A stretch of DNA of 64,000 nt from an uncultured Candidatus Saccharibacteria bacterium (GTDB taxonomy: Bacteria > Patescibacteriota > Minisyncoccia > Phycocordibacterales > UBA2100), in contig CAZUVH010000001.1 of the NCBI GenBank assembly GCA_964623775.1, forward strand, positions 284,784-348,783. Reading direction: 5' to 3'. A model generated the notes under the pieces. The model saw only the letters and a list, made by a program, of their open reading frames with translations. It was not told the origin of the DNA and searched no databases. The translations under genes were made by a program, and so were the position numbers. Of this stretch, positions 1 through 64,000 are shown piece by piece (within the stretch, counting starts at the first letter, position 1; every line of letters begins with the position of its first letter).

Positions 1-995
1 GCGTCGGCAACACACCCAAGCATTTCCAGGATTATGCCGCCGAGTTGAAATCAAGATTCCTCAAAAAGGGTGATTTTGTTGTCGAAGTCGGCGGGAATGA
101 CGGCGTACTTCTCGTGGAGCTTAAGGATGATATGAAAGTGCTCAACATTGAGCCGGCGAAAAACATCGCACCAATCGCGCGATCTCGCGGCGTGGATACG
201 CTCAACGAATTTTTCAATGAGGATATTGCAATAAAAGTTACGGAGAAATACGGTAAGGCAAAAGTCGTACTTGGTAACAACTCGATACCCCATATTTCCG
301 ATCAAGAGAGCGTTATGAAAGGTTTTAAGGAGTTACTTGCCCCTGATGGCGTCGGTGTCATCCAGGCCCACTATCTCGGGTATATACTCGAGGATCTTGG
401 GTATGGTGATATTTACCACGAGCACATGGCGTATTACGCGATGCTGCCGCTCGTGCCTTTTTACAAACGGCTCGGGCTTGAGATATTCGATTACGCGATG
501 AACGATTTTCACGGAGCTTCGATTCGTATCTATTTCGGACACGAGGGTAAGCACCCCGTTTCGCCAAAAGTCGCAGCACTCGTAGAAGAAGAAAAGAAGA
601 AGGGATGGGACAAGCTGGAAACGTATCAGAAGTTTGCGGAGGAAGTAGAGAAATCTAAAAATAAATTGGTCAAAACGCTCGCTGATCTCAAAAAGCAGGG
701 CAAGCATATCGCTGCGTATGGTGCGGCAGCAAAAGCGGTGCCAATTCTCAACTACGCCGGAATTACAGAAAAAGATGTCGAATTTTGCGTAGATGGCTTG
801 CCATCCAAACAAGGCCTTTGCATGCCAATGTCGCACATACCAATCATTTCGCCGGAGGAAGCATCGAAGCGCCAGGTGGATTACTATCTACTACTTGCGT
901 GGACGTTCCGTGATCACATTGCTGAGAAAGAAAAAGACTTCGTCGCGAAGGGCGGCAAATTCATCATGCCGATTGGCAACATCGAAATCTTCTAG
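1..995 (+). CDS. NDP-hexose C-methyltransferase family protein (TylCIII-like), 5'-truncated at window edge
   Basis: The frame is open from position 3 (…VGNTPKHFQDYAAELKSRFLKKGDFVVEVGGNDG…). VVEVGGNDG matches the C-methyltransferase motif I. The C-terminal Rossmann-like 'C-methyltransferase' domain is present (HIAAYGAAAKAVPILNYAGI…VDGLPSKQG…YYLLLAWTF). The N-terminus lies upstream of the window. Confidence 0.75.
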   Translation, partial: VGNTPKHFQDYAAELKSRFLKKGDFVVEVGGNDGVLLVELKDDMKVLNIEPAKNIAPIARSRGVDTLNEFFNEDIAIKVTEKYGKAKVVLGNNSIPHISDQESVMKGFKELLAPDGVGVIQAHYLGYILEDLGYGDIYHEHMAYYAMLPLVPFYKRLGLEIFDYAMNDFHGASIRIYFGHEGKHPVSPKVAALVEEEKKKGWDKLETYQKFAEEVEKSKNKLVKTLADLKKQGKHIAAYGAAAKAVPILNYAGITEKDVEFCVDGLPSKQGLCMPMSHIPIISPEEASKRQVDYYLLLAWTFRDHIAEKEKDFVAKGGKFIMPIGNIEIF

Positions 996-1040
996 TTGGA
1001 TTTCGTTTGCTCAGTTTGGTTAAACCATTATAGTTACTCA

Positions 1041-2198
1041 ATGAGAAGTGAGTTTCTTAGATTTGGGGCCCCGAAATTCGATAAAAAGGAAATCGCCGAG
1101 GTCGTGGATACGCTCAAAAGCGGGTGGGTGACGACGGGTCCCAAGACGCGGAAATTTGAAGAAGATTTTGGAACATACGTTGGGGTTTCGCATGCACTCG
1201 CGCTCAATTCTGGTACAGCCGCACTACATCTGGGACTTTTGGCTGCAGGTGTTGGGCCAGGGGATGAGGTCATCGTACCGGCGATGACATTTGGCGCATC
1301 GGCCAACACGGTCGTCCATTGCGGTGCCAAGCCCGTGTTTGTCGATTGCGAGCGCGACACGATGAATATCGACCCCACGAAAATTGAGGCCGCGATTACG
1401 GGCAAGACGAAGGTGATAATGCCTGTGCATATGGCCGGGCGTGCATGCGACATGGATGCGATATTCGCGATCGCCAAAAAACACAATTTGAAAGTCGTAC
1501 AGGATGCGGCACATGCCGTTGAGACCGAATACAAAGGGAAAAAAGTCGGGGCGTATGGAGATTTCGCCTGCTACAGCTTCCATGCGATCAAGAATCTCAC
1601 CACGGCTGAAGGCGGCATGCTCACGATGGAGGATGGGGCGACGTACAAAAAATGCAAGACGTTATCGCTGCATGGCATGAGTGTCGACGCACATGACAGG
1701 TATGGCACGTCAGGGTACAAGCACTATGAGCATGTGGAAGCAGGTTTTAAATACAACATGATGGACATCCAGGCCTCTCTTGGAATCCACCAGCTCGGGA
1801 AAATCGAGAAGAATTGGAAAAAGCGTCGGAAGATTTGGAACGCATACATGAAAGATTTGAGAGGTTTGCCAATCATTCTCCCCGCTCCCATCCGGAAAGA
1901 TGAGCGTCATGCATACCATATGTTTACGATACTTATCGATACCGATAAGACGGCCGTGACACGCGACCAGTTCTTGAATGAAATGGCGAAGCGAAATATT
2001 GGTACCGGCGTGCACTTTCGCGCCGTTCATTTACACCCGTATTATCGAAAGACGTACGGGTATAAAGAGGGAGATTTTCCCAACGCCGAATGGATCGGCG
2101 ATCGCACCGCATCAATCCCGATAATGCCGTATCTTTCGAAGCAAGATGTGACCGACGTCGTAGAGGCGATCAAGGATATTTTCTCCAAGAACACATGA
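1041..2198 (+). CDS. DegT/DnrJ/EryC1/StrS family PLP-dependent sugar aminotransferase
   Basis: Family motifs are clear (GWVTTGPKTRKFEEDF…ALNSGTAALHLGL…VIVPAMTFGASAN…FSFHAIKNLTTAEGGML). The start is taken at MRSEFLRF (1041), not the upstream ATG at 996 that overlaps the previous gene. Confidence 0.9.
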   Translation: MRSEFLRFGAPKFDKKEIAEVVDTLKSGWVTTGPKTRKFEEDFGTYVGVSHALALNSGTAALHLGLLAAGVGPGDEVIVPAMTFGASANTVVHCGAKPVFVDCERDTMNIDPTKIEAAITGKTKVIMPVHMAGRACDMDAIFAIAKKHNLKVVQDAAHAVETEYKGKKVGAYGDFACYSFHAIKNLTTAEGGMLTMEDGATYKKCKTLSLHGMSVDAHDRYGTSGYKHYEHVEAGFKYNMMDIQASLGIHQLGKIEKNWKKRRKIWNAYMKDLRGLPIILPAPIRKDERHAYHMFTILIDTDKTAVTRDQFLNEMAKRNIGTGVHFRAVHLHPYYRKTYGYKEGDFPNAEWIGDRTASIPIMPYLSKQDVTDVVEAIKDIFSKNT

Positions 2199-3349
2199 GT
2201 CCGGAACCCAGGAAAATAAAAGTCGCCTTGATGAGCTATGCGATGGATGGTCGTCAGGCAAAGGGGAGTGCACTCTCGACCCATAGGCTTGTCGAGAGAC
2301 TCGTTAAGAATCCTGAGCTTGAAGTGACACTCGTCCATTTCGACCCGAGCGACGACCCGCTCTACAAGCAGGCGAGAGAAATTATAATGCCCCAATTCAA
2401 ACTCCCGGCAGGCACCCGTTTTTTTCGTACACTCGCTTTTTTTTGGAAATATCGACACGAAGATTTCGATGTCATCCACTGGTTCCAGTCACGCGTATAT
2501 CCTTTCTTCTGGATGGCACCAGCTCGTAAAATCATCGTGACCGCGCATGCGGGCGGGGATATTACGTCCCCGGGCAAATTCCCGTTTTCTCGCAGAATGT
2601 TCAACTTCGTACTCAAACATTTCAACAATCGTGTCGATGCGCTTGTCGGGGTCTCGAATTTCGGCAGGGAGGAAATCATAGAGGCATATGGGGCAAATCC
2701 GGACAAAGTACACGCACTCATTCACTACAATGGCGGAGCGGAAGAATATAAGCCAATGGACAAAAAACAGGCGCTTGAACACATGCGAGAGAAACACAAT
2801 ATTAGTGGCCCATACATTCTCGATGTCTCGCGGCTCAGTCTTCACAAGAATGTAACGACGCTCATAAAAGCATATATATTGTTGCGAGATCAGTATCCCG
2901 ACCGAAGGGAGTTACTCGTCGTCGCGGGTGGGCCTGATAACGACGCAGAGGCAGTGTATGCACTCGCGCGTGACTCAAAATATGCGGCCGACATCCGCTT
3001 TATCGATTATGTCGCGCAGGAAGACATGAACGCACTTTATTCCGGCGCAGAAGTGTTCGCATTCCCGTCCCTGAGTGAAGGTTTTGGCATGCCGCTCATC
3101 GAGGCATTCGCCTCCGGTACGCCCATCGTGACATCCAATGTTGCTTCGCTGCCGGAAGTGGGCGGAGACGCCGTATTGCTGGTAGATCCAAAAAAATCTG
3201 AGGAACTCGCCAACGCGATACACAGGCTTTTAACAGATGACGATCTCCGAAAGTCATTGATCGAAAAAGGACTTGAGCGCTGTCGTGTATTTACATGGGA
3301 TTTGGCCGCTAAAGAAGTGAGTGATCTCTACAGGCACGTCGCCGGATGA
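2195..3349 (+). CDS. glycosyltransferase family 4 (GT-B, GT1 clan)
   Basis: The C-terminal GT4 signature is present (EGFGMPLIEAFASGTPIVTSNVASLPEVGGDAVLLVDP). The start at MSPEPRKIKV forms an ATGA overlap with the upstream stop. The 2090–2194 extension in the ORF track is not supported. Confidence 0.85.
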   Translation: MSPEPRKIKVALMSYAMDGRQAKGSALSTHRLVERLVKNPELEVTLVHFDPSDDPLYKQAREIIMPQFKLPAGTRFFRTLAFFWKYRHEDFDVIHWFQSRVYPFFWMAPARKIIVTAHAGGDITSPGKFPFSRRMFNFVLKHFNNRVDALVGVSNFGREEIIEAYGANPDKVHALIHYNGGAEEYKPMDKKQALEHMREKHNISGPYILDVSRLSLHKNVTTLIKAYILLRDQYPDRRELLVVAGGPDNDAEAVYALARDSKYAADIRFIDYVAQEDMNALYSGAEVFAFPSLSEGFGMPLIEAFASGTPIVTSNVASLPEVGGDAVLLVDPKKSEELANAIHRLLTDDDLRKSLIEKGLERCRVFTWDLAAKEVSDLYRHVAG

Positions 3350-3380
3350 AGATGTCTGTGAATTGCTATATACTCACTCC

Positions 3381-3746
3381 ATGGAAATGCCGATATCGGA
3401 AATAATCGACCGGTGTAGTATTTTGCAGTTGAAGCGCGAGCGCTTGCCACTACACGATGCTTTGCAGAAAGAGTGTGAGCGTTTCGAGGCACATATTACC
3501 TCGCACCCCCTCCATCAAAGGATTAATGAACACTTGAAGACACTCAAAGAGGTGAATGGGAAAATTTGGGACCTTGAATCGGATATTCGTAAGGGAAAAG
3601 AGGGCGAATTGGGATTAGAGGAGGTCGGCCGCCGGGCACTTGCAATCCGTGATCTGAACGGTGAACGTATTCGACTAAAGAACGCGATTGCAGAAGAAAT
3701 GGGGGAATTTGGAGACGTCAAAGTCGACCACGCGAGTGATTCGTAG
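3381..3746 (+). CDS. hypothetical protein (small, predicted helical/coiled-coil)
   Basis: This 121-aa ORF sits in a tight array between the GT4 and a methyltransferase. It is charged and helical (…GKIWDLESDIRKGKEGELGLEEV…). I recognise no family. Confidence 0.45.
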   Translation: MEMPISEIIDRCSILQLKRERLPLHDALQKECERFEAHITSHPLHQRINEHLKTLKEVNGKIWDLESDIRKGKEGELGLEEVGRRALAIRDLNGERIRLKNAIAEEMGEFGDVKVDHASDS

Positions 3747-3757
3747 ATGCGCTTCAT

Positions 3758-4708
3758 ATGACTCCCACCCCAGCCTCCTGTCCTCTGTGTAATGCGGAAG
3801 CGCCGAAAACTACTGGGCGCACGCACACCGATGGAGCGACAACGTACGCCCAATACGGCTGTGATGCCTGTCTTGTCCAATTTTGGTGGCCTCTTAAGAA
3901 TCCGGGAGCGGAATGGTATCGTACACACGAAAAATACGGCAATCGCAATGCAGATCCCGTGTGGAACGCAACGACGAACCACAAAAAAACGATGACGGTA
4001 CTTTCGAGACCCGGGGCCGTTCTTGATATCGGATGCGGTATCGGCAATTTCCTTTCTCTCGCGAAGGAGAAGGGGTGGCAGATAGCTGGTATCGACTTTG
4101 ATACGGATGCAATCGCATCTGCGAAAAAAGTGACAGAAGTCGACGATTTTGAGGCAGCAGATGTTGTTACATATGCCGCACGTCATCCAGATAGAAAATT
4201 CGACCTTGTGACATTTTTCGATGTTCTCGAACATGTCGATAATCACAATGAATTCATAGGATCGGTAAAATTACTTCTCAAGCCGGGCGGGCATATCGCC
4301 ATGAGCATGCCGTACCGCAAGCACGCACTGTGGCTCATGAGGGCAGATGTGCCGCCGATGCACCTTACGTGCTGGGATCGCGAATCACTGGAGCGCTTCC
4401 TCGATGCGCGGGGTTTTGATGTTGTGTATATGCGCCGTAGTTCCGAAGGTATATGGCCGATCATCATGAAGCTGCGCTTCAGGTACGGGAACTGGTCATC
4501 GCTCGGCGCGGTGAATGTGGCTCGCAAAGCATCAGGCAACTCGTCAGCCGGTCCACGTAATCGCCCACTGCTCGTCCGACTCGTACACATAGCCGCGAAA
4601 GCCAAAGACATTATCCTCTTTGGACTTCCTGCGCTTATTATCTGGCTTGTCATGCTGCCGAGTCCGAAGCGTTACATCGATCTTTTCGCGATTGCCAAGA
4701 TGCGTTGA
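3758..4708 (+). CDS. class I SAM-dependent methyltransferase with N-terminal Cys4 zinc ribbon and C-terminal membrane anchor
   Basis: The N-terminus has CPLCN…GCDAC. Motif I is VLDIGCGIGNF, followed by …LLKPGGHIAM. The C-terminal hydrophobic segment is LFGLPALIIWLVMLP. Confidence 0.8.
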   Translation: MTPTPASCPLCNAEAPKTTGRTHTDGATTYAQYGCDACLVQFWWPLKNPGAEWYRTHEKYGNRNADPVWNATTNHKKTMTVLSRPGAVLDIGCGIGNFLSLAKEKGWQIAGIDFDTDAIASAKKVTEVDDFEAADVVTYAARHPDRKFDLVTFFDVLEHVDNHNEFIGSVKLLLKPGGHIAMSMPYRKHALWLMRADVPPMHLTCWDRESLERFLDARGFDVVYMRRSSEGIWPIIMKLRFRYGNWSSLGAVNVARKASGNSSAGPRNRPLLVRLVHIAAKAKDIILFGLPALIIWLVMLPSPKRYIDLFAIAKMR

Positions 4709-4739
4709 TTGAGCAGTTGTTGTACAGTGACCATACTTT

Positions 4740-5990
4740 ATGCGGTACACCGGAAAAATTCGGTTTGTCGATAGGTACATCGGCTCTATTGTGCTTTTTT
4801 TGTTTACGATCCTGCATTTTTTCCGTCGCGTCCCGAAAGATAGGAAGGTGCAAAATGTTCTCATAATCGAGCTGGTTGAGATGGCGGCAGCAGTCATGGG
4901 ATACGCTTCGGTATTACACATCAAGAAGCAGATACCCGATGCGCGTATATTCGTACTGTGCACTGAAAGTACAAAGGAGGCGTGGATGCTGCTCGACGGA
5001 ATCGATAAAGATGATGTCGTGACACTCGACAATAAAAGCACCCTGACACTTCTCGCATCTATCTGGCGAGCGACACATGCACTATCCAAAAAGAACATCG
5101 ATCTGATACTCGATTTCGAGCTCTTTACACGAATCTCGGCGATTCTCTCGCTGCTCATCAGGACGAAGCTGCGCGCGGGATTCTACGGCTATACGACAGG
5201 TGGGCTCTATCGCGGTAATTTCCTCGATGTGAAATGCAATTTCAACCAGAACATGCATATCAGTAAAAATCTGCTCGCACTCACAAAATCCGCGCTCGAT
5301 CCAAATCCGCAACACTACAATTGGGATGGTCCGATTTTAAATAGTGAAATTGTTGTTCCAGAATATGTATCCGATCCGGTGATGCGCGCAGAAGTAAAGA
5401 AGAAGGTCTATGAGGCAATAGGCGGCAATTCTGAGCACCTCATCGTACTCGCTCCTACTGTCGGTCAGATGCTCCCCATGCGCGATTATCCGAAGGAGAT
5501 GTATGTCGAAGTGATCAAGAAATTACTCGTCGTATATCCGATGCATCACATACTTCTCGTCGGTACCCCGTCCCATAGCGGAGTCGGTAGATTCATAGAA
5601 AAGGCGGTCAGTGCGAAGAAGTGTGTAAATTTCTGTGGCAAGACAGCTACTCTGCGTGAACTCCTAGAGCTCTTTTCCATGGCTGAGCTCCTCATCACCA
5701 ATGACAGTGGTAATCCGCATTTTGCGGCGATGGTCGGACTCAAAAACGTAGCGCTCTTCGGACCGGAGACACCTTTTATGTACGGACCTTTGGGCAAATC
5801 GGTCTGCCTTTTCGATTTTTTCCACTCGAGCCCGAGCATTACCTCATACAATCACAAGAATCCTCCGAGTGATTCCAATGCCTCATTGCGAAGCATCTCG
5901 CCTGAGCGCGTTGTGAAGACGGTGCAACTCCTGATGGAGGGTAATGCGAGATACGGGACGGTCAATAACGAGGTACCATATCTGCTTTAG
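4740..5990 (+). CDS. glycosyltransferase family 9 (ADP-heptose:acceptor heptosyltransferase-like)
   Basis: The GT9 C-terminal motif is present (LLITNDSGNPHFAAMVGLKNVALFGPETP). The N-terminus is VLIIELVEM…GYASVL. The exact start is uncertain (4740 or a downstream ATG). Confidence 0.8.
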   Translation: MRYTGKIRFVDRYIGSIVLFLFTILHFFRRVPKDRKVQNVLIIELVEMAAAVMGYASVLHIKKQIPDARIFVLCTESTKEAWMLLDGIDKDDVVTLDNKSTLTLLASIWRATHALSKKNIDLILDFELFTRISAILSLLIRTKLRAGFYGYTTGGLYRGNFLDVKCNFNQNMHISKNLLALTKSALDPNPQHYNWDGPILNSEIVVPEYVSDPVMRAEVKKKVYEAIGGNSEHLIVLAPTVGQMLPMRDYPKEMYVEVIKKLLVVYPMHHILLVGTPSHSGVGRFIEKAVSAKKCVNFCGKTATLRELLELFSMAELLITNDSGNPHFAAMVGLKNVALFGPETPFMYGPLGKSVCLFDFFHSSPSITSYNHKNPPSDSNASLRSISPERVVKTVQLLMEGNARYGTVNNEVPYLL

Positions 5991-5993
5991 GCA

Positions 5994-6451
5994 GGAATTT
6001 TCAATTTACAATTCTCAATTTCCAATCAATTTACAATGAAGGAAATTTCAAACAAAAAGACTTATGATCTTGAAGAGCGAACGGCCGTTTTTGGCGAGTC
6101 AGTCATTTTGCTTTGCAGGGAAGTAAAGCAGGACGCAATTACTAAGCCGCTAGTAAATCAGCTCGTTCGCTCCGCCACAAGTATTGGTGCAAATTACATG
6201 GAAGCGAACGGCGCTAGTTCGAAGAAAGATTTTGCCAACAAGATCTTTATCTGCAAAAAGGAGACTCAAGAGACGAAACATTGGCTACGAATGCTTGCAA
6301 CAAGTGTTCCAGTGTTGCGCGACGAGATTCGAAAGCTCTGGCAGGAATGTCAAGAATTAACCCTCATATTTCAGAAAATCGCATCTTCAAGCCGGTTGAA
6401 AAATTGAACATTTGACCTTCAATGAAAATTGAAAATTAAGAATTGAAAATT
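5994..6451 (+). mobile_element. putative insertion cassette carrying a four-helix-bundle (23S-IVS-type) gene, bounded by AT-rich 'caatt/gaaaatt' repeat termini
   Basis: The left terminus is aattttcaatttacaattctcaatttccaatcaatttacaATG. The right terminus is caatgaaaattgaaaattaagaattgaaaatt. Both termini recur at 8456–8600 with the gene interior missing. Confidence 0.45.
6036..6407 (+). CDS. four helix bundle protein (TIGR02436-like, '23S rRNA intervening sequence protein' family)
   Basis: The family hallmark is present (…VRSATSIGANYMEANGASSKKDFANKIFICKKETQETKHWLRM…). It is a 123-aa protein, as is typical. Confidence 0.85.
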   Translation: MKEISNKKTYDLEERTAVFGESVILLCREVKQDAITKPLVNQLVRSATSIGANYMEANGASSKKDFANKIFICKKETQETKHWLRMLATSVPVLRDEIRKLWQECQELTLIFQKIASSSRLKN

Positions 6452-6478
6452 CCTCATGTTTTGAGGTACTATTAAAAC

Positions 6479-7372
6479 ATGAGGATTTTAGTCACGGGCG
6501 GTACAGGATTTATTGGCTCAAATATCGTCGAGGCGCTTATTGCGCGCGGCGATGAGGTATTGATCACGGGACACGACGCAGAGCAGCAACCAAAGGGATT
6601 TACCGGAAAATTCTTGCAACCGTCGCTCATCGGTATAGATTGGGATTCGATAGGATCCCTTGACGCCGTCATCCATGAGGCTGCGATCAACGAGACGCAA
6701 TCGAAGGACGAAAAGGAAATGATGCGTGCCAACGTGGATTCCTCACTCGCACTTTTTGAATATACTGTAAAAAATGGCTGCAAGCGAATTGTGTACGCAT
6801 CGTCGACAGCCGTATATGGTGACGGGCCGACACCATACAAGGAAGACCAAGAACTGCAGCCACTTACACCCTATGCCAAATCGAAGGCCAAACTTGACGC
6901 TGAAGTGAAGAAATTTGCCACAAATAATCCGTCCATAACAATCGTCGGTCTGCGGTATTGCAACGTCTATGGACCGGGCGAGTCACATAAAGGTAATCGC
7001 GCGAGCATGATCTACCAGCTGGCGCAGCAGATGAAAAAAGGAAATCCGCGACTTTTCAAATCTGGTGAACAAAAACGCGACTTTATTTATGTAAAGGATG
7101 TTGTCGTTGCAAACCTCCTGGCGCTCGAATCAAAAGAAAATGCCCTTGTAAATTGCGGCTCGGGCACTGCGTCATCGTTTAATGAGATTGTCGCGATTCT
7201 GAATACGGAAATGAATTTGAGTCGCGTTCCCGAATACTTTGACAATCCTATCGCTGCTACCTACCAAAACCACACCGAGTGTGACATGTCGCTTGCGGAA
7301 CAAAAGCTCGGCTTTATTCCCGCTTTCGATATTAAAAAGGGAATCAAGGATTACGTGGCCTCCGGTCTCTAG
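6479..7372 (+). CDS. hldD: ADP-L-glycero-D-manno-heptose 6-epimerase
   Basis: The N-terminus is MRILVTGGTGFIGSNIV. There is a strong match to E. coli HldD/RfaD across VGLRYCNVYGPGESHKGNRASMIYQLAQQMKKGNPRLFKSGEQKRDFIYVKDV. The gene is 297 aa. Confidence 0.85.
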   Translation: MRILVTGGTGFIGSNIVEALIARGDEVLITGHDAEQQPKGFTGKFLQPSLIGIDWDSIGSLDAVIHEAAINETQSKDEKEMMRANVDSSLALFEYTVKNGCKRIVYASSTAVYGDGPTPYKEDQELQPLTPYAKSKAKLDAEVKKFATNNPSITIVGLRYCNVYGPGESHKGNRASMIYQLAQQMKKGNPRLFKSGEQKRDFIYVKDVVVANLLALESKENALVNCGSGTASSFNEIVAILNTEMNLSRVPEYFDNPIAATYQNHTECDMSLAEQKLGFIPAFDIKKGIKDYVASGL

Positions 7373-7776
7373 TTGTTGAGGATCTTCTTGAGCACGTTGG
7401 TGGTTGATCGGCCCGGTACGACCTTCGCGAGGACGATCTTGCCGCCGGTTTTTTCGACAGCGTCTTTTTCAATAATTTGATCGATAGTGCGATCGCCGCC
7501 TTTTACATGCACATGAGGCTGAAGTTTGCCGAGCCATTCGATCGGCGTCGTTTCATCAAAAATGAAGACCGCGTCAACACACTTAAGAGAGGTAATGATT
7601 TCAGCACGCTCAAGCTCGGTGTTGATGGGGCGAGAGTCGCCTTTGTTGCGTTTGACCGATGCGTCAGAATTGACCCCGACGATCAGGATGTCACCATGGC
7701 GTTTGGCCTCTTCGAGGTAGCGGACGTGGCCGACATGGAGGATGTCGAAGCAGCCGTTGGTGGTCACGACGGTCAT
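7369..7776 (-). CDS. hldC: D-glycero-beta-D-manno-heptose 1-phosphate adenylyltransferase (stand-alone HldE domain II)
   Basis: The sequence is MTVVTTNGCFDILHVGHVRYLEEAK…ILIVGVNSDASVKRNKG…RPIN (HxGH cytidylyltransferase-like fold, RfaE-II pattern). The start is at 7776. The longer ORF extending to 7962 has an unsupported 62-aa extension. Confidence 0.8.
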   Translation of the reverse strand: MTVVTTNGCFDILHVGHVRYLEEAKRHGDILIVGVNSDASVKRNKGDSRPINTELERAEIITSLKCVDAVFIFDETTPIEWLGKLQPHVHVKGGDRTIDQIIEKDAVEKTGGKIVLAKVVPGRSTTNVLKKILNN

Positions 7777-7953
7777 TTTATGGGCTTTTGCAGCCCTGGA
7801 GAGCGCCAATGCCGCCCTAAACGGCAATACTTTCGCTCCAGACGATTTTGCGATACGCTTCGGGAATCGCGGCCTTCCCGCGCTCTTATGGGCTCCAAAA
7901 GCACTATTTTTAACTCTGCGTTTCAACGTCATACAGATGTGGTGGCTCAAAGT

Positions 7954-8475
7954 ATGCAACACATCATGTCGGATGTCGAGAAGTCCGGAAAGTTGCTTGT
8001 GACAGCGCTAAAGAGCGGAAAAAAGGTTTTGGTATGTGGCAATGGAGGCTCCGCTGCCGATAGCCAGCATCTCGCAGCCGAACTATCAGGCCGCTACAAG
8101 AAAGAACGAAAGGCATTAGCCGGAATCGCGCTCACGACTGATACGTCAGCACTTACGGCGATCGGAAACGACTATGGTTTTGAAAATATCTTTAAGCGTC
8201 AGATTGCAGCACTTGGTATGAAAGGCGATGTTCTTGTAGCTTTTTCGACGAGTGGTTCATCGCCCAATATACTCGCGGCGATTGCAGAGGCTCGCGCGTG
8301 CAAAATGAAAGTGATTGTACTCACGGGCATAAAAGGGAGGGGGCTACGCAAAAGTGTCGACGCTCTTATTTGCGTCCCTACCGAAGAAACTGCTCGTATC
8401 CAGGAGATACATGAACTTGTGTATCACTCATGGTGCGAATACATCGATTCAAAATTTCCAATTCCCAATTCCTAA
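7954..8475 (+). CDS. gmhA: D-sedoheptulose 7-phosphate isomerase (SIS domain)
   Basis: There is a near-collinear match to E. coli GmhA (KVLVCGNGGSAADSQHLAAELSGRY…GNDYGFENIFKRQIAALGMKGDVLVAFSTSGSSPNILAAIAEAR…KVIVLTG…ARIQEIHELV). The start could be ATG 7954 or GTG 7942. The last ~8 codons (SKFPIPNS*) are encoded by repeat-element sequence. Confidence 0.9.
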   Translation: MQHIMSDVEKSGKLLVTALKSGKKVLVCGNGGSAADSQHLAAELSGRYKKERKALAGIALTTDTSALTAIGNDYGFENIFKRQIAALGMKGDVLVAFSTSGSSPNILAAIAEARACKMKVIVLTGIKGRGLRKSVDALICVPTEETARIQEIHELVYHSWCEYIDSKFPIPNS

Positions 8476-8600
8476 TTTTCAATCAATTTACAATGAATCA
8501 AGCCTCAAACACATACCACTTAGGTCTAGTTGACGGACTCCTTGAGACATTAAAAATTGATAATTCAATGAAAATTGGAAATTAAAAAATTGAAAATTCT
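8456..8600 (+). mobile_element. decayed second copy of the four-helix-bundle cassette termini (interior deleted; 30-codon remnant ORF 8493–8585)
   Basis: Positions 8456–8492 (aaaatttccaattcccaattcctaattttcaatcaatttacaATG) match 5996–6038. Positions 8562–8600 (aattcaatgaaaattggaaattaaaaaattgaaaattct) match 6415–6451. The remnant ORF reads MNQASNTYHLGLVDGLLETLKIDNSMKIGN. Confidence 0.45.
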
Positions 8601-8606
8601 GAACCT

Positions 8607-9578
8607 ATGAAAAACGATCTCTCAAAACATTTCTCGCAATTTCCCAAGAAGAGGGTACTCGTCATCGGTGATGTAATGCTCGATGAATACATCGGGGGTA
8701 CGGCGGATCGTATCTCACCGGAAGCGCCGATACCGGTGCTTTTGCAGAAAACTGTACGCTACATCCTCGGCGGTGCTGGCAATGTGGCCGCCAATGTCGC
8801 ATCGCTTGGCGGAAAGGTCACTTTGCTCGGCATTGTCGGTAATGACGCGCGGAGTAAGAAACTCAGAGAGCTCTCGCGCGAAAAAAAGATCCAGCCGAAG
8901 TTTGTGAATGACGCAAAACGACCGACCACCACCAAGATCCGCTTTGTGGTCGGTCATCATCAGCTCGTGCGCATGGACATTGAGGAGACCCGATCAATCA
9001 GCGGGGACCTTGAAAACCGCGTCATCAAGGCAATTCGAGCTCTGCCGAAGCACGACATTGTTATCGTCTCGGATTACGCAAAAGGATGTATCACGAAGAA
9101 AGTAATGGATGAATTGCGAAAGAAATTTGGGGCGTCGTCGATTCTCGCCGATATGAAACCCGCGAACGCGCATTTTTTCAAGAATATTCTTGCGATCACA
9201 CCTAATCTAAAAGAGGCAGCCGAACTCACGGGTATTCACGCCACGAATAATGCGCTTGCCGATCGCACCGCAAAATTACTGCAGGAAAGTTTCAATACAT
9301 CCATTATCCTCACGCGCGGTGAGCATGGAGTGACAGTTCTTGAGAAGACCGCAGACAAGCCAGTGCATTTTGGCGCGGAACTCCTCACGGTACGCGATGT
9401 GACTGGCGCGGGCGATACACTCGTCGCTGCGTTTGCGCTCATGTATTCGACAGGAGTTCCATTTGTCGAAGCGGCGGAAGCGGCCAATTTTGCAGCGGGG
9501 ATCGTGGTAGGTGTCGGCGGTACGCACGCGCTCACGAGAAAGGAGTTTCAAAAAAGTTATGATAACTTTACATCATAA
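8607..9578 (+). CDS. hldA: D-glycero-beta-D-manno-heptose 7-phosphate kinase (stand-alone HldE domain I, PfkB family)
   Basis: The N-terminal half is VLVIGDVMLDEYIGGTADRISPEAPIPVL…LGGAGNVAANVASLGGKVTLLGIVGND. The C-terminal PfkB motif is VTGAGDTLVAAFA. Confidence 0.85.
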   Translation: MKNDLSKHFSQFPKKRVLVIGDVMLDEYIGGTADRISPEAPIPVLLQKTVRYILGGAGNVAANVASLGGKVTLLGIVGNDARSKKLRELSREKKIQPKFVNDAKRPTTTKIRFVVGHHQLVRMDIEETRSISGDLENRVIKAIRALPKHDIVIVSDYAKGCITKKVMDELRKKFGASSILADMKPANAHFFKNILAITPNLKEAAELTGIHATNNALADRTAKLLQESFNTSIILTRGEHGVTVLEKTADKPVHFGAELLTVRDVTGAGDTLVAAFALMYSTGVPFVEAAEAANFAAGIVVGVGGTHALTRKEFQKSYDNFTS

Positions 9579-11380
9579 TGGAAGCGATACTCACCAAGCA
9601 TTTTTTTAAGCAGTTCAGTGCTCTTCTGCGCCTCGGCAAGAAGGCGTACGGCCCGTACAAGAAGCAGATTCTCATACTAACCGCACTCGGATTCATAGGA
9701 GGTATTTTCGAGAGTGTCGGTATCAGTGCTGCAATCCCGCTTCTCACATCCGTACTCGCGCTTCACAGTCCTGCATCCGACGTGCTCTCTGTTGCAATGC
9801 AGGGAGTATTTACGTTTCTTGGTGTGCCATTCGTTCCGAGAAATCTTCTCATATTCATCGTGCTGCTCTTCATTGCAAAATCACTGACCTCGCTCTATTT
9901 CAGCTACGTGCAGATCAAGATTACGACGGAATATGATCGCGAGATGCGTGCGCGCACTTTTAGCAGGGTACTGCGGGCGTCGTGGCCGTATTTGATAAAG
10001 CAAAAACTCGGCAATCTCGAGACGCTTCTCATGCTTGATGTTCCGATAAGTACGAGTCTTCTCGTTAAAGTCAGCGCGATGATCACGTTGATTTCAAGTG
10101 TCATCGTGTATTTCATTTTTGCATTCTCAATCTCAGGACTGATCACTGTCATTACATTTGTGATCGGCATTCTCATTTTCTTCTTCATGCGACCGATCAA
10201 TGATCGTGTCCATACGATGGCCAAAGATCGTGCGACCACATACCGAGATACGGTACACCACGTGTCAGAACACGTGAGCGGATTGAAGACCGTAAAGGCA
10301 ATGTACGTAGAGAATGCTGCGATACGTCATGGCGATACTTTGTTTGAGGCGATCAAAGATTACAACCAGCGAATTCAATTCCTCCAGCAGATTGCGGCTC
10401 AGGCAATCCCGCCGATCGGAGTCATCTATATAGGTCTGATTTTGTCACTCGCATTCAAGACACCGTTTATTTCCATCGCCGCATTGCCTGCGGTCCTCTA
10501 TCTCATCTATCGTATTTTCGCCTACATCCAGCAGATGCAAAATAACTTCCAATCGATAAGCGAATACATTCCACACCTTGAACGAGTTATTTACTACGAC
10601 AGTATGGCAGATGATACGCGAGAGGTCGTCTCTGGCTCGTCGCCCTTCTCGTTCTCGAAGGAGATATCTTTTGAGAATGTTTCTTTTTCGTACGATGGTG
10701 CAAAAAATGTTCTCGATAATGTGACTCTCTCAATCCCCAAGGGATCCATGGTCGGAATTGTGGGACCTTCCGGTGCCGGTAAGACCACGTGCGTCGACCT
10801 CATGCTTCGACTCCTCGAGCCCTCAAGTGGTTCAATAAAATTGGACGGTGTGCACAGTAGTGATATCGCTCTCAAGGACTGGCGCCGACACATCGCGTTC
10901 GTATCGCAAGATCTCTTTCTTATTCACGGCACCATAAGGGACAATATCCGCTTTTATGACGACACCATTACCGATGATGGTATCTGGAAGGCGGCGGAAA
11001 TGGCACGAATTGCTGATTTTATCCGCGAGTGTCCGGAAGGACTTGATACAGCTGTTGGCGATCGGGGCATCATGCTCTCCGCTGGCCAGCGTCAAAGAAT
11101 CGTCATCGCTCGGGCACTCGCGCGTCAACCTGAAGTCCTTATTCTCGACGAGGCGACGAGTGCGCTCGACAATGAATCTGAGGCGCACATCAAGCGTGTC
11201 ATTCAGGAATTGAAGGGCCAGCTTACCATCGTCGCGATCGCCCACAGGCTCTCGACGATCATGGATTCAGATCAGCTCATAGTCTTGCAGGATGGTCGTG
11301 TCGTCGAGACTGGCGCGCCAAAAGAGCTCCTTGGAAATACGAATTCGTATTTCTACAAGGTCTATACGATCGGCCAGTAG
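9578..11380 (+). CDS. ABC transporter, fused permease/ATP-binding exporter (MsbA/PglK-like)
   Basis: The N-terminal half has ~6 TM helices. The C-terminal half has Walker A GPSGAGKTT, the signature LSAGQRQRIVIARAL and Walker B ILILDEATSALD. Its ATG overlaps the hldA stop (TAATGG). Confidence 0.9.
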   Translation: MEAILTKHFFKQFSALLRLGKKAYGPYKKQILILTALGFIGGIFESVGISAAIPLLTSVLALHSPASDVLSVAMQGVFTFLGVPFVPRNLLIFIVLLFIAKSLTSLYFSYVQIKITTEYDREMRARTFSRVLRASWPYLIKQKLGNLETLLMLDVPISTSLLVKVSAMITLISSVIVYFIFAFSISGLITVITFVIGILIFFFMRPINDRVHTMAKDRATTYRDTVHHVSEHVSGLKTVKAMYVENAAIRHGDTLFEAIKDYNQRIQFLQQIAAQAIPPIGVIYIGLILSLAFKTPFISIAALPAVLYLIYRIFAYIQQMQNNFQSISEYIPHLERVIYYDSMADDTREVVSGSSPFSFSKEISFENVSFSYDGAKNVLDNVTLSIPKGSMVGIVGPSGAGKTTCVDLMLRLLEPSSGSIKLDGVHSSDIALKDWRRHIAFVSQDLFLIHGTIRDNIRFYDDTITDDGIWKAAEMARIADFIRECPEGLDTAVGDRGIMLSAGQRQRIVIARALARQPEVLILDEATSALDNESEAHIKRVIQELKGQLTIVAIAHRLSTIMDSDQLIVLQDGRVVETGAPKELLGNTNSYFYKVYTIGQ

Positions 11381-11404
11381 CTCGCTAGGGGAGGATGCTA
11401 TACT

Positions 11405-12049
11405 ATGACCCTCATGAGGTCTCCTTTTGTGACTATCATCGACTACGGCATGGGTAACGTCGGATCAGTACGCAATGCCCTCGAAGCGCTCGGGGCCAAG
11501 GTAAAAATATCGTCCACTCGGGAGGATATTGAGGGCGCGACGCATCTCGTCTTGCCCGGCGTCGGCTCCTTCACGGAAGGAATGAAAAACTTGGAAAAGA
11601 GCGGCGCAATCCAACCATTAACGGAAGCTGTTATCCGGGATAAAAAACCGATTCTTGGCCTTTGTCTTGGGATGCAGATGCTTGCTGAGACGGGTCAGGA
11701 AGGTGGCACCACAAAAGGCTTGGGGTGGGTCAAGGGTGTTGTGAAGCGTCTTGATGTGGATGAAGCCAGATTCCATGTACCACACATCGGGTGGAATGAC
11801 GTCGAGGCGAAATCAACATCTGTCTTGCTCGCAGGTATTAAGCGCACGATCTTTTATTTTGTGCATAGCTATTGTTTCTTTGCTGCAAGCGACACTGTTG
11901 TTGCTGGCACGACGGAGTACGGAGAAAAATTTGCCACAGTCGTCGAGCAAGGCAATATTTTTGGTGTCCAGTTTCATCCTGAGAAGAGCCAGGAGGATGG
12001 ACTGTCGCTCCTGAAGAATTTTTTACGGGTTAGCAACGCTGTGGTATGA
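11405..12049 (+). CDS. HisH-like glutamine amidotransferase (imidazole glycerol phosphate synthase subunit H homolog, WbuY/PseA-partner type)
   Basis: The sequence is IIDYGMGNVGSVRNALEALGA…LPGVGSF…LGLCLGMQML…VQFHPEKS. The 3' end overlaps the next gene. Confidence 0.85.
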   Translation: MTLMRSPFVTIIDYGMGNVGSVRNALEALGAKVKISSTREDIEGATHLVLPGVGSFTEGMKNLEKSGAIQPLTEAVIRDKKPILGLCLGMQMLAETGQEGGTTKGLGWVKGVVKRLDVDEARFHVPHIGWNDVEAKSTSVLLAGIKRTIFYFVHSYCFFAASDTVVAGTTEYGEKFATVVEQGNIFGVQFHPEKSQEDGLSLLKNFLRVSNAVV

Positions 12050-13224
12050 AAAAAAATTTCGATCACACGCGCATTCTCAATAATCTCAGGCGCTGCACGC
12101 GCTGTACGCTTCCCGAAACGCACGAGACTATTCAGTTCGATGAAGAGGGTGTGTGCAACATTTGTCACAATGCTACGTACAAGAAGGAGAAGGTGGACTG
12201 GAAGCATCGTCGGAATGAACTCGAGAAATTGGTTGAGCAACACCGAGGTAAAGGCGATTATGACTGCCTCGTCCCTTTCAGTGGTGGCAAGGATTCTACA
12301 TTCACACTCTGGTATATCGTGCGGGAGCTCGGATTGAAGCCGCTTGTCGCCAGCTTCGATCACGGTTTCTATAGGCCTGGCACACTCGAGAACAATGAGC
12401 GGACGATGCGCAAACTCGGTGTTGATTTCATAAAATTTCGCACCGATTGGCGCATAGTGCGCAAACTCATGCTCGAGTCACTTCGACGAAAGGGTGATTT
12501 TGATTGGCACGCTCATGTGGGCACTTTCGTATTTCCCTTACAGGTGGCCGTAAAGTACCAGATCCCCCTTATTTTCAAGGGAGAGCCGACCTCGGAATAT
12601 ACGGCGTATTCTTCTTACGAGGAGATTGAAGAACAGGATGTGAAGAAACACCACCAGATCAATGATCTAGGTATCGCCGCAGAAGATATGGCGGGGTTCT
12701 TGAAAAAAGACGGCGTTACGCTTCGAGATCTAAAGGCGTACATCTACCCTGGGGCACGCGAAGTGCGGGCGCTCGGAGTACGTCAGGTGCCTCTCGGCTC
12801 GTTCATTCCATGGGATGTGCAATCAAATTACGAGATTATTCATCGCGAACTTGACTGGCAAGGGGCGCGGGTTGAAGGCGTGCCGCCGCAATATCCTTAC
12901 GAGAAGGTCGAATACCAGCTGCAAGGACAGCGCGACTACATCAAATTCATCAAGCGCGGATACGCCCGCACGACGCACCTCACGAGCATCGATATCCGCA
13001 ATGGTCGCATGACCCGCGAAGAAGCGGTGAAGCTCATAGAAAAGTACGAGGGTAAGCGGCCGCAGAGTCTGCCGTATCTCCTAAAAATACTTGGGATCGA
13101 CGAGAAGGAATGGCGGGAGATCGCCGTGACGCAAGCCATCCCTCCGTATGTGCACGATTTCTCAAAAGAACAGGATGACGAAGTGCTTCCGGATATGGCG
13201 CAGTGGGAGCAAAATCCGGACTAA
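12046..13224 (+). CDS. N-acetyl sugar amidotransferase (WbuX/PseA-like, PP-loop ATPase; TIGR03573-type)
   Basis: A Cys-rich N-terminus (CTRCTLPETHE…GVCNICHN) is followed by the PP-loop FSGGKDST. It is paired with HisH/HisF homologs. Confidence 0.8.
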   Translation: MKKNFDHTRILNNLRRCTRCTLPETHETIQFDEEGVCNICHNATYKKEKVDWKHRRNELEKLVEQHRGKGDYDCLVPFSGGKDSTFTLWYIVRELGLKPLVASFDHGFYRPGTLENNERTMRKLGVDFIKFRTDWRIVRKLMLESLRRKGDFDWHAHVGTFVFPLQVAVKYQIPLIFKGEPTSEYTAYSSYEEIEEQDVKKHHQINDLGIAAEDMAGFLKKDGVTLRDLKAYIYPGAREVRALGVRQVPLGSFIPWDVQSNYEIIHRELDWQGARVEGVPPQYPYEKVEYQLQGQRDYIKFIKRGYARTTHLTSIDIRNGRMTREEAVKLIEKYEGKRPQSLPYLLKILGIDEKEWREIAVTQAIPPYVHDFSKEQDDEVLPDMAQWEQNPD

Positions 13225-13254
13225 ATATGCCCCAACACACGAAATGACCTTGTT

Positions 13255-13524
13255 ATGTTCTACGTATACATATTGAAAAGCCGCAAAGATGAAAAATTGT
13301 ACATTGGATACACCAGTGATTTGAAGCGGCGTGTTTCCGAACATAACGAAGGTCAGAACATCTCCACAAAACCCAGACGACCGCTCGATTTGCTATATTA
13401 CGAGGCATACATGTCTCAGGCAGATGCAAAAAAGCGCGAATTTAATCTGAAGAATTCTGCCGGTGCCAAAACTGCACTTAAACGTCGATTACCAGCAAGC
13501 CTGAGACTAGGTCATTTCGTGTGA
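13255..13524 (+). CDS. GIY-YIG nuclease family small protein
   Basis: The sequence MFYVYILKSRKDEKLYIGYTSDLKRRVSEHNEG is a canonical GIY-YIG motif. The 89-aa ORF is wedged between the amidotransferase and the HisF-like gene. Its stop overlaps the next start region. Confidence 0.8.
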   Translation: MFYVYILKSRKDEKLYIGYTSDLKRRVSEHNEGQNISTKPRRPLDLLYYEAYMSQADAKKREFNLKNSAGAKTALKRRLPASLRLGHFV

Positions 13525-13529
13525 GGGGT

Positions 13530-14300
13530 ATGCTCAAAGTGCGCGTCATTCCCGTGCTACTTCTCAAAGACGAGCGCCTGGTCAAGCCGATTAAGTTCGG
13601 CGAAGGTGGCGAGCGCGATGTCGGATGGCCCGTTACCACTGCCCGTATCTACAACTCCCAGGATGCTGACGAGCTCATTTTTCTTGATGTCGAGGCATCT
13701 ATGCACGGCCGAGAATTTCTCGCGTCGACATTGCGAGAGATCGCCTCGGATTGCTTCGTGCCAATTACCGCAGGTGGCGGTATTCGATCCTTGAAGGCGA
13801 TTCAGGACGTGCTTTCGCTTGGGGCGGACAAGGTATCAATAAATGCCTATGCCGTCGAGAACCCCGCTTTCATTACGGAAGCTTCAGAGCGTTTCGGCGC
13901 GCAATGTATCGTGGTCTCAATTGACGTACGAAAAAAAGTGGATGGTTCTTGCGAGGTTTTCACGCATCGCGGCACTGTCCCGACAGGTCTCGAGCCCGTC
14001 GAGTGGGCAAAGCGTGTCGCTGAGCTCGGTGCAGGGGAGATATTATTAACGTCGATCGATCGAGAGGGCACTCTATCGGGGTACGATCTTGAGCTTACTC
14101 GCCTCGTATCGGAATCGGTGCGCATCCCTGTCATAGCGCACGGTGGTGCCGGGACCAGACAGCATTTTGTCGATGCTGTGCAGCAGGCAGGGGTTTCAGC
14201 TGTAGCCGGGGCGTCCATTTTCCACTTCTCGGATTCGAATCTTTCACAGGTAAAGTCGTTTATGTATAATGCCGGCCTTCCTGTACGGCCCGTTGTATGA
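13530..14300 (+). CDS. HisF-like cyclase subunit homolog (WbuZ type)
   Basis: The sequence is MLKVRVIPVLLLKDERLVK…DELIFLDV…ITAGGGIRS…SIDREGTLSGYDLEL…IAHGGAG. ATG 13530 is preferred over GTG 13521. Confidence 0.85.
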   Translation: MLKVRVIPVLLLKDERLVKPIKFGEGGERDVGWPVTTARIYNSQDADELIFLDVEASMHGREFLASTLREIASDCFVPITAGGGIRSLKAIQDVLSLGADKVSINAYAVENPAFITEASERFGAQCIVVSIDVRKKVDGSCEVFTHRGTVPTGLEPVEWAKRVAELGAGEILLTSIDREGTLSGYDLELTRLVSESVRIPVIAHGGAGTRQHFVDAVQQAGVSAVAGASIFHFSDSNLSQVKSFMYNAGLPVRPVV

Positions 14301-14848
14301 CAAAAAAGATTCCTGCAAAAATACTTAGAGGCGAAAAGTGTTCGATTCGTCCTATCGCTTTGTCTGATGTCACCTCAAAGTATGTGCGGTGGCTGAACGA
14401 CAAAGAGGTCAATCAGTATCTTGAAAGCCGATTTTCTCGCGCGACGCTTCCTGGAGTGCGTGCGTACATCAAAAAGGCGATCAAGGATTCGGACACGTAC
14501 TTATTTGCGATTATCGATTCAAAAACAGGTGAACATATAGGCAACATCAAACTTGGCCCAGTCAATCTGCACCACCAATGCGCAGAGATCGGTTTTTTCA
14601 TCGGTGAGAAAAGCTTCTGGGGGAAGGGCTATGCGAGTGAGGCGATCCGACTTATTGAGCAATTTGCCTTTAACGATTTGAAGCTGCATAAACTTACCGC
14701 TGGTGCATATGCCAACAATATCGGGTCAGTGAAACTTCTTGAGAAATGTGGATTTAAAAAGGAGGGTGTCATGAAAGACAACTGTTTCTTTGAGGGCGGA
14801 TTTGTCGATGGTATTCGATTCGGTAAACTTAGTGGACGTAAGATATGA
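14297..14848 (+). CDS. GNAT family N-acetyltransferase (RimJ/RimL-like)
   Basis: The GNAT core is IDSKTGEHIGNIKLGPV…GFFIGEKSFWGKGYASEAIRLIEQFAFNDLKLHKL. Confidence 0.75.
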   Translation: MTKKIPAKILRGEKCSIRPIALSDVTSKYVRWLNDKEVNQYLESRFSRATLPGVRAYIKKAIKDSDTYLFAIIDSKTGEHIGNIKLGPVNLHHQCAEIGFFIGEKSFWGKGYASEAIRLIEQFAFNDLKLHKLTAGAYANNIGSVKLLEKCGFKKEGVMKDNCFFEGGFVDGIRFGKLSGRKI

Positions 14849-16272
14849 AAATAGCGCTATTGTGGACTACACCGGATGAAAAAATAAAAGTGGTACTTGA
14901 CGCGTTCAAAGATGCGGGTCATGAAGTAGTCTACTGGGTTGCTTTCGATGAAAACAAACATCTCATCCCAAATGGCGCAATATTTCATAATCATTTTGAT
15001 GCACTCTCTGCACTTCCTGCAGACAGTTTCAAGAATACAAAGTTCGACCCGCCTTCGGCGGGGTTGATTAAAAAAATGTATCGCACTGAGTCCCTCACGC
15101 TCTCCATGATGAATAAGCATTACAAAGATGCGCCAGTTGACGAGCGACGGCATGTGTACTACACAATGCTTTCGTATTGGAATCGCGTTCTCGACGAGAC
15201 CAAACCCGACGTGGTTATCTTTGGGATCATCCCGCACACGATTTACAATTTTGTTCTTCACGAACTCGCGCTCGAAAAGGGAATCAAGACCGTAAGTTTT
15301 GAGGATATCTGGGTAATTCACAGGACTCTCGTATTTCGTAATTTTTGGAAGGGCAGTGAGGAGTTGCAGGAGGTAATAAAAAGAACGGCAAATAAGCCTA
15401 TTTCTGAAAAAGATTTGAGCGAAGAAATGCGCGAGTATTGGGGCAGCCTGGTCGGTAAAACGCCATATGTCGAGCAGCCGTTCATTGCATTACAGCGCAG
15501 GATGGGCGCTGGCTTGGGCTTATTAGCGCATCGCCTTAAAGTCGCTTTGAGAACTCTTGCTAACGGCACTTTTTTTAAATTTGTGTGGGGTTTTGTTTTG
15601 CGAGTCGGGAAACCAAATCTCATTAGGGAATATGCGCACCATATTACAGAAGTTGATTGGGATACTCCTTTTGTATATTTTCCGCTGCACTATCAGCCGG
15701 AGCGCACGACAATGCCGCAAGGAGACATGTATCACGACCAGTTGCTCGTCATTGAAACTCTCTCCGCTTCGCTGCCGGATGGATGGAAAATCTATGTGAA
15801 AGAGCATCCGATGCAATGGTTGATCAGCAACAAGGAACGATATTCTTCATCGCGTTATCGCGGGTATTACGAGAGAATTGCGGCGATACCTAATGTGCTG
15901 CTCGCACCACTTTCTACAGATTCTTTTACACTCATCGAACGCTCAAAAACTGTTGCGGCAATCACCGGAACTGCTGGCTGGGAGGCACTCTCCAAAGGCA
16001 AGTGCACACTCCTTTTTGGTATGCCATGGTATCGCGATTGTCCGGGCGTGTATCGTATCGACTCAGTAGAGTCGTGCAAAAAAGCTCTCGGGGCCATCAA
16101 GGGTGGCGCTCAAGCCGCAAAAGGAGATCTGTTGCGATTTTTGAAGGCATACGATGAGGTTAGTGTACGTGCCTACATCGAACCACCTCTCGAAGATAAG
16201 CCCCTCATCGATGCTGACGAAAACATCCGGATTCTGGCGAAGTACGCGTGCGATTTTCTTAAGAAACTCTGA
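14845..16272 (+). CDS. KpsS/KpsC-like capsule-polysaccharide-synthesis family protein (Capsule_synth/GT107-like), putative CMP-nonulosonate transferase
   Basis: Motifs align to E. coli KpsS: FVYFPLHYQPERT (cf. LAVLQVYNDSQ), IYVKEHPMQ (cf. VIKHHPMD) and VAAITGTAGWEAL (cf. VVTINSTAGISAL). The start uses an ATGA overlap. Confidence 0.6.
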   Translation: MKIALLWTTPDEKIKVVLDAFKDAGHEVVYWVAFDENKHLIPNGAIFHNHFDALSALPADSFKNTKFDPPSAGLIKKMYRTESLTLSMMNKHYKDAPVDERRHVYYTMLSYWNRVLDETKPDVVIFGIIPHTIYNFVLHELALEKGIKTVSFEDIWVIHRTLVFRNFWKGSEELQEVIKRTANKPISEKDLSEEMREYWGSLVGKTPYVEQPFIALQRRMGAGLGLLAHRLKVALRTLANGTFFKFVWGFVLRVGKPNLIREYAHHITEVDWDTPFVYFPLHYQPERTTMPQGDMYHDQLLVIETLSASLPDGWKIYVKEHPMQWLISNKERYSSSRYRGYYERIAAIPNVLLAPLSTDSFTLIERSKTVAAITGTAGWEALSKGKCTLLFGMPWYRDCPGVYRIDSVESCKKALGAIKGGAQAAKGDLLRFLKAYDEVSVRAYIEPPLEDKPLIDADENIRILAKYACDFLKKL

Positions 16273-16292
16273 TCGTTTGTTAAGATGCAGCA

Positions 16293-17438
16293 ATGATCCT
16301 TTACGAATTCGAGGGAAAGGGAATATTAGAAAAAGCGGGGGTCAGTGTACCTCGGTCGCAGCTTCTTACTTCGTCCGATGAGCGAATCACACTACTATTC
16401 CCGGCCGTTCTAAAGGCGCAGGTACTCTCGGGGAAAAGAGCTGTTGCGGGGGGGATTGTGATCGTCGCCAACGCAGCTGACGCGAAGAAATCTCTTGCAG
16501 AAATGTTTGGCAAGACAATTAATAATGAGAAAGTCGAAAAGATTCTTGTCGAGGAGAGGGTGGATATCGATAAGGAATTCTACGTTTCAATTTCCTACGA
16601 CACTGACACAAGGTCGCCGATACTTTCGATATCAGAATCCGGCGGGACGGGAATCGAGGAAAGGGGTGTTACCGTTGCCCCTATTGATATTCTCGAGAGG
16701 AGTGTCAAATCCGACATCATTGACGGTAAGGTACTAGAGGCTCTTATCGAGACCTTTTTTTCGTCGGACTGCACACTTCTTGAAGTCAATCCGCTCGTGC
16801 GCACCAAAAGTGGTGCTTGGGTTGCGCTTGATGCGAAAATTAAACTTGATGACGAAGCAAAAGCTCGTCATAAGGATTGGACCTATCCACTGAGATTTCC
16901 CTCGGGGAGGACACCGACTCCGCGTGAGATCGATGCAAAAAAAATTGACGATGGCGATTATCGCGGTACAGCAGGGTCCGCGTATTTTGATTTAGATGGC
17001 GACATTGCCATCTTGTCGTCGGGGGGTGGAGTATCACTGACGGCCATGGACGCTCTCATTGCTGTAGGAGGTAAGCCTGCCAACTTTACGGAGTACTCCG
17101 GGAATCCGCCCAAGGAAAAAGTAGTGAAGCTTACGAAAATCGTGCTCTCAAAACCGAATATACGAGGTTTGTGGGTAGTCGGGACTGTCGCTGCAAATTT
17201 CACCGACATTTTCGAGACGCTGTCGGGATTAATCGAAGGATTGCGCGAAGCAGAAAAGGAATTGGGAAAAAAATTCGATTTCCCGATCGTCATCAGACGC
17301 GGCGGACCGCGGGATAAAGAAGCGTTTGAAATGCTACGACAGGTGAAGGATTTCAATCTGATACTTCAGGGGGAAGAAGTTTCCATCGCACAATCAGCGA
17401 GCGTCGTTTACCGTTTAACGAGATCGAGCACGGTATGA
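16293..17438 (+). CDS. succinyl-CoA synthetase beta-subunit-like ATP-grasp protein (ATP-citrate lyase/citryl-CoA synthetase large-subunit type)
   Basis: Conserved motifs are EVNPLV and SGGGVSLTAMD. GGKPANFTEYSG parallels E. coli SucC GGEPANFLDVGG. Confidence 0.8.
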   Translation: MILYEFEGKGILEKAGVSVPRSQLLTSSDERITLLFPAVLKAQVLSGKRAVAGGIVIVANAADAKKSLAEMFGKTINNEKVEKILVEERVDIDKEFYVSISYDTDTRSPILSISESGGTGIEERGVTVAPIDILERSVKSDIIDGKVLEALIETFFSSDCTLLEVNPLVRTKSGAWVALDAKIKLDDEAKARHKDWTYPLRFPSGRTPTPREIDAKKIDDGDYRGTAGSAYFDLDGDIAILSSGGGVSLTAMDALIAVGGKPANFTEYSGNPPKEKVVKLTKIVLSKPNIRGLWVVGTVAANFTDIFETLSGLIEGLREAEKELGKKFDFPIVIRRGGPRDKEAFEMLRQVKDFNLILQGEEVSIAQSASVVYRLTRSSTV

Positions 17439-18328
17439 ATCTAAACAAAGGCGTGAAAATAATTGGACAGGGCATAACGGGCAGCGAGGGTTCGCGTGCA
17501 GCTCAGTGGATGCTCGAGTACGGTACGAATCTTGTAGCTGGCGTCACCCCGGGCAAAGGCGGACAGACGGTATGCGGTACGATTCCTGTGTTCAACACGG
17601 TCAAAGAGGCGCAGGATGCAGTAGGACCGATTGACGCCACGGTGGTGTTTGCACCGCCCATGCGGTCCAAAGACGCTGTTGTTGAGGCGATTGATGCGGG
17701 CGTAAAATTGCTAATCGTGATTGCGGAAAAAATCCCGACCCACGACGGCGCCTACATGTATGCGTACGCAAAAAAGCACGGAGCGCAAATCATAGGTCCC
17801 AATACGACTGGCATTGTCAATCCATCAAAAAAGATAAAAGTGGGATTGATGGGCGGCGGTGAGCCGCTCCGGATGTTCCAGCCCGGAGATGTTGCTATCG
17901 TCTCGAAATCAGGAAGCGTGGCTGCCGAAATCGGCGGGATGCTCAAGCGAGCGGGCAGAGGTGTTTCTTGGGCGGTGGGGATCGGCGGAGACAGGATCAT
18001 TGGCTCAACGTACGTGGATATTTTGACCGAGCTTGAAAAGGATGATGATACAAAAATCTCAGTAATTTTTGGAGAGTTGGGCGGTACCTATGAGGAACAG
18101 CTTGCGGTAGCGATAAAGGACGGCAGGATCAAGAAACCGGTCGTTGCATTTATTGCAGGGGAATTTACCGCCTCACTCCCGAGTGAGGTGCAATTTGGAC
18201 ACGCCGGTGCCATAATCGAAGGCGAGCGCGGGAAACCAGAGCATAAAAGAAAAGTGCTTCGCGACTCTGGAGCCCATGTCGCAAATACGATCGATGAGAT
18301 CGTGTCGCTGGTTAAAAAACACATCTAA
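17435..18328 (+). CDS. succinyl-CoA synthetase alpha-subunit-like CoA-binding protein
   Basis: It is collinear with E. coli SucD (KIIGQGITGSEGS…GVTPGKGGQTV…PVFNTVKEA…GPNTTGIVNP…VGIGGD…). The phospho-histidine motif GHAGAII is present. Confidence 0.85.
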   Translation: MNLNKGVKIIGQGITGSEGSRAAQWMLEYGTNLVAGVTPGKGGQTVCGTIPVFNTVKEAQDAVGPIDATVVFAPPMRSKDAVVEAIDAGVKLLIVIAEKIPTHDGAYMYAYAKKHGAQIIGPNTTGIVNPSKKIKVGLMGGGEPLRMFQPGDVAIVSKSGSVAAEIGGMLKRAGRGVSWAVGIGGDRIIGSTYVDILTELEKDDDTKISVIFGELGGTYEEQLAVAIKDGRIKKPVVAFIAGEFTASLPSEVQFGHAGAIIEGERGKPEHKRKVLRDSGAHVANTIDEIVSLVKKHI

Positions 18329-18330
18329 CC

Positions 18331-19014
18331 ATGGCAATCACCATAACGCACAAAGACCCGAACGATGAGACCTCTCCGGCAATGTTTGGAGCACAGGAGC
18401 TGCTTTCGTACGGGAAAACAGCGCGTTTTTCCGAACTCGTGCTGGAGTCGCTCATGGGAGAAAAACCGAGCGACGAGCAGAAACGCATGTTTGATCTCAT
18501 TCTCAATCTTTGTTTTGATCACGGACCAAATTCTCCATCATCTTCGGCAACGATTGCTGCTGCAAAAGAGGGCAAGAGCATGGGGGAAGCGGTTGCTGCG
18601 GGCATTGCACAGATCAACGATAGTCACGGCGGAGCAGGCGAACCGCTCATGAAGATTTTATATTCGATTCAGAGGAGCGAAACGACCGCTCCCGAAATTG
18701 TCGGACAGTATAAAAAAGATGGAAAAAGAATGCCCGGCTATGGCCACAGGGTGTATAAAGACGCTGATCCCAGGGCGCAAGAGCTACTGGCAGAGGTTCG
18801 AAAAATTTCTCACGGCGGCGACTTTGCTGATTATGCCGAAGAAATCCGAAAAGAGATCGAGAATCAGCTCGGAAAAAAATTGCCCATTAATATTGATGGC
18901 GCAATCGCGGTGACACTTTGCGCGCTCGGGATGCCTCCGGAGAGCGGAAAAGCGGTATTCATTGTCGCACGTTCGGCGGGTCTCTGCGCCCACTTCCTCA
19001 ACAACTCGAAATAG
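18331..19014 (+). CDS. citrate-synthase-like domain protein (citryl-CoA lyase / ATP-citrate-lyase C-terminal domain type)
   Basis: It carries citrate synthase signatures (SHGGAGEPLMKIL and PGYGHRVYKDADPRAQ). Only the 227-aa C-terminal CS-like portion is present. Confidence 0.7.
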   Translation: MAITITHKDPNDETSPAMFGAQELLSYGKTARFSELVLESLMGEKPSDEQKRMFDLILNLCFDHGPNSPSSSATIAAAKEGKSMGEAVAAGIAQINDSHGGAGEPLMKILYSIQRSETTAPEIVGQYKKDGKRMPGYGHRVYKDADPRAQELLAEVRKISHGGDFADYAEEIRKEIENQLGKKLPINIDGAIAVTLCALGMPPESGKAVFIVARSAGLCAHFLNNSK

Positions 19015-19074
19015 CGCCCCCGCGTATATTTCCTGGTATTGGCGCACCGCTGTCTCAAGGTGTATTCTCATTAG

Positions 19075-20394
19075 ATGAGAGGAAAGGGAATAAAAAAGTC
19101 TGAGGCCCTCTGGAAAAAGGCACAAAAAGTCGTTCATGGCAGCGTACCGCTCCTGTCTAAAAAGCCGACGCGTTTTTTGCGCGAAGGGTGGCCCGCGTAT
19201 TTCAAAAAGGCAAAAGGAATTCAGGTAACTGATCTTGATGGCAATACATACCTAGATTTTTCTATGATGGGTGTCGGACCAAATCTTCTCGGGTATGCAG
19301 ATGGTGACGTAAATGCTGCGGTCAAAAAAATAGTTGATGCTGGAAATCAGTCGACACTGAATTCACCGGAAGAAGTGGAGCTTGCTGAAGAATTGCTGCG
19401 CCTGCATCCGTGGGCAGGTCAGGTGCGTTATGCGCGTGCAGGCGGTGAAATGGCCGCTGTTGCTATCCGTGTCGCTCGCGCACACACTGGCAAGGATACA
19501 GTCGCTATTTGCGGATACAGCGGCTGGCACGACTGGTATCTCGCCGCAAATCTAGCGAAAGACAAAAATCTTGATGGCCACCTCATGCCGGGGTTACAGC
19601 CAGTGGGAGTGCCTCGCGGATTGCACGGTACTGTGCTCACCTTCAATTACAACCACATCGAAGAGCTCGAAAAAATAGTTGCAGAGCATGAAATCGGCAC
19701 TATTGCTATGGAACCAATGCGTCATCACGAACCGGAAAATGGGTTTCTTCAAAAAGTGCGTGAAATAGCGGATCGGATCGGTGCTGTACTTATCTTCGAC
19801 GAAATATCTTCCGGTTTTCGACTCGGCTTTCCAGGTGCACATACGCGGCTCGGAGTTACTCCCGATATTGTGGTTTACAGTAAGGCGATGGCCAACGGAT
19901 ATCCAATGGCGGCTTTGGTCGGTAAAACTGAGATCATGAAAGAAGCGGAGGCGTCTTTCATCAGCAGTACATTCCACTCCGAGCGATTGGGACCTGCGGC
20001 TGCACTCGCAACAATTAAGAAAATGCGGAAAGTAAAAATAACCCCATACGTCGATACAATGGGCTGGAAGATCGGAAAGATCTGGCAGAGGGTAGGAAAA
20101 AAATACAATTTACCTATTATCGTAGAGGGCCCGGGTGCGCTTATTAATTTCACCTTCGATCACCCCGACGCCACTGCACTTAAGGCCCTCTATACGCAAG
20201 AAATGCTGAAAGAAGGCTATCTCGCCAGCGCAGTCATATACGTAAGTTATGCTCACAAAGAGGCGCATCTTAAGAGTTTTGAAAAGGCGGTTGACCGCGT
20301 GTTCAAATTCCTTACAGAACGCATAGACCAAAAAGACGTCTCCCGGCATCTGAAAGGGGGTTTGCCGGAATCCGGATTTAAGCGACTCACCTAA
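19075..20394 (+). CDS. class III aminotransferase (glutamate-1-semialdehyde 2,1-aminomutase-like)
   Basis: It matches HemL-family aminotransferase III (…VTDLDGNTYLDFSMMGVGPNLLGYADGDV…YARAGGEMAAVAIRVAR…ICGYSGWHDWYL…IFDEISSGFR…VVYSKAMANGYPMAALVG). Confidence 0.8.
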   Translation: MRGKGIKKSEALWKKAQKVVHGSVPLLSKKPTRFLREGWPAYFKKAKGIQVTDLDGNTYLDFSMMGVGPNLLGYADGDVNAAVKKIVDAGNQSTLNSPEEVELAEELLRLHPWAGQVRYARAGGEMAAVAIRVARAHTGKDTVAICGYSGWHDWYLAANLAKDKNLDGHLMPGLQPVGVPRGLHGTVLTFNYNHIEELEKIVAEHEIGTIAMEPMRHHEPENGFLQKVREIADRIGAVLIFDEISSGFRLGFPGAHTRLGVTPDIVVYSKAMANGYPMAALVGKTEIMKEAEASFISSTFHSERLGPAAALATIKKMRKVKITPYVDTMGWKIGKIWQRVGKKYNLPIIVEGPGALINFTFDHPDATALKALYTQEMLKEGYLASAVIYVSYAHKEAHLKSFEKAVDRVFKFLTERIDQKDVSRHLKGGLPESGFKRLT

Positions 20395-20447
20395 GACCCT
20401 TCAGTTACGTTTGAAATGGGGACCCTAATGCTATATAGTGCTTCTCT

Positions 20448-21437
20448 ATGAACTCTAAACACCTCGCAGGGAAGAATATTCTCATAACGGGAGGTACCGG
20501 TACCTTTGGTACTGCGATGACTCGGCACCTTTTGGATACGACCGACGTACGGAGGGTGACTATTTTCAGCAGAGATGAATACAAGCAGAGCGTGATGGCG
20601 GGAAATTTTGGTAACGATCCGAGGCTCAATTTTTTTCTTGGTGATATTCGTGACGCTGCTCGATTGCGTCGCGCTTTCAATCAAATCGATATCGTCATAC
20701 ATGCCGCAGCTCTTAAGCAGGTTCCTGCGCTCGAATATAATCCGACCGAAGCGATTGATACAAACATCACAGGAACGAAAAATGTGATCGATGCCGCGCT
20801 TGATCGAGATGTCGAACGCGTACTCGTTGTTTCCAGCGACAAGGCCGTCCAGCCCGTCAATCTCTATGGCGCTACAAAAATGTGCGCGGAACGCTTGGCA
20901 ATCGCGGCGAACGTATACCGGGGTAAAAAAGGAAAGACGCGTATCAGTGCAGTGCGCTATGGCAACGTGATCGGAAGTCGCGGGTCGCTCATAGAGCTTA
21001 TTGAGAAACAGAGGGCAAGCGGCGTACTGCCACTCACCGATCCGCGTATGACGCGTTTCTGGCTCCATATCGGTGACGTGATGGGACTAGTTACGGAAAT
21101 ACTCGCCATTATGGAAGGTGGCGAGATCTTCGTCCCGAAAATGAAAAGTCTTCGCGTCGAAGATGTGATGCGCGTCGTAGCGCCTGAGTGCAAGATCAAG
21201 GTTGTCGGTATGCGACCCGGAGAAAAGTTGCACGAAACCCTCGTTACAGAGCACGAGGCCACCCGAACCAAAGATATTGGAAATCTCTATGTTGTTTTGC
21301 CGGAATTTCATTCATGGAGCTCGAAAGTTTCAATTTTCGCAAATAAGAGGTCGTTTGACGCAAAGGAGATATACGTGAGCAACAATGAAAAGTATCTGCT
21401 TGGACAAAAGGACGTAAAAAAGATACTCAAACTATAG
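20448..21437 (+). CDS. pseB: UDP-N-acetylglucosamine 4,6-dehydratase (inverting), PseB/FlaA1 type
   Basis: It is collinear with H. pylori PseB (ILITGGTGTFG…FSRDEYKQS…RLNFFLGDIRD…HAAALKQVPALEYNP…DKAVQPVNLYGATKMC…VRYGNVIGSRGS…MTRFW…GGEIFVPKM…GMRPGEKLHE). Confidence 0.85.
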   Translation: MNSKHLAGKNILITGGTGTFGTAMTRHLLDTTDVRRVTIFSRDEYKQSVMAGNFGNDPRLNFFLGDIRDAARLRRAFNQIDIVIHAAALKQVPALEYNPTEAIDTNITGTKNVIDAALDRDVERVLVVSSDKAVQPVNLYGATKMCAERLAIAANVYRGKKGKTRISAVRYGNVIGSRGSLIELIEKQRASGVLPLTDPRMTRFWLHIGDVMGLVTEILAIMEGGEIFVPKMKSLRVEDVMRVVAPECKIKVVGMRPGEKLHETLVTEHEATRTKDIGNLYVVLPEFHSWSSKVSIFANKRSFDAKEIYVSNNEKYLLGQKDVKKILKL

Positions 21438-21475
21438 TTGTTTCGTGATAAGTGGTAGTGCGATACTATCCTGAT

Positions 21476-22396
21476 ATGGCGGATCGGAAATCAAAGCTCG
21501 TACTCGGTACGGTGCAGCTCGGGATGCCGTACGGCGTCAACAACGCTACGGGCCAGCCGTCGATAGACGAAGCCTTTTCAATACTTGATATGGCTTTTGA
21601 CGCGGGGATCGATACTTTCGATACCGCATATGCATACGGGAACTCCGAAGAGGTGATCGGAAAGTGGCTTGTAAACCGGGGTAAAAGAGGTGTGCGCGTC
21701 ATTACGAAATTCATGCCGACCGCGCTCGCTGAAAATCAGCAGGCCTCGCCAGCCGACATCATCGAAGGACAGCTACATACATCTTTGAAACGACTCGGAG
21801 TAGAAAGCGTGGAGGGTTACTTACTCCCCACGCCTCAGTATCTCTATTCGGCTGGCGTAATCGAAGGTCTGCGACACGTAAAAGCCCGGGGCCTTACGCG
21901 CAATATTGGTGTGTCGATTTACGATGAAGAGGACGCTCTCAAGGTTGTTGATATGGGAATCGATTACATTCAAATTTCTTACAATGCGCTTGATCAACGT
22001 CTTGATAAAACAGATTTCTTCCAAAGGGCAGAGCGCAGGGGTGTTACCGTTTTTGCGCGAGGGCCATTTCTTCAGGGACTCCTCCTGATGGACCCTGAAC
22101 AAATCCCTCAGCATCTACTCTACACAAAGGAATACGTAGTTCGTTTTCGAGCGATCGCCCAGAGTCATGCACTTACTCCACACCAGGCAGCACTCATGTT
22201 CGTCTACCGCCAACCAGGTATTGCCCGGATTGTTTTTGGTGTGGAGAAGTTGACGCAACTCGAGGAGGGTCTTGAGTCGGTCAAAATGGCTGAGAAAAGT
22301 TCAGACGACAATCTCGTAGCGGAAATTAGAAACGCGTTTAAGAACATTGACCGCTCAGTGGTCAATCCAACTTTATGGAACAAAAAAAAGAATTAA
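21476..22396 (+). CDS. aldo/keto reductase
   Basis: AKR motifs are present (LGTVQLGMPYG…DTAYAYGNSEEVIGKWL). The start is at MADRKSK. Confidence 0.8.
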   Translation: MADRKSKLVLGTVQLGMPYGVNNATGQPSIDEAFSILDMAFDAGIDTFDTAYAYGNSEEVIGKWLVNRGKRGVRVITKFMPTALAENQQASPADIIEGQLHTSLKRLGVESVEGYLLPTPQYLYSAGVIEGLRHVKARGLTRNIGVSIYDEEDALKVVDMGIDYIQISYNALDQRLDKTDFFQRAERRGVTVFARGPFLQGLLLMDPEQIPQHLLYTKEYVVRFRAIAQSHALTPHQAALMFVYRQPGIARIVFGVEKLTQLEEGLESVKMAEKSSDDNLVAEIRNAFKNIDRSVVNPTLWNKKKN

Positions 22397-22401
22397 GATC
22401 C

Positions 22402-22956
22402 ATGATCGTCGTGCTCGCCTCTGATATTAAAAAAGAGGGTAATTTGTGGGCGCTCGACGAATGGTCGCTCATAAGAGTAGCGGCGGGCGAATGCTTCTAT
22501 AAGAAAGACCCATCGGACCGCGTGATTGTCGTAGGGGGCGGCAGCCCAGGCGACGACCGACCGACGGTGGCCTCTCTCATGAGCCGATATCTCATTGATA
22601 AGGGAGTACCTGAGTCGGCAATAGTGTCTGAAGATACCTCTCTCTCGACGTTGCAGGAGTTGCTGCAAGTGCAAGGTTTTACTGAGGAGACGGGGCCGAA
22701 AGACATCAGTATAATCTCAAGTGAGTGGCATTTAGAGAGAGTTAGAGCCATACTTGAGTACTTTCCAAAGCTCTCAACGCTGAATAAGTCTGCGCCAAGT
22801 TTTCTTGCCGCCGAAGATATACTTTTGCGCGAAAACCCAGTCGAATGGGAAAACTTTATCGAAAAATCACGTAAAAATCCAGAGACGGAAACTCGGCGAG
22901 CCAATGAAAAAAAGGGCGTCGCTCAAATTATCGACGGGACCTATCACTACCGATAG
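22402..22956 (+). CDS. DUF218 (YdcF/SanA/ElyC-like) domain protein
   Basis: The pattern VIVVGGGS…SLMSRYLIDKGVPESAIVSEDTSLST…ISSEWHLERV is typical of DUF218. Confidence 0.55.
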   Translation: MIVVLASDIKKEGNLWALDEWSLIRVAAGECFYKKDPSDRVIVVGGGSPGDDRPTVASLMSRYLIDKGVPESAIVSEDTSLSTLQELLQVQGFTEETGPKDISIISSEWHLERVRAILEYFPKLSTLNKSAPSFLAAEDILLRENPVEWENFIEKSRKNPETETRRANEKKGVAQIIDGTYHYR

Positions 22957-22985
22957 CGCCAATTTACCGGACTCGCAATCAAGTT

Positions 22986-23744
22986 CTATTTCCGGATACC
23001 TTGTCGCGGATATTCTTTTTCATGCAGCGTATTGAGCGCAGCAACATTGGGATTTTGGTCGAGAAATTCTATTACGTCAGGGACGCTGATGATGCGATTT
23101 GACGTAGAGAATCGATCATAGAGCTTCGAAATAAGTTCATAATCTTCCTGATAGTCGAGGGTGAGCCGATATTGTGGACGCGCAAAAATTCCGCGTGCTT
23201 CTACCATCTTCCCGATGCGGAATTCACCCGTTTTGTTTTCATGAATATAAGGGGTCACATGTTCTCGTTCATAGATCTCCCGAGCCTCGGTACACGCCTT
23301 CTCAAGCGCCTTGAATGAAAAGACCTCACAGTCCAATCCGCGCGGAAACGTACGTTCTCCGGGGAGGGCGTTGCTTACGTAATCACATTTCCCATGTTTG
23401 TACACGTCTATGACCTCGGTGATGATACTGGGGTCGAGAAGGGGGCAGTCGCTAGTGATCCGTACGATAGTTTCAATTTTAAATTGCTGTGCAGCGTCGA
23501 AATAGCGCGAAAGAACGTCGTCTCGCGATCCGCGAAAACAAGAATATCTGTTTCGCGAGCAAAAATCGGCAATCGCGTCATCTTCTGTCTCAGTGGTCGT
23601 CGCTACAATGACGGAGTCGATGCCGCGTACCTGTTTGACGCGTTCAATGACATGCTGGAGTACCGGCTTGCCTGCAAGTGATAAAAGCACTTTGCCTGGA
23701 AGACGCGTGGAACTCATGCGAGCTTGGATGATGACTCCGATCAT
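22986..23744 (-). CDS. acylneuraminate cytidylyltransferase family protein (PseF/SpsF-like CMP-sugar synthetase)
   Basis: The N-terminus is MIGVIIQARMSSTRLPGKVL. Further motifs are …VIVATT…FRGS..DVLSRY and …RITSDCPLLD. The start is at M32 of the listed ORF (23744). Confidence 0.75.
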   Translation of the reverse strand: MIGVIIQARMSSTRLPGKVLLSLAGKPVLQHVIERVKQVRGIDSVIVATTTETEDDAIADFCSRNRYSCFRGSRDDVLSRYFDAAQQFKIETIVRITSDCPLLDPSIITEVIDVYKHGKCDYVSNALPGERTFPRGLDCEVFSFKALEKACTEAREIYEREHVTPYIHENKTGEFRIGKMVEARGIFARPQYRLTLDYQEDYELISKLYDRFSTSNRIISVPDVIEFLDQNPNVAALNTLHEKEYPRQGIRK

Positions 23745-23805
23745 GTTGTCACTATATATCCCGAAGCACCTTAGCAAAAGTACACTTGCAAGAGCGGTTA
23801 AATTA

Positions 23806-23834
23806 TTGACAGCATCTACACTGTCCGCTAACGT
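23806..23834 (+). promoter_or_regulatory. candidate sigma70-like promoter (TTGACA-17-TAACGT) for the downstream cytidylyltransferase gene
   Basis: TTGACA lies at 23806–23811. A 17-nt spacer follows, then TAACGT at 23829–23834, 6 nt before ATG 23841. The -10 element is weak. Confidence 0.3.
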
Positions 23835-23840
23835 CACCCT

Positions 23841-24584
23841 ATGTTGACCGCTATAGTGCAGGCGAGGATGTCCTCGACAAGACTCCCCGGGAAAGTTCTA
23901 AAAGAAGTCCACAATAGGCCACTACTTTCCTACCTCATTGAGCGTTTACAGAGGGTGTCTGAAATAGAGAAGATCGTCGTAGCAACCACTGATAGTGTCG
24001 CTGATGATGCGATCGCCGAGTACTGCAAAAAAAATGGAATTTCTGTTTTCCGTGGATCGGAAAACGATGTACTCGATCGTTACATGAAGGCTGCCATGGA
24101 ATACAGCGCAAATCCCATAGTCCGCATCACAGGTGATTGCCCACTACTTGATGTTGATACGGTGCAAAAGCTGATCGAAGTGTATAAAAAAGGTGGGGTC
24201 GATTATGTGGTGACGGGGCAGTCTTTTACTGAGGGATTTGATTGTGAAATTTTTTCCCAAAAAATGCTCGAACTCTCTCATGTAAATGCCACAAAGTCGT
24301 CCGAGCGCGAACATGCAACACTGTATATGTACACTCATCCCGAGGTGTGTAGAAAATTCATCCTTGAAAATTCAACAGACGACAGTAGTTACCGCGTGAC
24401 AGTCGACGAACCGGAGGACTTTGCTGTGGTGAAAACTATCATTGAAGGTATCTATCCGAATAATTCAGAATTCACCGCAGGCGACATTAAAAATTTTTTA
24501 GACTCCCACCCTGAGATCAGAGACCTTAATAAGGGCATTGTTCGGAATGAAGGTCTCCTTAAATCGCTAGCAGATGAGAAGTAA
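23841..24584 (+). CDS. acylneuraminate cytidylyltransferase family protein (PseF/SpsF-like), paralog of 22986–23744, divergently transcribed
   Basis: The N-terminus is MLTAIVQARMSSTRLPGKVL. Further motifs are …VVATT…FRGSENDVLDRY and …RITGDCPLLD. Confidence 0.75.
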   Translation: MLTAIVQARMSSTRLPGKVLKEVHNRPLLSYLIERLQRVSEIEKIVVATTDSVADDAIAEYCKKNGISVFRGSENDVLDRYMKAAMEYSANPIVRITGDCPLLDVDTVQKLIEVYKKGGVDYVVTGQSFTEGFDCEIFSQKMLELSHVNATKSSEREHATLYMYTHPEVCRKFILENSTDDSSYRVTVDEPEDFAVVKTIIEGIYPNNSEFTAGDIKNFLDSHPEIRDLNKGIVRNEGLLKSLADEK

Positions 24585-24594
24585 TTGAAATTTC

Positions 24595-25749
24595 ATGAGT
24601 ATGAAAGAAATCCAATATCGAGATCGCTCTTGTGATTGCTGTGGAAGCGTAGATCTGGAAAAGGTGTGGGACTATACTTACAATGCAAGAACAAAAAATG
24701 AGACGTACTTATGGCAAGTCACGAATGTCATTTGCCAGCATTGTGGTTTCGCGTTCGTCTCTCCGGTCCCTAAGCAGGAGAGCCTTGCTGATTATTACGC
24801 CAACTCCTTTGTTTCGCAGCAGGCGGAATTTTATTATTCCATCTCAAAAAGAGTCCAGCTCATCCGTAAATACACACCCTTGAGAAGGAGATCGCTTTTT
24901 GTCGAGGTGGGAAGCAACAATGACACGAAATTCCAAGAGGAATTAACAAAAGTAGTTGAGTATCACAATGTGGAGATCAATAAAAGCGCAGAAGCAGACT
25001 CTCGATCACTCACTGAGATATTGCCAAATAGCGTTGATATTGCAGCATTGTATTTTGTACTTGAACATATTCCCGACCTGAAAAATTTTCTCGTACAGTG
25101 CAGTGTAGTGTTGAAAGAACACGGAATATTGATCATTGAAGTGCCAGACGCATCCTTGTATGACGAGAGAAATGAAGGCCTTGTATTATGGGAGCACACA
25201 AATCATTTCACACCAAAGACGCTTGAGTATGTAGCCAGTCTCAACGGATTGCAGCTCCTCGAAGCGGGGCATGAGGCGTGCTCAAGAGATTTCGGATTTG
25301 CAGCCGTTTTTGAAAAAAAGACCGGGCCTATCGAGGTTCAAAAACCAGGTGCAGAAGAATACAGAAACACGTTATCGAAAATGCGCGCGGGCGTTAAGAA
25401 ATATGAAATTCGAAACGAAAAACTCAACGAGGTGAGACGCAAGATTGCCGCCACCGCAATCGCGGGAAAAAAAGTAACTTTGTGGGGCGCAACGAGTGTG
25501 TGCCAGGATCTTTTGAGCGGTTATGAATTACCGGAGTCCGTTTCCGTCGTGGACTCTGCTTTGCAAAAGAAGGATTTTTTGTCCGATAAGGGTGTTCAGG
25601 TGCGTTTACCGCAAGACGCATTTGCGCATATCGCGGAGACGGATCTTTTCGTAATAAACACGCAAGATTATAAAGAGGATATCCTTAATGACATCAAAAA
25701 AATGACAGGCAGGACATTAAATGAAAGTGAGTATATAGTGGTCAAATAA
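24595..25749 (+). CDS. C-methyltransferase family protein (TylCIII-like architecture: Zn-ribbon + MTase-like + C-methyltransferase C-terminal domain)
   Basis: The N-terminus has CDCCGS…CQHCG. Motif I is degenerate (LFVEVGSNND). The C-terminal domain (KKVTLWGATSVCQDLL…) resembles the C-terminal domains of the ORFs at 1–995 and 44761–46035. Confidence 0.6.
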   Translation: MSMKEIQYRDRSCDCCGSVDLEKVWDYTYNARTKNETYLWQVTNVICQHCGFAFVSPVPKQESLADYYANSFVSQQAEFYYSISKRVQLIRKYTPLRRRSLFVEVGSNNDTKFQEELTKVVEYHNVEINKSAEADSRSLTEILPNSVDIAALYFVLEHIPDLKNFLVQCSVVLKEHGILIIEVPDASLYDERNEGLVLWEHTNHFTPKTLEYVASLNGLQLLEAGHEACSRDFGFAAVFEKKTGPIEVQKPGAEEYRNTLSKMRAGVKKYEIRNEKLNEVRRKIAATAIAGKKVTLWGATSVCQDLLSGYELPESVSVVDSALQKKDFLSDKGVQVRLPQDAFAHIAETDLFVINTQDYKEDILNDIKKMTGRTLNESEYIVVK

Positions 25750-25769
25750 GGCTGAAATTTCGCTACCAT

Positions 25770-26984
25770 ATGCCCAAAAAGCGCCAAAAAAGAATACTGT
25801 TTATTGGGGCCGGTCCCTACCAAAAAAAGGGGATCGAGACTGCCAAGAAAATGGGTCTGTACGTAATCGCGGCGGATGGCAATCCCAACGCTCCAGGACT
25901 TCCCCTGGCTGATAAGGAATACGATGTCAACGTGACGGATGTAAATGCGAATTTGGAAATCGCGCGAAAGGAAAAGATCGATGGCGTATGTGCCGTAGCA
26001 TCTGATATAAGCATGCGAAGTGTCGCGACCATCAGCGAGATCCTCGGACTTCCCGGGATTTCGCGCGACGTAGCAGAAAGATGTCTTGATAAAGAGCTGA
26101 TGAGAAAGGCATTTGTCGCCGCTGGCGTCCCCTCGCCGAAGTCGTTTGCGGTCTATACAGTGCCCGAATTACTCAAAATCTCCAAACAACTTTCGTTCCC
26201 TGTTGTAATCAAGCCCTCTGACAGTGCCGGAAGCAGGGGAGTGAGAAGGGTGGATAGTCAAAAGGGTCTCAAAGACGCTTTTGAGAATGCAGTCGGACTC
26301 TCCTCGCAAAAAAAGGTGATTATCGAAGAGTTCATGGAAGGTGTTGAATGTTCAGTAGAAGCGTTTGTGGTGGGAGGAGAGATCCACATAATTACACTTT
26401 CCGATAAAGTGCGGACCAAGCCGCCAATCCTCACCGACATTGAGGTCTCTTTCCCCTCGGCCTATCCTGAAAAAATTCAGAAAGAAATTATCGATGTTGC
26501 AAAGCGCGCAATACGAGCAGTGGGCGTCAAGGATGCGCCGATTCACATGGAGCTGATGATGACAAAAAGCGGTCCAGTACCTGTAGAGCTTGCAGCACGC
26601 GGCCCCGGTTTTAAATTGTTTACCGATATCATTCCGGAGGTGACCGGTATAAATGTACTGAAAGCATTGATTGACCTCTCGGTCGGAAAGAAACCTGTCC
26701 TTCGTCGTGCAAAACATAAAGCATCCGTGATCAGATTCTTCTCGACAGAGGTCGCTGGTACGGTGAAGTCAATCGAGGGCGTGGAAGAAATACGGAAAAT
26801 GCGAGGCGTATACGAAATAATCATGTATGTAAATCCAGGTGATCGGGCCCGTGCACTCACGAGCGGACAGGATCGGCTCGGACACATCATTTCTATGGCG
26901 CCGTCTCTCGCGGAAGCTCATACGGTCGTAGAGAGGGCCCTTGCGAGATTATCGATCGAGATTACACCCGATGCTAAAAAATAA
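25770..26984 (+). CDS. ATP-grasp domain protein (carboxylate–amine ligase type)
   Basis: The sequence is RILFIGAGPYQ…LMRKAFVAAGVPSPKSF…SFPVVIKPSDSAGSRGV…IIEEFMEGVECSVEAFVV (pre-ATP-grasp plus ATP-grasp). Confidence 0.75.
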   Translation: MPKKRQKRILFIGAGPYQKKGIETAKKMGLYVIAADGNPNAPGLPLADKEYDVNVTDVNANLEIARKEKIDGVCAVASDISMRSVATISEILGLPGISRDVAERCLDKELMRKAFVAAGVPSPKSFAVYTVPELLKISKQLSFPVVIKPSDSAGSRGVRRVDSQKGLKDAFENAVGLSSQKKVIIEEFMEGVECSVEAFVVGGEIHIITLSDKVRTKPPILTDIEVSFPSAYPEKIQKEIIDVAKRAIRAVGVKDAPIHMELMMTKSGPVPVELAARGPGFKLFTDIIPEVTGINVLKALIDLSVGKKPVLRRAKHKASVIRFFSTEVAGTVKSIEGVEEIRKMRGVYEIIMYVNPGDRARALTSGQDRLGHIISMAPSLAEAHTVVERALARLSIEITPDAKK

Positions 26985-28164
26985 CAGCAATAAGAATTTT
27001 TTCTCCGAGCGCATCCTTCGCGTGCCGCCTTCCGGTACGATCGTATTAACCGATCGGGTACGAGAAATGAAAAAGGCTGGTGAAGATGTTGTTGATCTTA
27101 CGGTAGGGGAACCCAATTTTGATACACCCGTAGCAATAAAAGAAGCCGCTATCAGCGCGTTGAAAAAAGGCGAGACGAAATATGGCCCGAGTGCAGGGCT
27201 TTCTGAGCTGCGAAAGCTTATTGCAAAAAAGCTGCAATCAGAAAATAAAATAAATGTTGAAGAAAAAAATATATTAGTCACGCCGGGCGGCAAACAAGGA
27301 CTCGTGTATGCCTTCATGTCACTACTCAATGAGGGCGACGAAGTTGTCATCCCGGAGCCGACATGGGTAAGTTATTCTGCGATGGTCACGATCGCCGGTG
27401 GCGTACCTGTTGCGGTCGCGACTACTGAAGAGAATGGTTTTAAGGCGGACATACGAGATATTGAGTCGGCTATTACTAAACGGACGAAGCTCCTTGTCCT
27501 GGTAAATCCGGGTAATCCGACCGGAGTTCTTTATACAAAAAAGGATCTTGAGCGGATCGCAGAAGTGGTTGCCAAGCATGACCTTATTGTCGTTGCTGAT
27601 GAAATCTACGAAAAGATAGTTTTTGACAGTGTGCAATTTGTCAGTTTTGCCTCGCTTCCTGGTATGTTCCAAAGAACCGTCACCATCAATGGTTTCTCAA
27701 AGTCTCATGCGATGACTGGGTGGCGGCTCGGGTATGCGGCTGCGCCGGCGCCGATAATTGAAAAGATGCTCATCCTCCAGCAACAAATGGCGACGTGTCC
27801 GAATTCGTTCTCGCAATACGGAGCCGTGTATGCCTATTCGCACGAAATGCCTGAAGTAAAAAATATGGCCAGAGAATATGAGCGGCGTAGAAATACTTTC
27901 TACGAAGAAATAGAAAAAATACCGATGTATTCTGCATTACGACCCGAGGGATCGTTCTATTTATTTCTTAATGTTAAGAAATTCAAAAAAAATTCCCTCA
28001 GGGTAGCAGAAGAACTGCTGAAGACGGTAAAGCTTGCGACGGTGCCGGGGTCGTCATTTGGCGAGGCTGGCGAAGGGTACTTGCGACTCTCGTTCGCGAC
28101 GTCGGATAAAAACCTGAAAGAGGCAGTTTTGCGTCTGAAAAAATTCGCAGAACTCGCACATTAA
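26971..28164 (+). CDS. class I/II (aspartate-aminotransferase family) PLP-dependent aminotransferase
   Basis: The AAT-I lysine motif is present (TINGFSKSHAMTGWRLGYAAAP). The N-terminus is …FSERILRVPPSGTIVLTDRVREMKKAGEDVVDLTVGEPNFDTP. The start at 26971 overlaps the upstream gene by 14 nt. Confidence 0.85.
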   Translation: MLKNNSNKNFFSERILRVPPSGTIVLTDRVREMKKAGEDVVDLTVGEPNFDTPVAIKEAAISALKKGETKYGPSAGLSELRKLIAKKLQSENKINVEEKNILVTPGGKQGLVYAFMSLLNEGDEVVIPEPTWVSYSAMVTIAGGVPVAVATTEENGFKADIRDIESAITKRTKLLVLVNPGNPTGVLYTKKDLERIAEVVAKHDLIVVADEIYEKIVFDSVQFVSFASLPGMFQRTVTINGFSKSHAMTGWRLGYAAAPAPIIEKMLILQQQMATCPNSFSQYGAVYAYSHEMPEVKNMAREYERRRNTFYEEIEKIPMYSALRPEGSFYLFLNVKKFKKNSLRVAEELLKTVKLATVPGSSFGEAGEGYLRLSFATSDKNLKEAVLRLKKFAELAH

Positions 28165-28204
28165 CTGGCTTTGAATATCGTCCAGACTGGACTATATTCC
28201 TTAT

Positions 28205-29209
28205 ATGGAGGCTTTTCAGAAAGTGAACATTTTGGACTGCACGCTCCGTGATGGGAGCTATGCTGTTGACTATACATTTACCGCAGAAGACACGGCTAAA
28301 ATATGCACTGCCCTAGAGGGCGCGGGTGTTGAATATATAGAAATCGGTCACGGGGTCGGATTCAATGGCTCCGAAAAACACGGCAAGGCTGTCGCGACAG
28401 ACGAGGAGTATATAAGAGCGGCGGCAAGCGTTCTTAAAAAATCGAAATTCGGGATGTTCTGTATCCCCGGCATAGCCCGTCTCGAAGATCTTGATATGGC
28501 AGTAAGGTATGGAATGGGGTTTGTCCGCGTCGGCACCAATGTCAGTGAGGCCGAACAGTCAGAGCCTTTTATACGCAAGGCAAAGCAGCTCGGTATGCAT
28601 GTCAGCTTTAATATGATGAAGTCGTATGCCTTGCCTATAGATGAAGTCGTAAAAAAGGCGACGCTCGCGCGCAACTACGGTGCCGATGTCGTATCCGTTA
28701 TTGATTCAGCGGGTGGTATGTTGCCTGACGAGGTCTATGAATATGTCTCCAAGATCAAAAAAGAAGTCACGGGTATTGAGGTGGGTTTCCATGGGCACAA
28801 CAATTTGATGCTTGCGATGGCCAATTCTTTGGCGGCCGTCAAGGCAGGGGCGACATTCATAGACGCAACACTTCAGGGCATTGGAAGGAGTGTCGGTAAT
28901 ACACAGGCGGAGATACTGGTGCTTTTGCTCAATAAACTAGGATACAGGACGGGTATTGATGCGATAAAAATGATGGATGCGGGAGATTCGATCGTACGCC
29001 CGCTCATGCCGCAAGCGACAGGAATAGATTCGCTCAGTGCCACACTCGGAGCTGCTCAGTTCCATTCGAGCTTTCTTCCGATCGTCCAAAAGGTCGCAAA
29101 GGAACAAAGTATCGACGTCCGAAAACTGATCGGCGAAATTAGTAAGATCGATCGAATTACAGTGACTGAGGATCTCGCGAATAAAGTCGCGTCACAACTA
29201 AAAAAGTAA
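28205..29209 (+). CDS. HMGL-like (DRE-TIM) aldolase, 4-hydroxy-2-oxovalerate aldolase (DmpG/MhpE)-type
   Basis: The N-terminus ILDCTLRDGSYAVDYTF and the motifs …VEYIEIGHG…GFHGHNNLMLAMANSLAAVKAGA match DmpG/MhpE. At 334 aa it has no LeuA-type C-terminal domain. Confidence 0.75.
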   Translation: MEAFQKVNILDCTLRDGSYAVDYTFTAEDTAKICTALEGAGVEYIEIGHGVGFNGSEKHGKAVATDEEYIRAAASVLKKSKFGMFCIPGIARLEDLDMAVRYGMGFVRVGTNVSEAEQSEPFIRKAKQLGMHVSFNMMKSYALPIDEVVKKATLARNYGADVVSVIDSAGGMLPDEVYEYVSKIKKEVTGIEVGFHGHNNLMLAMANSLAAVKAGATFIDATLQGIGRSVGNTQAEILVLLLNKLGYRTGIDAIKMMDAGDSIVRPLMPQATGIDSLSATLGAAQFHSSFLPIVQKVAKEQSIDVRKLIGEISKIDRITVTEDLANKVASQLKK

Positions 29210-29214
29210 TAATC

Positions 29215-30378
29215 ATGAGCGCAAAGAAAGGTAAAAAGGATTTGATCCCGTACTCTCGTCAAACTGTCGATGCGGACGACATACGTGAAGTTGTTAAGAC
29301 CCTGAAGGCGCCGTTTCTTACGCAAGGGCCAAAAATCAAAGAATTTGAAGCGTTGGTTGCAAAATTTACAGGTACACGATTCGCCGTTGCGTTCTCAAAT
29401 GGCACGACCGCTCTTCATGCGGCCTATTCTGCTGCAGGCATCCGCGCGAATGACGAGGTCATCGTTCCCGCCCTGACGTTTGCTGCCACAAGCAATGCCG
29501 CTTTGTATCTCGGTGCGAAACCAGTCTTTGCAGATAGTGATATTCATACGGGCAATGTTGATCCGGCTGCGGTAGAGAGAAATGTAACGGGAAAAACGAA
29601 GGCGATTGTGGCGGTGGATTATGCGGGCAATCCCGCTGATCTTGCCGGGATGCGCAATATTGCCAAGAAACATAACCTTGTATTTATCGAAGATGGCGCC
29701 CAGAGCCTTGGCGCGACCTATCAGAAGCGATCCGTTGGTACGCAGGCAGACATGACGATGTTTAGCTTCCATCCGGTCAAATCAATTACCACGGCGGAGG
29801 GCGGGATAATCGTCACAGATAATGAGCGATACTACGAACATCTCATGATGTTTCGTACGCACGGAATGACTGCGGATTCAAAAAAAATGAATAACAAAAC
29901 GTATGCCAAATGGCACCGAGAGATGCATGTTCTCGGCAATAACTACCGTCTGAGTGATGTTCATGCTGCACTTGGTGTATCGCAGATGCGCAAACTACGA
30001 GGATTTATCGTTAAGCGGCGCGCGGCGGCGAAACGATATTTTTCGCTACTCAAAAATTTCGAGGGAATAAAGTTGCCGCCAATAGAGATTCTCGAATCGT
30101 CCGCGTGGCACCTTTTTCCAGTGCATGTGAATCCCCGTCACCGCGACGCGATTTTCAATGGACTTTTGGCAGCGGGCATCGGTGTGCAAGTTCATTATCT
30201 ACCGGTCTATATGCATCCGTACTACCAAGGTCTCGGATACCAAGAAGGGATTTGTCCAAATGCGGAGAAGTACGCCTTCTCAGAAATCTCGATACCGTTG
30301 TTTCCCGGTATTACACAGCGAGAGCAAGTTTACATCGCCAAGACCCTGATCAGGCTCGTGAAGGACCTCGATCGCTAG
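29215..30378 (+). CDS. pseC: UDP-4-amino-4,6-dideoxy-N-acetyl-beta-L-altrosamine transaminase-like DegT aminotransferase
   Basis: It is collinear with H. pylori PseC (…KTKAIVAVDYAGNPADL…FSFHPVKSITTAEGGIIVTDNERYYEHLMMFRTHGM…NYRLSDVHAALGVSQ…GIGVQVHYLPVY…). Confidence 0.85.
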   Translation: MSAKKGKKDLIPYSRQTVDADDIREVVKTLKAPFLTQGPKIKEFEALVAKFTGTRFAVAFSNGTTALHAAYSAAGIRANDEVIVPALTFAATSNAALYLGAKPVFADSDIHTGNVDPAAVERNVTGKTKAIVAVDYAGNPADLAGMRNIAKKHNLVFIEDGAQSLGATYQKRSVGTQADMTMFSFHPVKSITTAEGGIIVTDNERYYEHLMMFRTHGMTADSKKMNNKTYAKWHREMHVLGNNYRLSDVHAALGVSQMRKLRGFIVKRRAAAKRYFSLLKNFEGIKLPPIEILESSAWHLFPVHVNPRHRDAIFNGLLAAGIGVQVHYLPVYMHPYYQGLGYQEGICPNAEKYAFSEISIPLFPGITQREQVYIAKTLIRLVKDLDR

Positions 30379-30418
30379 AGAGCTCGAAACACGCCGTTTT
30401 ACGGGCTATAGTGAGAAT

Positions 30419-31027
30419 ATGATCGCCATCGTTGATTATGGAATGGGGAACGTTAGATCAATGGTAAACGCGCTTGCGCGTATCGGCGCAGAAGGCATCG
30501 TTACATCAAAAGACAAAGATTTTGCACGTGCCACGCATATTATTTTCCCAGGTGTCGGAGCATTCAGTGATGGAATGCGTGAATTACATACGAGGGGAAT
30601 CATCCCGCTCCTTGAGCGTGAGGTATTGAAGCGAAAAAAGCCGTTTCTCGGAGTGTGTTTGGGCATGCAGTTGCTCATGGAAAAAGGTGAAGAAGGTGGC
30701 GAGATAGATGGTCTCGGATGGATATCTGGGAGGACGCGACGTCTTAGGGTCGACGAGCTCAAATTTCGTTTACCGCATATAGGGTGGAATGACGTACGCG
30801 TCAATGACTCAAAATTATTCACCGAAGTGAGTGCGCTCGATTTCTACTTCGTGCACAGCTTCGTGGTCGATCCCGAAGACGCGACGCTTGTCACAGGGAC
30901 TTGTGATTACGGTGAATCGTTCGTTGCGAGTGTGCAAAAGAACAACATATACGGCGTCCAGTTTCATCCGGAAAAAAGTCAGAAGAGTGGTTCACGGGTA
31001 CTCAAGAATTTTGTAAGCCTATGCTGA
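30419..31027 (+). CDS. HisH-like glutamine amidotransferase (second copy)
   Basis: The sequence is MIAIVDYGMGNVRSMVNAL…FPGVGAFSDGM…LGVCLGMQLLM…VQFHPEKS. Confidence 0.85.
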   Translation: MIAIVDYGMGNVRSMVNALARIGAEGIVTSKDKDFARATHIIFPGVGAFSDGMRELHTRGIIPLLEREVLKRKKPFLGVCLGMQLLMEKGEEGGEIDGLGWISGRTRRLRVDELKFRLPHIGWNDVRVNDSKLFTEVSALDFYFVHSFVVDPEDATLVTGTCDYGESFVASVQKNNIYGVQFHPEKSQKSGSRVLKNFVSLC

Positions 31028-31770
31028 AGATTCGTATAATTCCCACGCTCACAGTCAAGGCGGAGCGATTGGTAAAAAGTGTTAAATTCGAGAACCACCG
31101 AAATATTGGGAGCTCAATTGCGGCGGTACGAGTTTTCAATGCGCGCGACGTTGACGAGCTCGTCTTTCTGGATATCGATGCGCGTATGCGGGGTATTGAT
31201 ACGAGGTTACTCGAAGATGTGACAAAAGAATGCTGCATGCCGGTGACACTTGGTGGCGGCGTGAAAACCCTCGAAGACTTCAAAAAGATGCTCGCGATCG
31301 GGGCAGATAAGGTTGCAATAAATACTGTCGCTCTCGATGATCCCGATCTTATCGATGCGGCATCAAAAAGGTATGGAGCTCAATGCGTCGTCGTCTCGAT
31401 TGATGTCCGAAAAATCAATAGTGCGTACGAAGTATTTGGATGTGGTGGCAAGCAGGCAAGCGGAAAGGATCCGGTCGCCTGGGCAAAGGAAGTTGAGAAA
31501 CGAGGTGCTGGGGAGATTTTACTCACCTCGATTGATAACGATGGAGTTATGGAGGGATATGATCTCGAATTGATCAAAAAGGTCTCCTCTGCTGTGAGGA
31601 TACCCATCATTGCTTCGGGCGGAGCGGGGATACCAGCGCATTGTGTCGAGGCTGTTACCGCAGGCGCTTCTGCCGTCGCGGCAGCGAGCATCTTTCAGTA
31701 CACACAAACGACGCCGTCATCGATAAAGGAAGCGTTGAGGAATGCCGGTTTCCCCACGCGGGCCTCATAG
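31021..31770 (+). CDS. HisF-like cyclase subunit homolog (second copy)
   Basis: The sequence is MLKIRIIPTLTVKAERLVK…DELVFLDIDA…TLGGGVKT…SIDNDGVMEGYDLEL…IASGGAG. The start overlaps the upstream stop. Confidence 0.85.
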   Translation: MLKIRIIPTLTVKAERLVKSVKFENHRNIGSSIAAVRVFNARDVDELVFLDIDARMRGIDTRLLEDVTKECCMPVTLGGGVKTLEDFKKMLAIGADKVAINTVALDDPDLIDAASKRYGAQCVVVSIDVRKINSAYEVFGCGGKQASGKDPVAWAKEVEKRGAGEILLTSIDNDGVMEGYDLELIKKVSSAVRIPIIASGGAGIPAHCVEAVTAGASAVAAASIFQYTQTTPSSIKEALRNAGFPTRAS

Positions 31771-31819
31771 GCGCTTAAATTGGCATTCACGTGTTATTTC
31801 TGTAAGATGGTGAGCAACT

Positions 31820-32473
31820 ATGGGACGTACGAAGAAAACGAAGCAAATATCGCATTGGGCGGGTAAAAACGGTAATGCGTATGTAGACCGTAATCCGCAG
31901 ACCACAAAACAAATGGAGAGCCTCTACGCGAAAGATTATGGTGTAAGCCGAAGTTCGATGGATAAAGAATTTTTAAAATCGTTCAACAAGAAGAGTGCGT
32001 CCATTCTCGAAGTGGGGGCGAACGTTGGTACGCAGCTGCAATTTTTGCACGAGCACGGGTTTGCAAAACTTCTTGGCATCGATGTGAATCGCCACGCCAT
32101 AAAAGAAGCAAAGCGTCTTCGCCCGGACGTGGATATTATCGAGGCGTCGGGTTTTGACCTGCCGTTTAAAGACGGAGCGTTTGACCTCGTCTATACTTCA
32201 GGCGTTCTCATTCATATCTCACCAAAAGATATTAAAGACATCATTCGTGAGATGTATCGCGTGTCCCGAAAATATATTTGGGGATTCGAATACTATGCGC
32301 CGAAATATACAGCGGTGACCTACCGCGGAAAAAAGGATCTTTTATGGAAGACGGATTTTGCGGCGCTTTTCCAAAAAGAATTTCCGGATCTAAAAGTCGT
32401 GAAGGAAAAGATCTATAAAATGTCAGACGGTGTAAACGCGACCAAGATGTATTTATTGAAAAAAAGTAACTAA
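31820..32473 (+). CDS. class I SAM-dependent methyltransferase (pseudaminic-acid-biosynthesis-associated methylase-like)
   Basis: Motif I is SILEVGANVGTQL, followed by …LLGIDVN…LVYTSGVLIHISP. The 217-aa gene is embedded between HisF-like and PseA-like genes. That placement matches the ~210-aa methyltransferase family described next to Pse genes. Confidence 0.7.
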   Translation: MGRTKKTKQISHWAGKNGNAYVDRNPQTTKQMESLYAKDYGVSRSSMDKEFLKSFNKKSASILEVGANVGTQLQFLHEHGFAKLLGIDVNRHAIKEAKRLRPDVDIIEASGFDLPFKDGAFDLVYTSGVLIHISPKDIKDIIREMYRVSRKYIWGFEYYAPKYTAVTYRGKKDLLWKTDFAALFQKEFPDLKVVKEKIYKMSDGVNATKMYLLKKSN

Positions 32474-32474
32474 C

Positions 32475-33632
32475 ATGCTCCGGTATTGTACGAAATGCGT
32501 AATGCCCGATACAAAACCTGATCTTTCATTTGACGAAGACGGGGTGTGCGACGCGTGTCGCTCGGCTTCGCATAAGGGTGAAATAGACTGGAGTGCGCGC
32601 GAGGAAGAATTTAAGGACCTGGTGGCAAGGTTCAAAAATAGCGATGGTACGAAGTATGACTGTATTATTCCGATATCGGGCGGGAAGGATAGTCACTACC
32701 AGGCGTTTATGGCCCGAAAATACGGACTCAATCCGCTCATGGTTCATTTCGAGCCCACGATGCGCACCGATCTCGGTCTGAAAAATCTCGAAAATATTCG
32801 CCAATTCGGAGACGTGATCGAGCTCAGGAAAAATCCGTCAGTATACAGAAAAATGGCCGTCGAAGGGTTTCGTCGTGTCGGCGACAATGAGTGGCCGAAT
32901 CACGTGGGTATTTTCACGTTTCCGATAAGAATTGCGGTTGCCTATAAAATACCACTCATTATTTGGGGCGAGAATTCTCAGCTCGAATATGGCGGCCCGA
33001 AGGCGGCCCGAATGAAGAATGTACTCGATCGTCGGTGGCTCGAAGAATTTGGCGGGCTCCTCGGACTACGCATTGAGGACATGATTGGCGTAGACGGTAT
33101 CAAGCATGAAGACCTCATCTCGTTTTTCTATCCGAGTGAGACAGAATTGAAAGATGCGGGAATCACAGGGGTCTTTTTGGGGTATTACTTCAAATGGGAT
33201 GCTCGGTCGCAGGTCAAGCTCATGCAGGAGCATGGTTTTTCTCTGAAAAAAGGGAAGCCAGTCGAGGGCACATATACGCATTATGAAAATTTGGATGAAG
33301 CGACCGTTGCCGTTCACGACTATCTCAAGTTCGTAAAATTTGGATTTGGAAGGACCACTGACCACGTGTGTCTTGATATAAGAAATGGCCGGATGACCAG
33401 GGATGAGGGCGTGAGACTCGTAAAAAAATACGACGGCAAATTGCCAAAAATCTCCATCACTGATTTTCTGAAGTTTTCCGGCATGTCTCGAAAAGAGTTT
33501 GATGGCGTGGTGGATTCATTTACCAATAAGGCGCTTTTCAAGACCGATGCAAAAGGGAGGTTACTTCGAGACAAGAGCGGCAGCTTGATTAAAAAGTATT
33601 CAGATTACGCGATTGAGGCTCAGCGTGGCTGA
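32475..33632 (+). CDS. N-acetyl sugar amidotransferase (WbuX/PseA-like, second copy)
   Basis: The N-terminus is CTKCVMPDTKPDLSFDEDGVCDACRS. The PP-loop is ISGGKDSHY. Its overall collinearity with 12046–13224 makes it a paralog. Confidence 0.8.
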   Translation: MLRYCTKCVMPDTKPDLSFDEDGVCDACRSASHKGEIDWSAREEEFKDLVARFKNSDGTKYDCIIPISGGKDSHYQAFMARKYGLNPLMVHFEPTMRTDLGLKNLENIRQFGDVIELRKNPSVYRKMAVEGFRRVGDNEWPNHVGIFTFPIRIAVAYKIPLIIWGENSQLEYGGPKAARMKNVLDRRWLEEFGGLLGLRIEDMIGVDGIKHEDLISFFYPSETELKDAGITGVFLGYYFKWDARSQVKLMQEHGFSLKKGKPVEGTYTHYENLDEATVAVHDYLKFVKFGFGRTTDHVCLDIRNGRMTRDEGVRLVKKYDGKLPKISITDFLKFSGMSRKEFDGVVDSFTNKALFKTDAKGRLLRDKSGSLIKKYSDYAIEAQRG

Positions 33633-33647
33633 AGTGACATACGTAAT

Positions 33648-34112
33648 ATGGACCAACCCCTTACGTTGCGACGAGTTACGAAAGACGATGCGAAACTTCT
33701 TTATGAGTGGCGTAACGACGAGGAGACCCGGAAACAGTCTCAAAGTATCACACCTGTTGAGTGGGATGAGCATGCGCACTGGATCGAAAACTCACTAAAA
33801 AATCCTGATCGAATTCTTGTCATTGCCGAACGCGGGGGCACGCCCGTTGGCACATGCCGGGCTGATGTGCGAGCCGACGGTTTTACGGAGATATCATACA
33901 CAATTGCTCCGCAGGAGAGAGGCAGGGGACTGAGTAAGCCAATGGTCCAACAGTTCGTAAAAGAATATTTAGAGGGGCGGCGCTTGGCCGCACACATAAA
34001 AAAGGGACACAAGCAGTCAGAGTCGGTTGTAATTGCTCTCGGGATGAAGCCTTTTTTGGAGATACCATCAAAAGACCAAAATGACACCAGGCTGATCGTC
34101 GAGTGGCGATGA
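33648..34112 (+). CDS. small GNAT acetyltransferase, PseH-like (UDP-4-amino-sugar N-acetyltransferase candidate)
   Basis: The 154-aa sequence is LRRVTKDDAKLLYEWRNDEETRKQS…ILVIAERGGTPVGTCR. It lies between PseA-like and NeuB-family genes. Its size and pattern resemble PseH. Confidence 0.55.
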   Translation: MDQPLTLRRVTKDDAKLLYEWRNDEETRKQSQSITPVEWDEHAHWIENSLKNPDRILVIAERGGTPVGTCRADVRADGFTEISYTIAPQERGRGLSKPMVQQFVKEYLEGRRLAAHIKKGHKQSESVVIALGMKPFLEIPSKDQNDTRLIVEWR

Positions 34113-34140
34113 AACCTCGAAGCGTGTACTATTCTGCCAT

Positions 34141-35181
34141 ATGCAGATAGGTAAGCGGAAGATTGGTAAGGGGCAACCTGTTTTCGTTATTGCCGAGATA
34201 TCGGGCAACCACAATCAGGACATTAATCGCGCCTACGCGATTATTGATGCCGCTGCTGAAGCGGGTGCAGATGCCGTAAAACTTCAAACCTATACGCCGG
34301 ATACCATTACTATCGATTCAGACCAGGAGTATTTTGTAGTTAGGTACAAGAATCCAGATTGGAAGGGCAAAACGTTGTTTCAGTTGTATGGAGAAGCATA
34401 TACACCTTGGGATTGGCAGCCTAAATTAAAGGAATACGCTGAAAAAAAGGGCCTCATTTGTTTCTCATCGCCATTTGATACCACATCCGTTGATTTTTTG
34501 GAGAAAATGCACGTTCCGGCGTATAAAGTCGCCTCTCCCGAGGTTGTTGATGTGCCACTTCTCGAGAGAATAGGTAAGACAAAAAAACCCGTCATTATGT
34601 CGCGCGGGATGGCGAAGCCCGACGAATTACGTTTTGCTATCAAGACCCTAAAAGGGAGCGGTACTAAAGAGGTGGCGATTCTACACTGCGTGAGCGCATA
34701 TCCCGCAATACCTGAGGAGATGAATCTTGCGACCATTCCAGATATCTCAAAACGTTTTAATGTGGTCGCGGGCCTTTCTGATCATACGCTCGGGATCGAG
34801 GTGCCTGTGGCCGCCGTTGCATTAGGGGCATTGATAATCGAGAAACATCTTACGATGAAACGATTTGATGGAGGTCCTGATGCATCCTTCTCTCTTGAGC
34901 CATCCGAATTCAAAGCGATGGTTTCGGCGATTCGAATTACTGAAAAGTCTGTCGGTAAGCCGATGTATACGTTGCTCGCAGAAGAGAATATCCTCGGTAG
35001 AAAATCTTTATTTATTGTGAAAGATGTAAAAAAGGGAGATTTGTTTACTCCGGAGAACGTTAGATCGATTCGCCCCGGCCATGGACTTGCGCCAAAGTAT
35101 TACAAAAAAGTAATAGGTAAGCGTGCAAAGATGGATGCAAAGAGGGGCACACCACTTTCTCGGGGCCACGTGAGCATATAA
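34141..35181 (+). CDS. pseI: NeuB-family nonulosonic acid synthase (pseudaminic acid synthase candidate) with C-terminal SAF domain
   Basis: The sequence is PVFVIAEISGNHNQDINRAYAIIDAAAEAGADAVKLQTY…GLSDHTLGIEVPVAAVALGA. The C-terminal SAF domain is LFIVKDVKKGDLFTPENVRSIRPG. The assignment as pseI, as opposed to neuB or legI, rests on the co-located pseB/pseC. Confidence 0.8.
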   Translation: MQIGKRKIGKGQPVFVIAEISGNHNQDINRAYAIIDAAAEAGADAVKLQTYTPDTITIDSDQEYFVVRYKNPDWKGKTLFQLYGEAYTPWDWQPKLKEYAEKKGLICFSSPFDTTSVDFLEKMHVPAYKVASPEVVDVPLLERIGKTKKPVIMSRGMAKPDELRFAIKTLKGSGTKEVAILHCVSAYPAIPEEMNLATIPDISKRFNVVAGLSDHTLGIEVPVAAVALGALIIEKHLTMKRFDGGPDASFSLEPSEFKAMVSAIRITEKSVGKPMYTLLAEENILGRKSLFIVKDVKKGDLFTPENVRSIRPGHGLAPKYYKKVIGKRAKMDAKRGTPLSRGHVSI

Positions 35182-35189
35182 TACAAGGT

Positions 35190-35969
35190 ATGGTCATTGA
35201 CGGGCACGTCCATATCTGGGATTCCTCGGACAAAGGATACACAAAAGGCGACGGGTCACTGGAGACGCTTCTAAAAAAAATGGATGAAAATCCAGAGATA
35301 GGGAAGGTCGTGCTCCTGCCCATATCGCCTTTTGTAAGCAATAGTTATATCGGTAAAGTTTGCGCCGAACATCCCGATAAGCTTATCGGTTTTGCGTCAG
35401 TCGATCCGAAGAGTGATACGGCGGTTGAGACGTTTGGGCGTGATGTGCGCCAATATGGTCTTCGAGGTCTCAAATTGCATCCTCGCGTCCAACAGATGGC
35501 AGCATCCGATGAAAGGATTGTAAAGCTGGTAAAAAAAGCAGCTGAGCTGAATGTGCCCGTGCTCATTGATTGTTTCCCGCAAGACACTGCTGCGTTCCCT
35601 GTCGAGAATTTGTTCCCAGAAAGAATCGGTGAACTTGCGCAAAAAGTGCCGGAGGCAAAAATTATTATGGCGCACGTGGGTGGGTACAAAATTATGGATG
35701 CCTTCGCCGTCGCGAAGGCGCGCCAGAACATATACTTCGACTTCTCTTTTTCGCCGCATTATTACAAAGGCTCTTCCATAGAACAGGATCTGGTCTTTGT
35801 ATTGAAAAAGATTGGCTCGAAGCGTTGCATATACGGATCCGATTATCCGGAGGTGTCCATGAAAGAGTCGCTTGAAATCGCGAAGGAGATGGTTGAGAAA
35901 GCGGGCTTTAGCGCTGAGGATAAAGAGTATTTTTTTGGCAAAACACTATTGTCGTTGCTCCCTGCTTAA
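35190..35969 (+). CDS. amidohydrolase-2 family metal-dependent hydrolase (TIM barrel)
   Basis: The N-terminus is MVIDGHVHIWD. Further motifs are …GLRGLKLHP and …IMAHVGG…GSDYP. Confidence 0.65.
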   Translation: MVIDGHVHIWDSSDKGYTKGDGSLETLLKKMDENPEIGKVVLLPISPFVSNSYIGKVCAEHPDKLIGFASVDPKSDTAVETFGRDVRQYGLRGLKLHPRVQQMAASDERIVKLVKKAAELNVPVLIDCFPQDTAAFPVENLFPERIGELAQKVPEAKIIMAHVGGYKIMDAFAVAKARQNIYFDFSFSPHYYKGSSIEQDLVFVLKKIGSKRCIYGSDYPEVSMKESLEIAKEMVEKAGFSAEDKEYFFGKTLLSLLPA

Positions 35970-35973
35970 ATTC

Positions 35974-36591
35974 ATGGATAAAAAAGATAAAGAAGAGGCG
36001 ATACGGCGCTACGAAAGCAGGCTCGAAGAATTTGGCGAGTCGATGAAAGCACTGGGGTGGAGAAATGAGGAGCAGCAAAAGCTGCGTTTCAAGATTCTTG
36101 CTGAGATCGGCGATTTGCGCGGAAAAAAAATTCTCGATGTGGGCTGCGGCTTCGGGGATTTTTACGGCTATTTGAAAGAGCGGGGCATCGAGACAGATTT
36201 CACAGGTTATGATGTTACCCCGAAGTTTATTGATGTAGCGAAAAAGAAATACCCGGAGGCAAAGTTTAAGGTCATGGACATACAGTCTGACAAAGTCGGG
36301 GAGTCGTTCGATTACGTTTTTTCATCAGGCGTTTTTAATCACGCGATCACTGATAATATGAAATTTACCGAAGATATGATAAAAAAGATGTTCGACCTCG
36401 CGAAGATCGGTGTGGCGACGAATATGATGACCGATAAAGTTGATTTTAAAGACGAGCATCTCTTCTATTATTCACCTGAAGAAATGCTCGCGTATGCAAA
36501 GAAAATCTCGGGCAACGCGGAATTGCGAGAAAATTATGGATTGTATGAATTCAGCTTGTATATAAGGCATCAAGCGGAGCCAGCCAGCTAA
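35974..36591 (+). CDS. class I SAM-dependent methyltransferase
   Basis: Motif I is KILDVGCGFGDF, followed by …FDYVFSSGVFNH. The start is at MDKKDKEE. The 35872–35973 extension overlaps the amidohydrolase and is not supported. Confidence 0.75.
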   Translation: MDKKDKEEAIRRYESRLEEFGESMKALGWRNEEQQKLRFKILAEIGDLRGKKILDVGCGFGDFYGYLKERGIETDFTGYDVTPKFIDVAKKKYPEAKFKVMDIQSDKVGESFDYVFSSGVFNHAITDNMKFTEDMIKKMFDLAKIGVATNMMTDKVDFKDEHLFYYSPEEMLAYAKKISGNAELRENYGLYEFSLYIRHQAEPAS

Positions 36592-36598
36592 CTCTTTT

Positions 36599-38134
36599 AT
36601 GCATTCACTTCGTGGAAAACGCGTCCTTATGATCCAGCAGCGAAGCTGGGGCGTGAATGTCGGTCACCATATTGCAAAAGAGCTTCAAAACGAGGGATGT
36701 CTTCTTGCTGCCGTCACGTATAAGAAAAGCATGCACGCGTTCCATGCATCCCAGAAAGACGTTCGTTATGAAATGTTGATCAGCAACGATGCGGTGTACG
36801 AAAATCCGGAGATGTATATAAAGGAGTCTCCCAAGAGTCTTTCGGAGATCACTGAGGCTCTTGGTATCGAAAGCATATGGCCACTCGTCGCGGGCTCGAG
36901 GGAAGTCACCCGGTCATATGGCGAAAAGTATTTTTTTGCCGGAAGGCAGCAGATGTCTGACGATGAGATCATCCACTATATTCAAGGCGCTTTTGCGTAT
37001 GCCACAGAAATATTTGACACTTTTAAGCCGGATGTAATCGTGGCGCCGCTCATAGCAGAGCCATCACATATGATCTTGTATCACCTCGGGCGGATGCGCG
37101 GGATCTATCCCGTCATCGCTACGGATTCAAAAGTTCGCGGAGTATTTATCGTGGTCACGAGTCCTTGGGAAGATTCCGGGCCCTTCTTCGATCGAATCAA
37201 GGAGCTCAATGATGGAATTGAAAGTAAGAATGCGGCTCGAGCACAGGAATACATTCGACGCTTCAGGGAGAAATTTATGCCGCCCCTTTGGGCGGACCGT
37301 TTTCTTCAAGTAGGGTCACTCTGGAAGAGGATTCGTTCAGAGCTTGCGCCATACCGGCTTATATTTCAGTGGTATGTAAACCCTAATTCGAACTGTGATT
37401 GTGTAAAGCCACTTGGCCCCACGCTCGATTGTAGACCCCCGCGAATCATCCTGCGCGACCACTACACAAAGCTAATGCGGACCAGGGCAGCGAAGAAATT
37501 CCCATATTTCCCGCCTGATCGCGTGAAGGAATACGCGTATTATCCTTTGCAGGTCGAGCCGGAAACCACGCTCGATATTATGGCGCTGAATTTTAGCGAT
37601 CAACGTGAGCTAATCCGCAACATCGCACTTTCCCTTCCAGGGGGGATGACGCTCGTCGTCAAAGATCATCCCGCGATGCTTGGGCTGCGCACAGCGGAGT
37701 ACCTTGAAGATATATCTCGCATGCCTAATGTAAAATTGGTGGACTATCGAATACCCAATGAAAGATTGATTCGTTCGGCGTCGCTTGTATTGGCACCGAA
37801 TGCGACGGCTCATGCTGAGGCGACTATGTACGGTATCCCGGGCGTTCAATTCGGACGTCAGGGGACGACACTCAAGCTCCCGAACGTCATCCGGCACACG
37901 GACTACACGACGCTTCCCGCACGCATTGCGGAGCACCTGAGGAAGAAATTCGATACCGCCGAATATGAGCAGTTATTGAACAATTTTGTAGCCTCAGCCT
38001 ATGATGTGGGGGTAGAGACTGACTATTCCAAGGCGTGGGACTACGGAAAAAAAGAGGAACTCGATGCCATGTGGCGACTCTACAGAGGTGGAATCGAGCA
38101 CGTCTTGCAAAAGAGTGCGCGTGACACAGGCTGA
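36599..38134 (+). CDS. KpsS/KpsC-like capsule-polysaccharide-synthesis family protein (second paralog), putative CMP-nonulosonate transferase
   Basis: The motifs YAYYPLQVEPETT, TLVVKDHPAM and VLAPNATAHAEAT match the same family as 14845–16272. Confidence 0.6.
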   Translation: MHSLRGKRVLMIQQRSWGVNVGHHIAKELQNEGCLLAAVTYKKSMHAFHASQKDVRYEMLISNDAVYENPEMYIKESPKSLSEITEALGIESIWPLVAGSREVTRSYGEKYFFAGRQQMSDDEIIHYIQGAFAYATEIFDTFKPDVIVAPLIAEPSHMILYHLGRMRGIYPVIATDSKVRGVFIVVTSPWEDSGPFFDRIKELNDGIESKNAARAQEYIRRFREKFMPPLWADRFLQVGSLWKRIRSELAPYRLIFQWYVNPNSNCDCVKPLGPTLDCRPPRIILRDHYTKLMRTRAAKKFPYFPPDRVKEYAYYPLQVEPETTLDIMALNFSDQRELIRNIALSLPGGMTLVVKDHPAMLGLRTAEYLEDISRMPNVKLVDYRIPNERLIRSASLVLAPNATAHAEATMYGIPGVQFGRQGTTLKLPNVIRHTDYTTLPARIAEHLRKKFDTAEYEQLLNNFVASAYDVGVETDYSKAWDYGKKEELDAMWRLYRGGIEHVLQKSARDTG

Positions 38135-38161
38135 CCAAACTCAAGCGATACTCGTTGTGGT

Positions 38162-39199
38162 TTATCGGCTTTCCTTCCTCAGCCTCTCGTAGTCCGATTT
38201 TGCCATCATTTGTACGAGCTCCTCAAAAGAGGTTTTTGGCTTCCATCCCAATTTTTTCGCAGCTTTTGAAGGGTCACCACGGAGCCAATTAACTTCACGC
38301 GGACGGTAGAATTTTTTATCTATTGAGAGAATCGTGCTGCCTTTCTCGTCGACGCCGATCTCCTTGAGCCCCGACCCCTTCCATGTAATTTTCATATCAA
38401 GCGCCCGTGCTGTGGCTTCGACGAACTCCCTGACCGTGTGCGAAACTCCGGTAGCGATCACAAAATCATCCGGCTTTTTTTGCTGCAGCATCAGGTGCAT
38501 CATCTGCACATAGTCGCCGGCAAAACCCCAGTCCCGCTTCGCTTCGAGATTGCCAAGGGCAAAACTTTTTTGAAGCCCTAACTTTATTTTTGCGAGCGAA
38601 ATAGTGATTTTACGAGTCACAAAATGCTCTCCGCGTCGGGGAGACTCGTGATTGAAAAGAATGCCCGAGCAAATGTAGAGCCCGTGCTTTTCCCGGTACG
38701 AGACGACAAAGTCTTCATGTGCCTTTAGCTTCGCCTCACCGTATGGTGATACGGGTACAAATGGTGATTTTTCATTTTGTGGAGGTGGGGTCGATCCGTA
38801 CATTTCACTCGTCGAAGCTTGGTATATACGTGCTCTCGGCACAATTTTCATCGCTTCATGCACGAGACGTCCAAGTCCGAAATAATCTATCTCGAGCGTT
38901 TCCTCCGGACAAAGAAAGGAAATACCGACATCAGACTGAGCGGCCAGATTGTAGATCTCATCAGGCTTCGATGTCTCCAATGCTCTCGCCAAAGATGCGC
39001 TATCGCGTAAGTTGCCATAGCAAAGATGAAATTTTTTTGACGGTATCAGGGTGCGAAGCCGGGAAGTCGGATCCGAACTCGATCGCCGGAGCAATCCCCA
39101 GACCTCGTACCCGAGCGAAAGCAAGTGCTCAGCAAGATACGAACCATCTTGACCGGTAATACCGGTAATCAGCGCCCGTTTCTGCTTTTTAGACCTCAT
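38162..39199 (-). CDS. gmd: GDP-mannose 4,6-dehydratase
   Basis: The sequence is ALITGITGQDGSYLAEHLL…YEVWGLLRRSSS…IYNLAAQSDVGISF…QASTSEMYG…NHESPRRGE. The start is at MRSKKQK (39199). Confidence 0.9.
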   Translation of the reverse strand: MRSKKQKRALITGITGQDGSYLAEHLLSLGYEVWGLLRRSSSDPTSRLRTLIPSKKFHLCYGNLRDSASLARALETSKPDEIYNLAAQSDVGISFLCPEETLEIDYFGLGRLVHEAMKIVPRARIYQASTSEMYGSTPPPQNEKSPFVPVSPYGEAKLKAHEDFVVSYREKHGLYICSGILFNHESPRRGEHFVTRKITISLAKIKLGLQKSFALGNLEAKRDWGFAGDYVQMMHLMLQQKKPDDFVIATGVSHTVREFVEATARALDMKITWKGSGLKEIGVDEKGSTILSIDKKFYRPREVNWLRGDPSKAAKKLGWKPKTSFEELVQMMAKSDYERLRKESR

Positions 39200-39207
39200 G
39201 ACTGCGG

Positions 39208-39236
39208 ATTTTATCTTGCGCGACCCTATTTCGCAA
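39208..39236 (-). promoter_or_regulatory. candidate promoter for gmd (minus strand TTGCGA-17-TAAAAT, ~8 nt before ATG)
   Basis: The reverse complement of 39231–39236 is TTGCGA. A 17-nt spacer follows. The reverse complement of 39208–39213 is TAAAAT. Confidence 0.35.
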
Positions 39237-39353
39237 CGACCAATTTTTCTTGCCCGTACTCGGGCATAGAAACAATGGAAGTACTCTTGTGGTGCGACCA
39301 ATTTTTCTTAGGGCTTTGCCCTTAGAAACAATGGAAGTGCCCTTGTGGCGCGA
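39236..39353. repeat. two tandem ~58-bp direct repeats, each containing a short hairpin (gcccgTACTcgggc / agggcTTTgccct)
   Basis: Unit 1 is cgaccaatttttctt[gcccgtactcgggcat]agaaacaatggaagtactcttgtggtgcg. Unit 2 is cgaccaatttttctt[agggctttgcccttag]aaacaatggaagtgcccttgtggcgcg. They lie between the GT4 stop and the gmd start. Confidence 0.8.
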
Positions 39354-40541
39354 CTACTCCTTGATCAGATTTTGGTAAAAACTGAGCCACTCCGCACTTC
39401 GTTCAGCACCTCTCATTGTGGCGAGTGTTGCCTTGCCGCCATTTTGCAGCCGTTGGCATAGATCTGGATCTCGCATCACGTCTTCGATTCCCCCCGCAAG
39501 TGCGTGTGGGTCCTCTGGTCTTACAAGATACGCATTCTCGCCATGAGTCAGAAAATCTGTGAGCGCGTCCACGCGAGAGGCGATCACGGGCTTATTCATC
39601 TCAAACGCTTCGAGCGGGACGAGTCCGTACCCTTCGTATCTCGAAGGCACTATGATAAGTGAGCTTTTCTCAAATACGCTTTTTAGATCCGTATTCGAAG
39701 GAACTCTGCCGAGAAAGACGACACGATCGCGTATATCAAGTGAATCGACAAGATGCGCGAACTCGTCTGTTTCGATGAGTGAAGATGAGCTTACAAAAAC
39801 GAATTTCGGGAGCACCTCGCGTGAGACATGTGGTATCGCGCGAAGAAGTATGTCCCACCCCTTACGCGGTTTCATCTGGCCGACGAAAAGCCCGTATGAT
39901 TCCTGCGGAAGTCGTCCGACAATCCCGCTGGGTACCTCGGTTGTTTCCCAGCGTTGCTCGTCAGCCACCAAGGGGATATAGCGGGCATTTTTGATCCCGA
40001 GTTCTTGAGCGATTGGTATGTTGTGTTTGGAATAAAAAACCACCGCGTCGGCATGCATGAGCGGCCAGTGGAAAAAATAACTACGCCACGCCTTAAAAGC
40101 GAATCGTTTCGGGACGCGCTCGTATGCGATGGGCTTTCCGAGCGGATCGTCACGATCCTCGACAAGGTAGTGGTCGTGAAGAAGCCCAGCTTCGGTGAAA
40201 GCGACCGGAATTCCAAAAATTTTTGCAAGCATTGCCGCAACGACACCGACCCTGTTGTTACGCAGCATGTGGACGTGAACAGCATCCGGGCGCTCCGTAA
40301 TCATGAGCACTACCACACGCAGCACGCCAGAAAGAAAACTGCGATATTTATGTACATGTACGCCTGACACTGTAGAGTTGGGCATCTCACCTTTTTCCAT
40401 CCGAGCGATTCCCAGCACCCGCCAGCCGTTCTTGGCCAGCATCCTGCTCAGGATGAATTCCGGAAACATCGTGAGGCGATCGTTGAAACCATAGGGGATC
40501 ACGACGAGGATGGTTGGTTGTTTCGTCATGGTTTTACACAA
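39354..40541 (-). CDS. glycosyltransferase family 4
   Basis: The C-terminal GT4 motif is present (FVSSSSLIETDEF…LIIVPSRYEGYGLVPLEAFEMNKPVIASRVDALTDFL…GENAYLV). Confidence 0.85.
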   Translation of the reverse strand: MCKTMTKQPTILVVIPYGFNDRLTMFPEFILSRMLAKNGWRVLGIARMEKGEMPNSTVSGVHVHKYRSFLSGVLRVVVLMITERPDAVHVHMLRNNRVGVVAAMLAKIFGIPVAFTEAGLLHDHYLVEDRDDPLGKPIAYERVPKRFAFKAWRSYFFHWPLMHADAVVFYSKHNIPIAQELGIKNARYIPLVADEQRWETTEVPSGIVGRLPQESYGLFVGQMKPRKGWDILLRAIPHVSREVLPKFVFVSSSSLIETDEFAHLVDSLDIRDRVVFLGRVPSNTDLKSVFEKSSLIIVPSRYEGYGLVPLEAFEMNKPVIASRVDALTDFLTHGENAYLVRPEDPHALAGGIEDVMRDPDLCQRLQNGGKATLATMRGAERSAEWLSFYQNLIKE

Positions 40542-41338
40542 AACACATTAACAGACCCCTCTTTTTCAGGATACTTTCGTATCGAGTCCGCGTAGGGCTT
40601 TTTCAAGACGATCGGTCCCGTGTCCGTGATGACGTGGAGCTGATAGCCATATCTGTCAAAAATATCCAAAAATGCCTCGGGCGTTTTGCCCGAGCGCGAA
40701 AGCGCCGACGGATTATACTCACACACAATACTGGGCGAATCGGTGCGCAATGTCTCTTGCATGCCTTCAAGCGCGCTCCACTCGCCACCCTCTATATCCA
40801 TCTTTATGAGGTGTATTCTTCGGATGCCGTGTTTCCTTTTGAAGATATCAAGCGTTGTGCCCCTCACTGTCGTATGGGTCGCATTATCGGCGCCGACTGT
40901 GGTATGGCAGCCAGTTGACCCCACGACGTGAAAAAAGGAAATCGGCCCCTCTTTTGAAGTGAGCGCCTCGGGAATGGTTTCAACAGTACTAAATCGCGCT
41001 GTATTTTTACGCAGAAGAGCGAGATTTTCCGTGTCGGGTTCAAAGGCATATACTCGACCTTTTGAGCCGACTCGAGTCGCCATGAGCCGAGTGAAGTAGC
41101 CAATGTGCGCCCCCGCATCGACAACCACCATACCTTCTTTGGTAATGCGACGTAAAAGTCGCGATGTCCCGCGTTCGTATGAACCACTGAGCATCTCCCA
41201 CTTCCATCGCCAGCTGAATTTTTTTGGAAACGAAAAGCCTGCGAATGTCGCCAAGAGTGAGACAACGCCCGATATGAAAAGTTTCGCGACGAAGCGCATC
41301 ATGGTCATCTTACACGCGAAAACGGTATTTGACATCAC
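40526..41338 (-). CDS. FkbM-family SAM-dependent methyltransferase with N-terminal TM anchor
   Basis: The Methyltransf_21 pattern is present (VVDAGAHIGYFTRLMATRVGSKGRVYAFEPDTENLALLRKN…IKMDIEGGEWSAL). The N-terminus is hydrophobic (FISGVVSLLATFAGF). Confidence 0.75.
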   Translation of the reverse strand: MMSNTVFACKMTMMRFVAKLFISGVVSLLATFAGFSFPKKFSWRWKWEMLSGSYERGTSRLLRRITKEGMVVVDAGAHIGYFTRLMATRVGSKGRVYAFEPDTENLALLRKNTARFSTVETIPEALTSKEGPISFFHVVGSTGCHTTVGADNATHTTVRGTTLDIFKRKHGIRRIHLIKMDIEGGEWSALEGMQETLRTDSPSIVCEYNPSALSRSGKTPEAFLDIFDRYGYQLHVITDTGPIVLKKPYADSIRKYPEKEGSVNVFCVKP

Positions 41339-41379
41339 TGGCGTTTCTTGGTTTTAAGTGATATTTTGCCCTCTATACC

Positions 41380-42183
41380 ATGGCAAAATCTGACTCAAAA
41401 GGGAGCATCAGCTGGGTAGCGGTATCCGGCGGTTTTGATCCGATCCATATCGGACATGTACGAATGTTAGAGGAGGCCAAAAAATTGGCGGATAAGCTCG
41501 TAGTCATAGTCAATAACGACAATTGGCTTCGCGACAAGAAAGGATACGTGTTCATGCCTCAAAAGGAGCGAGCCGAACTCATCAAATCGTTTCCGTTTGT
41601 AGATAAAGTGGTCGTAACCGATCACAAGAAAAACGATCCGGACAGGAGTGTGGTTCGCGCTCTCGCAAAAATAAAACCAGCGATATTTGCGAACGGGGGA
41701 GATCGAAAAGGTGTACAAGACATTCCTGAAGCACTCCTATGTAAAAAAATGGGCATCAAAATGGTTTTCAATGTCGGATATGGAGGCAAGGTGCAGTCGT
41801 CTTCTTGGATGATTAAAGACGTGAGTCGTAATTTCCTACGGAGCGTTCGTCCATGGGGAGAATTTTATAGCTGGGACAAAGGTGAGCAGTGGAATCTAAA
41901 AACGATCTACATACAGGCCGGCAAGCGACTCTCTCTCCAGTATCACAATCACCGCTCGGAGCTCTGGACACTCGTGCAGGGGGACGCGACTGCCACGATC
42001 GAAGCAAATGGTGAGCTCAAACGCATTCCGCTTATGGTCGGGCAGACCTTTGTCGTACCGAGTCGTGCCCATCATCGTCTCGAATCAAAAAAAGGCGGCA
42101 TACTTGTGGAAGTCGCGCTCGGAAATTTTGATGAAAACGATATTGTGCGCCTCCACGACGATCATGGTCGCACTGGAGCGTGA
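41380..42183 (+). CDS. fusion protein: HIGH-motif cytidylyl/adenylyl-transferase-like domain + type-II phosphomannose-isomerase (ManC C-terminal) cupin domain
   Basis: The N-terminal ~150 aa are WVAVSGGFDPIHIGHVRMLEEAKKLADKLVVIVNNDNWL (HldE-II/TagD-like). The C-terminal ~110 aa are RPWGEFYSWDKGEQWNLKTIYIQAGKRLSLQYHNHRSELWTLVQG…HRLES…VEVALGNFDENDIVRLHDDHGR (ManC PMI cupin signature). Confidence 0.7.
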   Translation: MAKSDSKGSISWVAVSGGFDPIHIGHVRMLEEAKKLADKLVVIVNNDNWLRDKKGYVFMPQKERAELIKSFPFVDKVVVTDHKKNDPDRSVVRALAKIKPAIFANGGDRKGVQDIPEALLCKKMGIKMVFNVGYGGKVQSSSWMIKDVSRNFLRSVRPWGEFYSWDKGEQWNLKTIYIQAGKRLSLQYHNHRSELWTLVQGDATATIEANGELKRIPLMVGQTFVVPSRAHHRLESKKGGILVEVALGNFDENDIVRLHDDHGRTGA

Positions 42184-42274
42184 ACACCGTTTTGCCCCTT
42201 GATTTACGTTACGTTTGTGCCCTATTGACCCCGCGCATTTTTTGAACCAAGATGCACGTGTCAGGCCATATTTC

Positions 42275-43084
42275 ATGAAAAAAAGCGCTAAAATACCAGC
42301 CATTAAGGACATACCCGTAGTCATTTTCTGCGGAGGTAAGGGGACGCGCCTCCGAGAGGAGACTGAGATCATTCCAAAACCAATGGTGCGCATCGGTGAT
42401 AAACCGATCCTGTGGCACATTATGAAGATTTACTACACACAGGGATTTCGCAATTTTATTCTCTTGCTTGGATATAAAGGTGAAAAGATCAAGGATTATT
42501 TTTCAAACTACATGCTCTATGCGAGCGACCTGACGCTTTCGCGCGACGCATGGGGCATGGAAACGAGCTATCATAAAAAGCCGGCCGAAGACTGGCGCAT
42601 TACTTTTGTAGAAACCGGACCCGACACCATGACGGGGGGTCGATTGAAAAGAATAGAGTCTTTCATTCGGGCACCTTTTTTTATGCTCACATATGGTGAT
42701 GGTGTCGCCAACGTCAATTTGAAGGAGCTTATTAAAACGCATTCCGAAAAAGAAGCTCTGGTCACGATCACGGGAGTACATCCACCAGCGCGATTTGGAG
42801 AATTGCATATCGATGACGGGCACGTGGTTGCTTTCAATGAAAAACCAAAAACGGACGCGCTCATCAACGGAGGTTTTTTTGCTGTGGACCGCAAAGTCTT
42901 CAAGCACATACCAAAAGGAGATGAAATCAATTTTGAGATGGATGTACTGCCAGGCATCGCAAAGGATTCAAGAATGGCCGCGCATCGTCATGAAGACTAT
43001 TGGCAATGTATGGATACGATTCGTGACATGGAAGTGCTCAATGAGAAGTGGGCAAGTGGGAAGGCGCCCTGGAAAATATGGTAA
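42275..43084 (+). CDS. rfbF: glucose-1-phosphate cytidylyltransferase
   Basis: It is collinear with Salmonella RfbF/DdhA (VVIFCGGKGTRLREETEIIPKPMVRIGDKPILWHIMKIY…TGPDTMTGGRLKR…TYGDGVANVN…INGGFF…WQCMDTIRD…GKAPWKIW). Confidence 0.9.
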   Translation: MKKSAKIPAIKDIPVVIFCGGKGTRLREETEIIPKPMVRIGDKPILWHIMKIYYTQGFRNFILLLGYKGEKIKDYFSNYMLYASDLTLSRDAWGMETSYHKKPAEDWRITFVETGPDTMTGGRLKRIESFIRAPFFMLTYGDGVANVNLKELIKTHSEKEALVTITGVHPPARFGELHIDDGHVVAFNEKPKTDALINGGFFAVDRKVFKHIPKGDEINFEMDVLPGIAKDSRMAAHRHEDYWQCMDTIRDMEVLNEKWASGKAPWKIW

Positions 43085-44043
43085 AAGATTTTTGGGCCGG
43101 TCGACGCGTGCTCGTGACCGGGGGCGCGGGATTCATCGGATACGCGCTCGCACGCAAACTCCTGGCATCGGGTGCCAAGGTCTCGATTCTTGATATACGA
43201 CCACTTCCTCCGTATGCGACCAAAGAAGAGAAAAAGAAATTCCACTTTGTACGCGGGAGCGTGACTTCGGAAAAGACGGTCGGCGCCATTCTAAAGAGCA
43301 AGAAGATACAGACCGTATTTCATTTGGCCGCGGAGGCGATCGTAGATCGAGCGCTCCACGACCCTGAAAACGCACTTGACTCAAATATTCGCGGGACATG
43401 GGTGCTTCTTGAGAGCGTCCGACAATCGAGGGGTGTGGAAGATATTGTTATCGCGTCCTCTGATCACGTGTACGGAACTGATGCAAAGCCCCCGTTCCAC
43501 GAGAGCTCTCCGCTCGGGGGGAGTAGTCCATACGATATATCAAAAAGTTGCACAGATTTGATCGCAAAGATGTATGCGAAGACGTTCGGGCTACCCATTG
43601 TGATTGCACGCTGCGGCAACGTTTTTGGGCCCGGGGACATGAATTGGACGAGGCTCATACCCGATGCACTGCGCTCACTCTCAAGTGGTAAGCCGCTACA
43701 ACTCCGCAGCAATGGGAAGTTTTCCCGCGACTATGTGTATATCGATGATGTTGTCGATGCGTATATCGCGCTTGCGCGAAATCTTCGGAAGAAGAATTTA
43801 CATGGCGAAGCATTCAACTTTGCCTTTGGAAAACCACTTTCGGTAAAAGCCGTCCTACGGCACATCAAAGAGGGCGCAGGACGATCGGTCCCTTTTACGA
43901 TTGCGAATACCGCACGGCACGAAATCAAGTCGTTGCATTTGGATTCCACAAAAGCAAAACGCATCCTTTCGTGGGCACCTTCCGTATCACGAGAAGAGGG
44001 CTTTAGACGGACTATTGCGTGGTATGCTGATTTCTTCAGTTAG
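43078..44043 (+). CDS. rfbG: CDP-glucose 4,6-dehydratase
   Basis: The N-terminus MVKDFWAGRRVLVTGGAGFIG is collinear with RfbG/DdhB. There is a 7-nt overlap with rfbF. Confidence 0.85.
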   Translation: MVKDFWAGRRVLVTGGAGFIGYALARKLLASGAKVSILDIRPLPPYATKEEKKKFHFVRGSVTSEKTVGAILKSKKIQTVFHLAAEAIVDRALHDPENALDSNIRGTWVLLESVRQSRGVEDIVIASSDHVYGTDAKPPFHESSPLGGSSPYDISKSCTDLIAKMYAKTFGLPIVIARCGNVFGPGDMNWTRLIPDALRSLSSGKPLQLRSNGKFSRDYVYIDDVVDAYIALARNLRKKNLHGEAFNFAFGKPLSVKAVLRHIKEGAGRSVPFTIANTARHEIKSLHLDSTKAKRILSWAPSVSREEGFRRTIAWYADFFS

Positions 44044-44046
44044 ACC

Positions 44047-44742
44047 ATGAGCAGAACGGAACTATCCATCGTCCTCCCCGCATACAACGAATCCGAGCAT
44101 CTTCTGAATGTCGTCAGCGAAATGGCGAGTGTGTTCAATGCGTCAGGGATCTCGTATGAAATTCGTGTCGTGGATAATGGCTCGACTGATTCCACCGAAG
44201 AAGTCATCAAGAAAATCGAAGCAGAAAACCCACACGTCTCCCATCTTCATTTGGAAAAGAATCGCCACTACGGCGGCGGGATCCTTGCGGGACTTGAGGG
44301 CGCAAAAGGTGAGGTGGTTGGGTGGGCGGATGCGGATGGGCAGGTAGACCCAAGGACTATTGTGCAGCTATACAAGGAGATGCGTGAAAAGGGGCTTGAA
44401 TTGGGAAAAGCCGTGCGCGTCGTGCGGCCCGAGGCGCTCGGTAGACGCATCCAGACGAAAGTCTACAACATACTTTTTCGAATTTTTTTCCTCACTTCGT
44501 ATACCGATATGAATGCAAAGCCAAAATTACTTACTCGCAGAGCTGTAGACATCTTGCAGTTACAATCGCACGATTTCTTTCTCGATCCCGAATTCGTGAT
44601 AAAAGCTCTCAGGAATCATGTGCCGATATGCGAGGTTCCCACTGTATGGCGAGAGCGTCAGAGCGGGCGGACCCGTATCCACGTATTGGCCGCACTTCAA
44701 TTTTTGAAATCAATGGTGGTGTATCGGCTCGGATTGAAGTAA
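44047..44742 (+). CDS. glycosyltransferase family 2, polyprenol-phosphate sugar transferase type (DPM1/ArnC-like)
   Basis: The sequence is LSIVLPAYNESEHL…RVVDNGSTDST…GGGILAGLEGAKGEVVGWADADGQ. Confidence 0.8.
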   Translation: MSRTELSIVLPAYNESEHLLNVVSEMASVFNASGISYEIRVVDNGSTDSTEEVIKKIEAENPHVSHLHLEKNRHYGGGILAGLEGAKGEVVGWADADGQVDPRTIVQLYKEMREKGLELGKAVRVVRPEALGRRIQTKVYNILFRIFFLTSYTDMNAKPKLLTRRAVDILQLQSHDFFLDPEFVIKALRNHVPICEVPTVWRERQSGRTRIHVLAALQFLKSMVVYRLGLK

Positions 44743-44760
44743 TATAGTGATCCAATACAT

Positions 44761-46035
44761 ATGAAATATCCAGCGCACCACTTCGTAAAAACCGGACACA
44801 TCACGCATTGCCAGGTATGCAATGGCAAAAAGCTTCACACCATTTTGGATCTCGGTCACCAGCCACTGTGCGACACGCTTCTTACGGAAAAGACGCTCCA
44901 TGAGCCCGAAAAGACATATCCGCTCCGCATGATCTGGTGCGAGAGCTGCACCAACGTCCAGATTGATTACTGCGTCGACGGAAAAGAGGTCTACCACCCG
45001 AAGTATCCTTATAAAAGCGGTGTCACCAAAGAGCTCGTCGCATACCAAGTCAAAATAGCGGAAGGTCTCATCAAAAAATTCGGGTTGAAAAAAGGCGACC
45101 TCGTCGTTGATGTCGGATCCAATGACGGGACGCTTCTCAGTGGTTTCAGGGGCACGGGCGTCAAATTTCTCGGTGTTGAGCCTACTGATATCGCAAAAAT
45201 TGCACGAAAGAACGGTATTCCGACGGTGCAAGCCTTTTTCGACATTAAAACTGCGCGTGAAATAAAGAAAAAGCATGGGCCCGCGTCGGTTGTCGTGACG
45301 ACAAACACGTTTGCTCACATGCAGACACTCGGCGAATTTATCATGGGTGCCCACACGCTCCTTAAGAACGATGGCGTGTTCGTCGCCGAGACACATTATC
45401 TTCTCAACGTCATTGAAGGCGGACAGTTCGATACGATCTATCACGAACACTTGCGCACCTATTGCCTGCGCTCCCTCGTGAGGCTTTTTGATCAATACGA
45501 TTTCACCGTGATCGACGTCGAGCGGGGAGACAGATATGGCGGCAATATCCGCGTGTACGTGCAGAAGGGTAAGGGAAGAAAGGTCTCAAAGGCAGTCGAA
45601 GATTTGCTTGCTCTTGAGAAAAAGTCCGGTCTAGACAAGCTTTCCACCTACACCGTTTTCGCCGATCGCGTGAAAAAGGCGCGGCTGCATTTCATGGACT
45701 TTCTGATTCAGACAAAAGGGGCTGGGAAATCAATTGTAGGCAACTCATGTCCTGGCCGGTGCGCGACACTCCTTAATTATTACGGTGTCGACCGCGAAAT
45801 GATCCCGTATCTCGCGGAACAGCCTGCCTCGCTGAAGCTCGGGCACTATGCCCCCGGCACACACATACCAGTCGTTAATAATCAACGTCTTATCGACGAG
45901 CAACCTGATTACGTAGTGCTCATGGCATGGCACTATGCGCAGCCGATCATGGAACAATTGAAGGCACGCGGACTCCGGTCAGATTTTGTCATCCCACTGC
46001 CTGATTTTCGCATTGTGAAAAATTCGGAAGTATAG
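44761..46035 (+). CDS. NDP-hexose C-methyltransferase (TylCIII-like)
   Basis: The N-terminal zinc ribbon is CQVCNG…CESC. Motif I is LVVDVGSNDGTLL. The C-terminal C-methyltransferase domain is GKSIVGNSCPGRCATLLNYYGV…YVVLMAWHY. Confidence 0.8.
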   Translation: MKYPAHHFVKTGHITHCQVCNGKKLHTILDLGHQPLCDTLLTEKTLHEPEKTYPLRMIWCESCTNVQIDYCVDGKEVYHPKYPYKSGVTKELVAYQVKIAEGLIKKFGLKKGDLVVDVGSNDGTLLSGFRGTGVKFLGVEPTDIAKIARKNGIPTVQAFFDIKTAREIKKKHGPASVVVTTNTFAHMQTLGEFIMGAHTLLKNDGVFVAETHYLLNVIEGGQFDTIYHEHLRTYCLRSLVRLFDQYDFTVIDVERGDRYGGNIRVYVQKGKGRKVSKAVEDLLALEKKSGLDKLSTYTVFADRVKKARLHFMDFLIQTKGAGKSIVGNSCPGRCATLLNYYGVDREMIPYLAEQPASLKLGHYAPGTHIPVVNNQRLIDEQPDYVVLMAWHYAQPIMEQLKARGLRSDFVIPLPDFRIVKNSEV

Positions 46036-46042
46036 TGTCAGT

Positions 46043-46966
46043 ATGGCGAGTATCCGTGTTGCCGTGCTCGGCGCGAGCGGTATCGGAAGATTCCATGTCA
46101 GGGAATTTTTGCGCGCAGGCACCGATGTTGTTTCTATTCTCGGGAGTTCCTCCGAGAGCGCGCAAAATACTGCTACTGCGATTGCGAAGGAATTTGGTAC
46201 GCACCCTCGCGCGTATTCAGATCTCGACACGCTTCTCGAAGAGGAGAAACTCGATGCGGTTTCGATTTGTACTCCGCCACGCCTACATTTTGAGCAGATT
46301 AAACAGTGTCTAAATGCGAAGCTGCATGTTCTTTGCGAGAAGCCCCTTGTGTACGATGGATCGTCCGATACGGGTCCGCAGATCGAAAAACTCTTTCGTC
46401 TCGCGCAGAATCAAGACCGTATTCTTTCCGTAAACACCCAATGGCCCTCGGTTCTCCCGGTGGTATCGCAGTTTGTTGATCTTTCGGATGTGAAAAGTTT
46501 TTCATTTTCATCGCAGCCTGGTGAAGCGGGCGTTGAAATGCTTTTCGATCATCTGCCCCATGCGAATAGCATGCTTGTAAAAATGATTCCAAGAGGTCGA
46601 GTTGCCGATATCTCTTTCGAGATGAAATCATCTAAGGCTATATCGGTTTCGTTCGACTACCATGCAGACGGTTCGGTGTGTCATGTGAGCTATTTATTCC
46701 AGTTCAAAAAAGAGAGACCACGTGATCTTGCGTTTGCTATCAACGACGTGACGTTTGAGCGAGAAATCAAGGGAGGGTATTCGCAGGCGCTCGTAGTAAA
46801 CGGGGAAGCAGTCGCGATAGAAGATCCGTTCAAAACGTCCATCAGTAAATTCGTGAGCGCGATACAAGGAGAAGGAGCGCCCCTCGTTAGCGAGAGGGAA
46901 ATTATTGAGAATGCACACCTACAAGATGCCCTTGTGGCTGCATTCATGACACAATTTGACCAATAG
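46043..46966 (+). CDS. Gfo/Idh/MocA family NAD(P)-dependent oxidoreductase
   Basis: The sequence is IRVAVLGASGIGRFHVREF…AVSICTPPRLHFEQIKQCLNAKLHVLCEKPL. Confidence 0.8.
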   Translation: MASIRVAVLGASGIGRFHVREFLRAGTDVVSILGSSSESAQNTATAIAKEFGTHPRAYSDLDTLLEEEKLDAVSICTPPRLHFEQIKQCLNAKLHVLCEKPLVYDGSSDTGPQIEKLFRLAQNQDRILSVNTQWPSVLPVVSQFVDLSDVKSFSFSSQPGEAGVEMLFDHLPHANSMLVKMIPRGRVADISFEMKSSKAISVSFDYHADGSVCHVSYLFQFKKERPRDLAFAINDVTFEREIKGGYSQALVVNGEAVAIEDPFKTSISKFVSAIQGEGAPLVSEREIIENAHLQDALVAAFMTQFDQ

Positions 46967-47005
46967 TGAATCGGCGATGATACTATTCGGACTTCACGCA
47001 TTTTT

Positions 47006-47863
47006 ATGACCATCACACCCGAGTTGGAAAAAATCCTTGCATGTCCGCACTGCCGTGCCCGCCTACAGACATCCGCAGCAAGTTATATATGCAACACGTG
47101 CGGCAAGGAATATCGAAAGGCGGCGAGTCAGGCCATTTTTGAGACAATAAAATCGAGCGAAAGTAAGGAAGCGGGCGATACACTTTTTTTTACGGTCAAA
47201 AATTTCTTCAAGGCACACGTACCTTGGATTTTTCGGATGGTGTACGAGATCGTGGCGATCGACGTGGGGCCGAAGGCACGCAAACTCGTAGAAAAACTTC
47301 CGGAGAATGCCGTCATTGTAAATGTGGGTTCCGGCGTGAGACATGTCCATCCTCGCGTCATTAATCTCGACCTCAATATGGAGCAAGGCGTCGATCTCGT
47401 CGCAAGTGCGTACCAACTCCCATTCCAAAATGAAAGTGTGGATCTCGTGATCTCTGAGTCCATGCTTGAGCACCTCGAACATCCGGAAATTGCTGTTCAG
47501 GAAATGCATCGCGTTTTAAAGAAAAGTGGCAGAGTGTATATCCTGACACCCTTTATGGTCGGATTTCATTCCTCCCCGAACGATTTTTATCGGTGGACAA
47601 TTCCGGGTATGAAGATCTTTTTGAAGGACTTTGAGGTCACTGAGACGGGGGTTGCCGTGGGGCCGACGTGTGCCCTTACATGGATGATGCGTGAGTGGCT
47701 CGCGATCCTTCTCTCATTTGGTATCAGACCCCTCTACCAAGTATGGTCGCTCTTATTTTTGATACTTTTACTGCCTCTAAACGTCCTCGACCTAGTCCTT
47801 TCTCGGTACAGTTTTAGCTCCCAGATCGCAATGTCCTACTTTTGGATCGCGAGGAAGAAGTAG
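47006..47863 (+). CDS. class I SAM-dependent methyltransferase with N-terminal Trm112-like zinc ribbon and C-terminal TM helices
   Basis: The N-terminus has CPHCRARL…CNTCG. The MTase core is VNVGSGVRH…VDLVISESMLEHLEHP…LKKSGRVYI. The C-terminus is hydrophobic (SLLFLILLLPLNVLDLVL). Confidence 0.75.
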   Translation: MTITPELEKILACPHCRARLQTSAASYICNTCGKEYRKAASQAIFETIKSSESKEAGDTLFFTVKNFFKAHVPWIFRMVYEIVAIDVGPKARKLVEKLPENAVIVNVGSGVRHVHPRVINLDLNMEQGVDLVASAYQLPFQNESVDLVISESMLEHLEHPEIAVQEMHRVLKKSGRVYILTPFMVGFHSSPNDFYRWTIPGMKIFLKDFEVTETGVAVGPTCALTWMMREWLAILLSFGIRPLYQVWSLLFLILLLPLNVLDLVLSRYSFSSQIAMSYFWIARKK

Positions 47864-47880
47864 GGGTATAATGCGACATC

Positions 47881-48732
47881 ATGAATTCGTGCACCATCTG
47901 TGGCTCACAAGACTTTGTACCGTTTAGTACGAAAAATGGCCACAGCATTATTCGCTGCACCGCTTGCGATCTCATATTCGTGTATCCAATACTCGCAGCT
48001 CCGCGAGAAATATATGACCGCAATTATTTCGATGGAGCGGCGAACGGATTTGGCTATACAAATTACGACGAGGACAAGGAGCCAATGCGGCCTGTTTTTT
48101 CAAAATATATTGAAATAATTGATGAGGAGCTTGCGGGGGAAAAGGGCAGGCTGCTTGATGTGGGTGCAGCGACAGGTTTTTTTGTAGCGATGGCTCAAGA
48201 AGCGGGGTATGAGGCGGAGGGGGTCGACATTTCCGAGCACGCTGCCGGAGTGGGCCGGGCAAAAGGCCGCAAAGTGCATGCGGGCACAATCGAGGACATA
48301 CATGGCGTGTACGACTGCATTACAATGCTTGATCTCATCGAGCACGTACCTGATCCGCGATCTGTCATAAAAAAAGCGGCTGCACTTTTGAGAAGCGGGG
48401 GAGTGCTTGTGATTAATGCACCAGACGCGGGAAGTCTGTTGGCCCGAATGCTCGGTAAGCGTTGGCACTTGATTTCCCCACCTGAGCATCTCCATTATTT
48501 CAATCGAAATAACATGCGAAGACTTCTTGAGGAAGAGGGTTTCGAGGTCGTCCGTATCACCACGATCGGAAAATGGTTCACGCTCAAGTACATTTTCAAG
48601 GTGCTTGGTCGGAGCACGCATATCGGGCTGTTTCAGAAAATGAGTGCACTTTTTTCCCATTGGACGCTTGCACGATTTTCGATACCTCTCAATTTGCGCG
48701 ACAATATGTTTGTGATAGCTAAACGATCATGA
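47881..48732 (+). CDS. class I SAM-dependent methyltransferase with N-terminal zinc ribbon
   Basis: The N-terminus has CTICGS…CTACD. Motif I is LLDVGAATGFF, followed by …CITMLDLIEHVPDP…LLRSGGVLVI. Confidence 0.75.
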   Translation: MNSCTICGSQDFVPFSTKNGHSIIRCTACDLIFVYPILAAPREIYDRNYFDGAANGFGYTNYDEDKEPMRPVFSKYIEIIDEELAGEKGRLLDVGAATGFFVAMAQEAGYEAEGVDISEHAAGVGRAKGRKVHAGTIEDIHGVYDCITMLDLIEHVPDPRSVIKKAAALLRSGGVLVINAPDAGSLLARMLGKRWHLISPPEHLHYFNRNNMRRLLEEEGFEVVRITTIGKWFTLKYIFKVLGRSTHIGLFQKMSALFSHWTLARFSIPLNLRDNMFVIAKRS

Positions 48733-50486
48733 TCCGAATCTTGCGAGACCGCATACTTCTCATCACTGTTTTTGTAACGGTGCTGCTTTCGCTTGTGCCC
48801 CTCGTCCAATATCCTTCGTCGGGGAGCAGTTTTGAAGGATTTGTGTATGGGCGCTACATGGACTATTACTACACATCAGTGGCGCGAGAAGTGTATGACG
48901 GGTATCCGCTTCTAGGGAACCCGTTTTTTTATGAGCATAGGGAGTCAATAGCGCCTGCAATGATCCTCCCTTTTCAGATATATGCACTGCCATTGTTTGC
49001 GGGCTTCTCGCTTGCCGCGACCTCCATTTTCAATTTCAGTCTCTGGAGCGTGATTTTCGTGGCCGCCCTCTATCTTATCTTGAGACGACTCACCATTCCT
49101 TCAATATGGGCCGCTGTTGGGAGCGTGTTTGTGTATCTCATCATGTATGGACAGCTTATCCGGGTGGTCTCCATGGAAATGGTGCACCCCGTGTTTCTGC
49201 TTTTCATACTACTTTTCTTTTATTGGTGGGATAAGCCCGGAAAGTATCGCGACACAATCCTCTCACTCGTCATCGCATTCAGTATTTATATATACCCCTA
49301 CTTGCTGCACGTAATTTTCTGGTTCCTAATTATCGTCTTCGGCCAGCTGCTCTATGTGCGTGACAGTGAACGGACCAGGCGTGCGCTCATGGTTGGATTA
49401 ATTACTACGGCGCTCTGCATACCATTCCTGGTGATCACCTGGATCCAGGTGAATAATCCGTATTACGTCGAGTCACTGCTCCGTATCGGCTTAGGGTACA
49501 CACATATACCCTCAGGAGAGGTTGTGCGCGGTGCTATGCGTATATTCCCGATGATCGCGCTTGCGCTCTTGAGCTGGGTGTGGATCTTTCGCAAGAAAAA
49601 TCTCTCAAGTGCCCCGCACCTTTTTCATCTCCTTATTCTTGGAATCGCGATATGGATATCATCCACTGAGAATGTGATCACGGGTCTCGATCTGGAGACG
49701 GCGTCGCATGTCGAGAGGTTCGTCATGCTCTGGTTTTCGATCATGTCGGTCGTTGCTTTGTATTTTCTGTATAGTGCGCGACGCGACATCGCATTCATGA
49801 GTAGTGGTAAAAAGATCACACTCGGACTTCTTGCGGCACTCGTTTTTCTACTTGCGATACCGTATGTAAAAAAAATTGATCCGGCCATACGAGACGCTGA
49901 TGCGAATCGCCTGAAAGCCCAGAAGGCCACGGCAGTGCTACCTGCCTTGCGGTGGCTTGATGCCAGCGCGAAAGGCGCTGTAGTCTGGACGAACCCAGAG
50001 ACCGACCTCAATGCTCATGTGTCGGTGCTCACGACGCAATATACTCTTTTCGGCACCGGTCATTTACATCTCATGCCCACGAGGGACGTTGAAGATCGGT
50101 ATCTCATCGCGCACTCGGCGGGGGAAGTTACACTCGAAAGTATTACAGCTGACGTGTGGGATCACAGTGGTGTAGGTGCCGCGATTGATACACCAAATAC
50201 ACTCAATCGCAGTGTAAAGTTGTGCCGACTTCTCCGACTTCACTATTTTGGTCGCGAGTGTGGCAATCTCACGAATGCGCGGATACTCTATGCAGAGAAT
50301 TATGCGGCCATGTATAACAGGTTTACGAATGAGATTCGGCCACATCTTGCAGAGCAACTTAAAAAATACCACGTCGACTATGTCATTCGAGATACACAAA
50401 CCGACAACGACTTTCATCCCGAGCGTATGGTAAAAATGGAGCTTGTGTATTCAGACGACCGTTTTGAAATCTACAAGACAATATAG
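48729..50486 (+). CDS. polytopic membrane protein with C-terminal soluble domain (candidate GT-C-fold glycosyltransferase)
   Basis: The 585-aa protein has ~10–12 TM segments. Its first extracytoplasmic loop carries the acidic/aromatic motif AREVYDGYPLLGNPFFYEH. The C-terminal ~200 aa are hydrophilic. It is a paralog of the next gene. Confidence 0.4.
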   Translation: MIRILRDRILLITVFVTVLLSLVPLVQYPSSGSSFEGFVYGRYMDYYYTSVAREVYDGYPLLGNPFFYEHRESIAPAMILPFQIYALPLFAGFSLAATSIFNFSLWSVIFVAALYLILRRLTIPSIWAAVGSVFVYLIMYGQLIRVVSMEMVHPVFLLFILLFFYWWDKPGKYRDTILSLVIAFSIYIYPYLLHVIFWFLIIVFGQLLYVRDSERTRRALMVGLITTALCIPFLVITWIQVNNPYYVESLLRIGLGYTHIPSGEVVRGAMRIFPMIALALLSWVWIFRKKNLSSAPHLFHLLILGIAIWISSTENVITGLDLETASHVERFVMLWFSIMSVVALYFLYSARRDIAFMSSGKKITLGLLAALVFLLAIPYVKKIDPAIRDADANRLKAQKATAVLPALRWLDASAKGAVVWTNPETDLNAHVSVLTTQYTLFGTGHLHLMPTRDVEDRYLIAHSAGEVTLESITADVWDHSGVGAAIDTPNTLNRSVKLCRLLRLHYFGRECGNLTNARILYAENYAAMYNRFTNEIRPHLAEQLKKYHVDYVIRDTQTDNDFHPERMVKMELVYSDDRFEIYKTI

Positions 50487-50490
50487 GCCT

Positions 50491-52251
50491 ATGAAGGAAT
50501 TTCTAAAAACGCACAGGATCGCGATGCTCCTCACGCTATTTGTCGGAACTGTCATAGGATTACCCTCGATTCTCGCTCCGCTTGCGATCGGAAGTGCCTA
50601 TCTAGGCATCCCGTTTCTCCCCCTCAGTGATGAATATTTTTACATGTCTCGCATTCGCGAAGTGCTCGACGGTCACCTGTGGACAAATGCGCCGTACGTC
50701 TACGAGTACAAAAGCCTTCTCTCGCCTACATTTCCGGTCAATGAGTGGCTCTATGCAATCCCCGCACTCGTGTTTGGCCTGATCCCCGTCGTAGTAGCGA
50801 GCAAGTTTGTTCTGCCCGCGCTTTTATTTGTATTTTCGTATTTTCTTTTCCTCAGCGTATTCAGACGGGACGATGAGACTACCAGGTGGAGCGCGATTGC
50901 CGGCTCTCTCGTTATTGTATTGGGAACAGAATTTGTTAATTACAGTTATGTTTTCGGCATCTTGGATGGAACGAAGTATCCGATTGAAAATGGATGGACA
51001 CGACTGGTTAACCCGGTAATGGGCGGCGTGCAATTGCTTGCCTTTTTGTTTCTCATTGCAGAAGTGTGGAACCGAGGATGGCGCTATGCGCATATTGCAG
51101 CGGGCATAGTGCTTGCGGGCATGGTCGGGTATTTCTTCAGTTTTGGTCTGGCCCTGTCCATGCTTGCGACACTTTTCCTTTTTGCGCTTGCGAGAAAAGA
51201 ATACAATGTCGCTCGTGCCCTTTTCACGACGGGGGCACTCTCCATTTTTCTCGACGCGTGGTGGTGGTACAAGATGCTCTTTTCGCTCGGTGGGGAAGAG
51301 GGGGCGGCACTGGCCATGCGCAACGGCATGTTTTTCACGCATGAGCCCGTTCTCAACAAAGCACTACTTGCATCCACTGTCGTTGTCGGCGCACTCTTTT
51401 GCTATGTGTACTTTTTCTTGCGCAGGCGCGAGTACATTCGAGAGTATCTCTTTGCTTTCGCCCTCGTCGTGGCTGGCTGGATTGCGTTTAATGAGCAGGT
51501 AATAACGGGGCGACAGGTCTGGCACCATCACTTTATGCAATACACAGTGCCAATGGGGGTTGCGGCAATAATAATAGCGGGATACTACACATTCAGGCAT
51601 CTGAGGTATCTATGGATCTTCGGTACCGGAAGTCTTGCGACCGTTTGCATCGCCTACGGTCTTTATGCCGTCACTGCATACACAGCACCATGGGATATAG
51701 ATCGTCATATCCATGTTCAACGTGCAGCACTTTATACGACATGGTTCCAGCAGAATGCACCCAAAGATTGTGTGGTCCTCGCGAACCCAAACGATATCGA
51801 TGTGTTCGATGAGGAGCGTCTCATCCCCACGTTCTCGCATTGCAATACGTATACCGTTGATTTCGTCCCATTCGGAATTACGCGAGAACGTATCGAGCAC
51901 AATTATTTATTACAACTGCGTATGCGTGGGGTAAGCGCAGCGGGCGTCCGTGAACATCTTTTGGGGCAAGGTGTATGGATTCGTCAGTATTTTTCTTCAG
52001 ATTGGCACCAGGTCTTTGGCTATGAGCGTGGCATGGAGCCGTGGATTCTTGATCGTATTGATCGACTTACGGAGGCATATCAGCATTTCATGAAAGTACC
52101 GCTCGAAACTCAGATCAAGAAATATCGTGTCGACTACATCCTTTCGGAAGGACCACTTCCGAGAAAATTGCTTGCCGAACTACCAGATCTCAAGCTCGTT
52201 GCTTCTCCCGGCATGTACCGCATCTATCAATTTACAGAGTCCGGAGAGTAG
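50491..52251 (+). CDS. polytopic membrane protein, paralog of 48729–50486 (candidate GT-C-fold glycosyltransferase)
   Basis: It shares the loop motif IREVLDGHLWTNAPYVYEY and a related C-terminal tail (KYRVDYILSEG…YRIYQF vs KYHVDYVIRDT…FEIYKT). The start is at MKEFLK. Confidence 0.4.
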   Translation: MKEFLKTHRIAMLLTLFVGTVIGLPSILAPLAIGSAYLGIPFLPLSDEYFYMSRIREVLDGHLWTNAPYVYEYKSLLSPTFPVNEWLYAIPALVFGLIPVVVASKFVLPALLFVFSYFLFLSVFRRDDETTRWSAIAGSLVIVLGTEFVNYSYVFGILDGTKYPIENGWTRLVNPVMGGVQLLAFLFLIAEVWNRGWRYAHIAAGIVLAGMVGYFFSFGLALSMLATLFLFALARKEYNVARALFTTGALSIFLDAWWWYKMLFSLGGEEGAALAMRNGMFFTHEPVLNKALLASTVVVGALFCYVYFFLRRREYIREYLFAFALVVAGWIAFNEQVITGRQVWHHHFMQYTVPMGVAAIIIAGYYTFRHLRYLWIFGTGSLATVCIAYGLYAVTAYTAPWDIDRHIHVQRAALYTTWFQQNAPKDCVVLANPNDIDVFDEERLIPTFSHCNTYTVDFVPFGITRERIEHNYLLQLRMRGVSAAGVREHLLGQGVWIRQYFSSDWHQVFGYERGMEPWILDRIDRLTEAYQHFMKVPLETQIKKYRVDYILSEGPLPRKLLAELPDLKLVASPGMYRIYQFTESGE

Positions 52252-52289
52252 TTGGACGCTTTCAGGGGGCGGGGTACAATGTCGCCCAT

Positions 52290-54500
52290 ATGCTCGAAAA
52301 AATTCTGCGTGGGATAGTCATTACCGGAGTTTTCAGTTTGCCGTTCGTTTGCCTCATTGTCGCGTCATCGATGTTCTTCCCTTTCATTACGGGTAAGAAT
52401 TTCGCGTTCCGCATCATTGTAGACATTATCGTCGGCGCGTGGCTTGCCCTTGCACTTGTCAACGAAAAATATCGTCCCCGTCGATCCTGGATCCTGGGGA
52501 CATTCGCTCTATTTGTACTCATAATGGCGATAGCAAATGCGCAGGGCGTCTATCCCTTCAAGAGCTTCTGGAGCAACTACGAACGCATGGACGGGTGGGT
52601 CACGATTGCCCACACACTGGCATACCTCGTCGTGGCCGCATCAGTGATCGCAAGTGAGAGAATGTGGCGATCCCTGTTTCAGGTCAATCTCGGCGTATCA
52701 GTGTTCTTGAGTGCGTATGGGTTAATGCAGTTGGCGGGGCTCTCTGCACTGGGTCAGGGGGGGAAAGCTGGACTTGCTACAGCTCGTATCGATGCGACTT
52801 TTGGAAACCCGATCTATTTGGCGGTGTACATGCTTTTCAATATCGCGTTCGCCGCACTCCTGTGGGTCCAGATGTCACAGGTACGGCCGGCAGGTAAGCG
52901 CTTGATGCCGTCGCTCTTTTACGGCGGAGTCATTTTATTCGATACATTGGCACTCCTTCTCACTGCGACACGCGGTGCGATGTTCGGGCTCATTGGAGGA
53001 GCGCTGCTCGCCTTGCTGCTCGTGGCCTTTTTCCAAGGGACTCGACGAATACGGACTATCGCAGTCGCATCTCTTGTGGCCGTCGTTGTCTTTGGCGTTG
53101 CCATCAAGCTCGGTAAAGATACGCCACTCGTAAAGAGCATAGGATTCATTGATCGTCTCGCGCAGACAAATCTGGGGGGTACCGTAGAGACCCGATTTCT
53201 CAATGCGGGTATGGCGTGGCAGGGAGTGAAAGAGCGTCCACTCCTTGGTTGGGGGCAGGAAAATTACGCCATTGTTTTCGATAAATATTTCGATCCTCGC
53301 ATGTACCGTGCGGAACCGTGGTTTGACCGAACGCACAACGTCATATTTGACTGGTTCGTTACGGGCGGCATCCTCGGACTTCTCTCGTATCTCTCAATTC
53401 TCGCAGCTGCACTGTGGCTGATTTGGATGCGGGGGATACTTTCGATTCCTGAACGAGCGATATTCACCGGGCTTCTCGCGGGCTATACATTTCAAAACCT
53501 CACGGTTTTTGACAATGTGACCAGTTATATACTTTTTGCGACTGTGCTCGCATACATTGTCTGGCGCGAGCGCGAGGCGGGGAAAAATGCGCCGCTCTTC
53601 ACGAAAAAGCTTCTGCCCGAAAATAGTCTGCCGTTTGTCGCTGTAATCGCAGGTATCGTCACGTTTGCTGCCGTATGGTGGATCAATATTCCCGCGTTGC
53701 AGGCCAATTGGACGCTTCTCAAGGCAGTAGCGCCGCAGCAGGCCGGTGTCACAAAGAATCTCGAATACTTCAAGCAGGCGATCGCATACGGCACGATGGG
53801 CACACAGGAGGCTCGTGAGCAGATCGCGCAGATCTCCGTGCAGGTGCAGGGCTCGAAGCTCGACAATTCGATCAAGCAGGAGTTCTTCAACCTGGCAACT
53901 TCCGAGATGAAAAAGCAAAGCGCAGAGTCGCCGCTTGATGCGCGATTCCCACTCTTCCTCGGGTCTGTCCTCGACGCGTATGGTCAGCATGACGCAGCTG
54001 CAGCCGCTTTCCAGCGGGCACATGAGCTCTCGCCGGCCAAACAAAGCATTCTGTACCTCATGGCGCAAAACGCGATGACGCGTGGTGACAGTGCAGCCGC
54101 ACTGCAACATTTGAAGACAGCGTATGAGGTCCTTCCGGCAAACATAGAAGCACGACTCAACTATGCCGCGATGGCGATCCAGCTGAAGCAGGACGCGCTC
54201 GCCGATGAGTTGCTTGCGCCAGTCATGGCGACAGGGGAGGCGGCCAACAATAAAGTCGCATCCGCGTATCTCGCACGTGGCCGCTACGACAAGATTGCGC
54301 AGATCTGGGAATCGCACATCGTGGCAGTACCGACCGATCTGCAAGGATACTTCACGCTCGCCGCCGCCTATTACGCACTCGGCAACAAGGAAAAATCGAT
54401 CGAAGCTTTACAAAAGGCAAAGGCCGCTATCCCAGCTTCGGCACAACAGGTTGATTCACTCATCATTGAGATTCAAAACGGCACGGTGAAGTTGCAGTAG
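52290..54500 (+). CDS. O-antigen ligase family (Wzy_C) membrane protein fused to C-terminal TPR repeats
   Basis: The N-terminal ~430 aa are multi-TM with Wzy_C-like loop regions (…TFGNPIYLAVYMLFNIAF…LLLTATRGAMFGL…). The C-terminal ~280 aa are helical repeats (…AAAAFQRAHELSPAKQSILYLMAQNAMTRGDSAAALQHLKTAYEVLPANIEARLNYAAM…). Confidence 0.7.
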   Translation: MLEKILRGIVITGVFSLPFVCLIVASSMFFPFITGKNFAFRIIVDIIVGAWLALALVNEKYRPRRSWILGTFALFVLIMAIANAQGVYPFKSFWSNYERMDGWVTIAHTLAYLVVAASVIASERMWRSLFQVNLGVSVFLSAYGLMQLAGLSALGQGGKAGLATARIDATFGNPIYLAVYMLFNIAFAALLWVQMSQVRPAGKRLMPSLFYGGVILFDTLALLLTATRGAMFGLIGGALLALLLVAFFQGTRRIRTIAVASLVAVVVFGVAIKLGKDTPLVKSIGFIDRLAQTNLGGTVETRFLNAGMAWQGVKERPLLGWGQENYAIVFDKYFDPRMYRAEPWFDRTHNVIFDWFVTGGILGLLSYLSILAAALWLIWMRGILSIPERAIFTGLLAGYTFQNLTVFDNVTSYILFATVLAYIVWREREAGKNAPLFTKKLLPENSLPFVAVIAGIVTFAAVWWINIPALQANWTLLKAVAPQQAGVTKNLEYFKQAIAYGTMGTQEAREQIAQISVQVQGSKLDNSIKQEFFNLATSEMKKQSAESPLDARFPLFLGSVLDAYGQHDAAAAAFQRAHELSPAKQSILYLMAQNAMTRGDSAAALQHLKTAYEVLPANIEARLNYAAMAIQLKQDALADELLAPVMATGEAANNKVASAYLARGRYDKIAQIWESHIVAVPTDLQGYFTLAAAYYALGNKEKSIEALQKAKAAIPASAQQVDSLIIEIQNGTVKLQ

Positions 54501-54639
54501 AGAATTTTTTCCCCGGACAATCTCGTCATTTGCACTTCTCTCGGTGCAGTTGAAATGATATTTTAAGAGATCAAAAAGAGATAAAGAAAAGATAAAGTGA
54601 TTGTTTGCACAGCGGCGGGCACGTATGTATAGTGCCGCC

Positions 54640-57471
54640 ATGAATTTGCGCAGGGTCGCGTTGATGGTACTTATATTGGCAGCCACTTCCTCTGCGACGC
54701 CCGCTTTCGCCTCCACTCTCCCCGACACCTGTGGCGCCTACGATAGTGGCCAATCGGGAGGCATCTTCGACCCGGCGGGGGATAGCACTGAATATTCTTC
54801 GGATGGGTATCTCATCTACCGTCTCCATCTCAAAAACCCCTCTGCCCCGGGCGATACTTTCAATCTTAGATTCCAATATTTTCTGGACACATGCAGAGAT
54901 GTCACGCTCTTTGCAAGCGGACCGCTCGTCACTTTGCCAGCAGGCGTCAGCGACGTCAGTATTCGCTTCACGTCGAGAACAGAGTACGGTATCTGGGACG
55001 ACACACACGAGACGCTTCTTAATCAGGTCTCGATCGAATCGTACCCCGCGTATATCAGCATCAGACCCACCCTCATCGCTTCGCCGACCTCGTTCTACAT
55101 CGGCCACACGCACAAAATCTATCGTGATGGCGTGCCCCCGATTGTCGAGAGTGCCGTGGAGAAGCCTGCCGCTTGTCCGCCACTCCAGGTACAGACGGAT
55201 GGCCTGTGGTTTGACCATGGATACGAACGTGCCGAATACGTGGACGGCCTCTTGCGCGTCCACTTGCGCTTCCTCGACAGAGTAGTCCCTGCCGACAATT
55301 TCCCACGTTTCAACTTCCGGCAAGGCGTTGTACCGGTGACGAACGAAGATTGCACATTCAGTGCGCCACTCAATTCTTTGCCTTCAATCATCGCTCCGTA
55401 TCACAGCTGGTACTATTCGTACCGTTTTATCGATGCGACGCACTGGGTAATGTGGGACGATGAGAGAAACGTGCCGTTCTCAGACGTGTCGGGACTCTGC
55501 AATAGCTGCTCCGGCACCATTCCCGAAGGTACGAAGTACGTCTACTGGCTCGGCGACCGCAACGGCCGCTTCATGCGCACCACCCCATTCCCGCCGGTGG
55601 AACCGACGACGAGAATTGACCCCGTCATCATGATTCCCGGTATTTTGGGGTCAGATTATAACGAGAACGGGGAATTAGTTATGGACCCGATCTTGCACAA
55701 ATACGATGATCTGATCGCGACGTTGGATGCCAATGTTTACACTCAAGGCACGGACCTCTTCACGTTCCCATACAATTGGCGCTTATCGAATATGCATACG
55801 GCACTGCTGCTTAAGGCGAAGATCGATGAGGTTAAGGCGATTTGCCAGTGCGATAAAGTCGATCTCGTCGCGCACTCGATGGGCGGTCTCGTTGCACGAC
55901 AGTACATTCAATCGAGTAGCTATGAAAACGATGTTGATCAGCTAATCTTCCTCGGAACGCCTCACCGTGGTGCGCCCAACTCTTATTTAATGTGGGAAGG
56001 TGGTGAGGTCGAAGCTGGCTTAAGGGATAGGGCGATGGAGCACATTTTGGGACAAGAGGCGCATGAACAAGGTTATGACGATCTGTTTGATTATGTGCGA
56101 AATGAGCCGATTACCTCAGTTCGCGAACTTTTACCTGTCTATGATTACGTTTTCGATAACGGAGACTTGCGTGACTACCCGGAAAATTATCCGACCAACC
56201 CATTTCTCGAAAACCTCAACGCCAACGTAAACGAGCTTCTTGGTTCAGGAGTTTCGATCAGCAATATTGTCGGAGAAAATGGGAGTAACGAGACAATAAT
56301 CGGCATTAATGCAACAAACGGTATGCAGTATTTGCCAATGTGGGAGCATGGCTACCCGGAGAATTTTTATCTTAATTTTGGAGATCATGGATTAGTGCGC
56401 GGTCAAGGTGACGGAACCGTTCCATTCGCAAGTGCCACGTTCGTTGCAGAAAATGTTTCAACGACCACATTCGAGCACACCGCAATACCTGAAGAGGCTC
56501 AGGCAGAGATTTACGAAATCCTTACGGGTGAATCGGCTACGACACTCGTCGACAACTGGAACCTAGTAAACGCCAAACTACTCTTCTTTAAAATGTTTTC
56601 TCCAGCGGATTTTTATGTCATGGCGCCGGATGGCAAGAAGGTCGGAAAAAATGTGCCCGAATCAGAAAAGATCCCTGGTTCATTCTATAGCGGATTCACC
56701 TCTGGCCCGGAATATGTCACGATTCTCAACCCGCTCGATGGAGAGTACAAAATCGTGACGGAAGGCACAGGCAGCGGATCATATACAGTCGAAGCAGCAC
56801 TCCTGAGTGATGAGGAGGTCGTCGAATCTTCGTTTACGGGCAACACCACCTCTGGTTTACTCACGGAGCTCAATGTCGTTCTTGATAGTAATAATCCGAA
56901 CGAGATCGAGGTCACGCCGACCGACACAGAGTCGCCGATCATAAACATCGTATCTCCTGAGGAACGAGACTACGAGCGCTCGCTGCAGCTGGCAGTTAAC
57001 ATATCAGCACAAGACTCGTCAGGCGTATTTGCGCTCGAAACCATACTTGGCACTACGACGATTCCGAACATCGGAGTCGTTGATCTCTTTTTTCTCAAAC
57101 TCGGGACGCACACACTGGCCGTATCTTCCTCCGATAACGTCGGCAATGCGACGACATCAAATCGCACATTCAAAATCATCGCAACGGCGAGCAGTACGCT
57201 TTCGGACATTGATCGTACGTATGCTCTCGGATGGATGACGGAAAAAATTCACAAAACTGTCAGTAAGAAGTTCAAAGCCATAACCAAAATTTCAAAAAAA
57301 GTCGAGAGACGAACTGACGGAAGACCGAATGGAGAGAAGCTACAGATGGTGGTTGATAAGATCCTTGCGCACGCTATGCTTAATGAGCTGCAGAGATACC
57401 GAAGCAGGGGACTCAGTGAGCAGGCTTACCAATTATTAAGAGAGGATATTCTGTGGCTCATTAATAACTAA
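54640..57471 (+). CDS. large secreted alpha/beta-hydrolase (lipase class 2 / LCAT/PGAP1-like esterase domain) with extended N- and C-terminal regions
   Basis: It has a signal peptide (MNLRRVALMVLILAATSSATPAFA). The central lipase-like core is PVIMIPGILGSDYN…FTFPYNWRLS…VDLVAHSMGGLVARQYI…IFLGTPHRGAP (nucleophile elbow GHSMGG type). The start at 54640 is preferred over 54601. Confidence 0.65.
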   Translation: MNLRRVALMVLILAATSSATPAFASTLPDTCGAYDSGQSGGIFDPAGDSTEYSSDGYLIYRLHLKNPSAPGDTFNLRFQYFLDTCRDVTLFASGPLVTLPAGVSDVSIRFTSRTEYGIWDDTHETLLNQVSIESYPAYISIRPTLIASPTSFYIGHTHKIYRDGVPPIVESAVEKPAACPPLQVQTDGLWFDHGYERAEYVDGLLRVHLRFLDRVVPADNFPRFNFRQGVVPVTNEDCTFSAPLNSLPSIIAPYHSWYYSYRFIDATHWVMWDDERNVPFSDVSGLCNSCSGTIPEGTKYVYWLGDRNGRFMRTTPFPPVEPTTRIDPVIMIPGILGSDYNENGELVMDPILHKYDDLIATLDANVYTQGTDLFTFPYNWRLSNMHTALLLKAKIDEVKAICQCDKVDLVAHSMGGLVARQYIQSSSYENDVDQLIFLGTPHRGAPNSYLMWEGGEVEAGLRDRAMEHILGQEAHEQGYDDLFDYVRNEPITSVRELLPVYDYVFDNGDLRDYPENYPTNPFLENLNANVNELLGSGVSISNIVGENGSNETIIGINATNGMQYLPMWEHGYPENFYLNFGDHGLVRGQGDGTVPFASATFVAENVSTTTFEHTAIPEEAQAEIYEILTGESATTLVDNWNLVNAKLLFFKMFSPADFYVMAPDGKKVGKNVPESEKIPGSFYSGFTSGPEYVTILNPLDGEYKIVTEGTGSGSYTVEAALLSDEEVVESSFTGNTTSGLLTELNVVLDSNNPNEIEVTPTDTESPIINIVSPEERDYERSLQLAVNISAQDSSGVFALETILGTTTIPNIGVVDLFFLKLGTHTLAVSSSDNVGNATTSNRTFKIIATASSTLSDIDRTYALGWMTEKIHKTVSKKFKAITKISKKVERRTDGRPNGEKLQMVVDKILAHAMLNELQRYRSRGLSEQAYQLLREDILWLINN

Positions 57472-57482
57472 AGTTTATTACG

Positions 57483-57869
57483 ATGATTCTAAAAATTGCA
57501 AAAAACATCGTTCTGATAGTGATTGCGGCAGTCGCAGGCCACTTTCTCGCAGTTCCGTTCGGAGCCGCATTATCACAAATACTCTCTATCGGAGGCTCAT
57601 ATGGCGGCGATGTTCTAGAGTATTACATGTTTGGCGTTTGCATTTCCCTTACATTTTTTATCTGTCTTCTCTTTTCGACATTTGGCGACAAATATAAATT
57701 CTGGTGGACAGGTGTCGCGCTGCTACCAGTCTTGTGGCTTGAAATGCAGTTGGCAGCAATCTTAATAATTTTCTCAGCGATTTTTGGGGGTATTGGTTGG
57801 TGGCTCGGCAGATTGTTAAGCGGTTATCTGACAAAGGTTGCGCCATCGTTCATGACGAAACTTTCTTGA
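57483..57869 (+). CDS. small hypothetical membrane protein (3–4 TM)
   Basis: The 128-aa ORF is hydrophobic (IVLIVIAAVAGHFLAVPFGAAL…CISLTFFICLLFSTF…LLPVLWLEMQLAAILIIFSAIFGGIGWWLGRLL). Confidence 0.45.
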   Translation: MILKIAKNIVLIVIAAVAGHFLAVPFGAALSQILSIGGSYGGDVLEYYMFGVCISLTFFICLLFSTFGDKYKFWWTGVALLPVLWLEMQLAAILIIFSAIFGGIGWWLGRLLSGYLTKVAPSFMTKLS

Positions 57870-57981
57870 TACATCCGGGGCCAGGATACTGGGAGACGTT
57901 GCGTTCAGGACGAAAAGAACTATAATCACTGATGTGAGTGCCACACAATACGTGTGAACGTGTAGCACAAAGAAAGTCACC

Positions 57982-58015
57982 AAAAAAGCACCATCCGAAA
58001 GGAAGGTGCTTTTTG
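57982..58015. terminator. bidirectional Rho-independent terminator (A-tract / stem with GNRA loop / T-tract)
   Basis: The sequence is aaaaaagcaccatcc-GAAA-ggaaggtgcttttt. The stem halves are agcacc(a)tcc and gga(a)ggtgct. Confidence 0.7.
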
Positions 58016-58026
58016 GTTGTATATGC

Positions 58027-58237
58027 AGGGCACACTGCGGAGGACGGGGTGAATTACGACTATAAAGGAGTAATTCACGGCCGCAGCGAGAAGGCGAGCG
58101 AGGCGGGGTCGCGCAATTTTTCAGCAGAAAAATATGCGTGACCGAGCAGCTCGCGCACGTACGATTCAGGGCACACTGCGGAGGACGGGTGCGAGCTCCA
58201 AAGTGAAAGTCGATGTGAGTGCCGCCGCCCTCCGCAG
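58027..58237. repeat. two direct copies of GGGCACACTGCGGAGGACGG(G)TG (58027, 58168) plus one inverted partial copy (58222–58235); additional hairpin GAATTAC…GTAATTC (58051–58076)
   Basis: The repeats are verified in the sequence. The second copy and the inverted copy can form a 14/15-bp stem with a ~33-nt loop. Confidence 0.75.
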
Positions 58238-58512
58238 TAAGTCCTGAATACTGCATTCAGAGTAGCATCACCATTTACACGCACAAGTGTGGCTGTGATT
58301 AAGAAAAATTTTCGAGCAAAATAAAGTTTCAAAAAACATTCTGAAAATTTTCTCGAAAAAATATTTTATATAAAAGTTATCCACACAAAAAAATATTTTT
58401 CACTCGTAAACATCACATGAGTGCAATAATTAATAAAACGCTCTTCGCATCATAAATGTGCGAGTGCGGGTCGAGCTTAGCACTCCAAGTAAAAGTGATC
58501 ACTGAAAATACT

Positions 58513-58560
58513 ATGGCAAAGAAGAAGAAGGCAAAGGCGAAGAAAAAGAAGCGCCTCTAA
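58513..58560 (+). CDS. 15-codon lysine-rich mini-ORF (MAKKKKAKAKKKKRL), speculative
   Basis: ATG is at 58513 and TAA at 58558–58560. A strong terminator follows immediately. There is no obvious Shine-Dalgarno sequence. Confidence 0.2.
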   Translation: MAKKKKAKAKKKKRL

Positions 58561-58566
58561 TCTCCT

Positions 58567-58600
58567 GAAGATCCCTCCAACCGGAGGGATCTTCTTTTAT
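58567..58600 (+). terminator. Rho-independent terminator (12-bp GC-rich stem, AACC loop, T-tract)
   Basis: The sequence is gaagatccctcc-aacc-ggagggatcttc-ttttat. Confidence 0.75.
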
Positions 58601-58712
58601 ATCGATGTGAATTGATGTAAATCTTATGATTTCAGAACTCCTCGGTCCGGCAACTTAAAAGAACACATTCCTTTATGTTGCACTCACCCTACGTCGCCTG
58701 TAGGATAACCCA

Positions 58713-61292
58713 ATGGCATTTTGGAGGCGTTTTATAGGTGATGAAAATACGGCCGCGCTTAAGCGTGCTGAGCCGATTGTGGCAAAGGTTAACGCCCTTG
58801 AGGACTCCATAAAGGCACTTTCCGACCTGGAGCTCAGGGATAAAACGACCGAGTTTAAGAACCGTTTTGCGGCTGGCGAGTCGCTTGATGATATGGCACC
58901 CGAAGCCTTTGCGGTTGTCCGAGAAGCCTCGCGGCGCACGCTCGGCCAGCGGCACTTCGATGTGCAGCTCATCGGAGGCATGATCCTGCACAATGGCGAT
59001 ATCGCCGAGATGCGCACCGGAGAAGGCAAGACGCTCGTCGCGACACTCCCTGCATATTTGAATGCACTGACCGGTAAGGGCGTCCACATTGTCACCGTCA
59101 ACGACTACCTGTCGAGGCGCGATGGGGTTTGGATGGGGCAGATATATGATGCGCTCGGCCTTTCTGTTGGCATCATCAACCACGAAGCGTCGTTCCTCTA
59201 CGATCCCTCATTACGCAAGAATCCGGACGACACAGTGGCTGACGACGCCATACGCGATGAGACAGGAAGCTTCAAAGTCGTGCACGAATTCATGCGCCCC
59301 TGCACGAGGCATGAAGCGTATGCCGCCGATATTACATACGGGACCAACAACGAATTCGGCTTTGATTACTTGCGCGACAATTTGGAATACGAGCCCGAGC
59401 GCCTGAGGCAGCGTGTGCCTGATAAGGGAGGCTATCATTTTGCGATCGTAGACGAGATCGACTCCATATTGATCGACGAGGCGCGCACGCCGCTCATTAT
59501 CTCGGCTCCGATCTCTGATGCCGAGTCGCTCTACGGGCGTTTTGCCGAGATCGCGGCAAGCCTATCTCGGGACGAGGATTACGTGGTCGACGAGAAACAT
59601 CGCTCAATCGCACTCACTGATAGCGGTATCGAGAAGGCGCAGGCCAAACTCGGCATCGACAATATATATACGGATGCAGGCATCAAGTACGTGCATCATC
59701 TCGAGACCGCTGTCCGCGCCAAGGCGCTCTACCATCGCGACAAAGACTACGTGATCAATGGCGGGGAAGTCGTTATTGTCGACGAGCTCACCGGCAGAAT
59801 GCAGCCGGGCAGACGTTGGGCCGAGGGTTTGCACCAAGCGATAGAGGCGAAAGAGGGTGTCTCGGTTCAGCAAGAATCGCGTACATTTGCCTCAATTACG
59901 TTCCAAAATTACTTCCGTCTCTACGATAAATTGGCCGGCATGACGGGCACCGCCATCACCTCGTCGGAGGAGTTCTACAAGGTATACGGGCTGAATACTG
60001 TCGTTGTACCGACCAATAAAAAGACTGAGCGAAAGGATTCTGAAGACCTCATCTTTCAGACAGAGTCAGGCAAGATGAAGGCAATCGCAAAGCGCGTGAA
60101 AGAGCTGCACGACAGAGGGCAGCCGGTGCTCATCGGCACCGCATCAGTCGAAAAGAACGAGCTCCTCTCGGTCTACTTCAAGCAGGAGGGGATACCGCAC
60201 GAGATTTTGAATGCAAAGAACCACGAGCGCGAGGGCGAGATCATTGCGCAGGCAGGAAGAAAGGGTGGCGTGACAGTCGCCACCAACATGGCTGGTCGCG
60301 GCGTCGACATCAAGCTTGGCGGGAATCCGGCGACTCCTGAAGAGTACGAGGAGGTCAAGACACGCGGCGGTCTTTTCGTACTCGGTACCGAAAGACATGA
60401 GGCGCGCCGTATCGACAACCAGTTGCGCGGTCGCGCTGGTCGTCAGGGCGATCCTGGCGAGACTCAATTTTACGTGTCACTCGAGGACTCGCTCATGCGT
60501 GTATTTGCGTCCGATGTAATCAAGCGTGTGATGGGCACTTTCAAGATCCCAGAAGATGAGCCGATCTACAATTCCATGATCACGCGTGCACTTGAAAAGG
60601 CGCAGACGCGCATCGAGGAGATCAATTTCGACTCGCGAAAACACGTACTTTCGTACGATGACGTTTTGAATATTCAAAGGCAGAGCATTTATGCCCGTCG
60701 CCGCACTCTTTTGATCGGAGGCGCTGCTGCAGTCGACGAGGAGCTCGCGCGTATTGCCGAAGCGGAGACCGTCCAGTTTGAAGTGAACGCTGAGGGCGAG
60801 CAGGTTGAGGTAAAGACAGAAGCATTCTCTACGGTTATCGAAAGAAAGAAAGGAGAGTTTGGCGAATCATTCCACATGGCAGTACGCCGGTTCCTTCTCC
60901 AGACCATCGATTATCTCTGGGTGGAAAATCTCGAAGCAATGGAATACTTACGCTCGAGCGTAAATCTGCGGGCATACGGACAGCGTGATCCACTTGTCGA
61001 ATACAAGAAAGAGGGCCTGAGACTCTTCCGGGGCATGGAGGATACGTACACGGCTCATGTCAAAAACATACTGCCCAATATCACGCCGCAGGGGGCACCG
61101 GTCGCCCGCGAGAGCCAAGTTATCCACAAAGCGGCAGCGGCTATTACATCGAATTCTGGCAACGCACCGAAGACCGAGTATGGTAGAAACGATCACGTTG
61201 TCATCACGAATGGAGTCGAGCGGAAGGAAATGAAATACAAAAAAGCGGAGCCCCTCTTGGCGAGCGGAGAGTGGAAGATAGTCCGAGAATAA
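58713..61292 (+). CDS. secA: preprotein translocase ATPase SecA
   Basis: The sequence is …MRTGEGKTLVATLPAYLNALTGKGVHIVTVNDYL…MTGTA…NMAGRGVDIKLGG. The 859-aa protein has no C-terminal CxxC zinc finger. Confidence 0.95.
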   Translation: MAFWRRFIGDENTAALKRAEPIVAKVNALEDSIKALSDLELRDKTTEFKNRFAAGESLDDMAPEAFAVVREASRRTLGQRHFDVQLIGGMILHNGDIAEMRTGEGKTLVATLPAYLNALTGKGVHIVTVNDYLSRRDGVWMGQIYDALGLSVGIINHEASFLYDPSLRKNPDDTVADDAIRDETGSFKVVHEFMRPCTRHEAYAADITYGTNNEFGFDYLRDNLEYEPERLRQRVPDKGGYHFAIVDEIDSILIDEARTPLIISAPISDAESLYGRFAEIAASLSRDEDYVVDEKHRSIALTDSGIEKAQAKLGIDNIYTDAGIKYVHHLETAVRAKALYHRDKDYVINGGEVVIVDELTGRMQPGRRWAEGLHQAIEAKEGVSVQQESRTFASITFQNYFRLYDKLAGMTGTAITSSEEFYKVYGLNTVVVPTNKKTERKDSEDLIFQTESGKMKAIAKRVKELHDRGQPVLIGTASVEKNELLSVYFKQEGIPHEILNAKNHEREGEIIAQAGRKGGVTVATNMAGRGVDIKLGGNPATPEEYEEVKTRGGLFVLGTERHEARRIDNQLRGRAGRQGDPGETQFYVSLEDSLMRVFASDVIKRVMGTFKIPEDEPIYNSMITRALEKAQTRIEEINFDSRKHVLSYDDVLNIQRQSIYARRRTLLIGGAAAVDEELARIAEAETVQFEVNAEGEQVEVKTEAFSTVIERKKGEFGESFHMAVRRFLLQTIDYLWVENLEAMEYLRSSVNLRAYGQRDPLVEYKKEGLRLFRGMEDTYTAHVKNILPNITPQGAPVARESQVIHKAAAAITSNSGNAPKTEYGRNDHVVITNGVERKEMKYKKAEPLLASGEWKIVRE

Positions 61293-61400
61293 TTGATCTC
61301 GGCATCCGATATCGTCTTGATCTAGGCGACATCTCGGGGGCTCTCGGTCGCCCCCTATCCACCGCACCGAACACTACGTCAGGGGTAGTCGGTCGATCCC

Positions 61401-61437
61401 CACCACTGCTATTGGCAGTGGTGATTTGTATATTTTT
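61401..61437 (+). terminator. Rho-independent terminator downstream of secA
   Basis: The sequence is caccactgc-tatt-g-gcagtggtg followed by atttgtatattttt. Confidence 0.6.
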
Positions 61438-61553
61438 GCGCGCGATGTTCTCTCGATGGAAAGGGGCGCGACCTCGTTTTATACGTTAGAAACTTGCATG
61501 ACACGGTTTACGAAAATTGGCTTGCAGGGGGAGCGGGTGGTACAGTGTCCGAC

Positions 61554-63008
61554 ATGAGCGAATACGTCCCGACCATAGGTCTTGAGATACACGCCGAGCT
61601 TCGCACCAAGACGAAGATGTTCTGTAATTCAAAGAACGATCCGGACGAGACGCGCCCCAATGTAAACGTGTGCCCCGTGTGCCTAGCGCATCCGGGGACT
61701 CTTCCTGTGGTCAATAAAGAGGCTGTGCGACACGTCCTCAAGGTCGGGCTCGCAATTGGTGCGAAGTTGGCCGACTACACCGAGTTTGATCGCAAGAACT
61801 ATTTCTATCCGGATCTCCCAAAAGGGTATCAGATCAGTCAGTATGAGTACCCGCTCGTTTCAAAAGGGGTACTGAACGGAGTCGAAATTACGCGCATTCA
61901 CCTTGAAGAAGACACGGCGAGTTCGGTGCACGACGAGGCACGCGGGATGACCATGATCGATTACAATCGCGCAGGCGTCCCTTTGATGGAGCTTGTCACC
62001 GAACCAGTCATTCATAGTGCCGAGGAAGCCGGCGCGTTTGCCCGAGAACTCCAGATTCTCCTACGGTATCTCGGCGCAAGCGAAGCGAATATGGAGAAAG
62101 GGGAAATGCGCGTCGAGGCCAATGTATCGGTCAGCAAAACAGGCGAGCTCGGCACGAAGACAGAGATAAAAAATTTAAATTCATTTCGCGCGATGGAGCG
62201 AGCAGTAGCATACGAGATCAAGCGCCAGACCGAGATTTTGGAGCGGGGCGAGAAGGTGGTGCAGCAGACGCTGGGCTGGGACGAGACCAAGCAGCAGACC
62301 TTCCCCCAGCGAATCAAGGAAGGCAGCGCCGACTATCGATATTTCCCTGATCCCGATATACCGTCTTTCAGGCTCAGCGAGGTCGCAGAACTCGCCACGG
62401 AGACACTCCAGTCACGCATGCCCGAGCTACCGTCTCAGCGACGGGAGAGGTATCTCAGTCAGGGCATCAAACCGGGTGATACAGAGCTCTTTGTCAGGGA
62501 GCCATCGCTCGGAGTCTTTTTTGACACCGTTACAAGCGAGATCAGTGACAAAGCACGCATCACACTCGCTGCAAATTACATAGCCAACGACCTCGTAAAC
62601 ATCATACGTACGGATGCAATGACCGGTGCACGAGAAGTCGAAAAACGAGAAACAGACTTACATGCCGAGATCCCCATATCGGCACAGAATTTCAAGAAAA
62701 TTATCGAACTTATAGCGGATGGCAAAATATCATCCCGATCGGCAAAGGATCTTCTAGCGGCGGCAATTTCTGAAAAAAAGGATCCTGAAGTCATAGCGAA
62801 AGAGAGGGATTTATTCCAGAAGAATGACGCAGGTCAGATTGAGATTGTGGTGGACGAAATTTTGGCGAAAAACGGTCCCGTCGTGGCAGACTATAAGGCT
62901 GGTAAGCTGGCAGCGCTCGAATTTCTGGTCGGTCAGGGCATGAAGGCGCTTCGCGGCGCTACAAATCCTCAGGCATTGAGAGAAATGATCCAAAAAAAGC
63001 TCGCGTAA
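61554..63008 (+). CDS. gatB: aspartyl/glutamyl-tRNA(Asn/Gln) amidotransferase subunit B
   Basis: The sequence is MSEYVPTIGLEIHAEL…NVCPVCLAHPGTLPV…NYFYPDLPKGYQISQYEYPL. The C-terminal GatB/YqeY domain is present. The start is at 61554, not 61494. Confidence 0.9.
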   Translation: MSEYVPTIGLEIHAELRTKTKMFCNSKNDPDETRPNVNVCPVCLAHPGTLPVVNKEAVRHVLKVGLAIGAKLADYTEFDRKNYFYPDLPKGYQISQYEYPLVSKGVLNGVEITRIHLEEDTASSVHDEARGMTMIDYNRAGVPLMELVTEPVIHSAEEAGAFARELQILLRYLGASEANMEKGEMRVEANVSVSKTGELGTKTEIKNLNSFRAMERAVAYEIKRQTEILERGEKVVQQTLGWDETKQQTFPQRIKEGSADYRYFPDPDIPSFRLSEVAELATETLQSRMPELPSQRRERYLSQGIKPGDTELFVREPSLGVFFDTVTSEISDKARITLAANYIANDLVNIIRTDAMTGAREVEKRETDLHAEIPISAQNFKKIIELIADGKISSRSAKDLLAAAISEKKDPEVIAKERDLFQKNDAGQIEIVVDEILAKNGPVVADYKAGKLAALEFLVGQGMKALRGATNPQALREMIQKKLA

Positions 63009-63101
63009 ATAGCGGTGAGCAATATCTATCCATAGATAGCGAACGAATACTTCGGCTCGCCGGTCATTGTTAGAGAAAATATCTCGCGGTATACTTCTGG
63101 C

Positions 63102-63980
63102 ATGACAGACGAGCTAACTATTGAAGGAAAGCAGTATATCTCGTCCAAGCGAGCAGCGGATTTAAGCGGTTATGCGCAGGATTATGTCGGCCAACTCGCT
63201 AGAAAGGGGCTTATAGATGCGCAGAGAATCGGTGGACTCTGGTATGTGTTCATGGAATCCCTCGCAAAGTATAAAGAGAAGGCAGATGCGTACGTGCCCA
63301 TACCCCCGCAGGCCATTCATAAGAACGAAAATCCCGACACACTGATCTCATTTGATGGTAAAGACTATGTCTCGGCTGCGAGAGCTGCCGAGATTACCGG
63401 GTATCACCAGGATTATGTGGGGCAACTCGCGCGATCAGGCAAGATCCTATCTCGGCAGGTAGGCAATCGGTGGTATGTGGACCGGGATGGGATATTGGCA
63501 CACAAGGAGGAAAAAGACAGTCTCCTCGGCGCCGTACAATCACAGGCTGTCGGTATAAAGCCCGTCATGCCGAAAACAGAGCCATACATCGATAAAATTC
63601 AGTCTTGGGAGCCTCTCAACTATCAAAATGATTCAGGCGCACTCATCCCTGAGCTCCCCGCAAGAGCAGAGCCAGTAGAAGAGAAAGAGCCAGAAGAAAG
63701 TTCTCAAGAAGACACAGTGGCGCGTGTACCGATTCGGATAGTCGAGAATACAAGGAGACAGGCCGCGCCCATCAAAAACGACCTAAAGAAAATAGCCACA
63801 AAAAGAGCGGGTATACCCAGAAAGACTATATTTTACAGCGTATTTTTAATTACAGTATTTATCGCTCTGGCAGCATTTCTGGTCAGCAGACCATCAAGCG
63901 TCATCATAAGGTACGCGATCTCAGTGGGTGACGTTCTTGAGCCGGTAGTGACCAAAGAGCTCATATACACCCAAAACTAG
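63102..63980 (+). CDS. membrane-anchored protein with two tandem excisionase-type helix-turn-helix (HTH_17-like) repeats
   Basis: Repeat 1 is KQYISSKRAADLSGYAQDYVGQLARKGLIDAQRIGGLWYV. Repeat 2 is KDYVSAARAAEITGYHQDYVGQLARSGKILSRQVGNRWYV. An acidic linker follows. The C-terminal TM segment is IFYSVFLITVFIALAAFLV. Confidence 0.5.
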   Translation: MTDELTIEGKQYISSKRAADLSGYAQDYVGQLARKGLIDAQRIGGLWYVFMESLAKYKEKADAYVPIPPQAIHKNENPDTLISFDGKDYVSAARAAEITGYHQDYVGQLARSGKILSRQVGNRWYVDRDGILAHKEEKDSLLGAVQSQAVGIKPVMPKTEPYIDKIQSWEPLNYQNDSGALIPELPARAEPVEEKEPEESSQEDTVARVPIRIVENTRRQAAPIKNDLKKIATKRAGIPRKTIFYSVFLITVFIALAAFLVSRPSSVIIRYAISVGDVLEPVVTKELIYTQN

Positions 63981-64000
63981 TCCAGCTTGGCACTAGACTC

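Follow-up and report, generated by a model that had tools for sequence, protein, structure and literature searches.

What does a protein do in which a HIGH-motif nucleotidyltransferase is joined to the type-II phosphomannose isomerase (PMI) cupin known from ManC? Such a gene lies in the 64,000 nucleotides of DNA analysed here (the window). Mannosylation, fucose and other 6-deoxyhexoses and polyprenol-phosphate-mannose all start from GDP-mannose, and Patescibacteria, with their tiny genomes, show numerous apparent gaps when their metabolism is reconstructed. In this study, we propose that the fusion catalyses two steps of nucleotide-mannose synthesis and is thereby functionally analogous to the bifunctional ManC (PMI/GMP), a reading to which we assign a probability of about 0.55. 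The gene neighbours suggest an uncharacterised alternative route to activated mannose, probably GDP-mannose, for cell-surface sugars. The features discussed below are collected in Table 1.

Table 1. Features of the fusion gene and of its surroundings in the window (positions counted from the first nucleotide of the window).
Feature	Position	Strand	Basis
Fusion gene (HIGH-type nucleotidyltransferase + type-II PMI cupin)	41380..42183	+	ORF, Pfam, homologues, AlphaFold2
Cytidylyltransferase-like (HIGH-motif Rossmann) domain, about aa 1-150, proposed Man-1-P nucleotidylyltransferase	41380..41829	+	TIGR00125, Foldseek
G17-G18-F-D20-P21-I-H23-I-G25-H26, HxGH (HIGH) nucleotide-binding signature	41428..41457	+	invariance
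G106-G107-D108-R109 motif	41695..41706	+	invariance
K137-V-Q139-S140-S141-S142-W143, counterpart of the superfamily C-terminal (R)TxGISTT / ISSTxxR motif	41788..41808	+	invariance
Type-II PMI cupin domain, about aa 151-267	41830..42183	+	PF01050, TIGR01479, Foldseek
R157-P158-W159-G160, signature at PMI cupin start	41848..41859	+	invariant 87/87
Q187-Y-H189-N-H191-R192-S-E194-L-W196, cupin motif 1; candidate metal ligands Q187, H189, E194	41938..41967	+	conservation
H232-R233-L234, cupin motif 2; candidate fourth metal ligand H232	42073..42081	+	invariant 87/87
GMD (GDP-mannose 4,6-dehydratase), third gene of divergent operon; consumer of proposed product	38162..39301	-	TIGR01472
GT4 glycosyltransferase	39354..40541	-	Pfam; divergent from fusion gene
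FkbM-type methyltransferase	40526..41338	-	Pfam; divergent from fusion gene
Genes 3' of fusion, same strand	42215..46035	+	NCBIfam, Pfam; gene calls on identical Logan contig
RfbF (glucose-1-phosphate cytidylyltransferase)	probable start 42275	+	313 bits vs cutoff 300
NDP-hexose 4,6-dehydratase-family gene	43048..44043	+	below CDP-glucose dehydratase cutoff
GT2	44047..44742	+	
Sugar C-methyltransferase	44761..46035	+	
Separate bona fide HldC (heptose-1-phosphate adenylyltransferase), heptose cluster	7369..7836	-	TIGR02199, 191.2 bits vs 181.5
GT9, heptose cluster flanking HldC	4740..5990		
HldD, heptose cluster flanking HldC	6479..7372		
GmhA, heptose cluster flanking HldC	7912..8475		
HldA, heptose cluster flanking HldC	8607..9578		

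The fusion is genuine and conserved, and not the result of a sequencing frameshift, since two-domain homologues carrying the motifs of both halves recur. The open reading frame runs from ATG to TGA without a single internal stop, and its 267-aa product contains all the motifs that the first-pass annotation had quoted (GGFDPIHIGHV, RPWG, LSLQYHNHRSELWTLVQG, VEVALG and DIVRLHDDHGR). In the AlphaFold2 model (mean pLDDT 88) two folded domains are connected by a linker of lower confidence at about aa 131-150. A search of a large protein collection returned 6353 matches at E<=1e-3; the fusion homologues number thousands and are mostly from Patescibacteria (CPR). Both Pfam domains, PF01467 and PF01050, score above their cutoffs in the fusion protein and are found in 117 of the 120 best homologues (identity 64-100%, length 250-295 aa), while among the 150 best representatives of 50%-identity clusters no fewer than 50 contain the motifs of both halves. 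That the halves are truly separate adjacent genes in some Patescibacteria (L041, L049 and others) could be taken to indicate an assembly or frameshift artefact joining two genes, yet three independent Logan contigs encode an identical 267-aa product and the reading frame is uninterrupted in hundreds of full-length homologues with identities of 34-83%; the artefact, refuted by these homologues and contigs, retains practically no probability. The predicted catalytic motifs of both halves are invariant among the fused homologues aligned. The combination had been called unusual at first sight, which holds insofar as it is uncharacterised, but the architecture is common in Patescibacteria. Nothing on it was found by a full-text literature search, and the cupin mentioned in a paper on CPR is a cupin-type PGI of another family, PF06560 (PMC7304191).

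The N-terminal half, whose domain spans about aa 13-148, matches CTP_transf_like (PF01467) at aa 16-108 (54.2 bits, cutoff 21), and no match to the GlmU-fold NTP_transferase (PF00483) is present in the fusion protein. The generic model TIGR00125 is passed (56-57.5 bits, cutoff 27.7), whereas the models for HldC / RfaE domain II (TIGR02199; 66-68 bits, cutoff 181.5) and for TagD (TIGR01518; 47-49 bits, cutoff 165.4) are both failed, even though rfaE_dom_II is its best specific NCBIfam match. The nearest structural neighbours by Foldseek are 3glv, an uncharacterised archaeal protein and the best PDB match (TM 0.83), the Fom1 CyTase 5x3d (0.81) and TagD 1coz (0.78), while HldC 5xf2 (TM 0.73) is the structural neighbour of highest identity (30%). 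A profile search places the domain about equally far from ECT, 3glv, TagD and HldC, and the E-values of its subfamily profile are 4.8e-21 for ECT, 2e-16 for TagD, 1.7e-13 for HldC, 3e-9 for CCT and 5e-8 for Fom1. Judged by these scores, the domain would belong to the cytidylyltransferase-like superfamily but constitute a subfamily of its own, so that the earlier label of HldE-II/TagD-like stands at the level of the superfamily and falls at the curated cutoffs of both families. No substitution of G17, G18, D20, P21, H23, G25 or H26 occurs in the 87 fused homologues or in the 40 N-domains, standalone or fused, that were aligned, and G106-G107-D108-R109, which we take to resemble the KGGDY segment of HldE domain II, is equally constant (87/87 and 40/40). 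K137, Q139, S140-142 and W143 are invariant in the 87 fusions, with K137 and S140-142 also present in all 40 N-domains, and this segment pairs in the alignment with QLNSSS of 3glv.

The C-terminal half, whose domain spans about aa 154-264, matches MannoseP_isomer (PF01050) at aa 154-260 (68 bits, cutoff 23.6, E 1.1e-18), covering model positions 11-116 of 116, and about 110 of its residues align with positions 358-466 of 467, the PMI end of TIGR01479, the model for the bifunctional GMP/PMI. Among 87 homologues Q187, H189, R192, E194 and W196 are invariant, whereas H191 is kept in only 72. As the metal-binding residues were the point on which the isomerase reading had been said to depend, it is relevant that Q187, H189, E194 and H232, candidate metal ligands by analogy and conservation, are all invariant in these homologues. 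The small phosphomannose isomerases of Thermococcus, 7zvm (rmsd 1.4 Å) and 7zvy (TM 0.81), are among the closer Foldseek matches; these single-cupin enzymes of about 105-110 aa, named PMI, superpose on the cupin with an rmsd of 1.4-1.8 Å and a TM of 0.77-0.81, but are standalone and just 19-23% identical to it. No significant match was obtained when the cupin alone was compared with PDB sequences. The closest cupins of standalone type are the C-termini of archaeal proteins of 594-643 aa (L067, L069, L071; Methanosarcinales and Nanoarchaeota MAGs), with 42-45% identity and a common GNFDENDI...GR C-terminus. These proteins consist of NTP_transferase, PMM and MannoseP_isomer and thus hold the whole GDP-mannose pathway in one chain; they share with the fusion the logic of joining steps of this pathway and differ in having a canonical GlmU-fold transferase and in including the PMM. 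No characterisation of them was found in the literature.

We infer that the cupin is a PMI. Cupin folds also host NDP-sugar epimerases and 3,4-ketoisomerases (like RmlC, FdtA and QdtA), QdtA turns up among the PDB sequence matches, though very weakly (E 0.66), and the adjacent GMD yields a 4-keto-6-deoxy intermediate, all of which would fit an enzyme of this type or a regulatory ligand-binding domain instead. This has hardly any likelihood in view of the PF01050 score, of the RPWG and Q-x-H...E...H signature common to ManC PMI domains and of the nearest relatives, which are fused to GMP and PMM or lie beside PMM and GH130, where keto-sugar chemistry would be unexpected.

Which substrate the N-terminal domain activates is the more difficult part, since the first-pass annotation had left the choice between a heptose, mannose and a glycerol-type compound. 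HldC shares with the domain the fold, the HxGH motif and a GGD-type motif and acts on a manno-configured sugar-1-phosphate, but takes beta-heptose-1-P whereas the substrate expected for the fusion is alpha-Man-1-P. Given the rfaE_dom_II match, the 30% identity to HldC and the presence of GT9, HldD, GmhA and HldA in the window, a heptose pathway enzyme could be envisaged in which the cupin replaces GmhA as sedoheptulose-7-P isomerase or serves as an accessory PMI; one locus (L086), with GT9 directly 3' of the fusion gene and with HldA+cupin and HldC+GmhB fusions, would fit as well. We nevertheless consider this very unlikely and rejected it for the fusion, given that a separate HldC encoded in the window passes the curated cutoff: a six-frame scan located it inside the heptose cluster, 32 kb from the fusion gene, with 191 bits against 68 for the N-domain of the fusion, to which it is 37% identical. 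A true HldC coexists with the fusion in related loci too, and canonical HldC-GmhB genes are found alongside the N-domain family in L086, L036, L037 and L048. Moreover, HldA occurs in 1 of 28 fused and 0 of 25 split-pair loci, GmhA in no fused locus apart from the distant cluster of the window, and the HldA-fused cupin of L086 is just 27% identical to that of the fusion. The surroundings of the fusion are mannose genes (PMM, PMI, GH130, GMD) and not heptose genes.

Comparative genomics points to mannose by way of the archaeal cupins, a split operon, a fusion with PMM and the consumers of GDP-mannose. The loci for these co-occurrence counts were drawn by similarity to the query and are therefore subject to ascertainment bias; the GMD and Fcl counts were made with identity thresholds and on de-duplicated loci. 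In 25 de-duplicated loci the N-domain and the cupin are separate neighbouring genes, organised in the order N-domain-(PMM)-cupin-GH130-GH130. GH130 beta-mannoside phosphorylases make or use alpha-Man-1-P, and their genes are present in 22 of these 25 loci (p = 3e-18, Fisher, against loci with the N-domain only), a HAD-type PMM is present in 8 of them and a GlmU-fold transferase in none. A further protein of 417 aa (P0149) fuses an N-domain 61% identical to that of the window to a PMM (Pfam PMM 2e-16); the fusion partner of the domain thus varies between lineages, being either PMI or PMM.

These arrangements also bear on the possibility that the cupin is a PMI while the N-domain activates another phosphate ester (glycerol-3-P, phosphoethanolamine or phosphocholine to a CDP-alcohol, or FMN to FAD), the fusion merely co-regulating steps of glycan decoration. 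The N-domain profile matches the CTP-dependent ECT and TagD as well as or better than HldC, the best PDB match is uncharacterised, and standalone N-domains lie mostly in housekeeping or generic glycan contexts, with no mannose genes within 8-10 kb in about 85 of 89 such loci. Yet activation of another ester would leave unexplained the N-domain+PMM fusion, the N-domain-PMM-cupin-GH130 operon without another transferase and the specific adjacency of GMD or Fcl to the fused form. TagD, CCT, ECT and the Fom1 CyTase share superfamily and motifs with the N-domain but act on phospho-alcohols or phosphonates with CTP; the TagD cutoff is failed (49 against 165), CDP-glycerol- or CDP-alcohol-using genes were not seen as recurrent neighbours and no teichoic-acid or phospholipid context was seen around the fusion loci. 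On balance we hold this alternative to be unlikely.

In the case of the fused form, the neighbourhood includes enzymes that consume GDP-mannose. The GMD of the window scores 426.4 bits against TIGR01472 (cutoff 415), in agreement with the divergent gmd operon described at first reading; RfbF and a dehydratase-family gene lie downstream. True GMD is encoded in 6 of the 28 loci with the fused form but in 0 of the remaining 131 (p = 1.8e-5), and GMD or Fcl in 8 of 28 (p = 3.7e-7). The gene directly divergent from the fusion encodes GMD in four loci, L002, L003 and L084 (GMD scores of 565-588 bits) as well as L001 (408 bits), and no ManC-like gene was seen in any of these four within the 8-10 kb covered on either side. 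Speaking against the mannose reading, PMM was found next to the fused form in 0 of 28 loci, and a GlmU-fold transferase is nearby in four, namely the window (true RfbF), L099 (RfbF-like), L090 and L107. In Woeseia L008 and in L110 the fusion gene is the last of a co-directional PMT / GT2+GtrA_DPMS_TM set, and characterised PMT/DPMS-type homologues depend on GDP-mannose.

The product is most probably GDP-mannose, with GDP favoured because of the neighbouring genes alone; mannose-1-P as the substrate and the identity of the nucleotide are both inferred. Characterised relatives use CTP (TagD, CCT, ECT, Fom1) or ATP (HldC, RibL), HldC takes the beta-anomer, and we know of no HIGH-fold enzyme of this superfamily that uses GTP or an alpha-hexose-1-phosphate. 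A different NDP-mannose such as ADP- or CDP-mannose, used by GH130 or by dedicated glycosyltransferases, with the adjacency of GMD reflecting shared glycan islands, would be in line with the ATP or CTP dependence of all characterised members of the fold and with split pairs that are partnered by GH130 enzymes and have GMD in 0 of 25 loci. This has a rather small probability in our estimate, considering that in several fused loci the immediately divergent gene encodes Fcl or a GMD scoring above the curated cutoff, with no other source of GDP-mannose in view, and that L008 and L110 have PMT/DPMS-type genes in one operon with the fusion gene. The chemistry proposed for the N-domain is plausible in that the HldC of B. 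pseudomallei, an enzyme of the HIGH fold, converts beta-glucose-1-P as a surrogate substrate (PMC7993394).

For the bifunctional nucleotide-mannose enzyme that we favour, the C-terminal cupin would act as a metal-dependent type-II PMI interconverting fructose-6-P and mannose-6-P, a separately encoded phosphomannomutase would provide the middle step, and the N-terminal domain would convert Man-1-P and NTP to NDP-mannose and PPi. GDP-mannose would then be drawn on by the adjacent GMD for the 6-deoxyhexose branch and by glycosyltransferases encoded in the surface-glycan island around the gene. As in bifunctional ManC / AlgA / XanB (TIGR01479), a nucleotidyltransferase precedes the PMI in one chain, and the type-II PMI cupin (PF01050) at the C-terminus carries identical signatures; a location beside gmd/fcl, at the border of a surface-glycan cluster, is presumably common to both, as in the colanic-acid and O-antigen clusters of E. 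coli. The transferases differ: a HIGH-motif Rossmann domain of about 150 aa (PF01467) would hold the slot that is occupied in canonical ManC by a GlmU-fold guanylyltransferase (NTP_transferase, PF00483) of about 350 aa, and the fusion remains below the ManC whole-protein cutoffs (64.5 against 373 for TIGR01479, 59 against 859 for PRK15460).

A wider claim can be made only tentatively and is in our view somewhat doubtful, namely that Patescibacteria, along with some DPANN archaea and Proteobacteria, may have in this family their main, hitherto overlooked GDP-mannose pyrophosphorylase, and that it may be the first HIGH-motif (class-I-aaRS-like) enzyme to guanylylate an alpha-hexose-1-phosphate. 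If so, GlmU-fold ManC would have undergone non-orthologous displacement in a central sugar-nucleotide pathway, and a textbook reaction would be known from a second, unrelated fold. From the N-domain-PMM-PMI-GH130 operon one could read a route from scavenged beta-mannosides to activated mannose, the split form coupling GH130 phosphorolysis directly to nucleotide-mannose synthesis. Should the HIGH-fold domain be the Man-1-P nucleotidyltransferase of Patescibacteria, many proteins labelled 'adenylyltransferase/cytidyltransferase family protein' or 'HldE-like' would be mis- or under-annotated.

Concerning the history and control of the gene, neighbour-joining trees of both domains, comparing Patescibacteria and Woeseia fusions and drawn without support values, are star-like, and in a promoter/terminator scan the counts for 41200-42400 did not differ from those of shuffled controls. 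The Kaiserbacteria locus L004 has the same FkbM and GT4 neighbours as the window, and a split DPMS-like pair follows its fusion gene.

The first-pass claim that a HIGH-type nucleotidyltransferase (N-domain, aa ~1-150) is fused to a phosphomannose isomerase (PMI) cupin (aa ~151-267) is borne out. Every motif it quoted was found, and both Pfam domains exceed their cutoffs: PF01467 (cytidylyltransferase-like; aa 16-108, 54 bits against 21) and PF01050 (type-II phosphomannose-isomerase cupin; aa 154-260, 68 bits against 23.6), to whose superfamilies the protein belongs. In NCBIfam, it passes the generic adenylyl/cytidylyltransferase model TIGR00125 and stays below the cutoffs of rfaE_dom_II (66 bits, cutoff 181.5), TagD (47, cutoff 165) and GMP_PMI (64.5, C-terminal region only, cutoff 373). 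The AlphaFold2 model (87-homologue input, mean pLDDT 88, rated confident) predicts a Rossmann-type domain and a beta-barrel with a linker of lower confidence (aa ~131-150).

Across 87 fused homologues, G17, G18, D20, P21, H23, G25, H26, N45, N46, D47, G106, G107, D108 and R109 of the N-domain are invariant, as are K137, Q139, S140-S142 and W143 at its end. The invariant cupin residues are R157, P158, W159, G160, Q187, H189, R192, E194, W196, H232, R233 and L234, while H191 is variable (kept in 72/87). The Gln-His-Glu-His set Q187, H189, E194 and H232 is presumably equivalent to the zinc ligands of type-I PMI. Since these residues are invariant and the ORF is continuous, with many full-length homologues, neither a frameshift artefact nor a loss of the candidate cupin metal ligands, the two faults considered at first pass, applies.

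The fusion is real and common. A large protein collection holds 6353 homologues at E<=1e-3; both domains are present in 117 of the best 120, which have similar lengths (250-295 aa) and include Pacebacteria, Parcubacteria and Kaiserbacteria as named sources. A search of 50%-identity cluster representatives gave 12,325 matches with E<=1e-3, of which 191 reach E<=1e-30; both halves are recognisable by their motifs in at least 50 of the top 150, with identity falling to ~35%. The fusion is further encoded by Gammaproteobacteria MAGs, Woeseia among them (L007-L009), and by metagenomes from marine and sediment sources; three independent short assemblies encode the identical 267-aa protein. Named homologues carry no more specific label than 'adenylyltransferase/cytidyltransferase family protein' or 'HldE-like'. 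Being abundant in databases under such generic names, the architecture itself is already known, and the new part would be the functional assignment, with the second fold that it implies for NDP-mannose synthesis; a full-text literature search found no description of the fused architecture or of an N-domain-PMM-PMI-GH130 operon (PMM, phosphomannomutase).

A profile of 40 N-domains matched ECT, 3glv, TagD and HldC about equally well (E-values 5e-21 to 2e-13). The N-domain, comparably far from all four, therefore forms its own subfamily, orthologous to no characterised member. Assignment to HldC (68 bits against 181.5) or TagD (47 against 165) was rejected. Foldseek neighbours of the modelled domain are 3glv (from an archaeon, uncharacterised; TM 0.83), the cytidylyltransferase domain of Fom1 (0.81), TagD (0.78) and B. 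pseudomallei HldC (TM 0.73, 30% identity). The last turns over beta-glucose-1-P (PMC7993394), a precedent for a HIGH-fold enzyme nucleotidylating a hexose-1-phosphate. Standalone ~150-aa N-domain genes, 50-73% identical to the fused N-domain, are very common in Patescibacteria, with further examples from DPANN archaea and certain marine Bacteroidetes. In the 417-aa homologue P0149, an N-domain 61% identical to the window's is followed by PMM (PF03332 at 2e-16; 38% identity to the operon PMM), so the fusion partner of the HIGH-type domain, PMI or PMM, differs between lineages. Other database proteins of the subfamily show odder companions: a Shedu SduA_C nuclease domain after the N-domain in P0201, which is without GGDR and SSS motifs, an HNH endonuclease before it in P0236, a Cys-rich extension at the N-terminus of P0244 and, in P0161, a C-terminus with weak resemblance to DAC. 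In a Woesearchaeota MAG (L061:5633-6994, 453 aa), a related domain lies C-terminal to an NAD-dependent epimerase/dehydratase, a further hint of nucleotide-sugar work by the subfamily.

For the cupin, sequence relatives are more telling than structural matches: the small solved Thermococcus PMIs 7zvm (rmsd 1.4 A) and 7zvy (TM 0.81) are among the closer Foldseek matches, and cupin-type PGIs and many other cupins give similar E-values. The nearest non-fusion relatives are ~115-aa standalone cupins sharing a C-terminal 'GNFDENDIVR.EDD.GR' and the C-terminal parts of archaeal proteins of 594-643 aa (L067, L069, L071) with the Pfam order NTP_transferase, eukaryotic-type PMM, MannoseP_isomer. These chains are predicted to cover the whole three-step route between fructose-6-P and GDP-mannose, and by this Rosetta-stone argument they support a true PMI role for the cupin subtype. 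It also stands alone in Alphaproteobacteria (L072 and L074, Rhizobium; L077, Sulfitobacter), in L072 with a GMD-like gene and GT4 genes in the vicinity.

We pooled 159 de-duplicated loci from GTDB genomes, metagenomes and contigs encoding database homologues, and scored neighbours by six-frame BLAST markers verified by Pfam or NCBIfam; loci were fetched by query similarity, and all counts cover these local neighbourhoods. Split and fused arrangements have sharply different neighbourhoods. Where N-domain and cupin are separate genes at most 4 kb apart (n=25), the usual order is N-domain - (DUF1361) - (PMM) - cupin - GH130 - GH130. GH130 is present in 22/25 (p = 3e-18 against loci with an N-domain gene only), usually as a ~400-aa and ~645-aa tandem, and a HAD-type PMM lies between the two genes in 8/25; GMD (GDP-mannose 4,6-dehydratase) and GlmU-fold transferases were found in 0/25. 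Pfam names GH130 beta-1,4-mannooligosaccharide phosphorylase, and the family product is alpha-mannose-1-phosphate. In contrast, GH130 or PMM occurs in 0/28 fused loci, and true GMD (at least 50% identity to the window's) in 6/28 against 0/131 other loci (p = 1.8e-5), or 8/28 against 0/131 when GDP-fucose synthase (Fcl) is counted too (p = 3.7e-7). In L002, L003 and L084, the first gene on the divergent side is GMD (565-588 bits, cutoff 415), and GDP-fucose synthase is next, with a short gene between them in L003 and L084 (NUDIX by Pfam in L084). GMD scores 408 bits in L001, and 426 in the window, where it is third in the operon divergent from the fusion gene. In L008 (Woeseia) and L110, a closely packed run of co-directional genes, 2OG oxygenase, PMT and GT2+GtrA_DPMS_TM, closes with the fusion gene; in L004 the fusion gene is followed by a split GtrA_DPMS_TM/GT2 pair. 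Polyprenol-phosphate-mannose synthases take GDP-mannose. A Wzy_C/TPR gene lies downstream in 8 fused loci, followed by SecA in L084 and L087; the window has the same synteny, interrupted by inserted glycan genes. Most standalone N-domain loci have no mannose genes nearby.

The tandem GH130 of Patescibacteria (L013, L022, L028, L035, L041, L044, e.g., at 9517-12887, L046, L047, L053 and 13 other loci) comprises a gene for a ~380-480-aa protein and, after it, one for a ~645-aa protein in which two stretches resemble GH130; the tandem is often downstream of a DUF1361 membrane protein. It may serve either breakdown of scavenged beta-mannosides or building of beta-mannan.

As best explanation, at a probability of about 0.55, we propose that the fusion protein is a ManC analogue, which would combine PMI and mannose-1-phosphate nucleotidyltransferase in one chain. 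It would do the same work as bifunctional ManC, yet it lies outside that family, whose defining GlmU-fold domain is absent from it and whose cutoffs it does not reach. The simplest reading of the N-domain is non-orthologous displacement, in which it would act as the pathway's mannose-1-phosphate nucleotidyltransferase, because it is fused to PMI or PMM and takes, in the split operon, the slot of the GlmU-fold guanylyltransferase of the archaeal three-domain protein. The first-pass idea of a non-canonical sugar-activating enzyme is thereby supported, and narrowed to mannose by gene context and fusions. We infer GDP as the nucleotide from the neighbouring consumers only (GMD/Fcl and DPMS/PMT). 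The product may instead be ADP- or CDP-mannose, since every known characterised relative uses CTP or ATP, and HldC acts on a beta-anomer. If the ManC-like assignment is true, NDP-mannose synthesis would have a second fold.

A place in the heptose pathway is very unlikely. The window does encode a GT9-like gene, HldD, GmhA and HldA, and in L086 a GT9 gene adjoins the fusion gene, with HldA+cupin and HldC+GmhB fusions there too; however, the window's cluster has its own HldC, at 191.2 bits against the N-domain's 68 on the same model, and L086, L036, L037 and L048 have canonical HldC-GmhB genes besides a member of the N-domain family. The cluster (4740-9578) is a complete-looking nucleotide-heptose set in what is apparently a Patescibacterium; GmhB was not found anywhere in the 64-kb window. 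Discussion of ADP-heptose genes usually concerns Gram-negative LPS. In L086 (14004-16302), the HldA(PfkB)+cupin protein (432 aa; cupin 27% identical to the window's) may carry its cupin in place of the SIS-type isomerase GmhA, and the HldC+GmhB protein has 336 aa (GmhB 182 bits, cutoff 178).

Features of the window (bit scores against model cutoffs)
Feature	Position	Strand	Remark
GT9-like heptosyltransferase	4740-5990		heptose cluster
HldD	6479-7372		245 vs 275
HldC	7369-7836	-	six-frame scan of whole window; equivalog-domain cutoff passed, 191.2 vs 181.5
GmhA	7912-8475		223 vs 276
HldA	8607-9578		309 vs 345
HisH/HisF-like set	11405-14300		paralogous to second set
475-aa ORF	14845-16272
ATP-grasp_2+Citrate_bind	16293-17438		ATP-citrate-lyase-like set
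CoA-ligase-like ORF	17435-18328		by eye only
Citrate-synthase C-terminal domain protein	18331-19014		ATP-citrate-lyase-like set
PseB/FlaA1-like dehydratase	20448-21437		near HisH/HisF-like sets
CTP_transf_3 gene	22986-23837	-	by eye
CTP_transf_3 gene	23841-24584		Pfam
DegT-like aminotransferase	29215-30378		by eye
HisH/HisF-like set	30419-33632		paralogous to first set
NeuB	34141-35181		near HisH/HisF-like sets
511-aa ORF	36599-38134
Fusion gene	41380-42183	+	ATG to TGA, 267 aa, no internal stops
Wzy_C/TPR gene	52290-54500
956-aa protein	54601-57471
SecA	58713-61292

ATP-citrate-lyase-like genes lie within a glycan island (16293-19014). Each of the two paralogous sets comprises a HisH-like glutamine amidotransferase, a HisF-like cyclase and a Cys-rich ORF of ~390 aa without Pfam match; their location near NeuB, the PseB/FlaA1-like dehydratase, the DegT-like aminotransferase and the two CTP_transf_3 genes suggests synthesis of an amidino-modified nonulosonic acid. 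The 511-aa ORF (no Pfam or NCBIfam match) and the 475-aa ORF (sole match a weak Capsule_synth, PF05159) may be divergent KpsC/KpsS-like transferases. Between the Wzy_C/TPR gene and SecA, the 956-aa protein combines an N-terminal signal-like segment with an LCAT/PGAP1-like alpha/beta-hydrolase (lipase) core.

Follow-up and report, generated by a model that had tools for sequence, protein, structure and literature searches.

Methyltransferase genes of the island

The window, by which we mean the whole 64,000-nucleotide stretch of DNA that was analysed, contains about 58 genes, and a Pfam search identified nine of these as SAM methyltransferases, each matching SAM-methyltransferase families:

M1, 3 to 995, + strand: second TylCIII-type C-methyltransferase (Methyltransf_14, E = 6e-53), N-terminus cut by the window edge
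M2, 3758 to 4708, + strand: Cys4 and MT_23 methyltransferase (Pfam MT_23, E = 3e-27)
M3, 24595 to 25749, + strand: Cys4, weak class I methyltransferase and 150-aa C-terminal domain (MT_23, 29.3 bits; cut-off 27)
M4, 31820 to 32473, + strand: MT_11/25 methyltransferase (Pfam), between HisF2 and WbuX2
M5, 35974 to 36591, + strand: MT_25 methyltransferase (Pfam), downstream of PseI and an amidohydrolase
M6, 40526 to 41338, - strand: FkbM-type methyltransferase (Pfam FkbM/MT_21, E = 1e-26) with N-terminal hydrophobic helix
M7, 44761 to 46035, + strand: predicted NDP-hexose 3-C-methyltransferase of the TylCIII/TcaB9/MtmC type with Cys4 Zn domain (Pfam MT_13, MT_23 and MT_14)
M8, 47006 to 47863, + strand: Trm112-like Zn ribbon, class I methyltransferase and hydrophobic helical hairpin (Pfam MT_11)
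M9, 47881 to 48732, + strand: Cys4 Zn ribbon and MT_23 methyltransferase (Pfam, E = 9e-30)

Pfam detected no methyltransferase domain in the other ORFs of at least 100 aa in the window (about 48), and the figure of at least nine given in the preliminary description therefore becomes exactly nine. Three of the nine, together with one GFO-family oxidoreductase, make up the block from 44761 to 48732, whose earlier portrayal as a C-methyltransferase, an oxidoreductase and two further methyltransferases agrees with the Pfam matches. Every methyltransferase gene sits among sugar-nucleotide or glycosyltransferase genes. Given a background of 2% or 5% class I methyltransferases, fractions that are our own assumption, nine in 58 genes corresponds to P ~2e-6 or P ~2e-3, respectively. 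The concentration of SAM methyltransferases within this glycan-biosynthesis island is real and non-random. By its SecA, the organism, a tiny-genome bacterium, falls among Kaiserbacteria-like CPR/Patescibacteria.

The features previously attributed to these enzymes required some revision. Three TylCIII-type C-methyltransferases had been counted, but the C-methyltransferase C-terminal domain was present in only two proteins, M7 and M1 (annotated as 45 to 995, with a frame open to base 3, and 34% identical to M7); M3 is not demonstrably a C-methyltransferase, this domain being undetectable in it. CxxC...CxxC pairs, forming an N-terminal Cys4, were found not in four methyltransferases but in five (M2, M3, M7, M8 and M9), a count that leaves out the N-terminus of M1, which falls outside the window. 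The single FkbM-type enzyme that had been expected is M6. The claim of at least three hydrophobic anchors stands insofar as three proteins contain a strong hydrophobic 19-mer, located at the N-terminus of M6 and in the C-terminal regions of M8 and M2 (residues 285-303 of M2, followed by a short strand-like C-terminal tail), but the M8 segment forms a helical hairpin within the catalytic fold, so that not all of these anchors are transmembrane tails. M2 is 25% identical to M9 (E = 3e-17).

Classification by HMM, proposed earlier as a check, yielded Pfam families for all nine proteins, weakly for M3, and motif I, rich in glycine, could be identified in 9/9. These results bear on whether some of the nine might be inactive, as degenerate paralogues, or might have no part in glycan synthesis but methylate lipids, proteins or small molecules, in which case unusual methylation would not be implied. 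M3 would fit such a description, being barely above Pfam thresholds, with one of the two least canonical motifs (EVGSNND), a C-terminal domain that matches no assigned domain and no solved relative found. So would M8, in which Asn replaces the usual acidic residue of motif I (NVGSGV), and the NCBIfam matches of M8 and M9, which are generic (UbiE/UbiG/ArsM-like) and sub-threshold. However, all nine proteins pass Pfam thresholds within their sugar-related surroundings, the same families are found again in other CPR glycan loci, and the M8 motif does not vary among 22 members of its family, a sign that it is under selection and not decaying. We consider this explanation improbable.

The six methyltransferases outside the block would act on other sugars. 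M1 is directly followed by a DegT aminotransferase (996 to 2198), HisF2 and WbuX2 around M4 constitute the amidotransferase set that forms the acetamidino group in the pseudaminic-acid branch, and M6 lies in a divergent unit with a GT4 (39354 to 40541) and Gmd (38162 to 39301), of which the GT4 and FkbM pair is conserved in the related CPR locus L088. The nine enzymes belong to four or more separate sugar branches (pseudaminic-acid derivatives, a GDP-6-deoxyhexose, a CDP-hexose and, at the window start, a C-methyl amino sugar), so that a single hyper-methylated glycan would be too much to conclude. Part of the methylation may also be directed not at sugar hydroxyls but at the N-acyl or acetamidino groups that decorate pseudaminic acid.

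An operon-like array for a proposed C-methylated sugar

The block from 44761 to 48732 occupies the middle of an operon-like array of 11 genes that all point the same way (41380 to 54500), in which gene spacing ranges from -44 to +39 bp. In addition to M7, M8 and M9, the array contains the following genes:

41380 to 42183, + strand: nucleotidyltransferase (CTP_transf_like) fused to a mannose-6-P-isomerase-type cupin (Pfam), first gene of the array
42215 to 43084, + strand: glucose-1-phosphate cytidylyltransferase, for CDP-glucose synthesis (NCBIfam TIGR02623)
43048 to 44043, + strand: NDP-hexose 4,6-dehydratase (SDR), predicted to form CDP-4-keto-6-deoxyhexose
44047 to 44742, + strand: small GT2 of 231 aa, candidate polyprenyl-phosphate sugar synthase resembling ArnC/GtrB/DPMS
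46043 to 46966, + strand: GFO/IDH/MocA NAD(P) oxidoreductase (Pfam GFO_IDH_MocA, E = 6.5e-26)
48729 to 50486, + strand: U585, polytopic membrane protein with about 10 hydrophobic segments, paralogue of U602
50491 to 52251, + strand: U602, GT-C-fold glycosyltransferase (AF2 model and Foldseek); the ORF opens at 50443, with 50491 the likely start
52290 to 54500, + strand: Wzy_C (O-antigen-ligase-like) polytopic protein with C-terminal TPR domain (Pfam), last gene of the island

The first gene product has RfaE-domain-II-like matches, and in the CPR loci L006 and L087 its homologues (64-66% identity) have GtrA/GT2 genes as neighbours. The cytidylyltransferase, whose start gene callers place at 42275 (269 aa), scored 313 bits against TIGR02623, above the equivalog cut-off of 300, and the dehydratase matched the dTDP- and CDP-glucose 4,6-dehydratase models with E = 2e-55 and 2e-53, both below the equivalog cut-offs.

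M7 aligned over its full length with MtmC (4rv9, E = 8e-73) and also with KijD1 and TcaB9, with which it shares the zinc cysteines C17/C20/C60/C63 and the Y-x-E-H motif (FDTIYHEH). Judged by their sequences, at least two methyltransferases of the window are bona fide homologues of sugar 3-C-methyltransferases. Orthologues of M7 that are 73-76% identical occur in Parcubacteria and Saccharibacteria loci, and a five-gene module (GT2, C-methyltransferase, GFO oxidoreductase, glucose-1-phosphate cytidylyltransferase and 4,6-dehydratase) is kept in loci of both groups (L039 and L056). The C-methyltransferase and GFO pair is found in L006 as well; the GFO protein, in which the match is confined to the NAD-binding domain, is probably the sugar ketoreductase partner of M7. 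MtmC-like enzymes can themselves also reduce the 4-keto group, an observation that counts against this role.

The closest solved relatives of the small GT2 were ArnC (E = 3e-16), GtrB and DPMS, and its top NCBIfam matches, all below cut-off, were PgfS, ArnC, AglJ and PpgS. It has no TM helix, and so none of the C-terminal TM helices of ArnC/GtrB, and it could instead be an ordinary GT-A enzyme acting on a glycan.

Methyltransferases paired with predicted GT-C membrane proteins

The U602 family has no Pfam model and no solved relative detectable by sequence; its 73 homologues are all unnamed or "hypothetical", and those with a named organism are from CPR only. The AF2 model of U602 (pLDDT 93.6, pTM 0.92) matched the GT-C enzymes PglB, STT3, AglB or AftA in 19 of 19 Foldseek matches to the PDB at E <= 1e-3, and acidic residues are conserved in the first external loop, so that U602 is confidently modelled as a GT-C glycosyltransferase of a CPR-restricted family. 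U585 matched nothing in Pfam or NCBIfam but is 23% identical to U602 across its full length (E = 1e-13), and is probably a GT-C glycosyltransferase too.

Related CPR genomes have, immediately upstream of each GT-C paralogue, a separate methyltransferase gene. U602 homologues directly adjoin a gene for M8 or an M8-like protein in 11 loci plus L087, L088 and L089 (at least 14 CPR loci). The M9 gene and the start of U585 share 4 bp, and in L089 an M9 homologue (70% identical) is directly upstream of a U585 homologue (49% identical). This gene order suggests that M8 is the cognate partner of U602, and M9 that of U585. The catalytic domain of M9 is a distant relative of KijD1/TcaB9 (E ~1e-7). In M8, the Zn ribbon has matches that support its Trm112-like assignment, and in the model (pLDDT 87.4) the hairpin, which is conserved across the family (Kyte-Doolittle 2.31 over 19 residues), precedes the last beta-strand of the Rossmann fold.

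Orthologues of the Wzy_C-TPR protein (48-62% identity) occupy the same position in L087 and L089, and related CPR genomes agree in the chromosomal site of the island's end, which precedes SecA-GatB.

A proposed pathway and its alternatives

We propose, with a probability of roughly 0.55, that the product of the array is a C-branched 6-deoxyhexose, probably O-methylated, which is exported to become part of a cell-surface glycoconjugate, and that the block is the tailoring core of the array. The cytidylyltransferase would convert glucose-1-phosphate to CDP-glucose, and the dehydratase would convert this to CDP-4-keto-6-deoxyhexose. M7 would then methylate C-3 via an enolate, as has been established for TylCIII, TcaB9 and MtmC. 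The GFO oxidoreductase would reduce the keto group, and the small GT2 would move the sugar, whose identity and stereochemistry we infer, onto polyprenyl phosphate as the presumptive acceptor. M8, membrane-associated through its hairpin, and M9 would add O-methyl groups at the membrane, the stage and atom of their action being predicted here. After flipping, U585 and U602 would pass the sugar(s) to an extracytoplasmic acceptor, possibly a protein or wall glycopolymer. The Wzy_C-TPR protein would ligate or polymerise the main undecaprenyl-PP-linked glycan, for which the upstream genes would supply pseudaminic-acid derivatives, heptose and 6-deoxyhexoses. The six methyltransferases encoded outside the block would be used for a further C-methyl (amino) sugar, for decorating pseudaminic acid and for a GDP-derived 6-deoxyhexose methylated by the FkbM-type enzyme.

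The suggestion in the preliminary description that methyltransferases work on a lipid-linked sugar at the membrane is better supported now that an ArnC/GtrB/DPMS-like GT2 and two GT-C-type transferases are seen to flank the block, and that the pairing of methyltransferase with GT-C genes is found to be maintained from one CPR genome to another. A possible but less probable reading is that all three block methyltransferases act in the cytoplasm on a soluble CDP-sugar, as in antibiotic deoxysugar pathways, with the hydrophobic segments serving as lids or oligomerisation surfaces, the small GT2 being an ordinary Leloir enzyme that attaches the completed sugar to an oligosaccharide on undecaprenyl-PP, and the GT-C proteins handling a different sugar. 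The relatives of M7 use NDP-sugars, and the structural neighbours of M8 include the soluble sugar O-methyltransferases AtmM and RebM. Outside CPR, M8 homologues adjoin DegT aminotransferases (NDP-sugar enzymes), not GT-C genes, and it may therefore be that the M8 family methylates an amino sugar or NDP-sugar and not one linked to a lipid. The lack of a TM helix in the GT2 and of a GtrA-type flippase gene within the window, present in related loci, is also consistent with this reading. Against it are the tight adjacency of methyltransferase and GT-C genes, including the 4-bp overlap, the very hydrophobic and conserved hairpin of M8, and the best matches of the GT2, all of which are polyprenyl-phosphate sugar synthases.

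Methyl caps at the non-reducing end are a termination signal for lipid-linked polysaccharides, as with WbdD in E. coli O8/O9a, and the GT-C-adjacent methyltransferases might likewise terminate a growing lipid-linked glycan and control its length, rather than tailor a monosaccharide donor. The membrane-associating elements of the methyltransferases and the presence in the island of the Wzy_C-TPR protein and an ABC transporter (9578 to 11380) would accommodate this idea, but M8 and M9 have no kinase or coiled-coil ruler domain like that of WbdD, the association is specifically with GT-C genes, and the transporter is ~37 kb away, making such capping unlikely.

Comparison with known systems

M7 resembles TylCIII, EryBIII, TcaB9, KijD1 and MtmC in all three domains (Cys4 Zn, SAM and C-terminal Methyltransf_14), and M1 in the SAM and C-terminal domains. 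Whereas characterised members of this family act on dTDP-sugars in antibiotic pathways of actinomycetes, with an SDR 4-ketoreductase as partner, here the setting is a CDP-glucose synthase, a GFO-family reductase and a surface glycan in a CPR bacterium. The proposed pathway for virenose (6-deoxy-3-C-methylhexose) in the O-antigen of Coxiella burnetii (PMC3539893) is alike in proceeding from NDP-hexose through a 4,6-dehydratase, TylCIII-type C-3 methylation and 4-keto reduction to a surface glycan. For Coxiella, the proposal involves dTDP or GDP as the carrier and assembly into LPS, in contrast to the CDP carrier and extra O-methyltransferases found here, where delivery appears to be via a polyprenyl-phosphate sugar and GT-C enzymes. 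This lineage is generally regarded as having no outer membrane or LPS.

A small GT-A enzyme related to ArnC/GtrB/PgfS beside two polytopic GT-C-fold proteins also recalls the streptococcal Pgf system (PgfS with PgfM1/PgfM2, a GT-A plus two GT-C; PMC12041528), ArnC/ArnT, GtrB/GtrC and mycobacterial PpgS/Rv3779, and related CPR loci additionally have GtrA and PMT_2 genes. The array differs from these systems in the absence of GtrA from the window, in a GT-C family that Pfam does not model, in the pairing of each GT-C with a dedicated methyltransferase, and in the sugar, which is GalNAc, Ara4N or Glc in those systems and is proposed to be a C-methylated deoxyhexose here.

Precedent for methylation in surface-glycan assembly, with several methyl groups per glycan, comes from AglP of Haloferax volcanii, which PMC5088730 cites as a SAM methyltransferase of the N-glycosylation pathway, and from the S-layer O-glycan of Kuenenia stuttgartiensis, which is extensively methylated, with methyl-HexNAc and a putative di-methyl-deoxyhexose (PMC5088730). 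These systems are not known to have C-methyltransferases or methyltransferase/GT-C pairs. The earlier view of such methylation as rare in bacteria is only partly apt, with extensively methylated surface glycans known and similar loci recurring in related CPR genomes, where L005, L006 and L088 contain 5-7 methyltransferase genes per ~20 genes. A methylated, C-branched surface glycan is nevertheless plausible for this organism, and the membrane glycosyltransferases of the array, its GT-C paralogues, are previously undescribed.

Methyltransferase content of the glycan island

We listed the ORFs of the window and scanned all gene-like ORFs of at least 100 aa against Pfam. Genes for glycan biosynthesis occupy the + strand, nearly unbroken, from base 1 to approximately 54500, and are followed by genes for SecA, GatB and an HTH_17 protein. 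All nine ORFs that a preliminary description had named as methyltransferases matched SAM-methyltransferase families, and no further window ORF of at least 100 aa carried a methyltransferase domain in the Pfam scan, so that the total is exactly nine. These genes and their relevant neighbors are:

3-995, + strand: methyltransferase M1
3758-4708, + strand: methyltransferase M2
24595-25749, + strand: methyltransferase M3
31820-32473, + strand: methyltransferase M4
35974-36591, + strand: methyltransferase M5
40526-41338, - strand: methyltransferase M6
42215-43084, + strand: glucose-1-phosphate cytidylyltransferase
44047-44742, + strand: small GT2
44761-46035, + strand: methyltransferase M7
46043-46966, + strand: GFO oxidoreductase
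47006-47863, + strand: methyltransferase M8
47881-48732, + strand: methyltransferase M9
48729-50486, + strand: polytopic protein U585
50491-52251, + strand: polytopic protein U602

The ORF at 46043-46966, described as an oxidoreductase, indeed belongs to the GFO/IDH/MocA family (Pfam), and the FkbM-type enzyme that had been described is M6 (PF05050, Methyltransf_21, 94.2 bits vs a gathering threshold of 22.7). Glycine-rich motif I is recognizable in 9/9, which speaks against the concern that several of the enzymes might have lost their SAM-binding residues. Cys4 pairs are present as described, but in five methyltransferases rather than four: those at 3758, 24595, 44761, 47006 and 47881 carry an N-terminal CxxC...CxxC. 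Similar pairs in the WbuX proteins of this region could be confused with the zinc ribbons of methyltransferases. Apart from three details that needed correction, the methyltransferase observation is confirmed.

Nine methyltransferases among approximately 58 genes represent an enrichment with a binomial P of 7e-9 at a background of 1% and 2e-3 at 5%, the background rate being assumed. An equal density (5-7 methyltransferase genes per ~20 genes) was found in three comparison loci from related genomes (L005, L006 and L088), and GtrA and PMT_2 genes are frequent additions in such methyltransferase-dense related loci. The Kuenenia S-layer glycan (PMC5088730) is an example of a bacterial surface glycan with multiple methyl groups. 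The presence of many methyltransferases in one glycan island is a variation on known themes.

C-methyltransferases

M7 aligned over its full length (residues 14-415) with MtmC (E 8e-73), KijD1 and TcaB9. Its N-terminal Cys4 zinc domain matched Methyltransf_13 in Pfam (PF08421, E 9e-20), with C17, C20, C60 and C63 lining up with the cysteines of these three proteins; its class I SAM domain (PF13489, Methyltransf_23, E 7e-14) contains the motif VVDVGSNDG, of the family form G-x-N-D/T-G; and its C-terminal region matched Methyltransf_14 (PF08484, E 4e-42). The M7 sequence FDTIYHEH is identical in MtmC and has the counterpart FDQIYDEH in TcaB9 and KijD1; the Y-x-E-H residues of this active-site motif (FDxIYxEH) are taken to be catalytic. 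An NDP-4-keto-6-deoxyhexose substrate could be supplied by the glucose-1-phosphate cytidylyltransferase and 4,6-dehydratase genes directly upstream, a co-occurrence that is kept in the related loci L039 and L056. This strong homology predicts that M7 is a TylCIII/TcaB9-type NDP-hexose 3-C-methyltransferase.

M1 contains SAM and C-terminal domains like those of M7, to which it is 34% identical, and is cut by the window edge, its ORF (the first) being open to base 3. Judged by position only, with a DegT aminotransferase gene next downstream, M1 may belong to the pathway of a second sugar, a C-methylated amino sugar.

M3 had presumably been counted as a third enzyme of this type, and on visual inspection its C-terminal domain looked similar to Methyltransf_14. 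However, PF08484 was absent from M3 at E<=0.01 and from its isolated C-terminal domain at E<=1, the C-terminal domains of M3 and M7 had no similarity in BLASTP (E 0.67), and a PDB sequence search returned no relative of M3 at E<=1. These results support two C-methyltransferases (M1 and M7) rather than the three described. The nearest paralogue of M3 is M9.

Organization of the array and its conservation

Genes of the 11-gene co-directional array at 41380-54500 are spaced by -44 to +39 bp, with M9 overlapping U585 by 4 bp, and U602 is followed by a gene for a Wzy_C-TPR protein (Pfam). A promoter and terminator scan of 38000-57900 gave chance-level counts (21 vs 20.8 and 22 vs 20.8), so we read the operon structure from gene spacing only. 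Read as longest ORFs, the genes at 42215 and 50443 each begin with TTG and run into their upstream neighbors, by 37 and 44 bp; later starts, at 42275 (269 aa) and 50491 (586 aa), are favored by public gene calls and by homologues.

To compare this region with others, all window proteins were searched by tblastn against 82 loci holding M8 homologues, and the end of the island was compared using gene tables around U602 homologues together with tblastn. A five-gene module consisting of GT2, C-methyltransferase, GFO, glucose-1-phosphate cytidylyltransferase and 4,6-dehydratase recurs in Parcubacteria (L039, C-methyltransferase 76%) and Saccharibacteria (L056, 73%). An M8 homologue lies directly beside a U602 homologue in 11 CPR loci; outside CPR, M8 homologues lie near DegT aminotransferases, in approximately 51/82 loci.

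In L089 the order is an M9 homologue (70%), a U585 homologue (49%), a methyltransferase, an M8-like methyltransferase and a U602 homologue (48%), then Wzy_C-TPR (62%), SecA (81% identical), GatB and HTH17; L087 has the same island end. This gene order indicates that each GT-C paralogue (U585 and U602, as assigned below) has its own methyltransferase directly upstream. Window positions 47006-63980 are syntenic in both loci (methyltransferase(s), GT-C, Wzy_C-TPR, SecA, GatB, HTH_17), and the sugar-pathway genes upstream of this syntenic end vary between genomes. Between Wzy_C-TPR and SecA, 54601-57471 encodes a 956-aa protein whose core resembles LCAT/PGAP1 alpha/beta-hydrolases; it is missing from that place in L087 and L089. 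The region looks like a set of variable glycan cassettes occupying a constant place on the chromosome.

Among named SecA homologues, the closest (74-79% identity) all belong to Candidatus Kaiserbacteria, Parcubacteria, Paceibacterota or Patescibacteria, and M8 and U602 likewise have their nearest relatives in CPR genomes. These relatives place the window in a Kaiserbacteria-like CPR bacterium.

U585 and U602 as a predicted GT-C family

Downstream of the methyltransferase block (44761-48732) lie the polytopic proteins U585 (585 aa) and U602 (586-602 aa, depending on the start). Neither had a Pfam or NCBIfam match even at E<=1, or a sequence match in the PDB, and U602 and U585 did not fall into described GT-C sequence families (PMT_2, ArnT, STT3 etc.). 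The 73 U602 homologues are all without a name or "hypothetical", and their named source organisms are all CPR. Where these sequence routes gave nothing, structure prediction followed by Foldseek pointed to GT-C. The AF2 model of U602, built from a 45-sequence alignment, has a pLDDT of 93.6 and a pTM of 0.92, and all 19 of its PDB matches at E<=1e-3 are GT-C enzymes (PglB, STT3, AglB, AftA; probability 1.00), with moderate TM-scores of 0.42-0.52. The model contains a polytopic GT-C fold with a C-terminal extracytoplasmic domain. From the secondary-structure string of this model, we placed several conserved acidic residues in external loop 1: 45/45 family members have an acidic residue at each of E57, D60 and E72 and 43/45 at E48, and 35/45 have Asp at position 47. 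The assignment of U585 follows from its paralogy with U602, which is full-length (23% identity, E 1e-13). On the strength of the model, U585 and U602 appear to represent a GT-C family without prior description, and they and their 70-odd "hypothetical" relatives could be relabeled as GT-C glycosyltransferases.

Methyltransferases M8, M9 and M2

The M8 family is small, with 45 matches in 5.8 billion proteins. It keeps the Zn-ribbon cysteines, an invariant E-H pair and a hydrophobic C-terminal region, and in its GxG motif a conserved Asn replaces the usual acidic residue. The N-terminus of M8 matches Trm112/UPF0434 zinc ribbons, and its structural neighbors are generic class I methyltransferases, including RlmA(I), likewise a Zn-ribbon plus methyltransferase protein, and the sugar O-methyltransferases AtmM and RebM. 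The catalytic domain of M9 is a distant relative of KijD1 and TcaB9.

At least three methyltransferases had been described as carrying hydrophobic anchors, and strong hydrophobic 19-mers are indeed found in M2, M6 and M8. In the AF2 model of M8 (pLDDT 87.4), however, helices 220-237 and 241-265 form a hairpin that is followed by a final beta-strand (277-284) returning into the Rossmann sheet. The model indicates monotopic or re-entrant membrane association, or a hydrophobic substrate lid, rather than a transmembrane tail. M2 and M9 end in similar short strand-like tails (FAIAKMR and FVIAKRS, vs WIARKK in M8), suggesting that they share the M8 topology and differ in hydrophobicity.

The small GT2

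The best solved relatives of the small GT2 (231 aa) are ArnC (E 3e-16), GtrB (2.6e-10) and DPMS (1.2e-9), and its top NCBIfam matches are PgfS, ArnC, AglJ and PpgS, all far under cut-off (e.g. 66 vs 500), none reaching a curated equivalog cut-off. By its length, the protein would lack the membrane-anchoring TM helices at the C-termini of ArnC (327 aa) and GtrB (341 aa); in size it compares only with PpgS-like short forms (226-position profile). By sequence, it is most similar to polyprenyl-phosphate sugar synthases of the ArnC/GtrB/DPMS/PpgS type, for which it is a candidate. The GtrA_DPMS_TM flippase domain was absent from window ORFs of at least 100 aa (Pfam), and GtrA is present in the related loci L005, L006, L087 and L088. 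The same four loci also encode PMT_2 proteins and, beside GT2 and methyltransferase genes, an asparagine-synthase-like amidotransferase (~620 aa); amidotransferase, GtrA and PMT_2 are all missing from the window.

Sugar branches and the remaining methyltransferases

Sugar branches were assigned by NCBIfam (with Pfam), comparing scores with equivalog cut-offs:

Pseudaminic acid branch: PseC (432 vs 423.5) and PseI (455.8 vs 340) above cut-off, PseB (398.8 vs 407.75) just under; also two WbuX + HisH/HisF sets, GNATs, an ATP-grasp ligase and two cytidylyltransferases
GDP-mannose branch, minus strand: Gmd, GT4 and the FkbM methyltransferase
Heptose branch: SIS isomerase, PfkB kinase and GT9
CDP-glucose branch, directly upstream of 44761-48732: glucose-1-phosphate cytidylyltransferase (above cut-off) and 4,6-dehydratase

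PseG was not identified in the window by NCBIfam, and PseF-type cytidylyltransferases matched weakly. The two amidotransferase sets (acetamidino-forming, at 11405-14300 and 30419-33632) are complete, and M4 is nested in the second, between HisF2 and WbuX2. We assigned the roles of M1-M6 by position only. The place of M4 would fit an enzyme that N-methylates the acetamidino group of a pseudaminic acid; nonulosonic acids bearing N-methylacetimidoyl groups occur in Campylobacter and Legionella. The genes around M3 and M5 are for pseudaminic-acid tailoring, M6 forms a pair with GT4 and Gmd that is kept in L088, and M2 lies between GT4 and GT9. By these positions, methyl groups would go to several sugars, and probably to atoms of several kinds (C, O, possibly N). 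The proposal of a hyper-methylated, C-branched glycan is partly supported, in that the methyltransferases are concentrated inside a glycan island but their methyl groups would be spread over several sugars.

Just upstream of PseB, 16293-20394 encodes succinyl-CoA-ligase-like alpha and beta subunits (with an ATP-citrate-lyase citrate-binding domain), a protein consisting of a citrate-synthase C-terminal domain alone, and a class III aminotransferase; this acyl-CoA/organic-acid module, unusual in a nonulosonic-acid cluster, may supply a rare N-acyl group. Two proteins of 475-511 aa (14845-16272 and 36599-38134) with weak Capsule_synth (KpsC/KpsS-like) similarity are candidate CMP-nonulosonic-acid transferases; the second of them has homologues in five M8-containing CPR loci. 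A 23S-rRNA-intervening-sequence-protein (four-helix-bundle) gene lies inside the island at 6036-6407.

The Pse genes prompted us to consider a flagellin-glycosylation island, which we did not adopt, as no flagellin or Maf gene was found in the window. An LPS O-antigen locus was likewise prompted by the GT9, heptose and Wzy_C genes, and was set aside because the organism belongs to the CPR, which are generally regarded as lacking LPS. Heptose-type genes comprise a GT9 heptosyltransferase-like protein, SIS isomerase and PfkB kinase at 4740-9578 and an RfaE-domain-II-like nucleotidyltransferase fused to a cupin at 41380-42183; in an organism without LPS, they would imply heptose in a non-LPS glycan.

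Proposed pathway and significance

In the best-supported model, CDP-glucose would be made and dehydrated to CDP-4-keto-6-deoxyhexose, which M7 would methylate at C-3; the GFO enzyme would then reduce the keto group, and the small GT2 would move the sugar onto polyprenyl phosphate. M8 and M9 might O-methylate this sugar at the membrane, after which the lipid-linked sugar would be flipped and transferred by U585 and U602 to an extracellular acceptor, with the main lipid-PP-linked glycan being handled by the Wzy_C-TPR protein. The steps from CDP-glucose to C-3 methylation are the best-supported, by strong homology and conserved synteny; we infer the later ones from family resemblance and gene pairing, and the glycan product is a predicted one throughout. 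Weak points of this pathway are that GtrA is missing from the window, that the GT2 is sub-threshold and by its length would lack TM helices, that M8 has different neighbors outside CPR, and that the Foldseek TM-scores of U602 are only moderate. The proposed virenose pathway (PMC3539893) is a published analogue of the sugar-making part, and the streptococcal Pgf system (PMC12041528) of the delivery part.

Of more interest than methyltransferase density are the CPR origin of the region, the undescribed GT-C family, and the conserved methyltransferase/GT-C pairs at a fixed site of variable content. A bolder reading, to which we give a probability of roughly 0.3, is that Kaiserbacteria-like CPR possess a lineage-specific surface-glycosylation device in which each undescribed GT-C forms a functional pair with its own membrane-associated methyltransferase, the pair methylating a polyprenyl-phosphate-linked, partly C-branched sugar and then transferring it to the outside of the cell, with upstream cassettes swapped at a fixed pre-secA site. 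This would give a hypervariable, heavily methylated surface that could govern host and phage recognition of these episymbionts.

A literature search on pseudaminic acid, GT-C and methylated glycans in CPR found nothing relevant, and to our knowledge little is known of CPR surface-glycan chemistry. The usual picture of CPR/Patescibacteria is one of very small genomes and reliance on surface contact with host cells; here, one glycan island takes up more than 50 kb of the window. The region offers enzyme candidates for a CDP-linked 3-C-methyl-6-deoxyhexose pathway, a GT-C family without an existing model, and conserved methyltransferase/GT-C pairs. If these pairs methylate lipid-linked donors, they would represent an unusual organization of glycan methylation and would provide a handle on strain-level surface variation in CPR bacteria.

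Follow-up and report, generated by a model that had tools for sequence, protein, structure and literature searches.

Tandem paralogous membrane proteins with a predicted GT-C fold in a Saccharibacteria glycan-assembly island: probable glycosyltransferases of an unannotated family

Introduction

In a 64,000-nucleotide stretch of DNA from an uncultured Candidatus Saccharibacteria bacterium (the whole stretch that was analysed, hereafter the window), two adjacent genes, here called A and B, encode large polytopic membrane proteins, and the question is what these proteins do. An earlier note described them as tandem, collinear paralogs of ~590 aa that could not be assigned to a known family, and proposed them as candidate novel GT-C glycosyltransferases. 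Fold, topology, GtrA fusions, and GT2 proximity support this proposal; we consider it likely that A and B are unannotated membrane glycosyltransferases with a GT-C_A-like fold, belonging to a family so far found only in Patescibacteria/CPR and acting in polyprenyl-phosphate-sugar transfer outside the cell.

Results

Two paralogs of an unannotated family

Full-length homologues were found for both A and B, with E-values down to 1e-195, so both are real genes; gene A has orthologues with 50% to 31% identity. In the mechanically generated ORF list, gene B starts at a TTG (position 50443), but the true start is almost certainly the ATG that gives the 586-aa product (Table 1), which lies 4 nt past the gene A stop; database protein P0008 is identical to the gene B product as read from this ATG. 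Residues 10-583 of A align end to end with residues 12-580 of B (23% identity, E 1e-14), including the C-terminal tails that the earlier note had called related. A and B are true paralogs and do not match by chance, and we regard them as anciently diverged members of the same unannotated family.

Searches of A and B against Pfam, NCBIfam, and PDB, using sequences and profiles, returned no match and no sequence-level tie to any known GT-C family, which bears out the earlier failure to assign them. PMT_2 matched just one of 38 members, below threshold, and hhalign against a neighbouring PMT_2 protein gave a probability of 0.5%. The family comprises about 2,700 clusters at 50% identity; all members carry the source name "hypothetical protein," and the named members and genome loci all come from Patescibacteria/CPR MAGs, bar a few MAGs labelled otherwise.

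Table 1. Features of the A/B locus, in window coordinates
Feature	Position	Strand	Details	Basis
Glucose-1-phosphate cytidylyltransferase (makes CDP-glucose)	42215..43084	+		TIGR02623, 313 bits vs 300.25 cut-off
NDP-glucose 4,6-dehydratase (CDP/dTDP type)	43048..44043	+		Pfam Epimerase/GDP_Man_Dehyd; TIGR02622 and TIGR01181 below cut-offs
Short GT2	44047..44742	+	231 aa	PF00535 at 6e-25
NDP-hexose C-methyltransferase	44761..46035	+	Methyltransf_13/14	Pfam, 3.9e-42 and 9e-20
GFO_IDH_MocA oxidoreductase	46043..46966	+	candidate sugar ketoreductase/dehydrogenase	Pfam, 6.5e-26
MT285, membrane-associated methyltransferase	47006..47863	+	Zn-ribbon + Methyltransf_11 + hydrophobic C-terminal tail	Pfam
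MT283, methyltransferase	47881..48732	+	Zn-ribbon + Methyltransf_23	Pfam, 9e-30
Gene A	48729..50486	+	585-aa GT-C-fold membrane protein, A-type paralog	ORF list, AF2, Foldseek
Gene A first extracytoplasmic loop motif	48861..48941	+	residues 45-71 (DYYYTSVAREVYDGYPLLGNPFFYEHR); Y48, E54, D57, G58, E69	alignment columns (nearly) invariant
Gene A extracytoplasmic C-terminal domain	49968..50483	+	about residues 414-585	AF2 model
Gene B	50491..52251	+	586-aa GT-C-fold membrane protein, B-type paralog	ORF list, AF2, Foldseek
Gene B first extracytoplasmic loop motif	50629..50712	+	residues 47-74 (DEYFYMSRIREVLDGHLWTNAPYVYEYK); Y51, E57, D60, G61, E72	conservation in 175 members, positive-inside count
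Gene B outer-face loop motif	51490..51543	+	residues 334-351 (NEQVITGRQVWHHHFMQY); T339, G340, H347	alignment; between TM9 and TM10 in model
Gene B extracytoplasmic C-terminal alpha/beta domain	51685..52248	+	residues 399-586; Cys pair C427/C451	AF2 model
Wzy_C membrane protein (O-antigen ligase/polymerase-like) + C-terminal TPR	52290..54500	+		Pfam Wzy_C 5.6e-18, above cut-off

Predicted fold and membrane topology

We used AF2 to build template-free models of A (pLDDT 87.7, pTM 0.89) and B (pLDDT 93, pTM 0.92) and compared them with PDB structures using Foldseek, inspecting the top 50 matches. Where 10-12 transmembrane helices and a soluble domain of ~200 aa had been expected, both models show 11 transmembrane helices and, C-terminal to them, a domain of mixed alpha/beta structure, and both contain a long first loop with two helices (47-59 and 83-95 in B), as in GT-C_A enzymes. 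For B (TMq 0.45-0.52), the top 18 matches are all solved GT-C structures, among them PglB (6gxc, 3.3e-6), STT3, AftA, AglB, and AftD, with ALG3 and PimE further down the list; for A, the top 24 are all solved GT-C structures, among them DPY19 (7zlg, 2.5e-6), AftA, STT3, PglB, AftB, EmbA/B, and AftD. TM-scores of A and B against GT-C structures (0.40-0.52) lie in the borderline range for "same fold," and rmsd values are large, the lowest-rmsd alignment for A being that with AftA (7.7 Å over 479 columns). For both models, GT-C enzymes are the only matches of meaningful probability; transporters are at noise level in both lists (E>0.08, probability 0.05-0.15, TM 0.1), and neither model has a Wzy, WaaL, or RodA/FtsW/SEDS structure among its top 50 matches. 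The GT-C fold proposed in the earlier note thus held up under structure prediction.

Across 38 sequences, K+R density is 0.24 in predicted cytoplasmic loops vs 0.058 in predicted outside loops, and by the positive-inside rule this skew puts both the motif of the first loop and the C-terminal domain on the outside, in agreement with the extracytoplasmic position first suggested for the motif. The same orientation is indicated by the Cys pair in the C-terminal domain of B, which co-varies (both residues in 143 of 175 members, neither in 31, mixed in one), and by two relatives with GtrA fused at the N-terminus, an arrangement that implies an N-in start. The fold and topology of both proteins are thus established computationally, as predicted models. 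Residues 541-584 of A gave a weak match to DUF7654 that is not significant (E 0.11).

Conserved residues on the outer face

The acidic first-loop motif reported earlier is present as AREVYDGYPLLGNPFFYEHR in A and IREVLDGHLWTNAPYVYEYK in B; in the AF2 model of A, it sits within EL1, after TM1 and before the second helix of that loop. Among 175 full-length relatives (B numbering), Y51 is conserved in 99% and G61 in 100%, position 57 is E/D in 98%, position 60 is D/E in 97%, and position 72 is E/D in 98%; in the loop between TM9 and TM10, G340 is conserved in 100% and H347 in 99%. The acids E57, D60, and E72 are candidate catalytic acids, and the loop at residues 334-351 is a candidate phosphate/donor-binding site. 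All of the conserved residues (Y51, E57, D60, G61, E72, P175, Y214, G279, G340, and H347) lie on the outer face. With the C-terminal domain not counted, every position conserved in at least 80% falls in an outside loop or a transmembrane segment, and the cytoplasmic loops contain none. A search of the family members for WWD[YWF]G found the motif in 0 of 175.

Gene neighbourhood and polyprenyl-phosphate sugar machinery

The window contains a large glycan-assembly island, including an MsbA/PglK-like ABC exporter. Homologues of the C-methyltransferase upstream of A recur in family loci L004, L008, L009, L018, L024, L026, and L035, the last of which is a GtrA-fusion locus that also contains the GFO_IDH_MocA family. 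The 3' end of the MT283 gene overlaps the gene A start by 4 nt, and in L006 and L015, MT283 orthologues (1.5e-140 and 1.5e-113) immediately precede A-type genes. Orthologues of MT285 (E 1e-38 to 1e-45), which keep the hydrophobic C-terminal tail, occur in 10 loci, where the point at which they end ranges from 4 nt within the B-type gene to 29 nt before its start. An unexpected feature is that the conserved methyltransferase partner upstream differs with the paralog type, being MT283 for A-type and MT285 for B-type genes. Downstream, the Wzy_C-TPR protein named in the earlier note was confirmed, and in L006, L007, L015, L017, and L031 a B-type gene is directly followed by a Wzy_C-TPR orthologue and then secA.

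GtrA is a putative polyprenyl-phosphate-sugar flippase, and two family members (P0061 and P0150) have an N-terminal GtrA_DPMS_TM domain fused to the family domain, with matches above cut-off (6e-16 and 1e-18). Pairs of GtrA and GT2 genes lie upstream in L001, and in a Falkowbacteria locus each of three paralogs abuts a short GT2. A DPM1/GtrB-like GT2 homologue occurs within 10 kb of the family gene in 22 of 28 related loci, although glycan clusters of all kinds commonly contain GT2 genes, whose proximity alone is weak evidence. The GT2 upstream of A, previously labelled a polyprenol-phosphate GT2, is present as a GT2, but matches to polyprenyl-phosphate models fall below cut-offs: its best NCBIfam matches are all polyprenyl-phosphate glycosyltransferases (PgfS, ArnC, AglJ, and PpgS), each below the curated value. 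It is a candidate polyprenyl-phosphate sugar synthase that may supply a lipid-linked donor. Neither a GtrA-like gene nor any other gene for a dedicated flippase was found in the window.

Discussion

Several other functions have to be weighed for proteins of this shape. With PglB, STT3, and AglB as the best Foldseek matches for B and also high for A, an extracytoplasmic C-terminal domain as in oligosaccharyltransferases, and a PglK-like exporter in the island, A and B could be enzymes of this type that transfer a preassembled oligosaccharide en bloc from polyprenyl diphosphate to proteins. We regard this as improbable: the defining WWDxG motif is absent from every member, there is no STT3 Pfam match and no PDB sequence or profile match to any oligosaccharyltransferase, and the family is tied to GtrA and DPM1/GtrB-like GT2 proteins, the machinery of monophosphate, single-sugar donors. 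Moreover, AftA and DPY19 score equally, so the similarity reflects the shared GT-C core.

That outer-face acidic, His, and Gly residues are strictly conserved in ~175 diverged members of both paralog types argues for an active site and not a scaffold, and transporter matches are no better than noise. It is therefore very unlikely that A and B are transporters, flippases, or non-catalytic scaffolds, even though GT-C-like non-enzymes exist (PIG-U of the GPI transamidase, 8imx_U, appears far down the Foldseek list of A) and the window lacks a recognizable flippase. Least probable, and barely credible in our judgement, is a role as Wzy/WaaL/SEDS-kind (GT-C_B) polymerases or ligases acting on polyprenyl-diphosphate repeat units together with the Wzy_C-TPR protein. 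That gene adjoins gene B, the adjacency is kept in five related loci, and A and B are polytopic proteins inside a glycan cluster; however, neither has a Pfam match to Wzy_C or any other polymerase, the long acidic loop that follows TM1 corresponds to GT-C_A architecture, and WaaL, RodA, and FtsW are missing from the top 50 Foldseek matches although PDB has such structures. The models appear to match GT-C_A structures better than WaaL or RodA.

Both models have PglB/STT3/AglB (CAZy GT66) near the top of their structural match lists (E 3e-6 to 5e-4, probability 1.0), and A and B share with these enzymes a polytopic core, a long acidic EL1, and an extracytoplasmic C-terminal domain; unlike them, A and B have 11 transmembrane helices rather than 13, a smaller and unrelated C-terminal domain, and a context that points to monophosphate-linked single-sugar donors. 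Mycobacterial AftA/AftB/AftD/Emb (GT85/GT89/GT53) and the C-mannosyltransferase DPY19 (GT98) have the GT-C_A core, Foldseek E-values comparable to those of the oligosaccharyltransferases, and polyprenyl-monophosphate sugar donors, as proposed for A and B. There is no sequence similarity to these enzymes; taxonomic range and C-terminal domains differ, and their acceptors (arabinogalactan/LAM or Trp in TSR repeats) are absent in CPR. The Streptococcus mutans Pgf system consists of a GT2, PgfS, and two polytopic glycosyltransferase-like membrane proteins, PgfM1 and PgfM2. The window resembles it in having one GT2 and two polytopic membrane proteins, a likeness of gene layout, and PgfS is the best NCBIfam match of the window GT2 (3e-18, far below the curated cut-off); unlike in that system, nothing here points to a protein as the acceptor of A and B.

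The general three-component model joins a synthase, a flippase, and a GT-C enzyme (PMC11127046, PMC7389260), as in GtrA/GtrB/Gtr* of Shigella and Salmonella, CsbB(GtlA)/GtcA/YfhO(GtlB) of Bacillus and Listeria, and GT136 of Citrobacter (PMC11127046, PMC7389260). The gene context of A and B, with a GT2 and a putative pathway from CDP-glucose to a C-methyl-deoxysugar, fits such a system. The likeness includes a candidate GT2 synthase gene and a GT-C-fold transferase gene in one gene string, a GtrA-type flippase fused in two family members and adjacent in another locus, and a catalytic loop and C-terminal domain predicted outside the cell. By contrast, the sequences of A and B do not resemble Gtr*, YfhO, or GT136 models, the window has no GtrA gene, two paralogous GT-C genes stand in tandem, the hosts are CPR, and each GT-C type is accompanied by a conserved SAM-methyltransferase partner of its own. 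To our knowledge, such a partner is not part of classical three-component systems.

Under this model, a nucleotide sugar would be made in the cytoplasm by enzymes encoded in this one co-directional run of genes, of which the glucose-1-phosphate cytidylyltransferase is established; 4,6-dehydration, C-methylation, and reduction would yield a branched 6-deoxyhexose. Family resemblance and synteny suggest that the short DPM1/GtrB-like GT2 would load this sugar onto polyprenyl phosphate, and conserved adjacency suggests that MT283 and MT285 may modify, from the cytoplasmic side, either the sugar or the intermediate in which it is lipid-linked. The lipid-linked sugar would then be flipped, a step for which relatives carry GtrA adjacent or fused. 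In the last step, A and B would each pass the sugar on to an acceptor outside the cell, using an outer-face pocket that is probably lined by the WTRLVNP, FTH, and VITG...H loops together with the acids of the first loop (E57/D60/E72 in B). Surface glycans or glycoproteins may serve as acceptors, and specificity or linkage would differ between A and B. Glycosyltransferase catalysis, donor, and acceptor are all what we infer for these proteins. A and B thus belong to a large unnamed family in ultra-small CPR bacteria that has the predicted fold of enzymes moving lipid-carried sugars to targets outside the cell.

Paralogous membrane proteins of an unannotated family

Genes A and B are confirmed in the ORF list at the positions that the earlier note had given. 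For gene B, the mechanical ORF list proposed a start at TTG 50443, an over-extension (50443-50490) that overlaps the end of gene A; homologues and the identical database protein point to the ATG at 50491. BLASTP aligned residues 10-583 of protein A with residues 12-580 of protein B (23% identity, E = 1e-14), an end-to-end alignment that bears out the collinear paralogy claimed in the earlier note; the two are genuine collinear paralogs, and their divergence is old. In a Falkowbacteria locus, orthologues of both types occur (A-type at 31% identity, E = 1e-94; B-type at 32% identity, E = 1e-91) together with a third paralog that is more distant.

Coordinates of the features discussed in the text (positions in the window unless a locus is named)
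Feature	Position	Length	Remark
Gene A	48729-50486	585 aa	in ORF list
Gene B	50491-52251	586 aa	starts with ATG 4 nt past the gene A stop; product identical to database protein P0008
MT283	47881-48732		methyltransferase; overlaps the start of gene A by 4 nt
MT285	47006-47863		methyltransferase
GT2	44047-44742	231 aa	in the same co-directional string as A and B
Co-directional string	41380-54500		tiny gaps between genes
Wzy_C-TPR	52290-54500		Wzy_C membrane domain fused to C-terminal TPR domain
Hydrolase-domain protein	54601-57471	956 aa	follows Wzy_C-TPR
Distant relative of hydrolase-domain protein	L013 3018-5798		Kaiserbacteria locus, near a family gene
GtrA fusion locus	L035 6001-8253		
Fused ABC exporter	9578-11380		
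Amidotransferase sets	11405-14300; 30419-33632		
Amidotransferases of the two sets	12046-13224; 32475-33632		37% mutual identity
Paralogous pair	14845-16272; 36599-38134		25% identity, E = 1e-11
Lyase/ligase-like gene pair	16293-18328		
Nonulosonic-acid pathway	20448-35181		pseudaminic/legionaminic-like
PseB-like dehydratase	20448-21437		
CMP-transferase	23841-24584		
DegT aminotransferase	29215-30378		
NeuB	34141-35181		

The earlier note had been unable to assign the proteins to a known family, and our searches agree: no model in Pfam-A or NCBIfam matched A or B, and neither sequence searches nor a family profile found a relevant match among PDB chains. A lone PDB match to a BTB/POZ protein (E = 0.0055) was confined to a hydrophobic stretch and was dismissed, and a DUF7654 match on the tail of A (E = 0.11) was non-significant. 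All homologues are named "hypothetical protein" in their source records. A word-indexed search identified 7 A-type and 46 B-type relatives, and an exhaustive search with a profile through 1.84 billion cluster representatives yielded 2,684 at E ≤ 1e-3 (2,037 at E ≤ 1e-10 and 1,039 at E ≤ 1e-30), which puts the family at ~2,700 clusters at 50% identity. Judged by Pfam, NCBIfam and the PDB, the proteins form a sequence family that is new and unannotated, within a kind of enzyme that is known.

In a scan of GTDB species representatives, we identified 27 loci, all of them in MAGs. These are labeled Kaiser-, Komeili-, Giovannoni-, Magasanik-, Peregrini- or Taylorbacteria or Parcubacteria/Patescibacteria, with a few "uncultured Saccharibacteria" and one "Gammaproteobacteria"; a cluster look-up of distant members added a single organism name, a Patescibacteria MAG. 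The 38-sequence alignment had no sufficiently conserved stretch, and the scan was therefore queried with 16 closer B-type sequences, which skews it toward B-type relatives; restriction of the family to the CPR is provisional because the scan relied on B-type motifs. Our literature search found no paper on GT-C enzymes in CPR/Patescibacteria.

Predicted fold and topology

Glycosyltransferases of the GT-C_A class have 7-14 transmembrane helices and a long first extracytoplasmic loop after the first helix; this loop contains short helices and a conserved acid that is the proposed catalytic base. AlphaFold2, run without templates, produced confident models of gene B (pLDDT 93.0, pTM 0.92) and gene A (pLDDT 87.7, pTM 0.89) that are alike in having 11 transmembrane helices, two short helices in a long loop after the first of these, and 170-190 residues of alpha/beta domain at the C-terminus, the layout of membrane part and soluble domain that the earlier note had described. 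The helix count is consistent with hydropathy and lies within the GT-C range. In B, the first extracytoplasmic loop (EL1) spans residues 37-96, with helices at 47-59 and 83-95.

We used Foldseek to compare both models with the PDB and found three-dimensional similarity to solved GT-C structures. For B, the best 18 matches are all GT-C glycosyltransferases (PglB 6gxc at 3.3e-6, 5ogl, yeast and human STT3, AftA 8if8, AglB and AftD), and ALG3 and PimE appear lower down the list. For A, the best 24 matches are all GT-C proteins (DPY19 7zlg at 2.5e-6, AftA, STT3, PglB, AftB, EmbA/B and AftD).

Single-sequence hydropathy segmentation was too noisy for assigning topology and was replaced by loops set by the model helices, with charges counted over the 38-sequence alignment. 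The density of K+R is 0.24 in predicted cytoplasmic loops versus 0.058 in predicted outside loops, which indicates an N-in, C-out arrangement, the first loop lying on the outer side together with the C-terminal domain; a cytoplasmic position of the first-loop motif, which the earlier note had regarded as incompatible with a GT-C enzyme, is therefore contradicted by the positive-inside rule. Two independent lines agree with this charge-based topology. A C-terminal cysteine pair (C427/C451 in B) is present as a pair in 143 members and absent as a pair from 31, with one cysteine alone in 1, a co-variation that would fit a disulfide in an extracytoplasmic domain. Published topology work places the end of the four-helix GtrA module in the cytoplasm, so the two natural fusions in which the family domain follows this module likewise agree with N-in, C-out.

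Conserved residues and alternative assignments

Conservation was assessed in an alignment of 175 full-length members (B numbering). The first-loop motif REVxDG...[NA]PxxYE[HY], reported in the earlier note, is real by this measure, and no other part of the family is as highly conserved. Acids occupy E57 (E/D 98%), D60 (D/E 97%) and E72 (E/D 98%); as in GT-C_A enzymes, EL1 is long and acidic, and it is predicted to lie outside. Near-invariant positions are Y51 (99%), G61 (100%), P175 (100%), Y214 (100%), G340 (100%) and H347 (99%), followed by G279 (97%), T339 (93%), R171 (90%) and H284 (89%); no position in the predicted cytoplasmic loops reaches 80% conservation. The A-type subset retains Y, E, D, G, E, P, Y, G, T/H, TG and H and carries Q/E at R171 and F/H/Y at N174; by this pattern both paralogs look catalytically competent, with differences in residues that may contact the substrate.

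Oligosaccharyltransferases (STT3/PglB/AglB, GT66) are prominent among the structural matches, and A and B could accordingly be proposed as members of that group; we disfavor this assignment, since the defining WWDxG motif is absent (WWD[YWF]G in 0 of 175 members), Pfam gave no STT3 match at E ≤ 1, and PDB sequence and profile searches gave no match to an oligosaccharyltransferase at E ≤ 10. Placement with the PMT/PMT_2/ArnT-like enzymes (GT39/GT83) fails at the sequence level, where a single one of 38 members matches PMT_2 (E = 9e-4, below the gathering threshold) and the family profile, compared by hhalign with a PMT_2 protein of the related locus L001, scored a probability of 0.5%.

Kinship with Wzy_C proteins, O-antigen ligases, polymerases or SEDS proteins (GT-C_B) is disfavored by the lack of a Wzy_C Pfam match in A or B and of any WaaL, RodA or Wzy-like structure among the best 50 Foldseek matches of either. 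A role as transporters or scaffold proteins is likewise disfavored, as both the conservation pattern and the fold search count against it: transporters appear in the Foldseek lists at E > 0.08 only, with a probability of ~0.1 and a TM of ~0.1. The earlier note had said that models closer to transporters or Wzy polymerases would speak against its GT-C reading; at meaningful Foldseek probability, the matches are GT-C proteins only.

Gene context in the window and in related genomes

The co-directional string begins with genes for a cytidylyltransferase-cupin protein, a glucose-1-phosphate cytidylyltransferase (TIGR02623, above cut-off), an NDP-glucose 4,6-dehydratase, the GT2 and an NDP-hexose C-methyltransferase, and continues with a GFO_IDH_MocA oxidoreductase, MT285, MT283, A, B and Wzy_C-TPR. 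The GT2 finds its best NCBIfam matches among polyprenyl-phosphate glycosyltransferases only (PgfS, ArnC, AglJ and PpgS), each below the curated cut-off. Directly downstream of the B-type gene, Wzy_C-TPR and then secA recur in five related loci (L006, L007, L015, L017 and L031), a conserved neighborhood that may reflect function or merely clade synteny. The protein encoded after Wzy_C-TPR in the window combines a hydrophobic segment at its N-terminus with an LCAT/PGAP1-like alpha/beta-hydrolase domain.

In 22 of 28 related loci, a homologue of the GT2 is no more than 10 kb away. Each of the three paralogs in the Falkowbacteria locus adjoins its own short GT2, and Parcubacteria Gr01-1014_8 (L001) has two GtrA+GT2 pairs and a PMT_2 gene upstream. 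The strongest functional link comes from the family members P0061 (735 aa) and P0150 (750 aa), in which a GtrA/DPMS transmembrane domain at the N-terminus (PF04138, E = 5.7e-16 and 1e-18, respectively, above cut-off) is fused to the family domain; genes for a nucleotidyltransferase, a dehydratase, a C-methyltransferase and a GFO_IDH_MocA enzyme are also present on the P0150 contig (L035), as in the window. Classical three-component systems have GtrA as the putative flippase for polyprenyl-phosphate sugars (PMC11127046, PMC7389260). Of the synthase, flippase and GT-C enzyme that make up such a system, the synthase has a candidate in the GT2; for the flippase, no GtrA-like ORF of at least 70 aa was found anywhere in the 64-kb window, whereas relatives have it fused (P0061, P0150) or adjacent (L001). 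Taken together, the GtrA fusions, the GtrA+GT2 neighbors and the frequency of nearby GT2 genes are indirect hints that A and B may use polyprenyl-phosphate-linked sugar donors and serve an extracytoplasmic acceptor.

Close to A and B, we found no flippase of the GtrA, Wzx or MATE type. An MsbA/HepA/PglK-like fused ABC exporter, whose NCBIfam matches are all below cut-offs, is encoded elsewhere in the window without a tie to the A/B module and is the only obvious candidate there for a lipid-linked-glycan exporter.

In the window and among the related loci L006-L020, each paralog type goes with a conserved methyltransferase of its own, MT285 accompanying B-type genes and MT283 accompanying A-type genes. 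MT285 orthologues begin with a Zn-ribbon or a hydrophobic N-terminus, contain a Methyltransf_11 domain and close with a hydrophobic tail that is itself conserved (...FSFGS..L.SL..N..MF.FFPIK.LD..F..WP.A...A.LYCVVRKK); their ends fall between 4 nt inside and 29 nt upstream of the B-type start in 10 loci, and they lie at most one gene away in two more. The gene immediately before the A-type gene is an MT283 orthologue in L006 (E = 1.5e-140) and L015 (E = 1.5e-113). Given this pattern, the window looks like an MT283-A cassette placed between MT285 and B.

Other sugar-biosynthesis genes in the window

Elsewhere in the window, two separate sets each combine a WbuX-type N-acetyl-sugar amidotransferase (TIGR03573, above cut-off) with a HisH/HisF-like glutamine amidotransferase/cyclase pair, which points to two acetamidino-sugar pathways in one island. 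The nonulosonic-acid region also encodes an ATP-grasp ligase, a class I/II aminotransferase and an HMGL-like enzyme, whose presence suggests an unusual N-acyl decoration. Two distant paralogs, one with a weak Capsule_synth (KpsS/KpsC-like) match and the other without a Pfam or NCBIfam match, may be transferases for the acidic sugars. A gene pair resembling subunits of ATP-citrate lyase/succinyl-CoA ligase (ATP-grasp_2 + Citrate_bind; CoA_binding + Ligase_CoA) is odd within a sugar island; its products may activate acyl groups for sugar decoration.

Proposed function and significance

On the best-supported reading, genes A and B probably encode GT-C-fold glycosyltransferases, which would take a sugar off a polyprenyl-phosphate carrier and pass it to an extracytoplasmic acceptor. 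The catalytic base would come from among the candidate acids of the first loop, and phosphate would be bound by conserved His, Arg and Tyr side chains. Based on gene content only, a CDP-glucose-derived, C-methyl-branched and possibly O-methylated 6-deoxyhexose is a plausible donor sugar. A more speculative and rather unlikely extension is that the proteins represent a CPR-specific, CAZy-unclassified GT-C family whose members each form a conserved cassette of two genes with a SAM methyltransferase that is membrane-associated (MT285 with B-type, MT283 with A-type), the sugar being methylated on, or during loading onto, the polyprenyl-phosphate carrier before its transfer outside, as in a "four-component" variant of the Gtr-type system.

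Much of bacterial diversity belongs to the CPR/Patescibacteria, most of which cannot be grown alone, and which rely on cell-surface contacts with a host; to our knowledge, almost nothing has been reported about their envelope glycans. Undescribed GT-C families are to be expected in poorly studied phyla, and the present one is hence no conceptual surprise. A fold and a probable mechanism can now be assigned to a family of wholly hypothetical proteins, which yields a candidate new CAZy GT family, candidate catalytic residues (D60, E72, H347 and others) and a marker for CPR surface-glycan loci. The conserved methyltransferase and GT-C cassette and the GtrA fusions provide concrete hypotheses on how the donor is made and handled; if true, the four-component pathway would coat bacteria that are ultra-small and probably episymbiotic with deoxysugars bearing methyl groups and C-branches.
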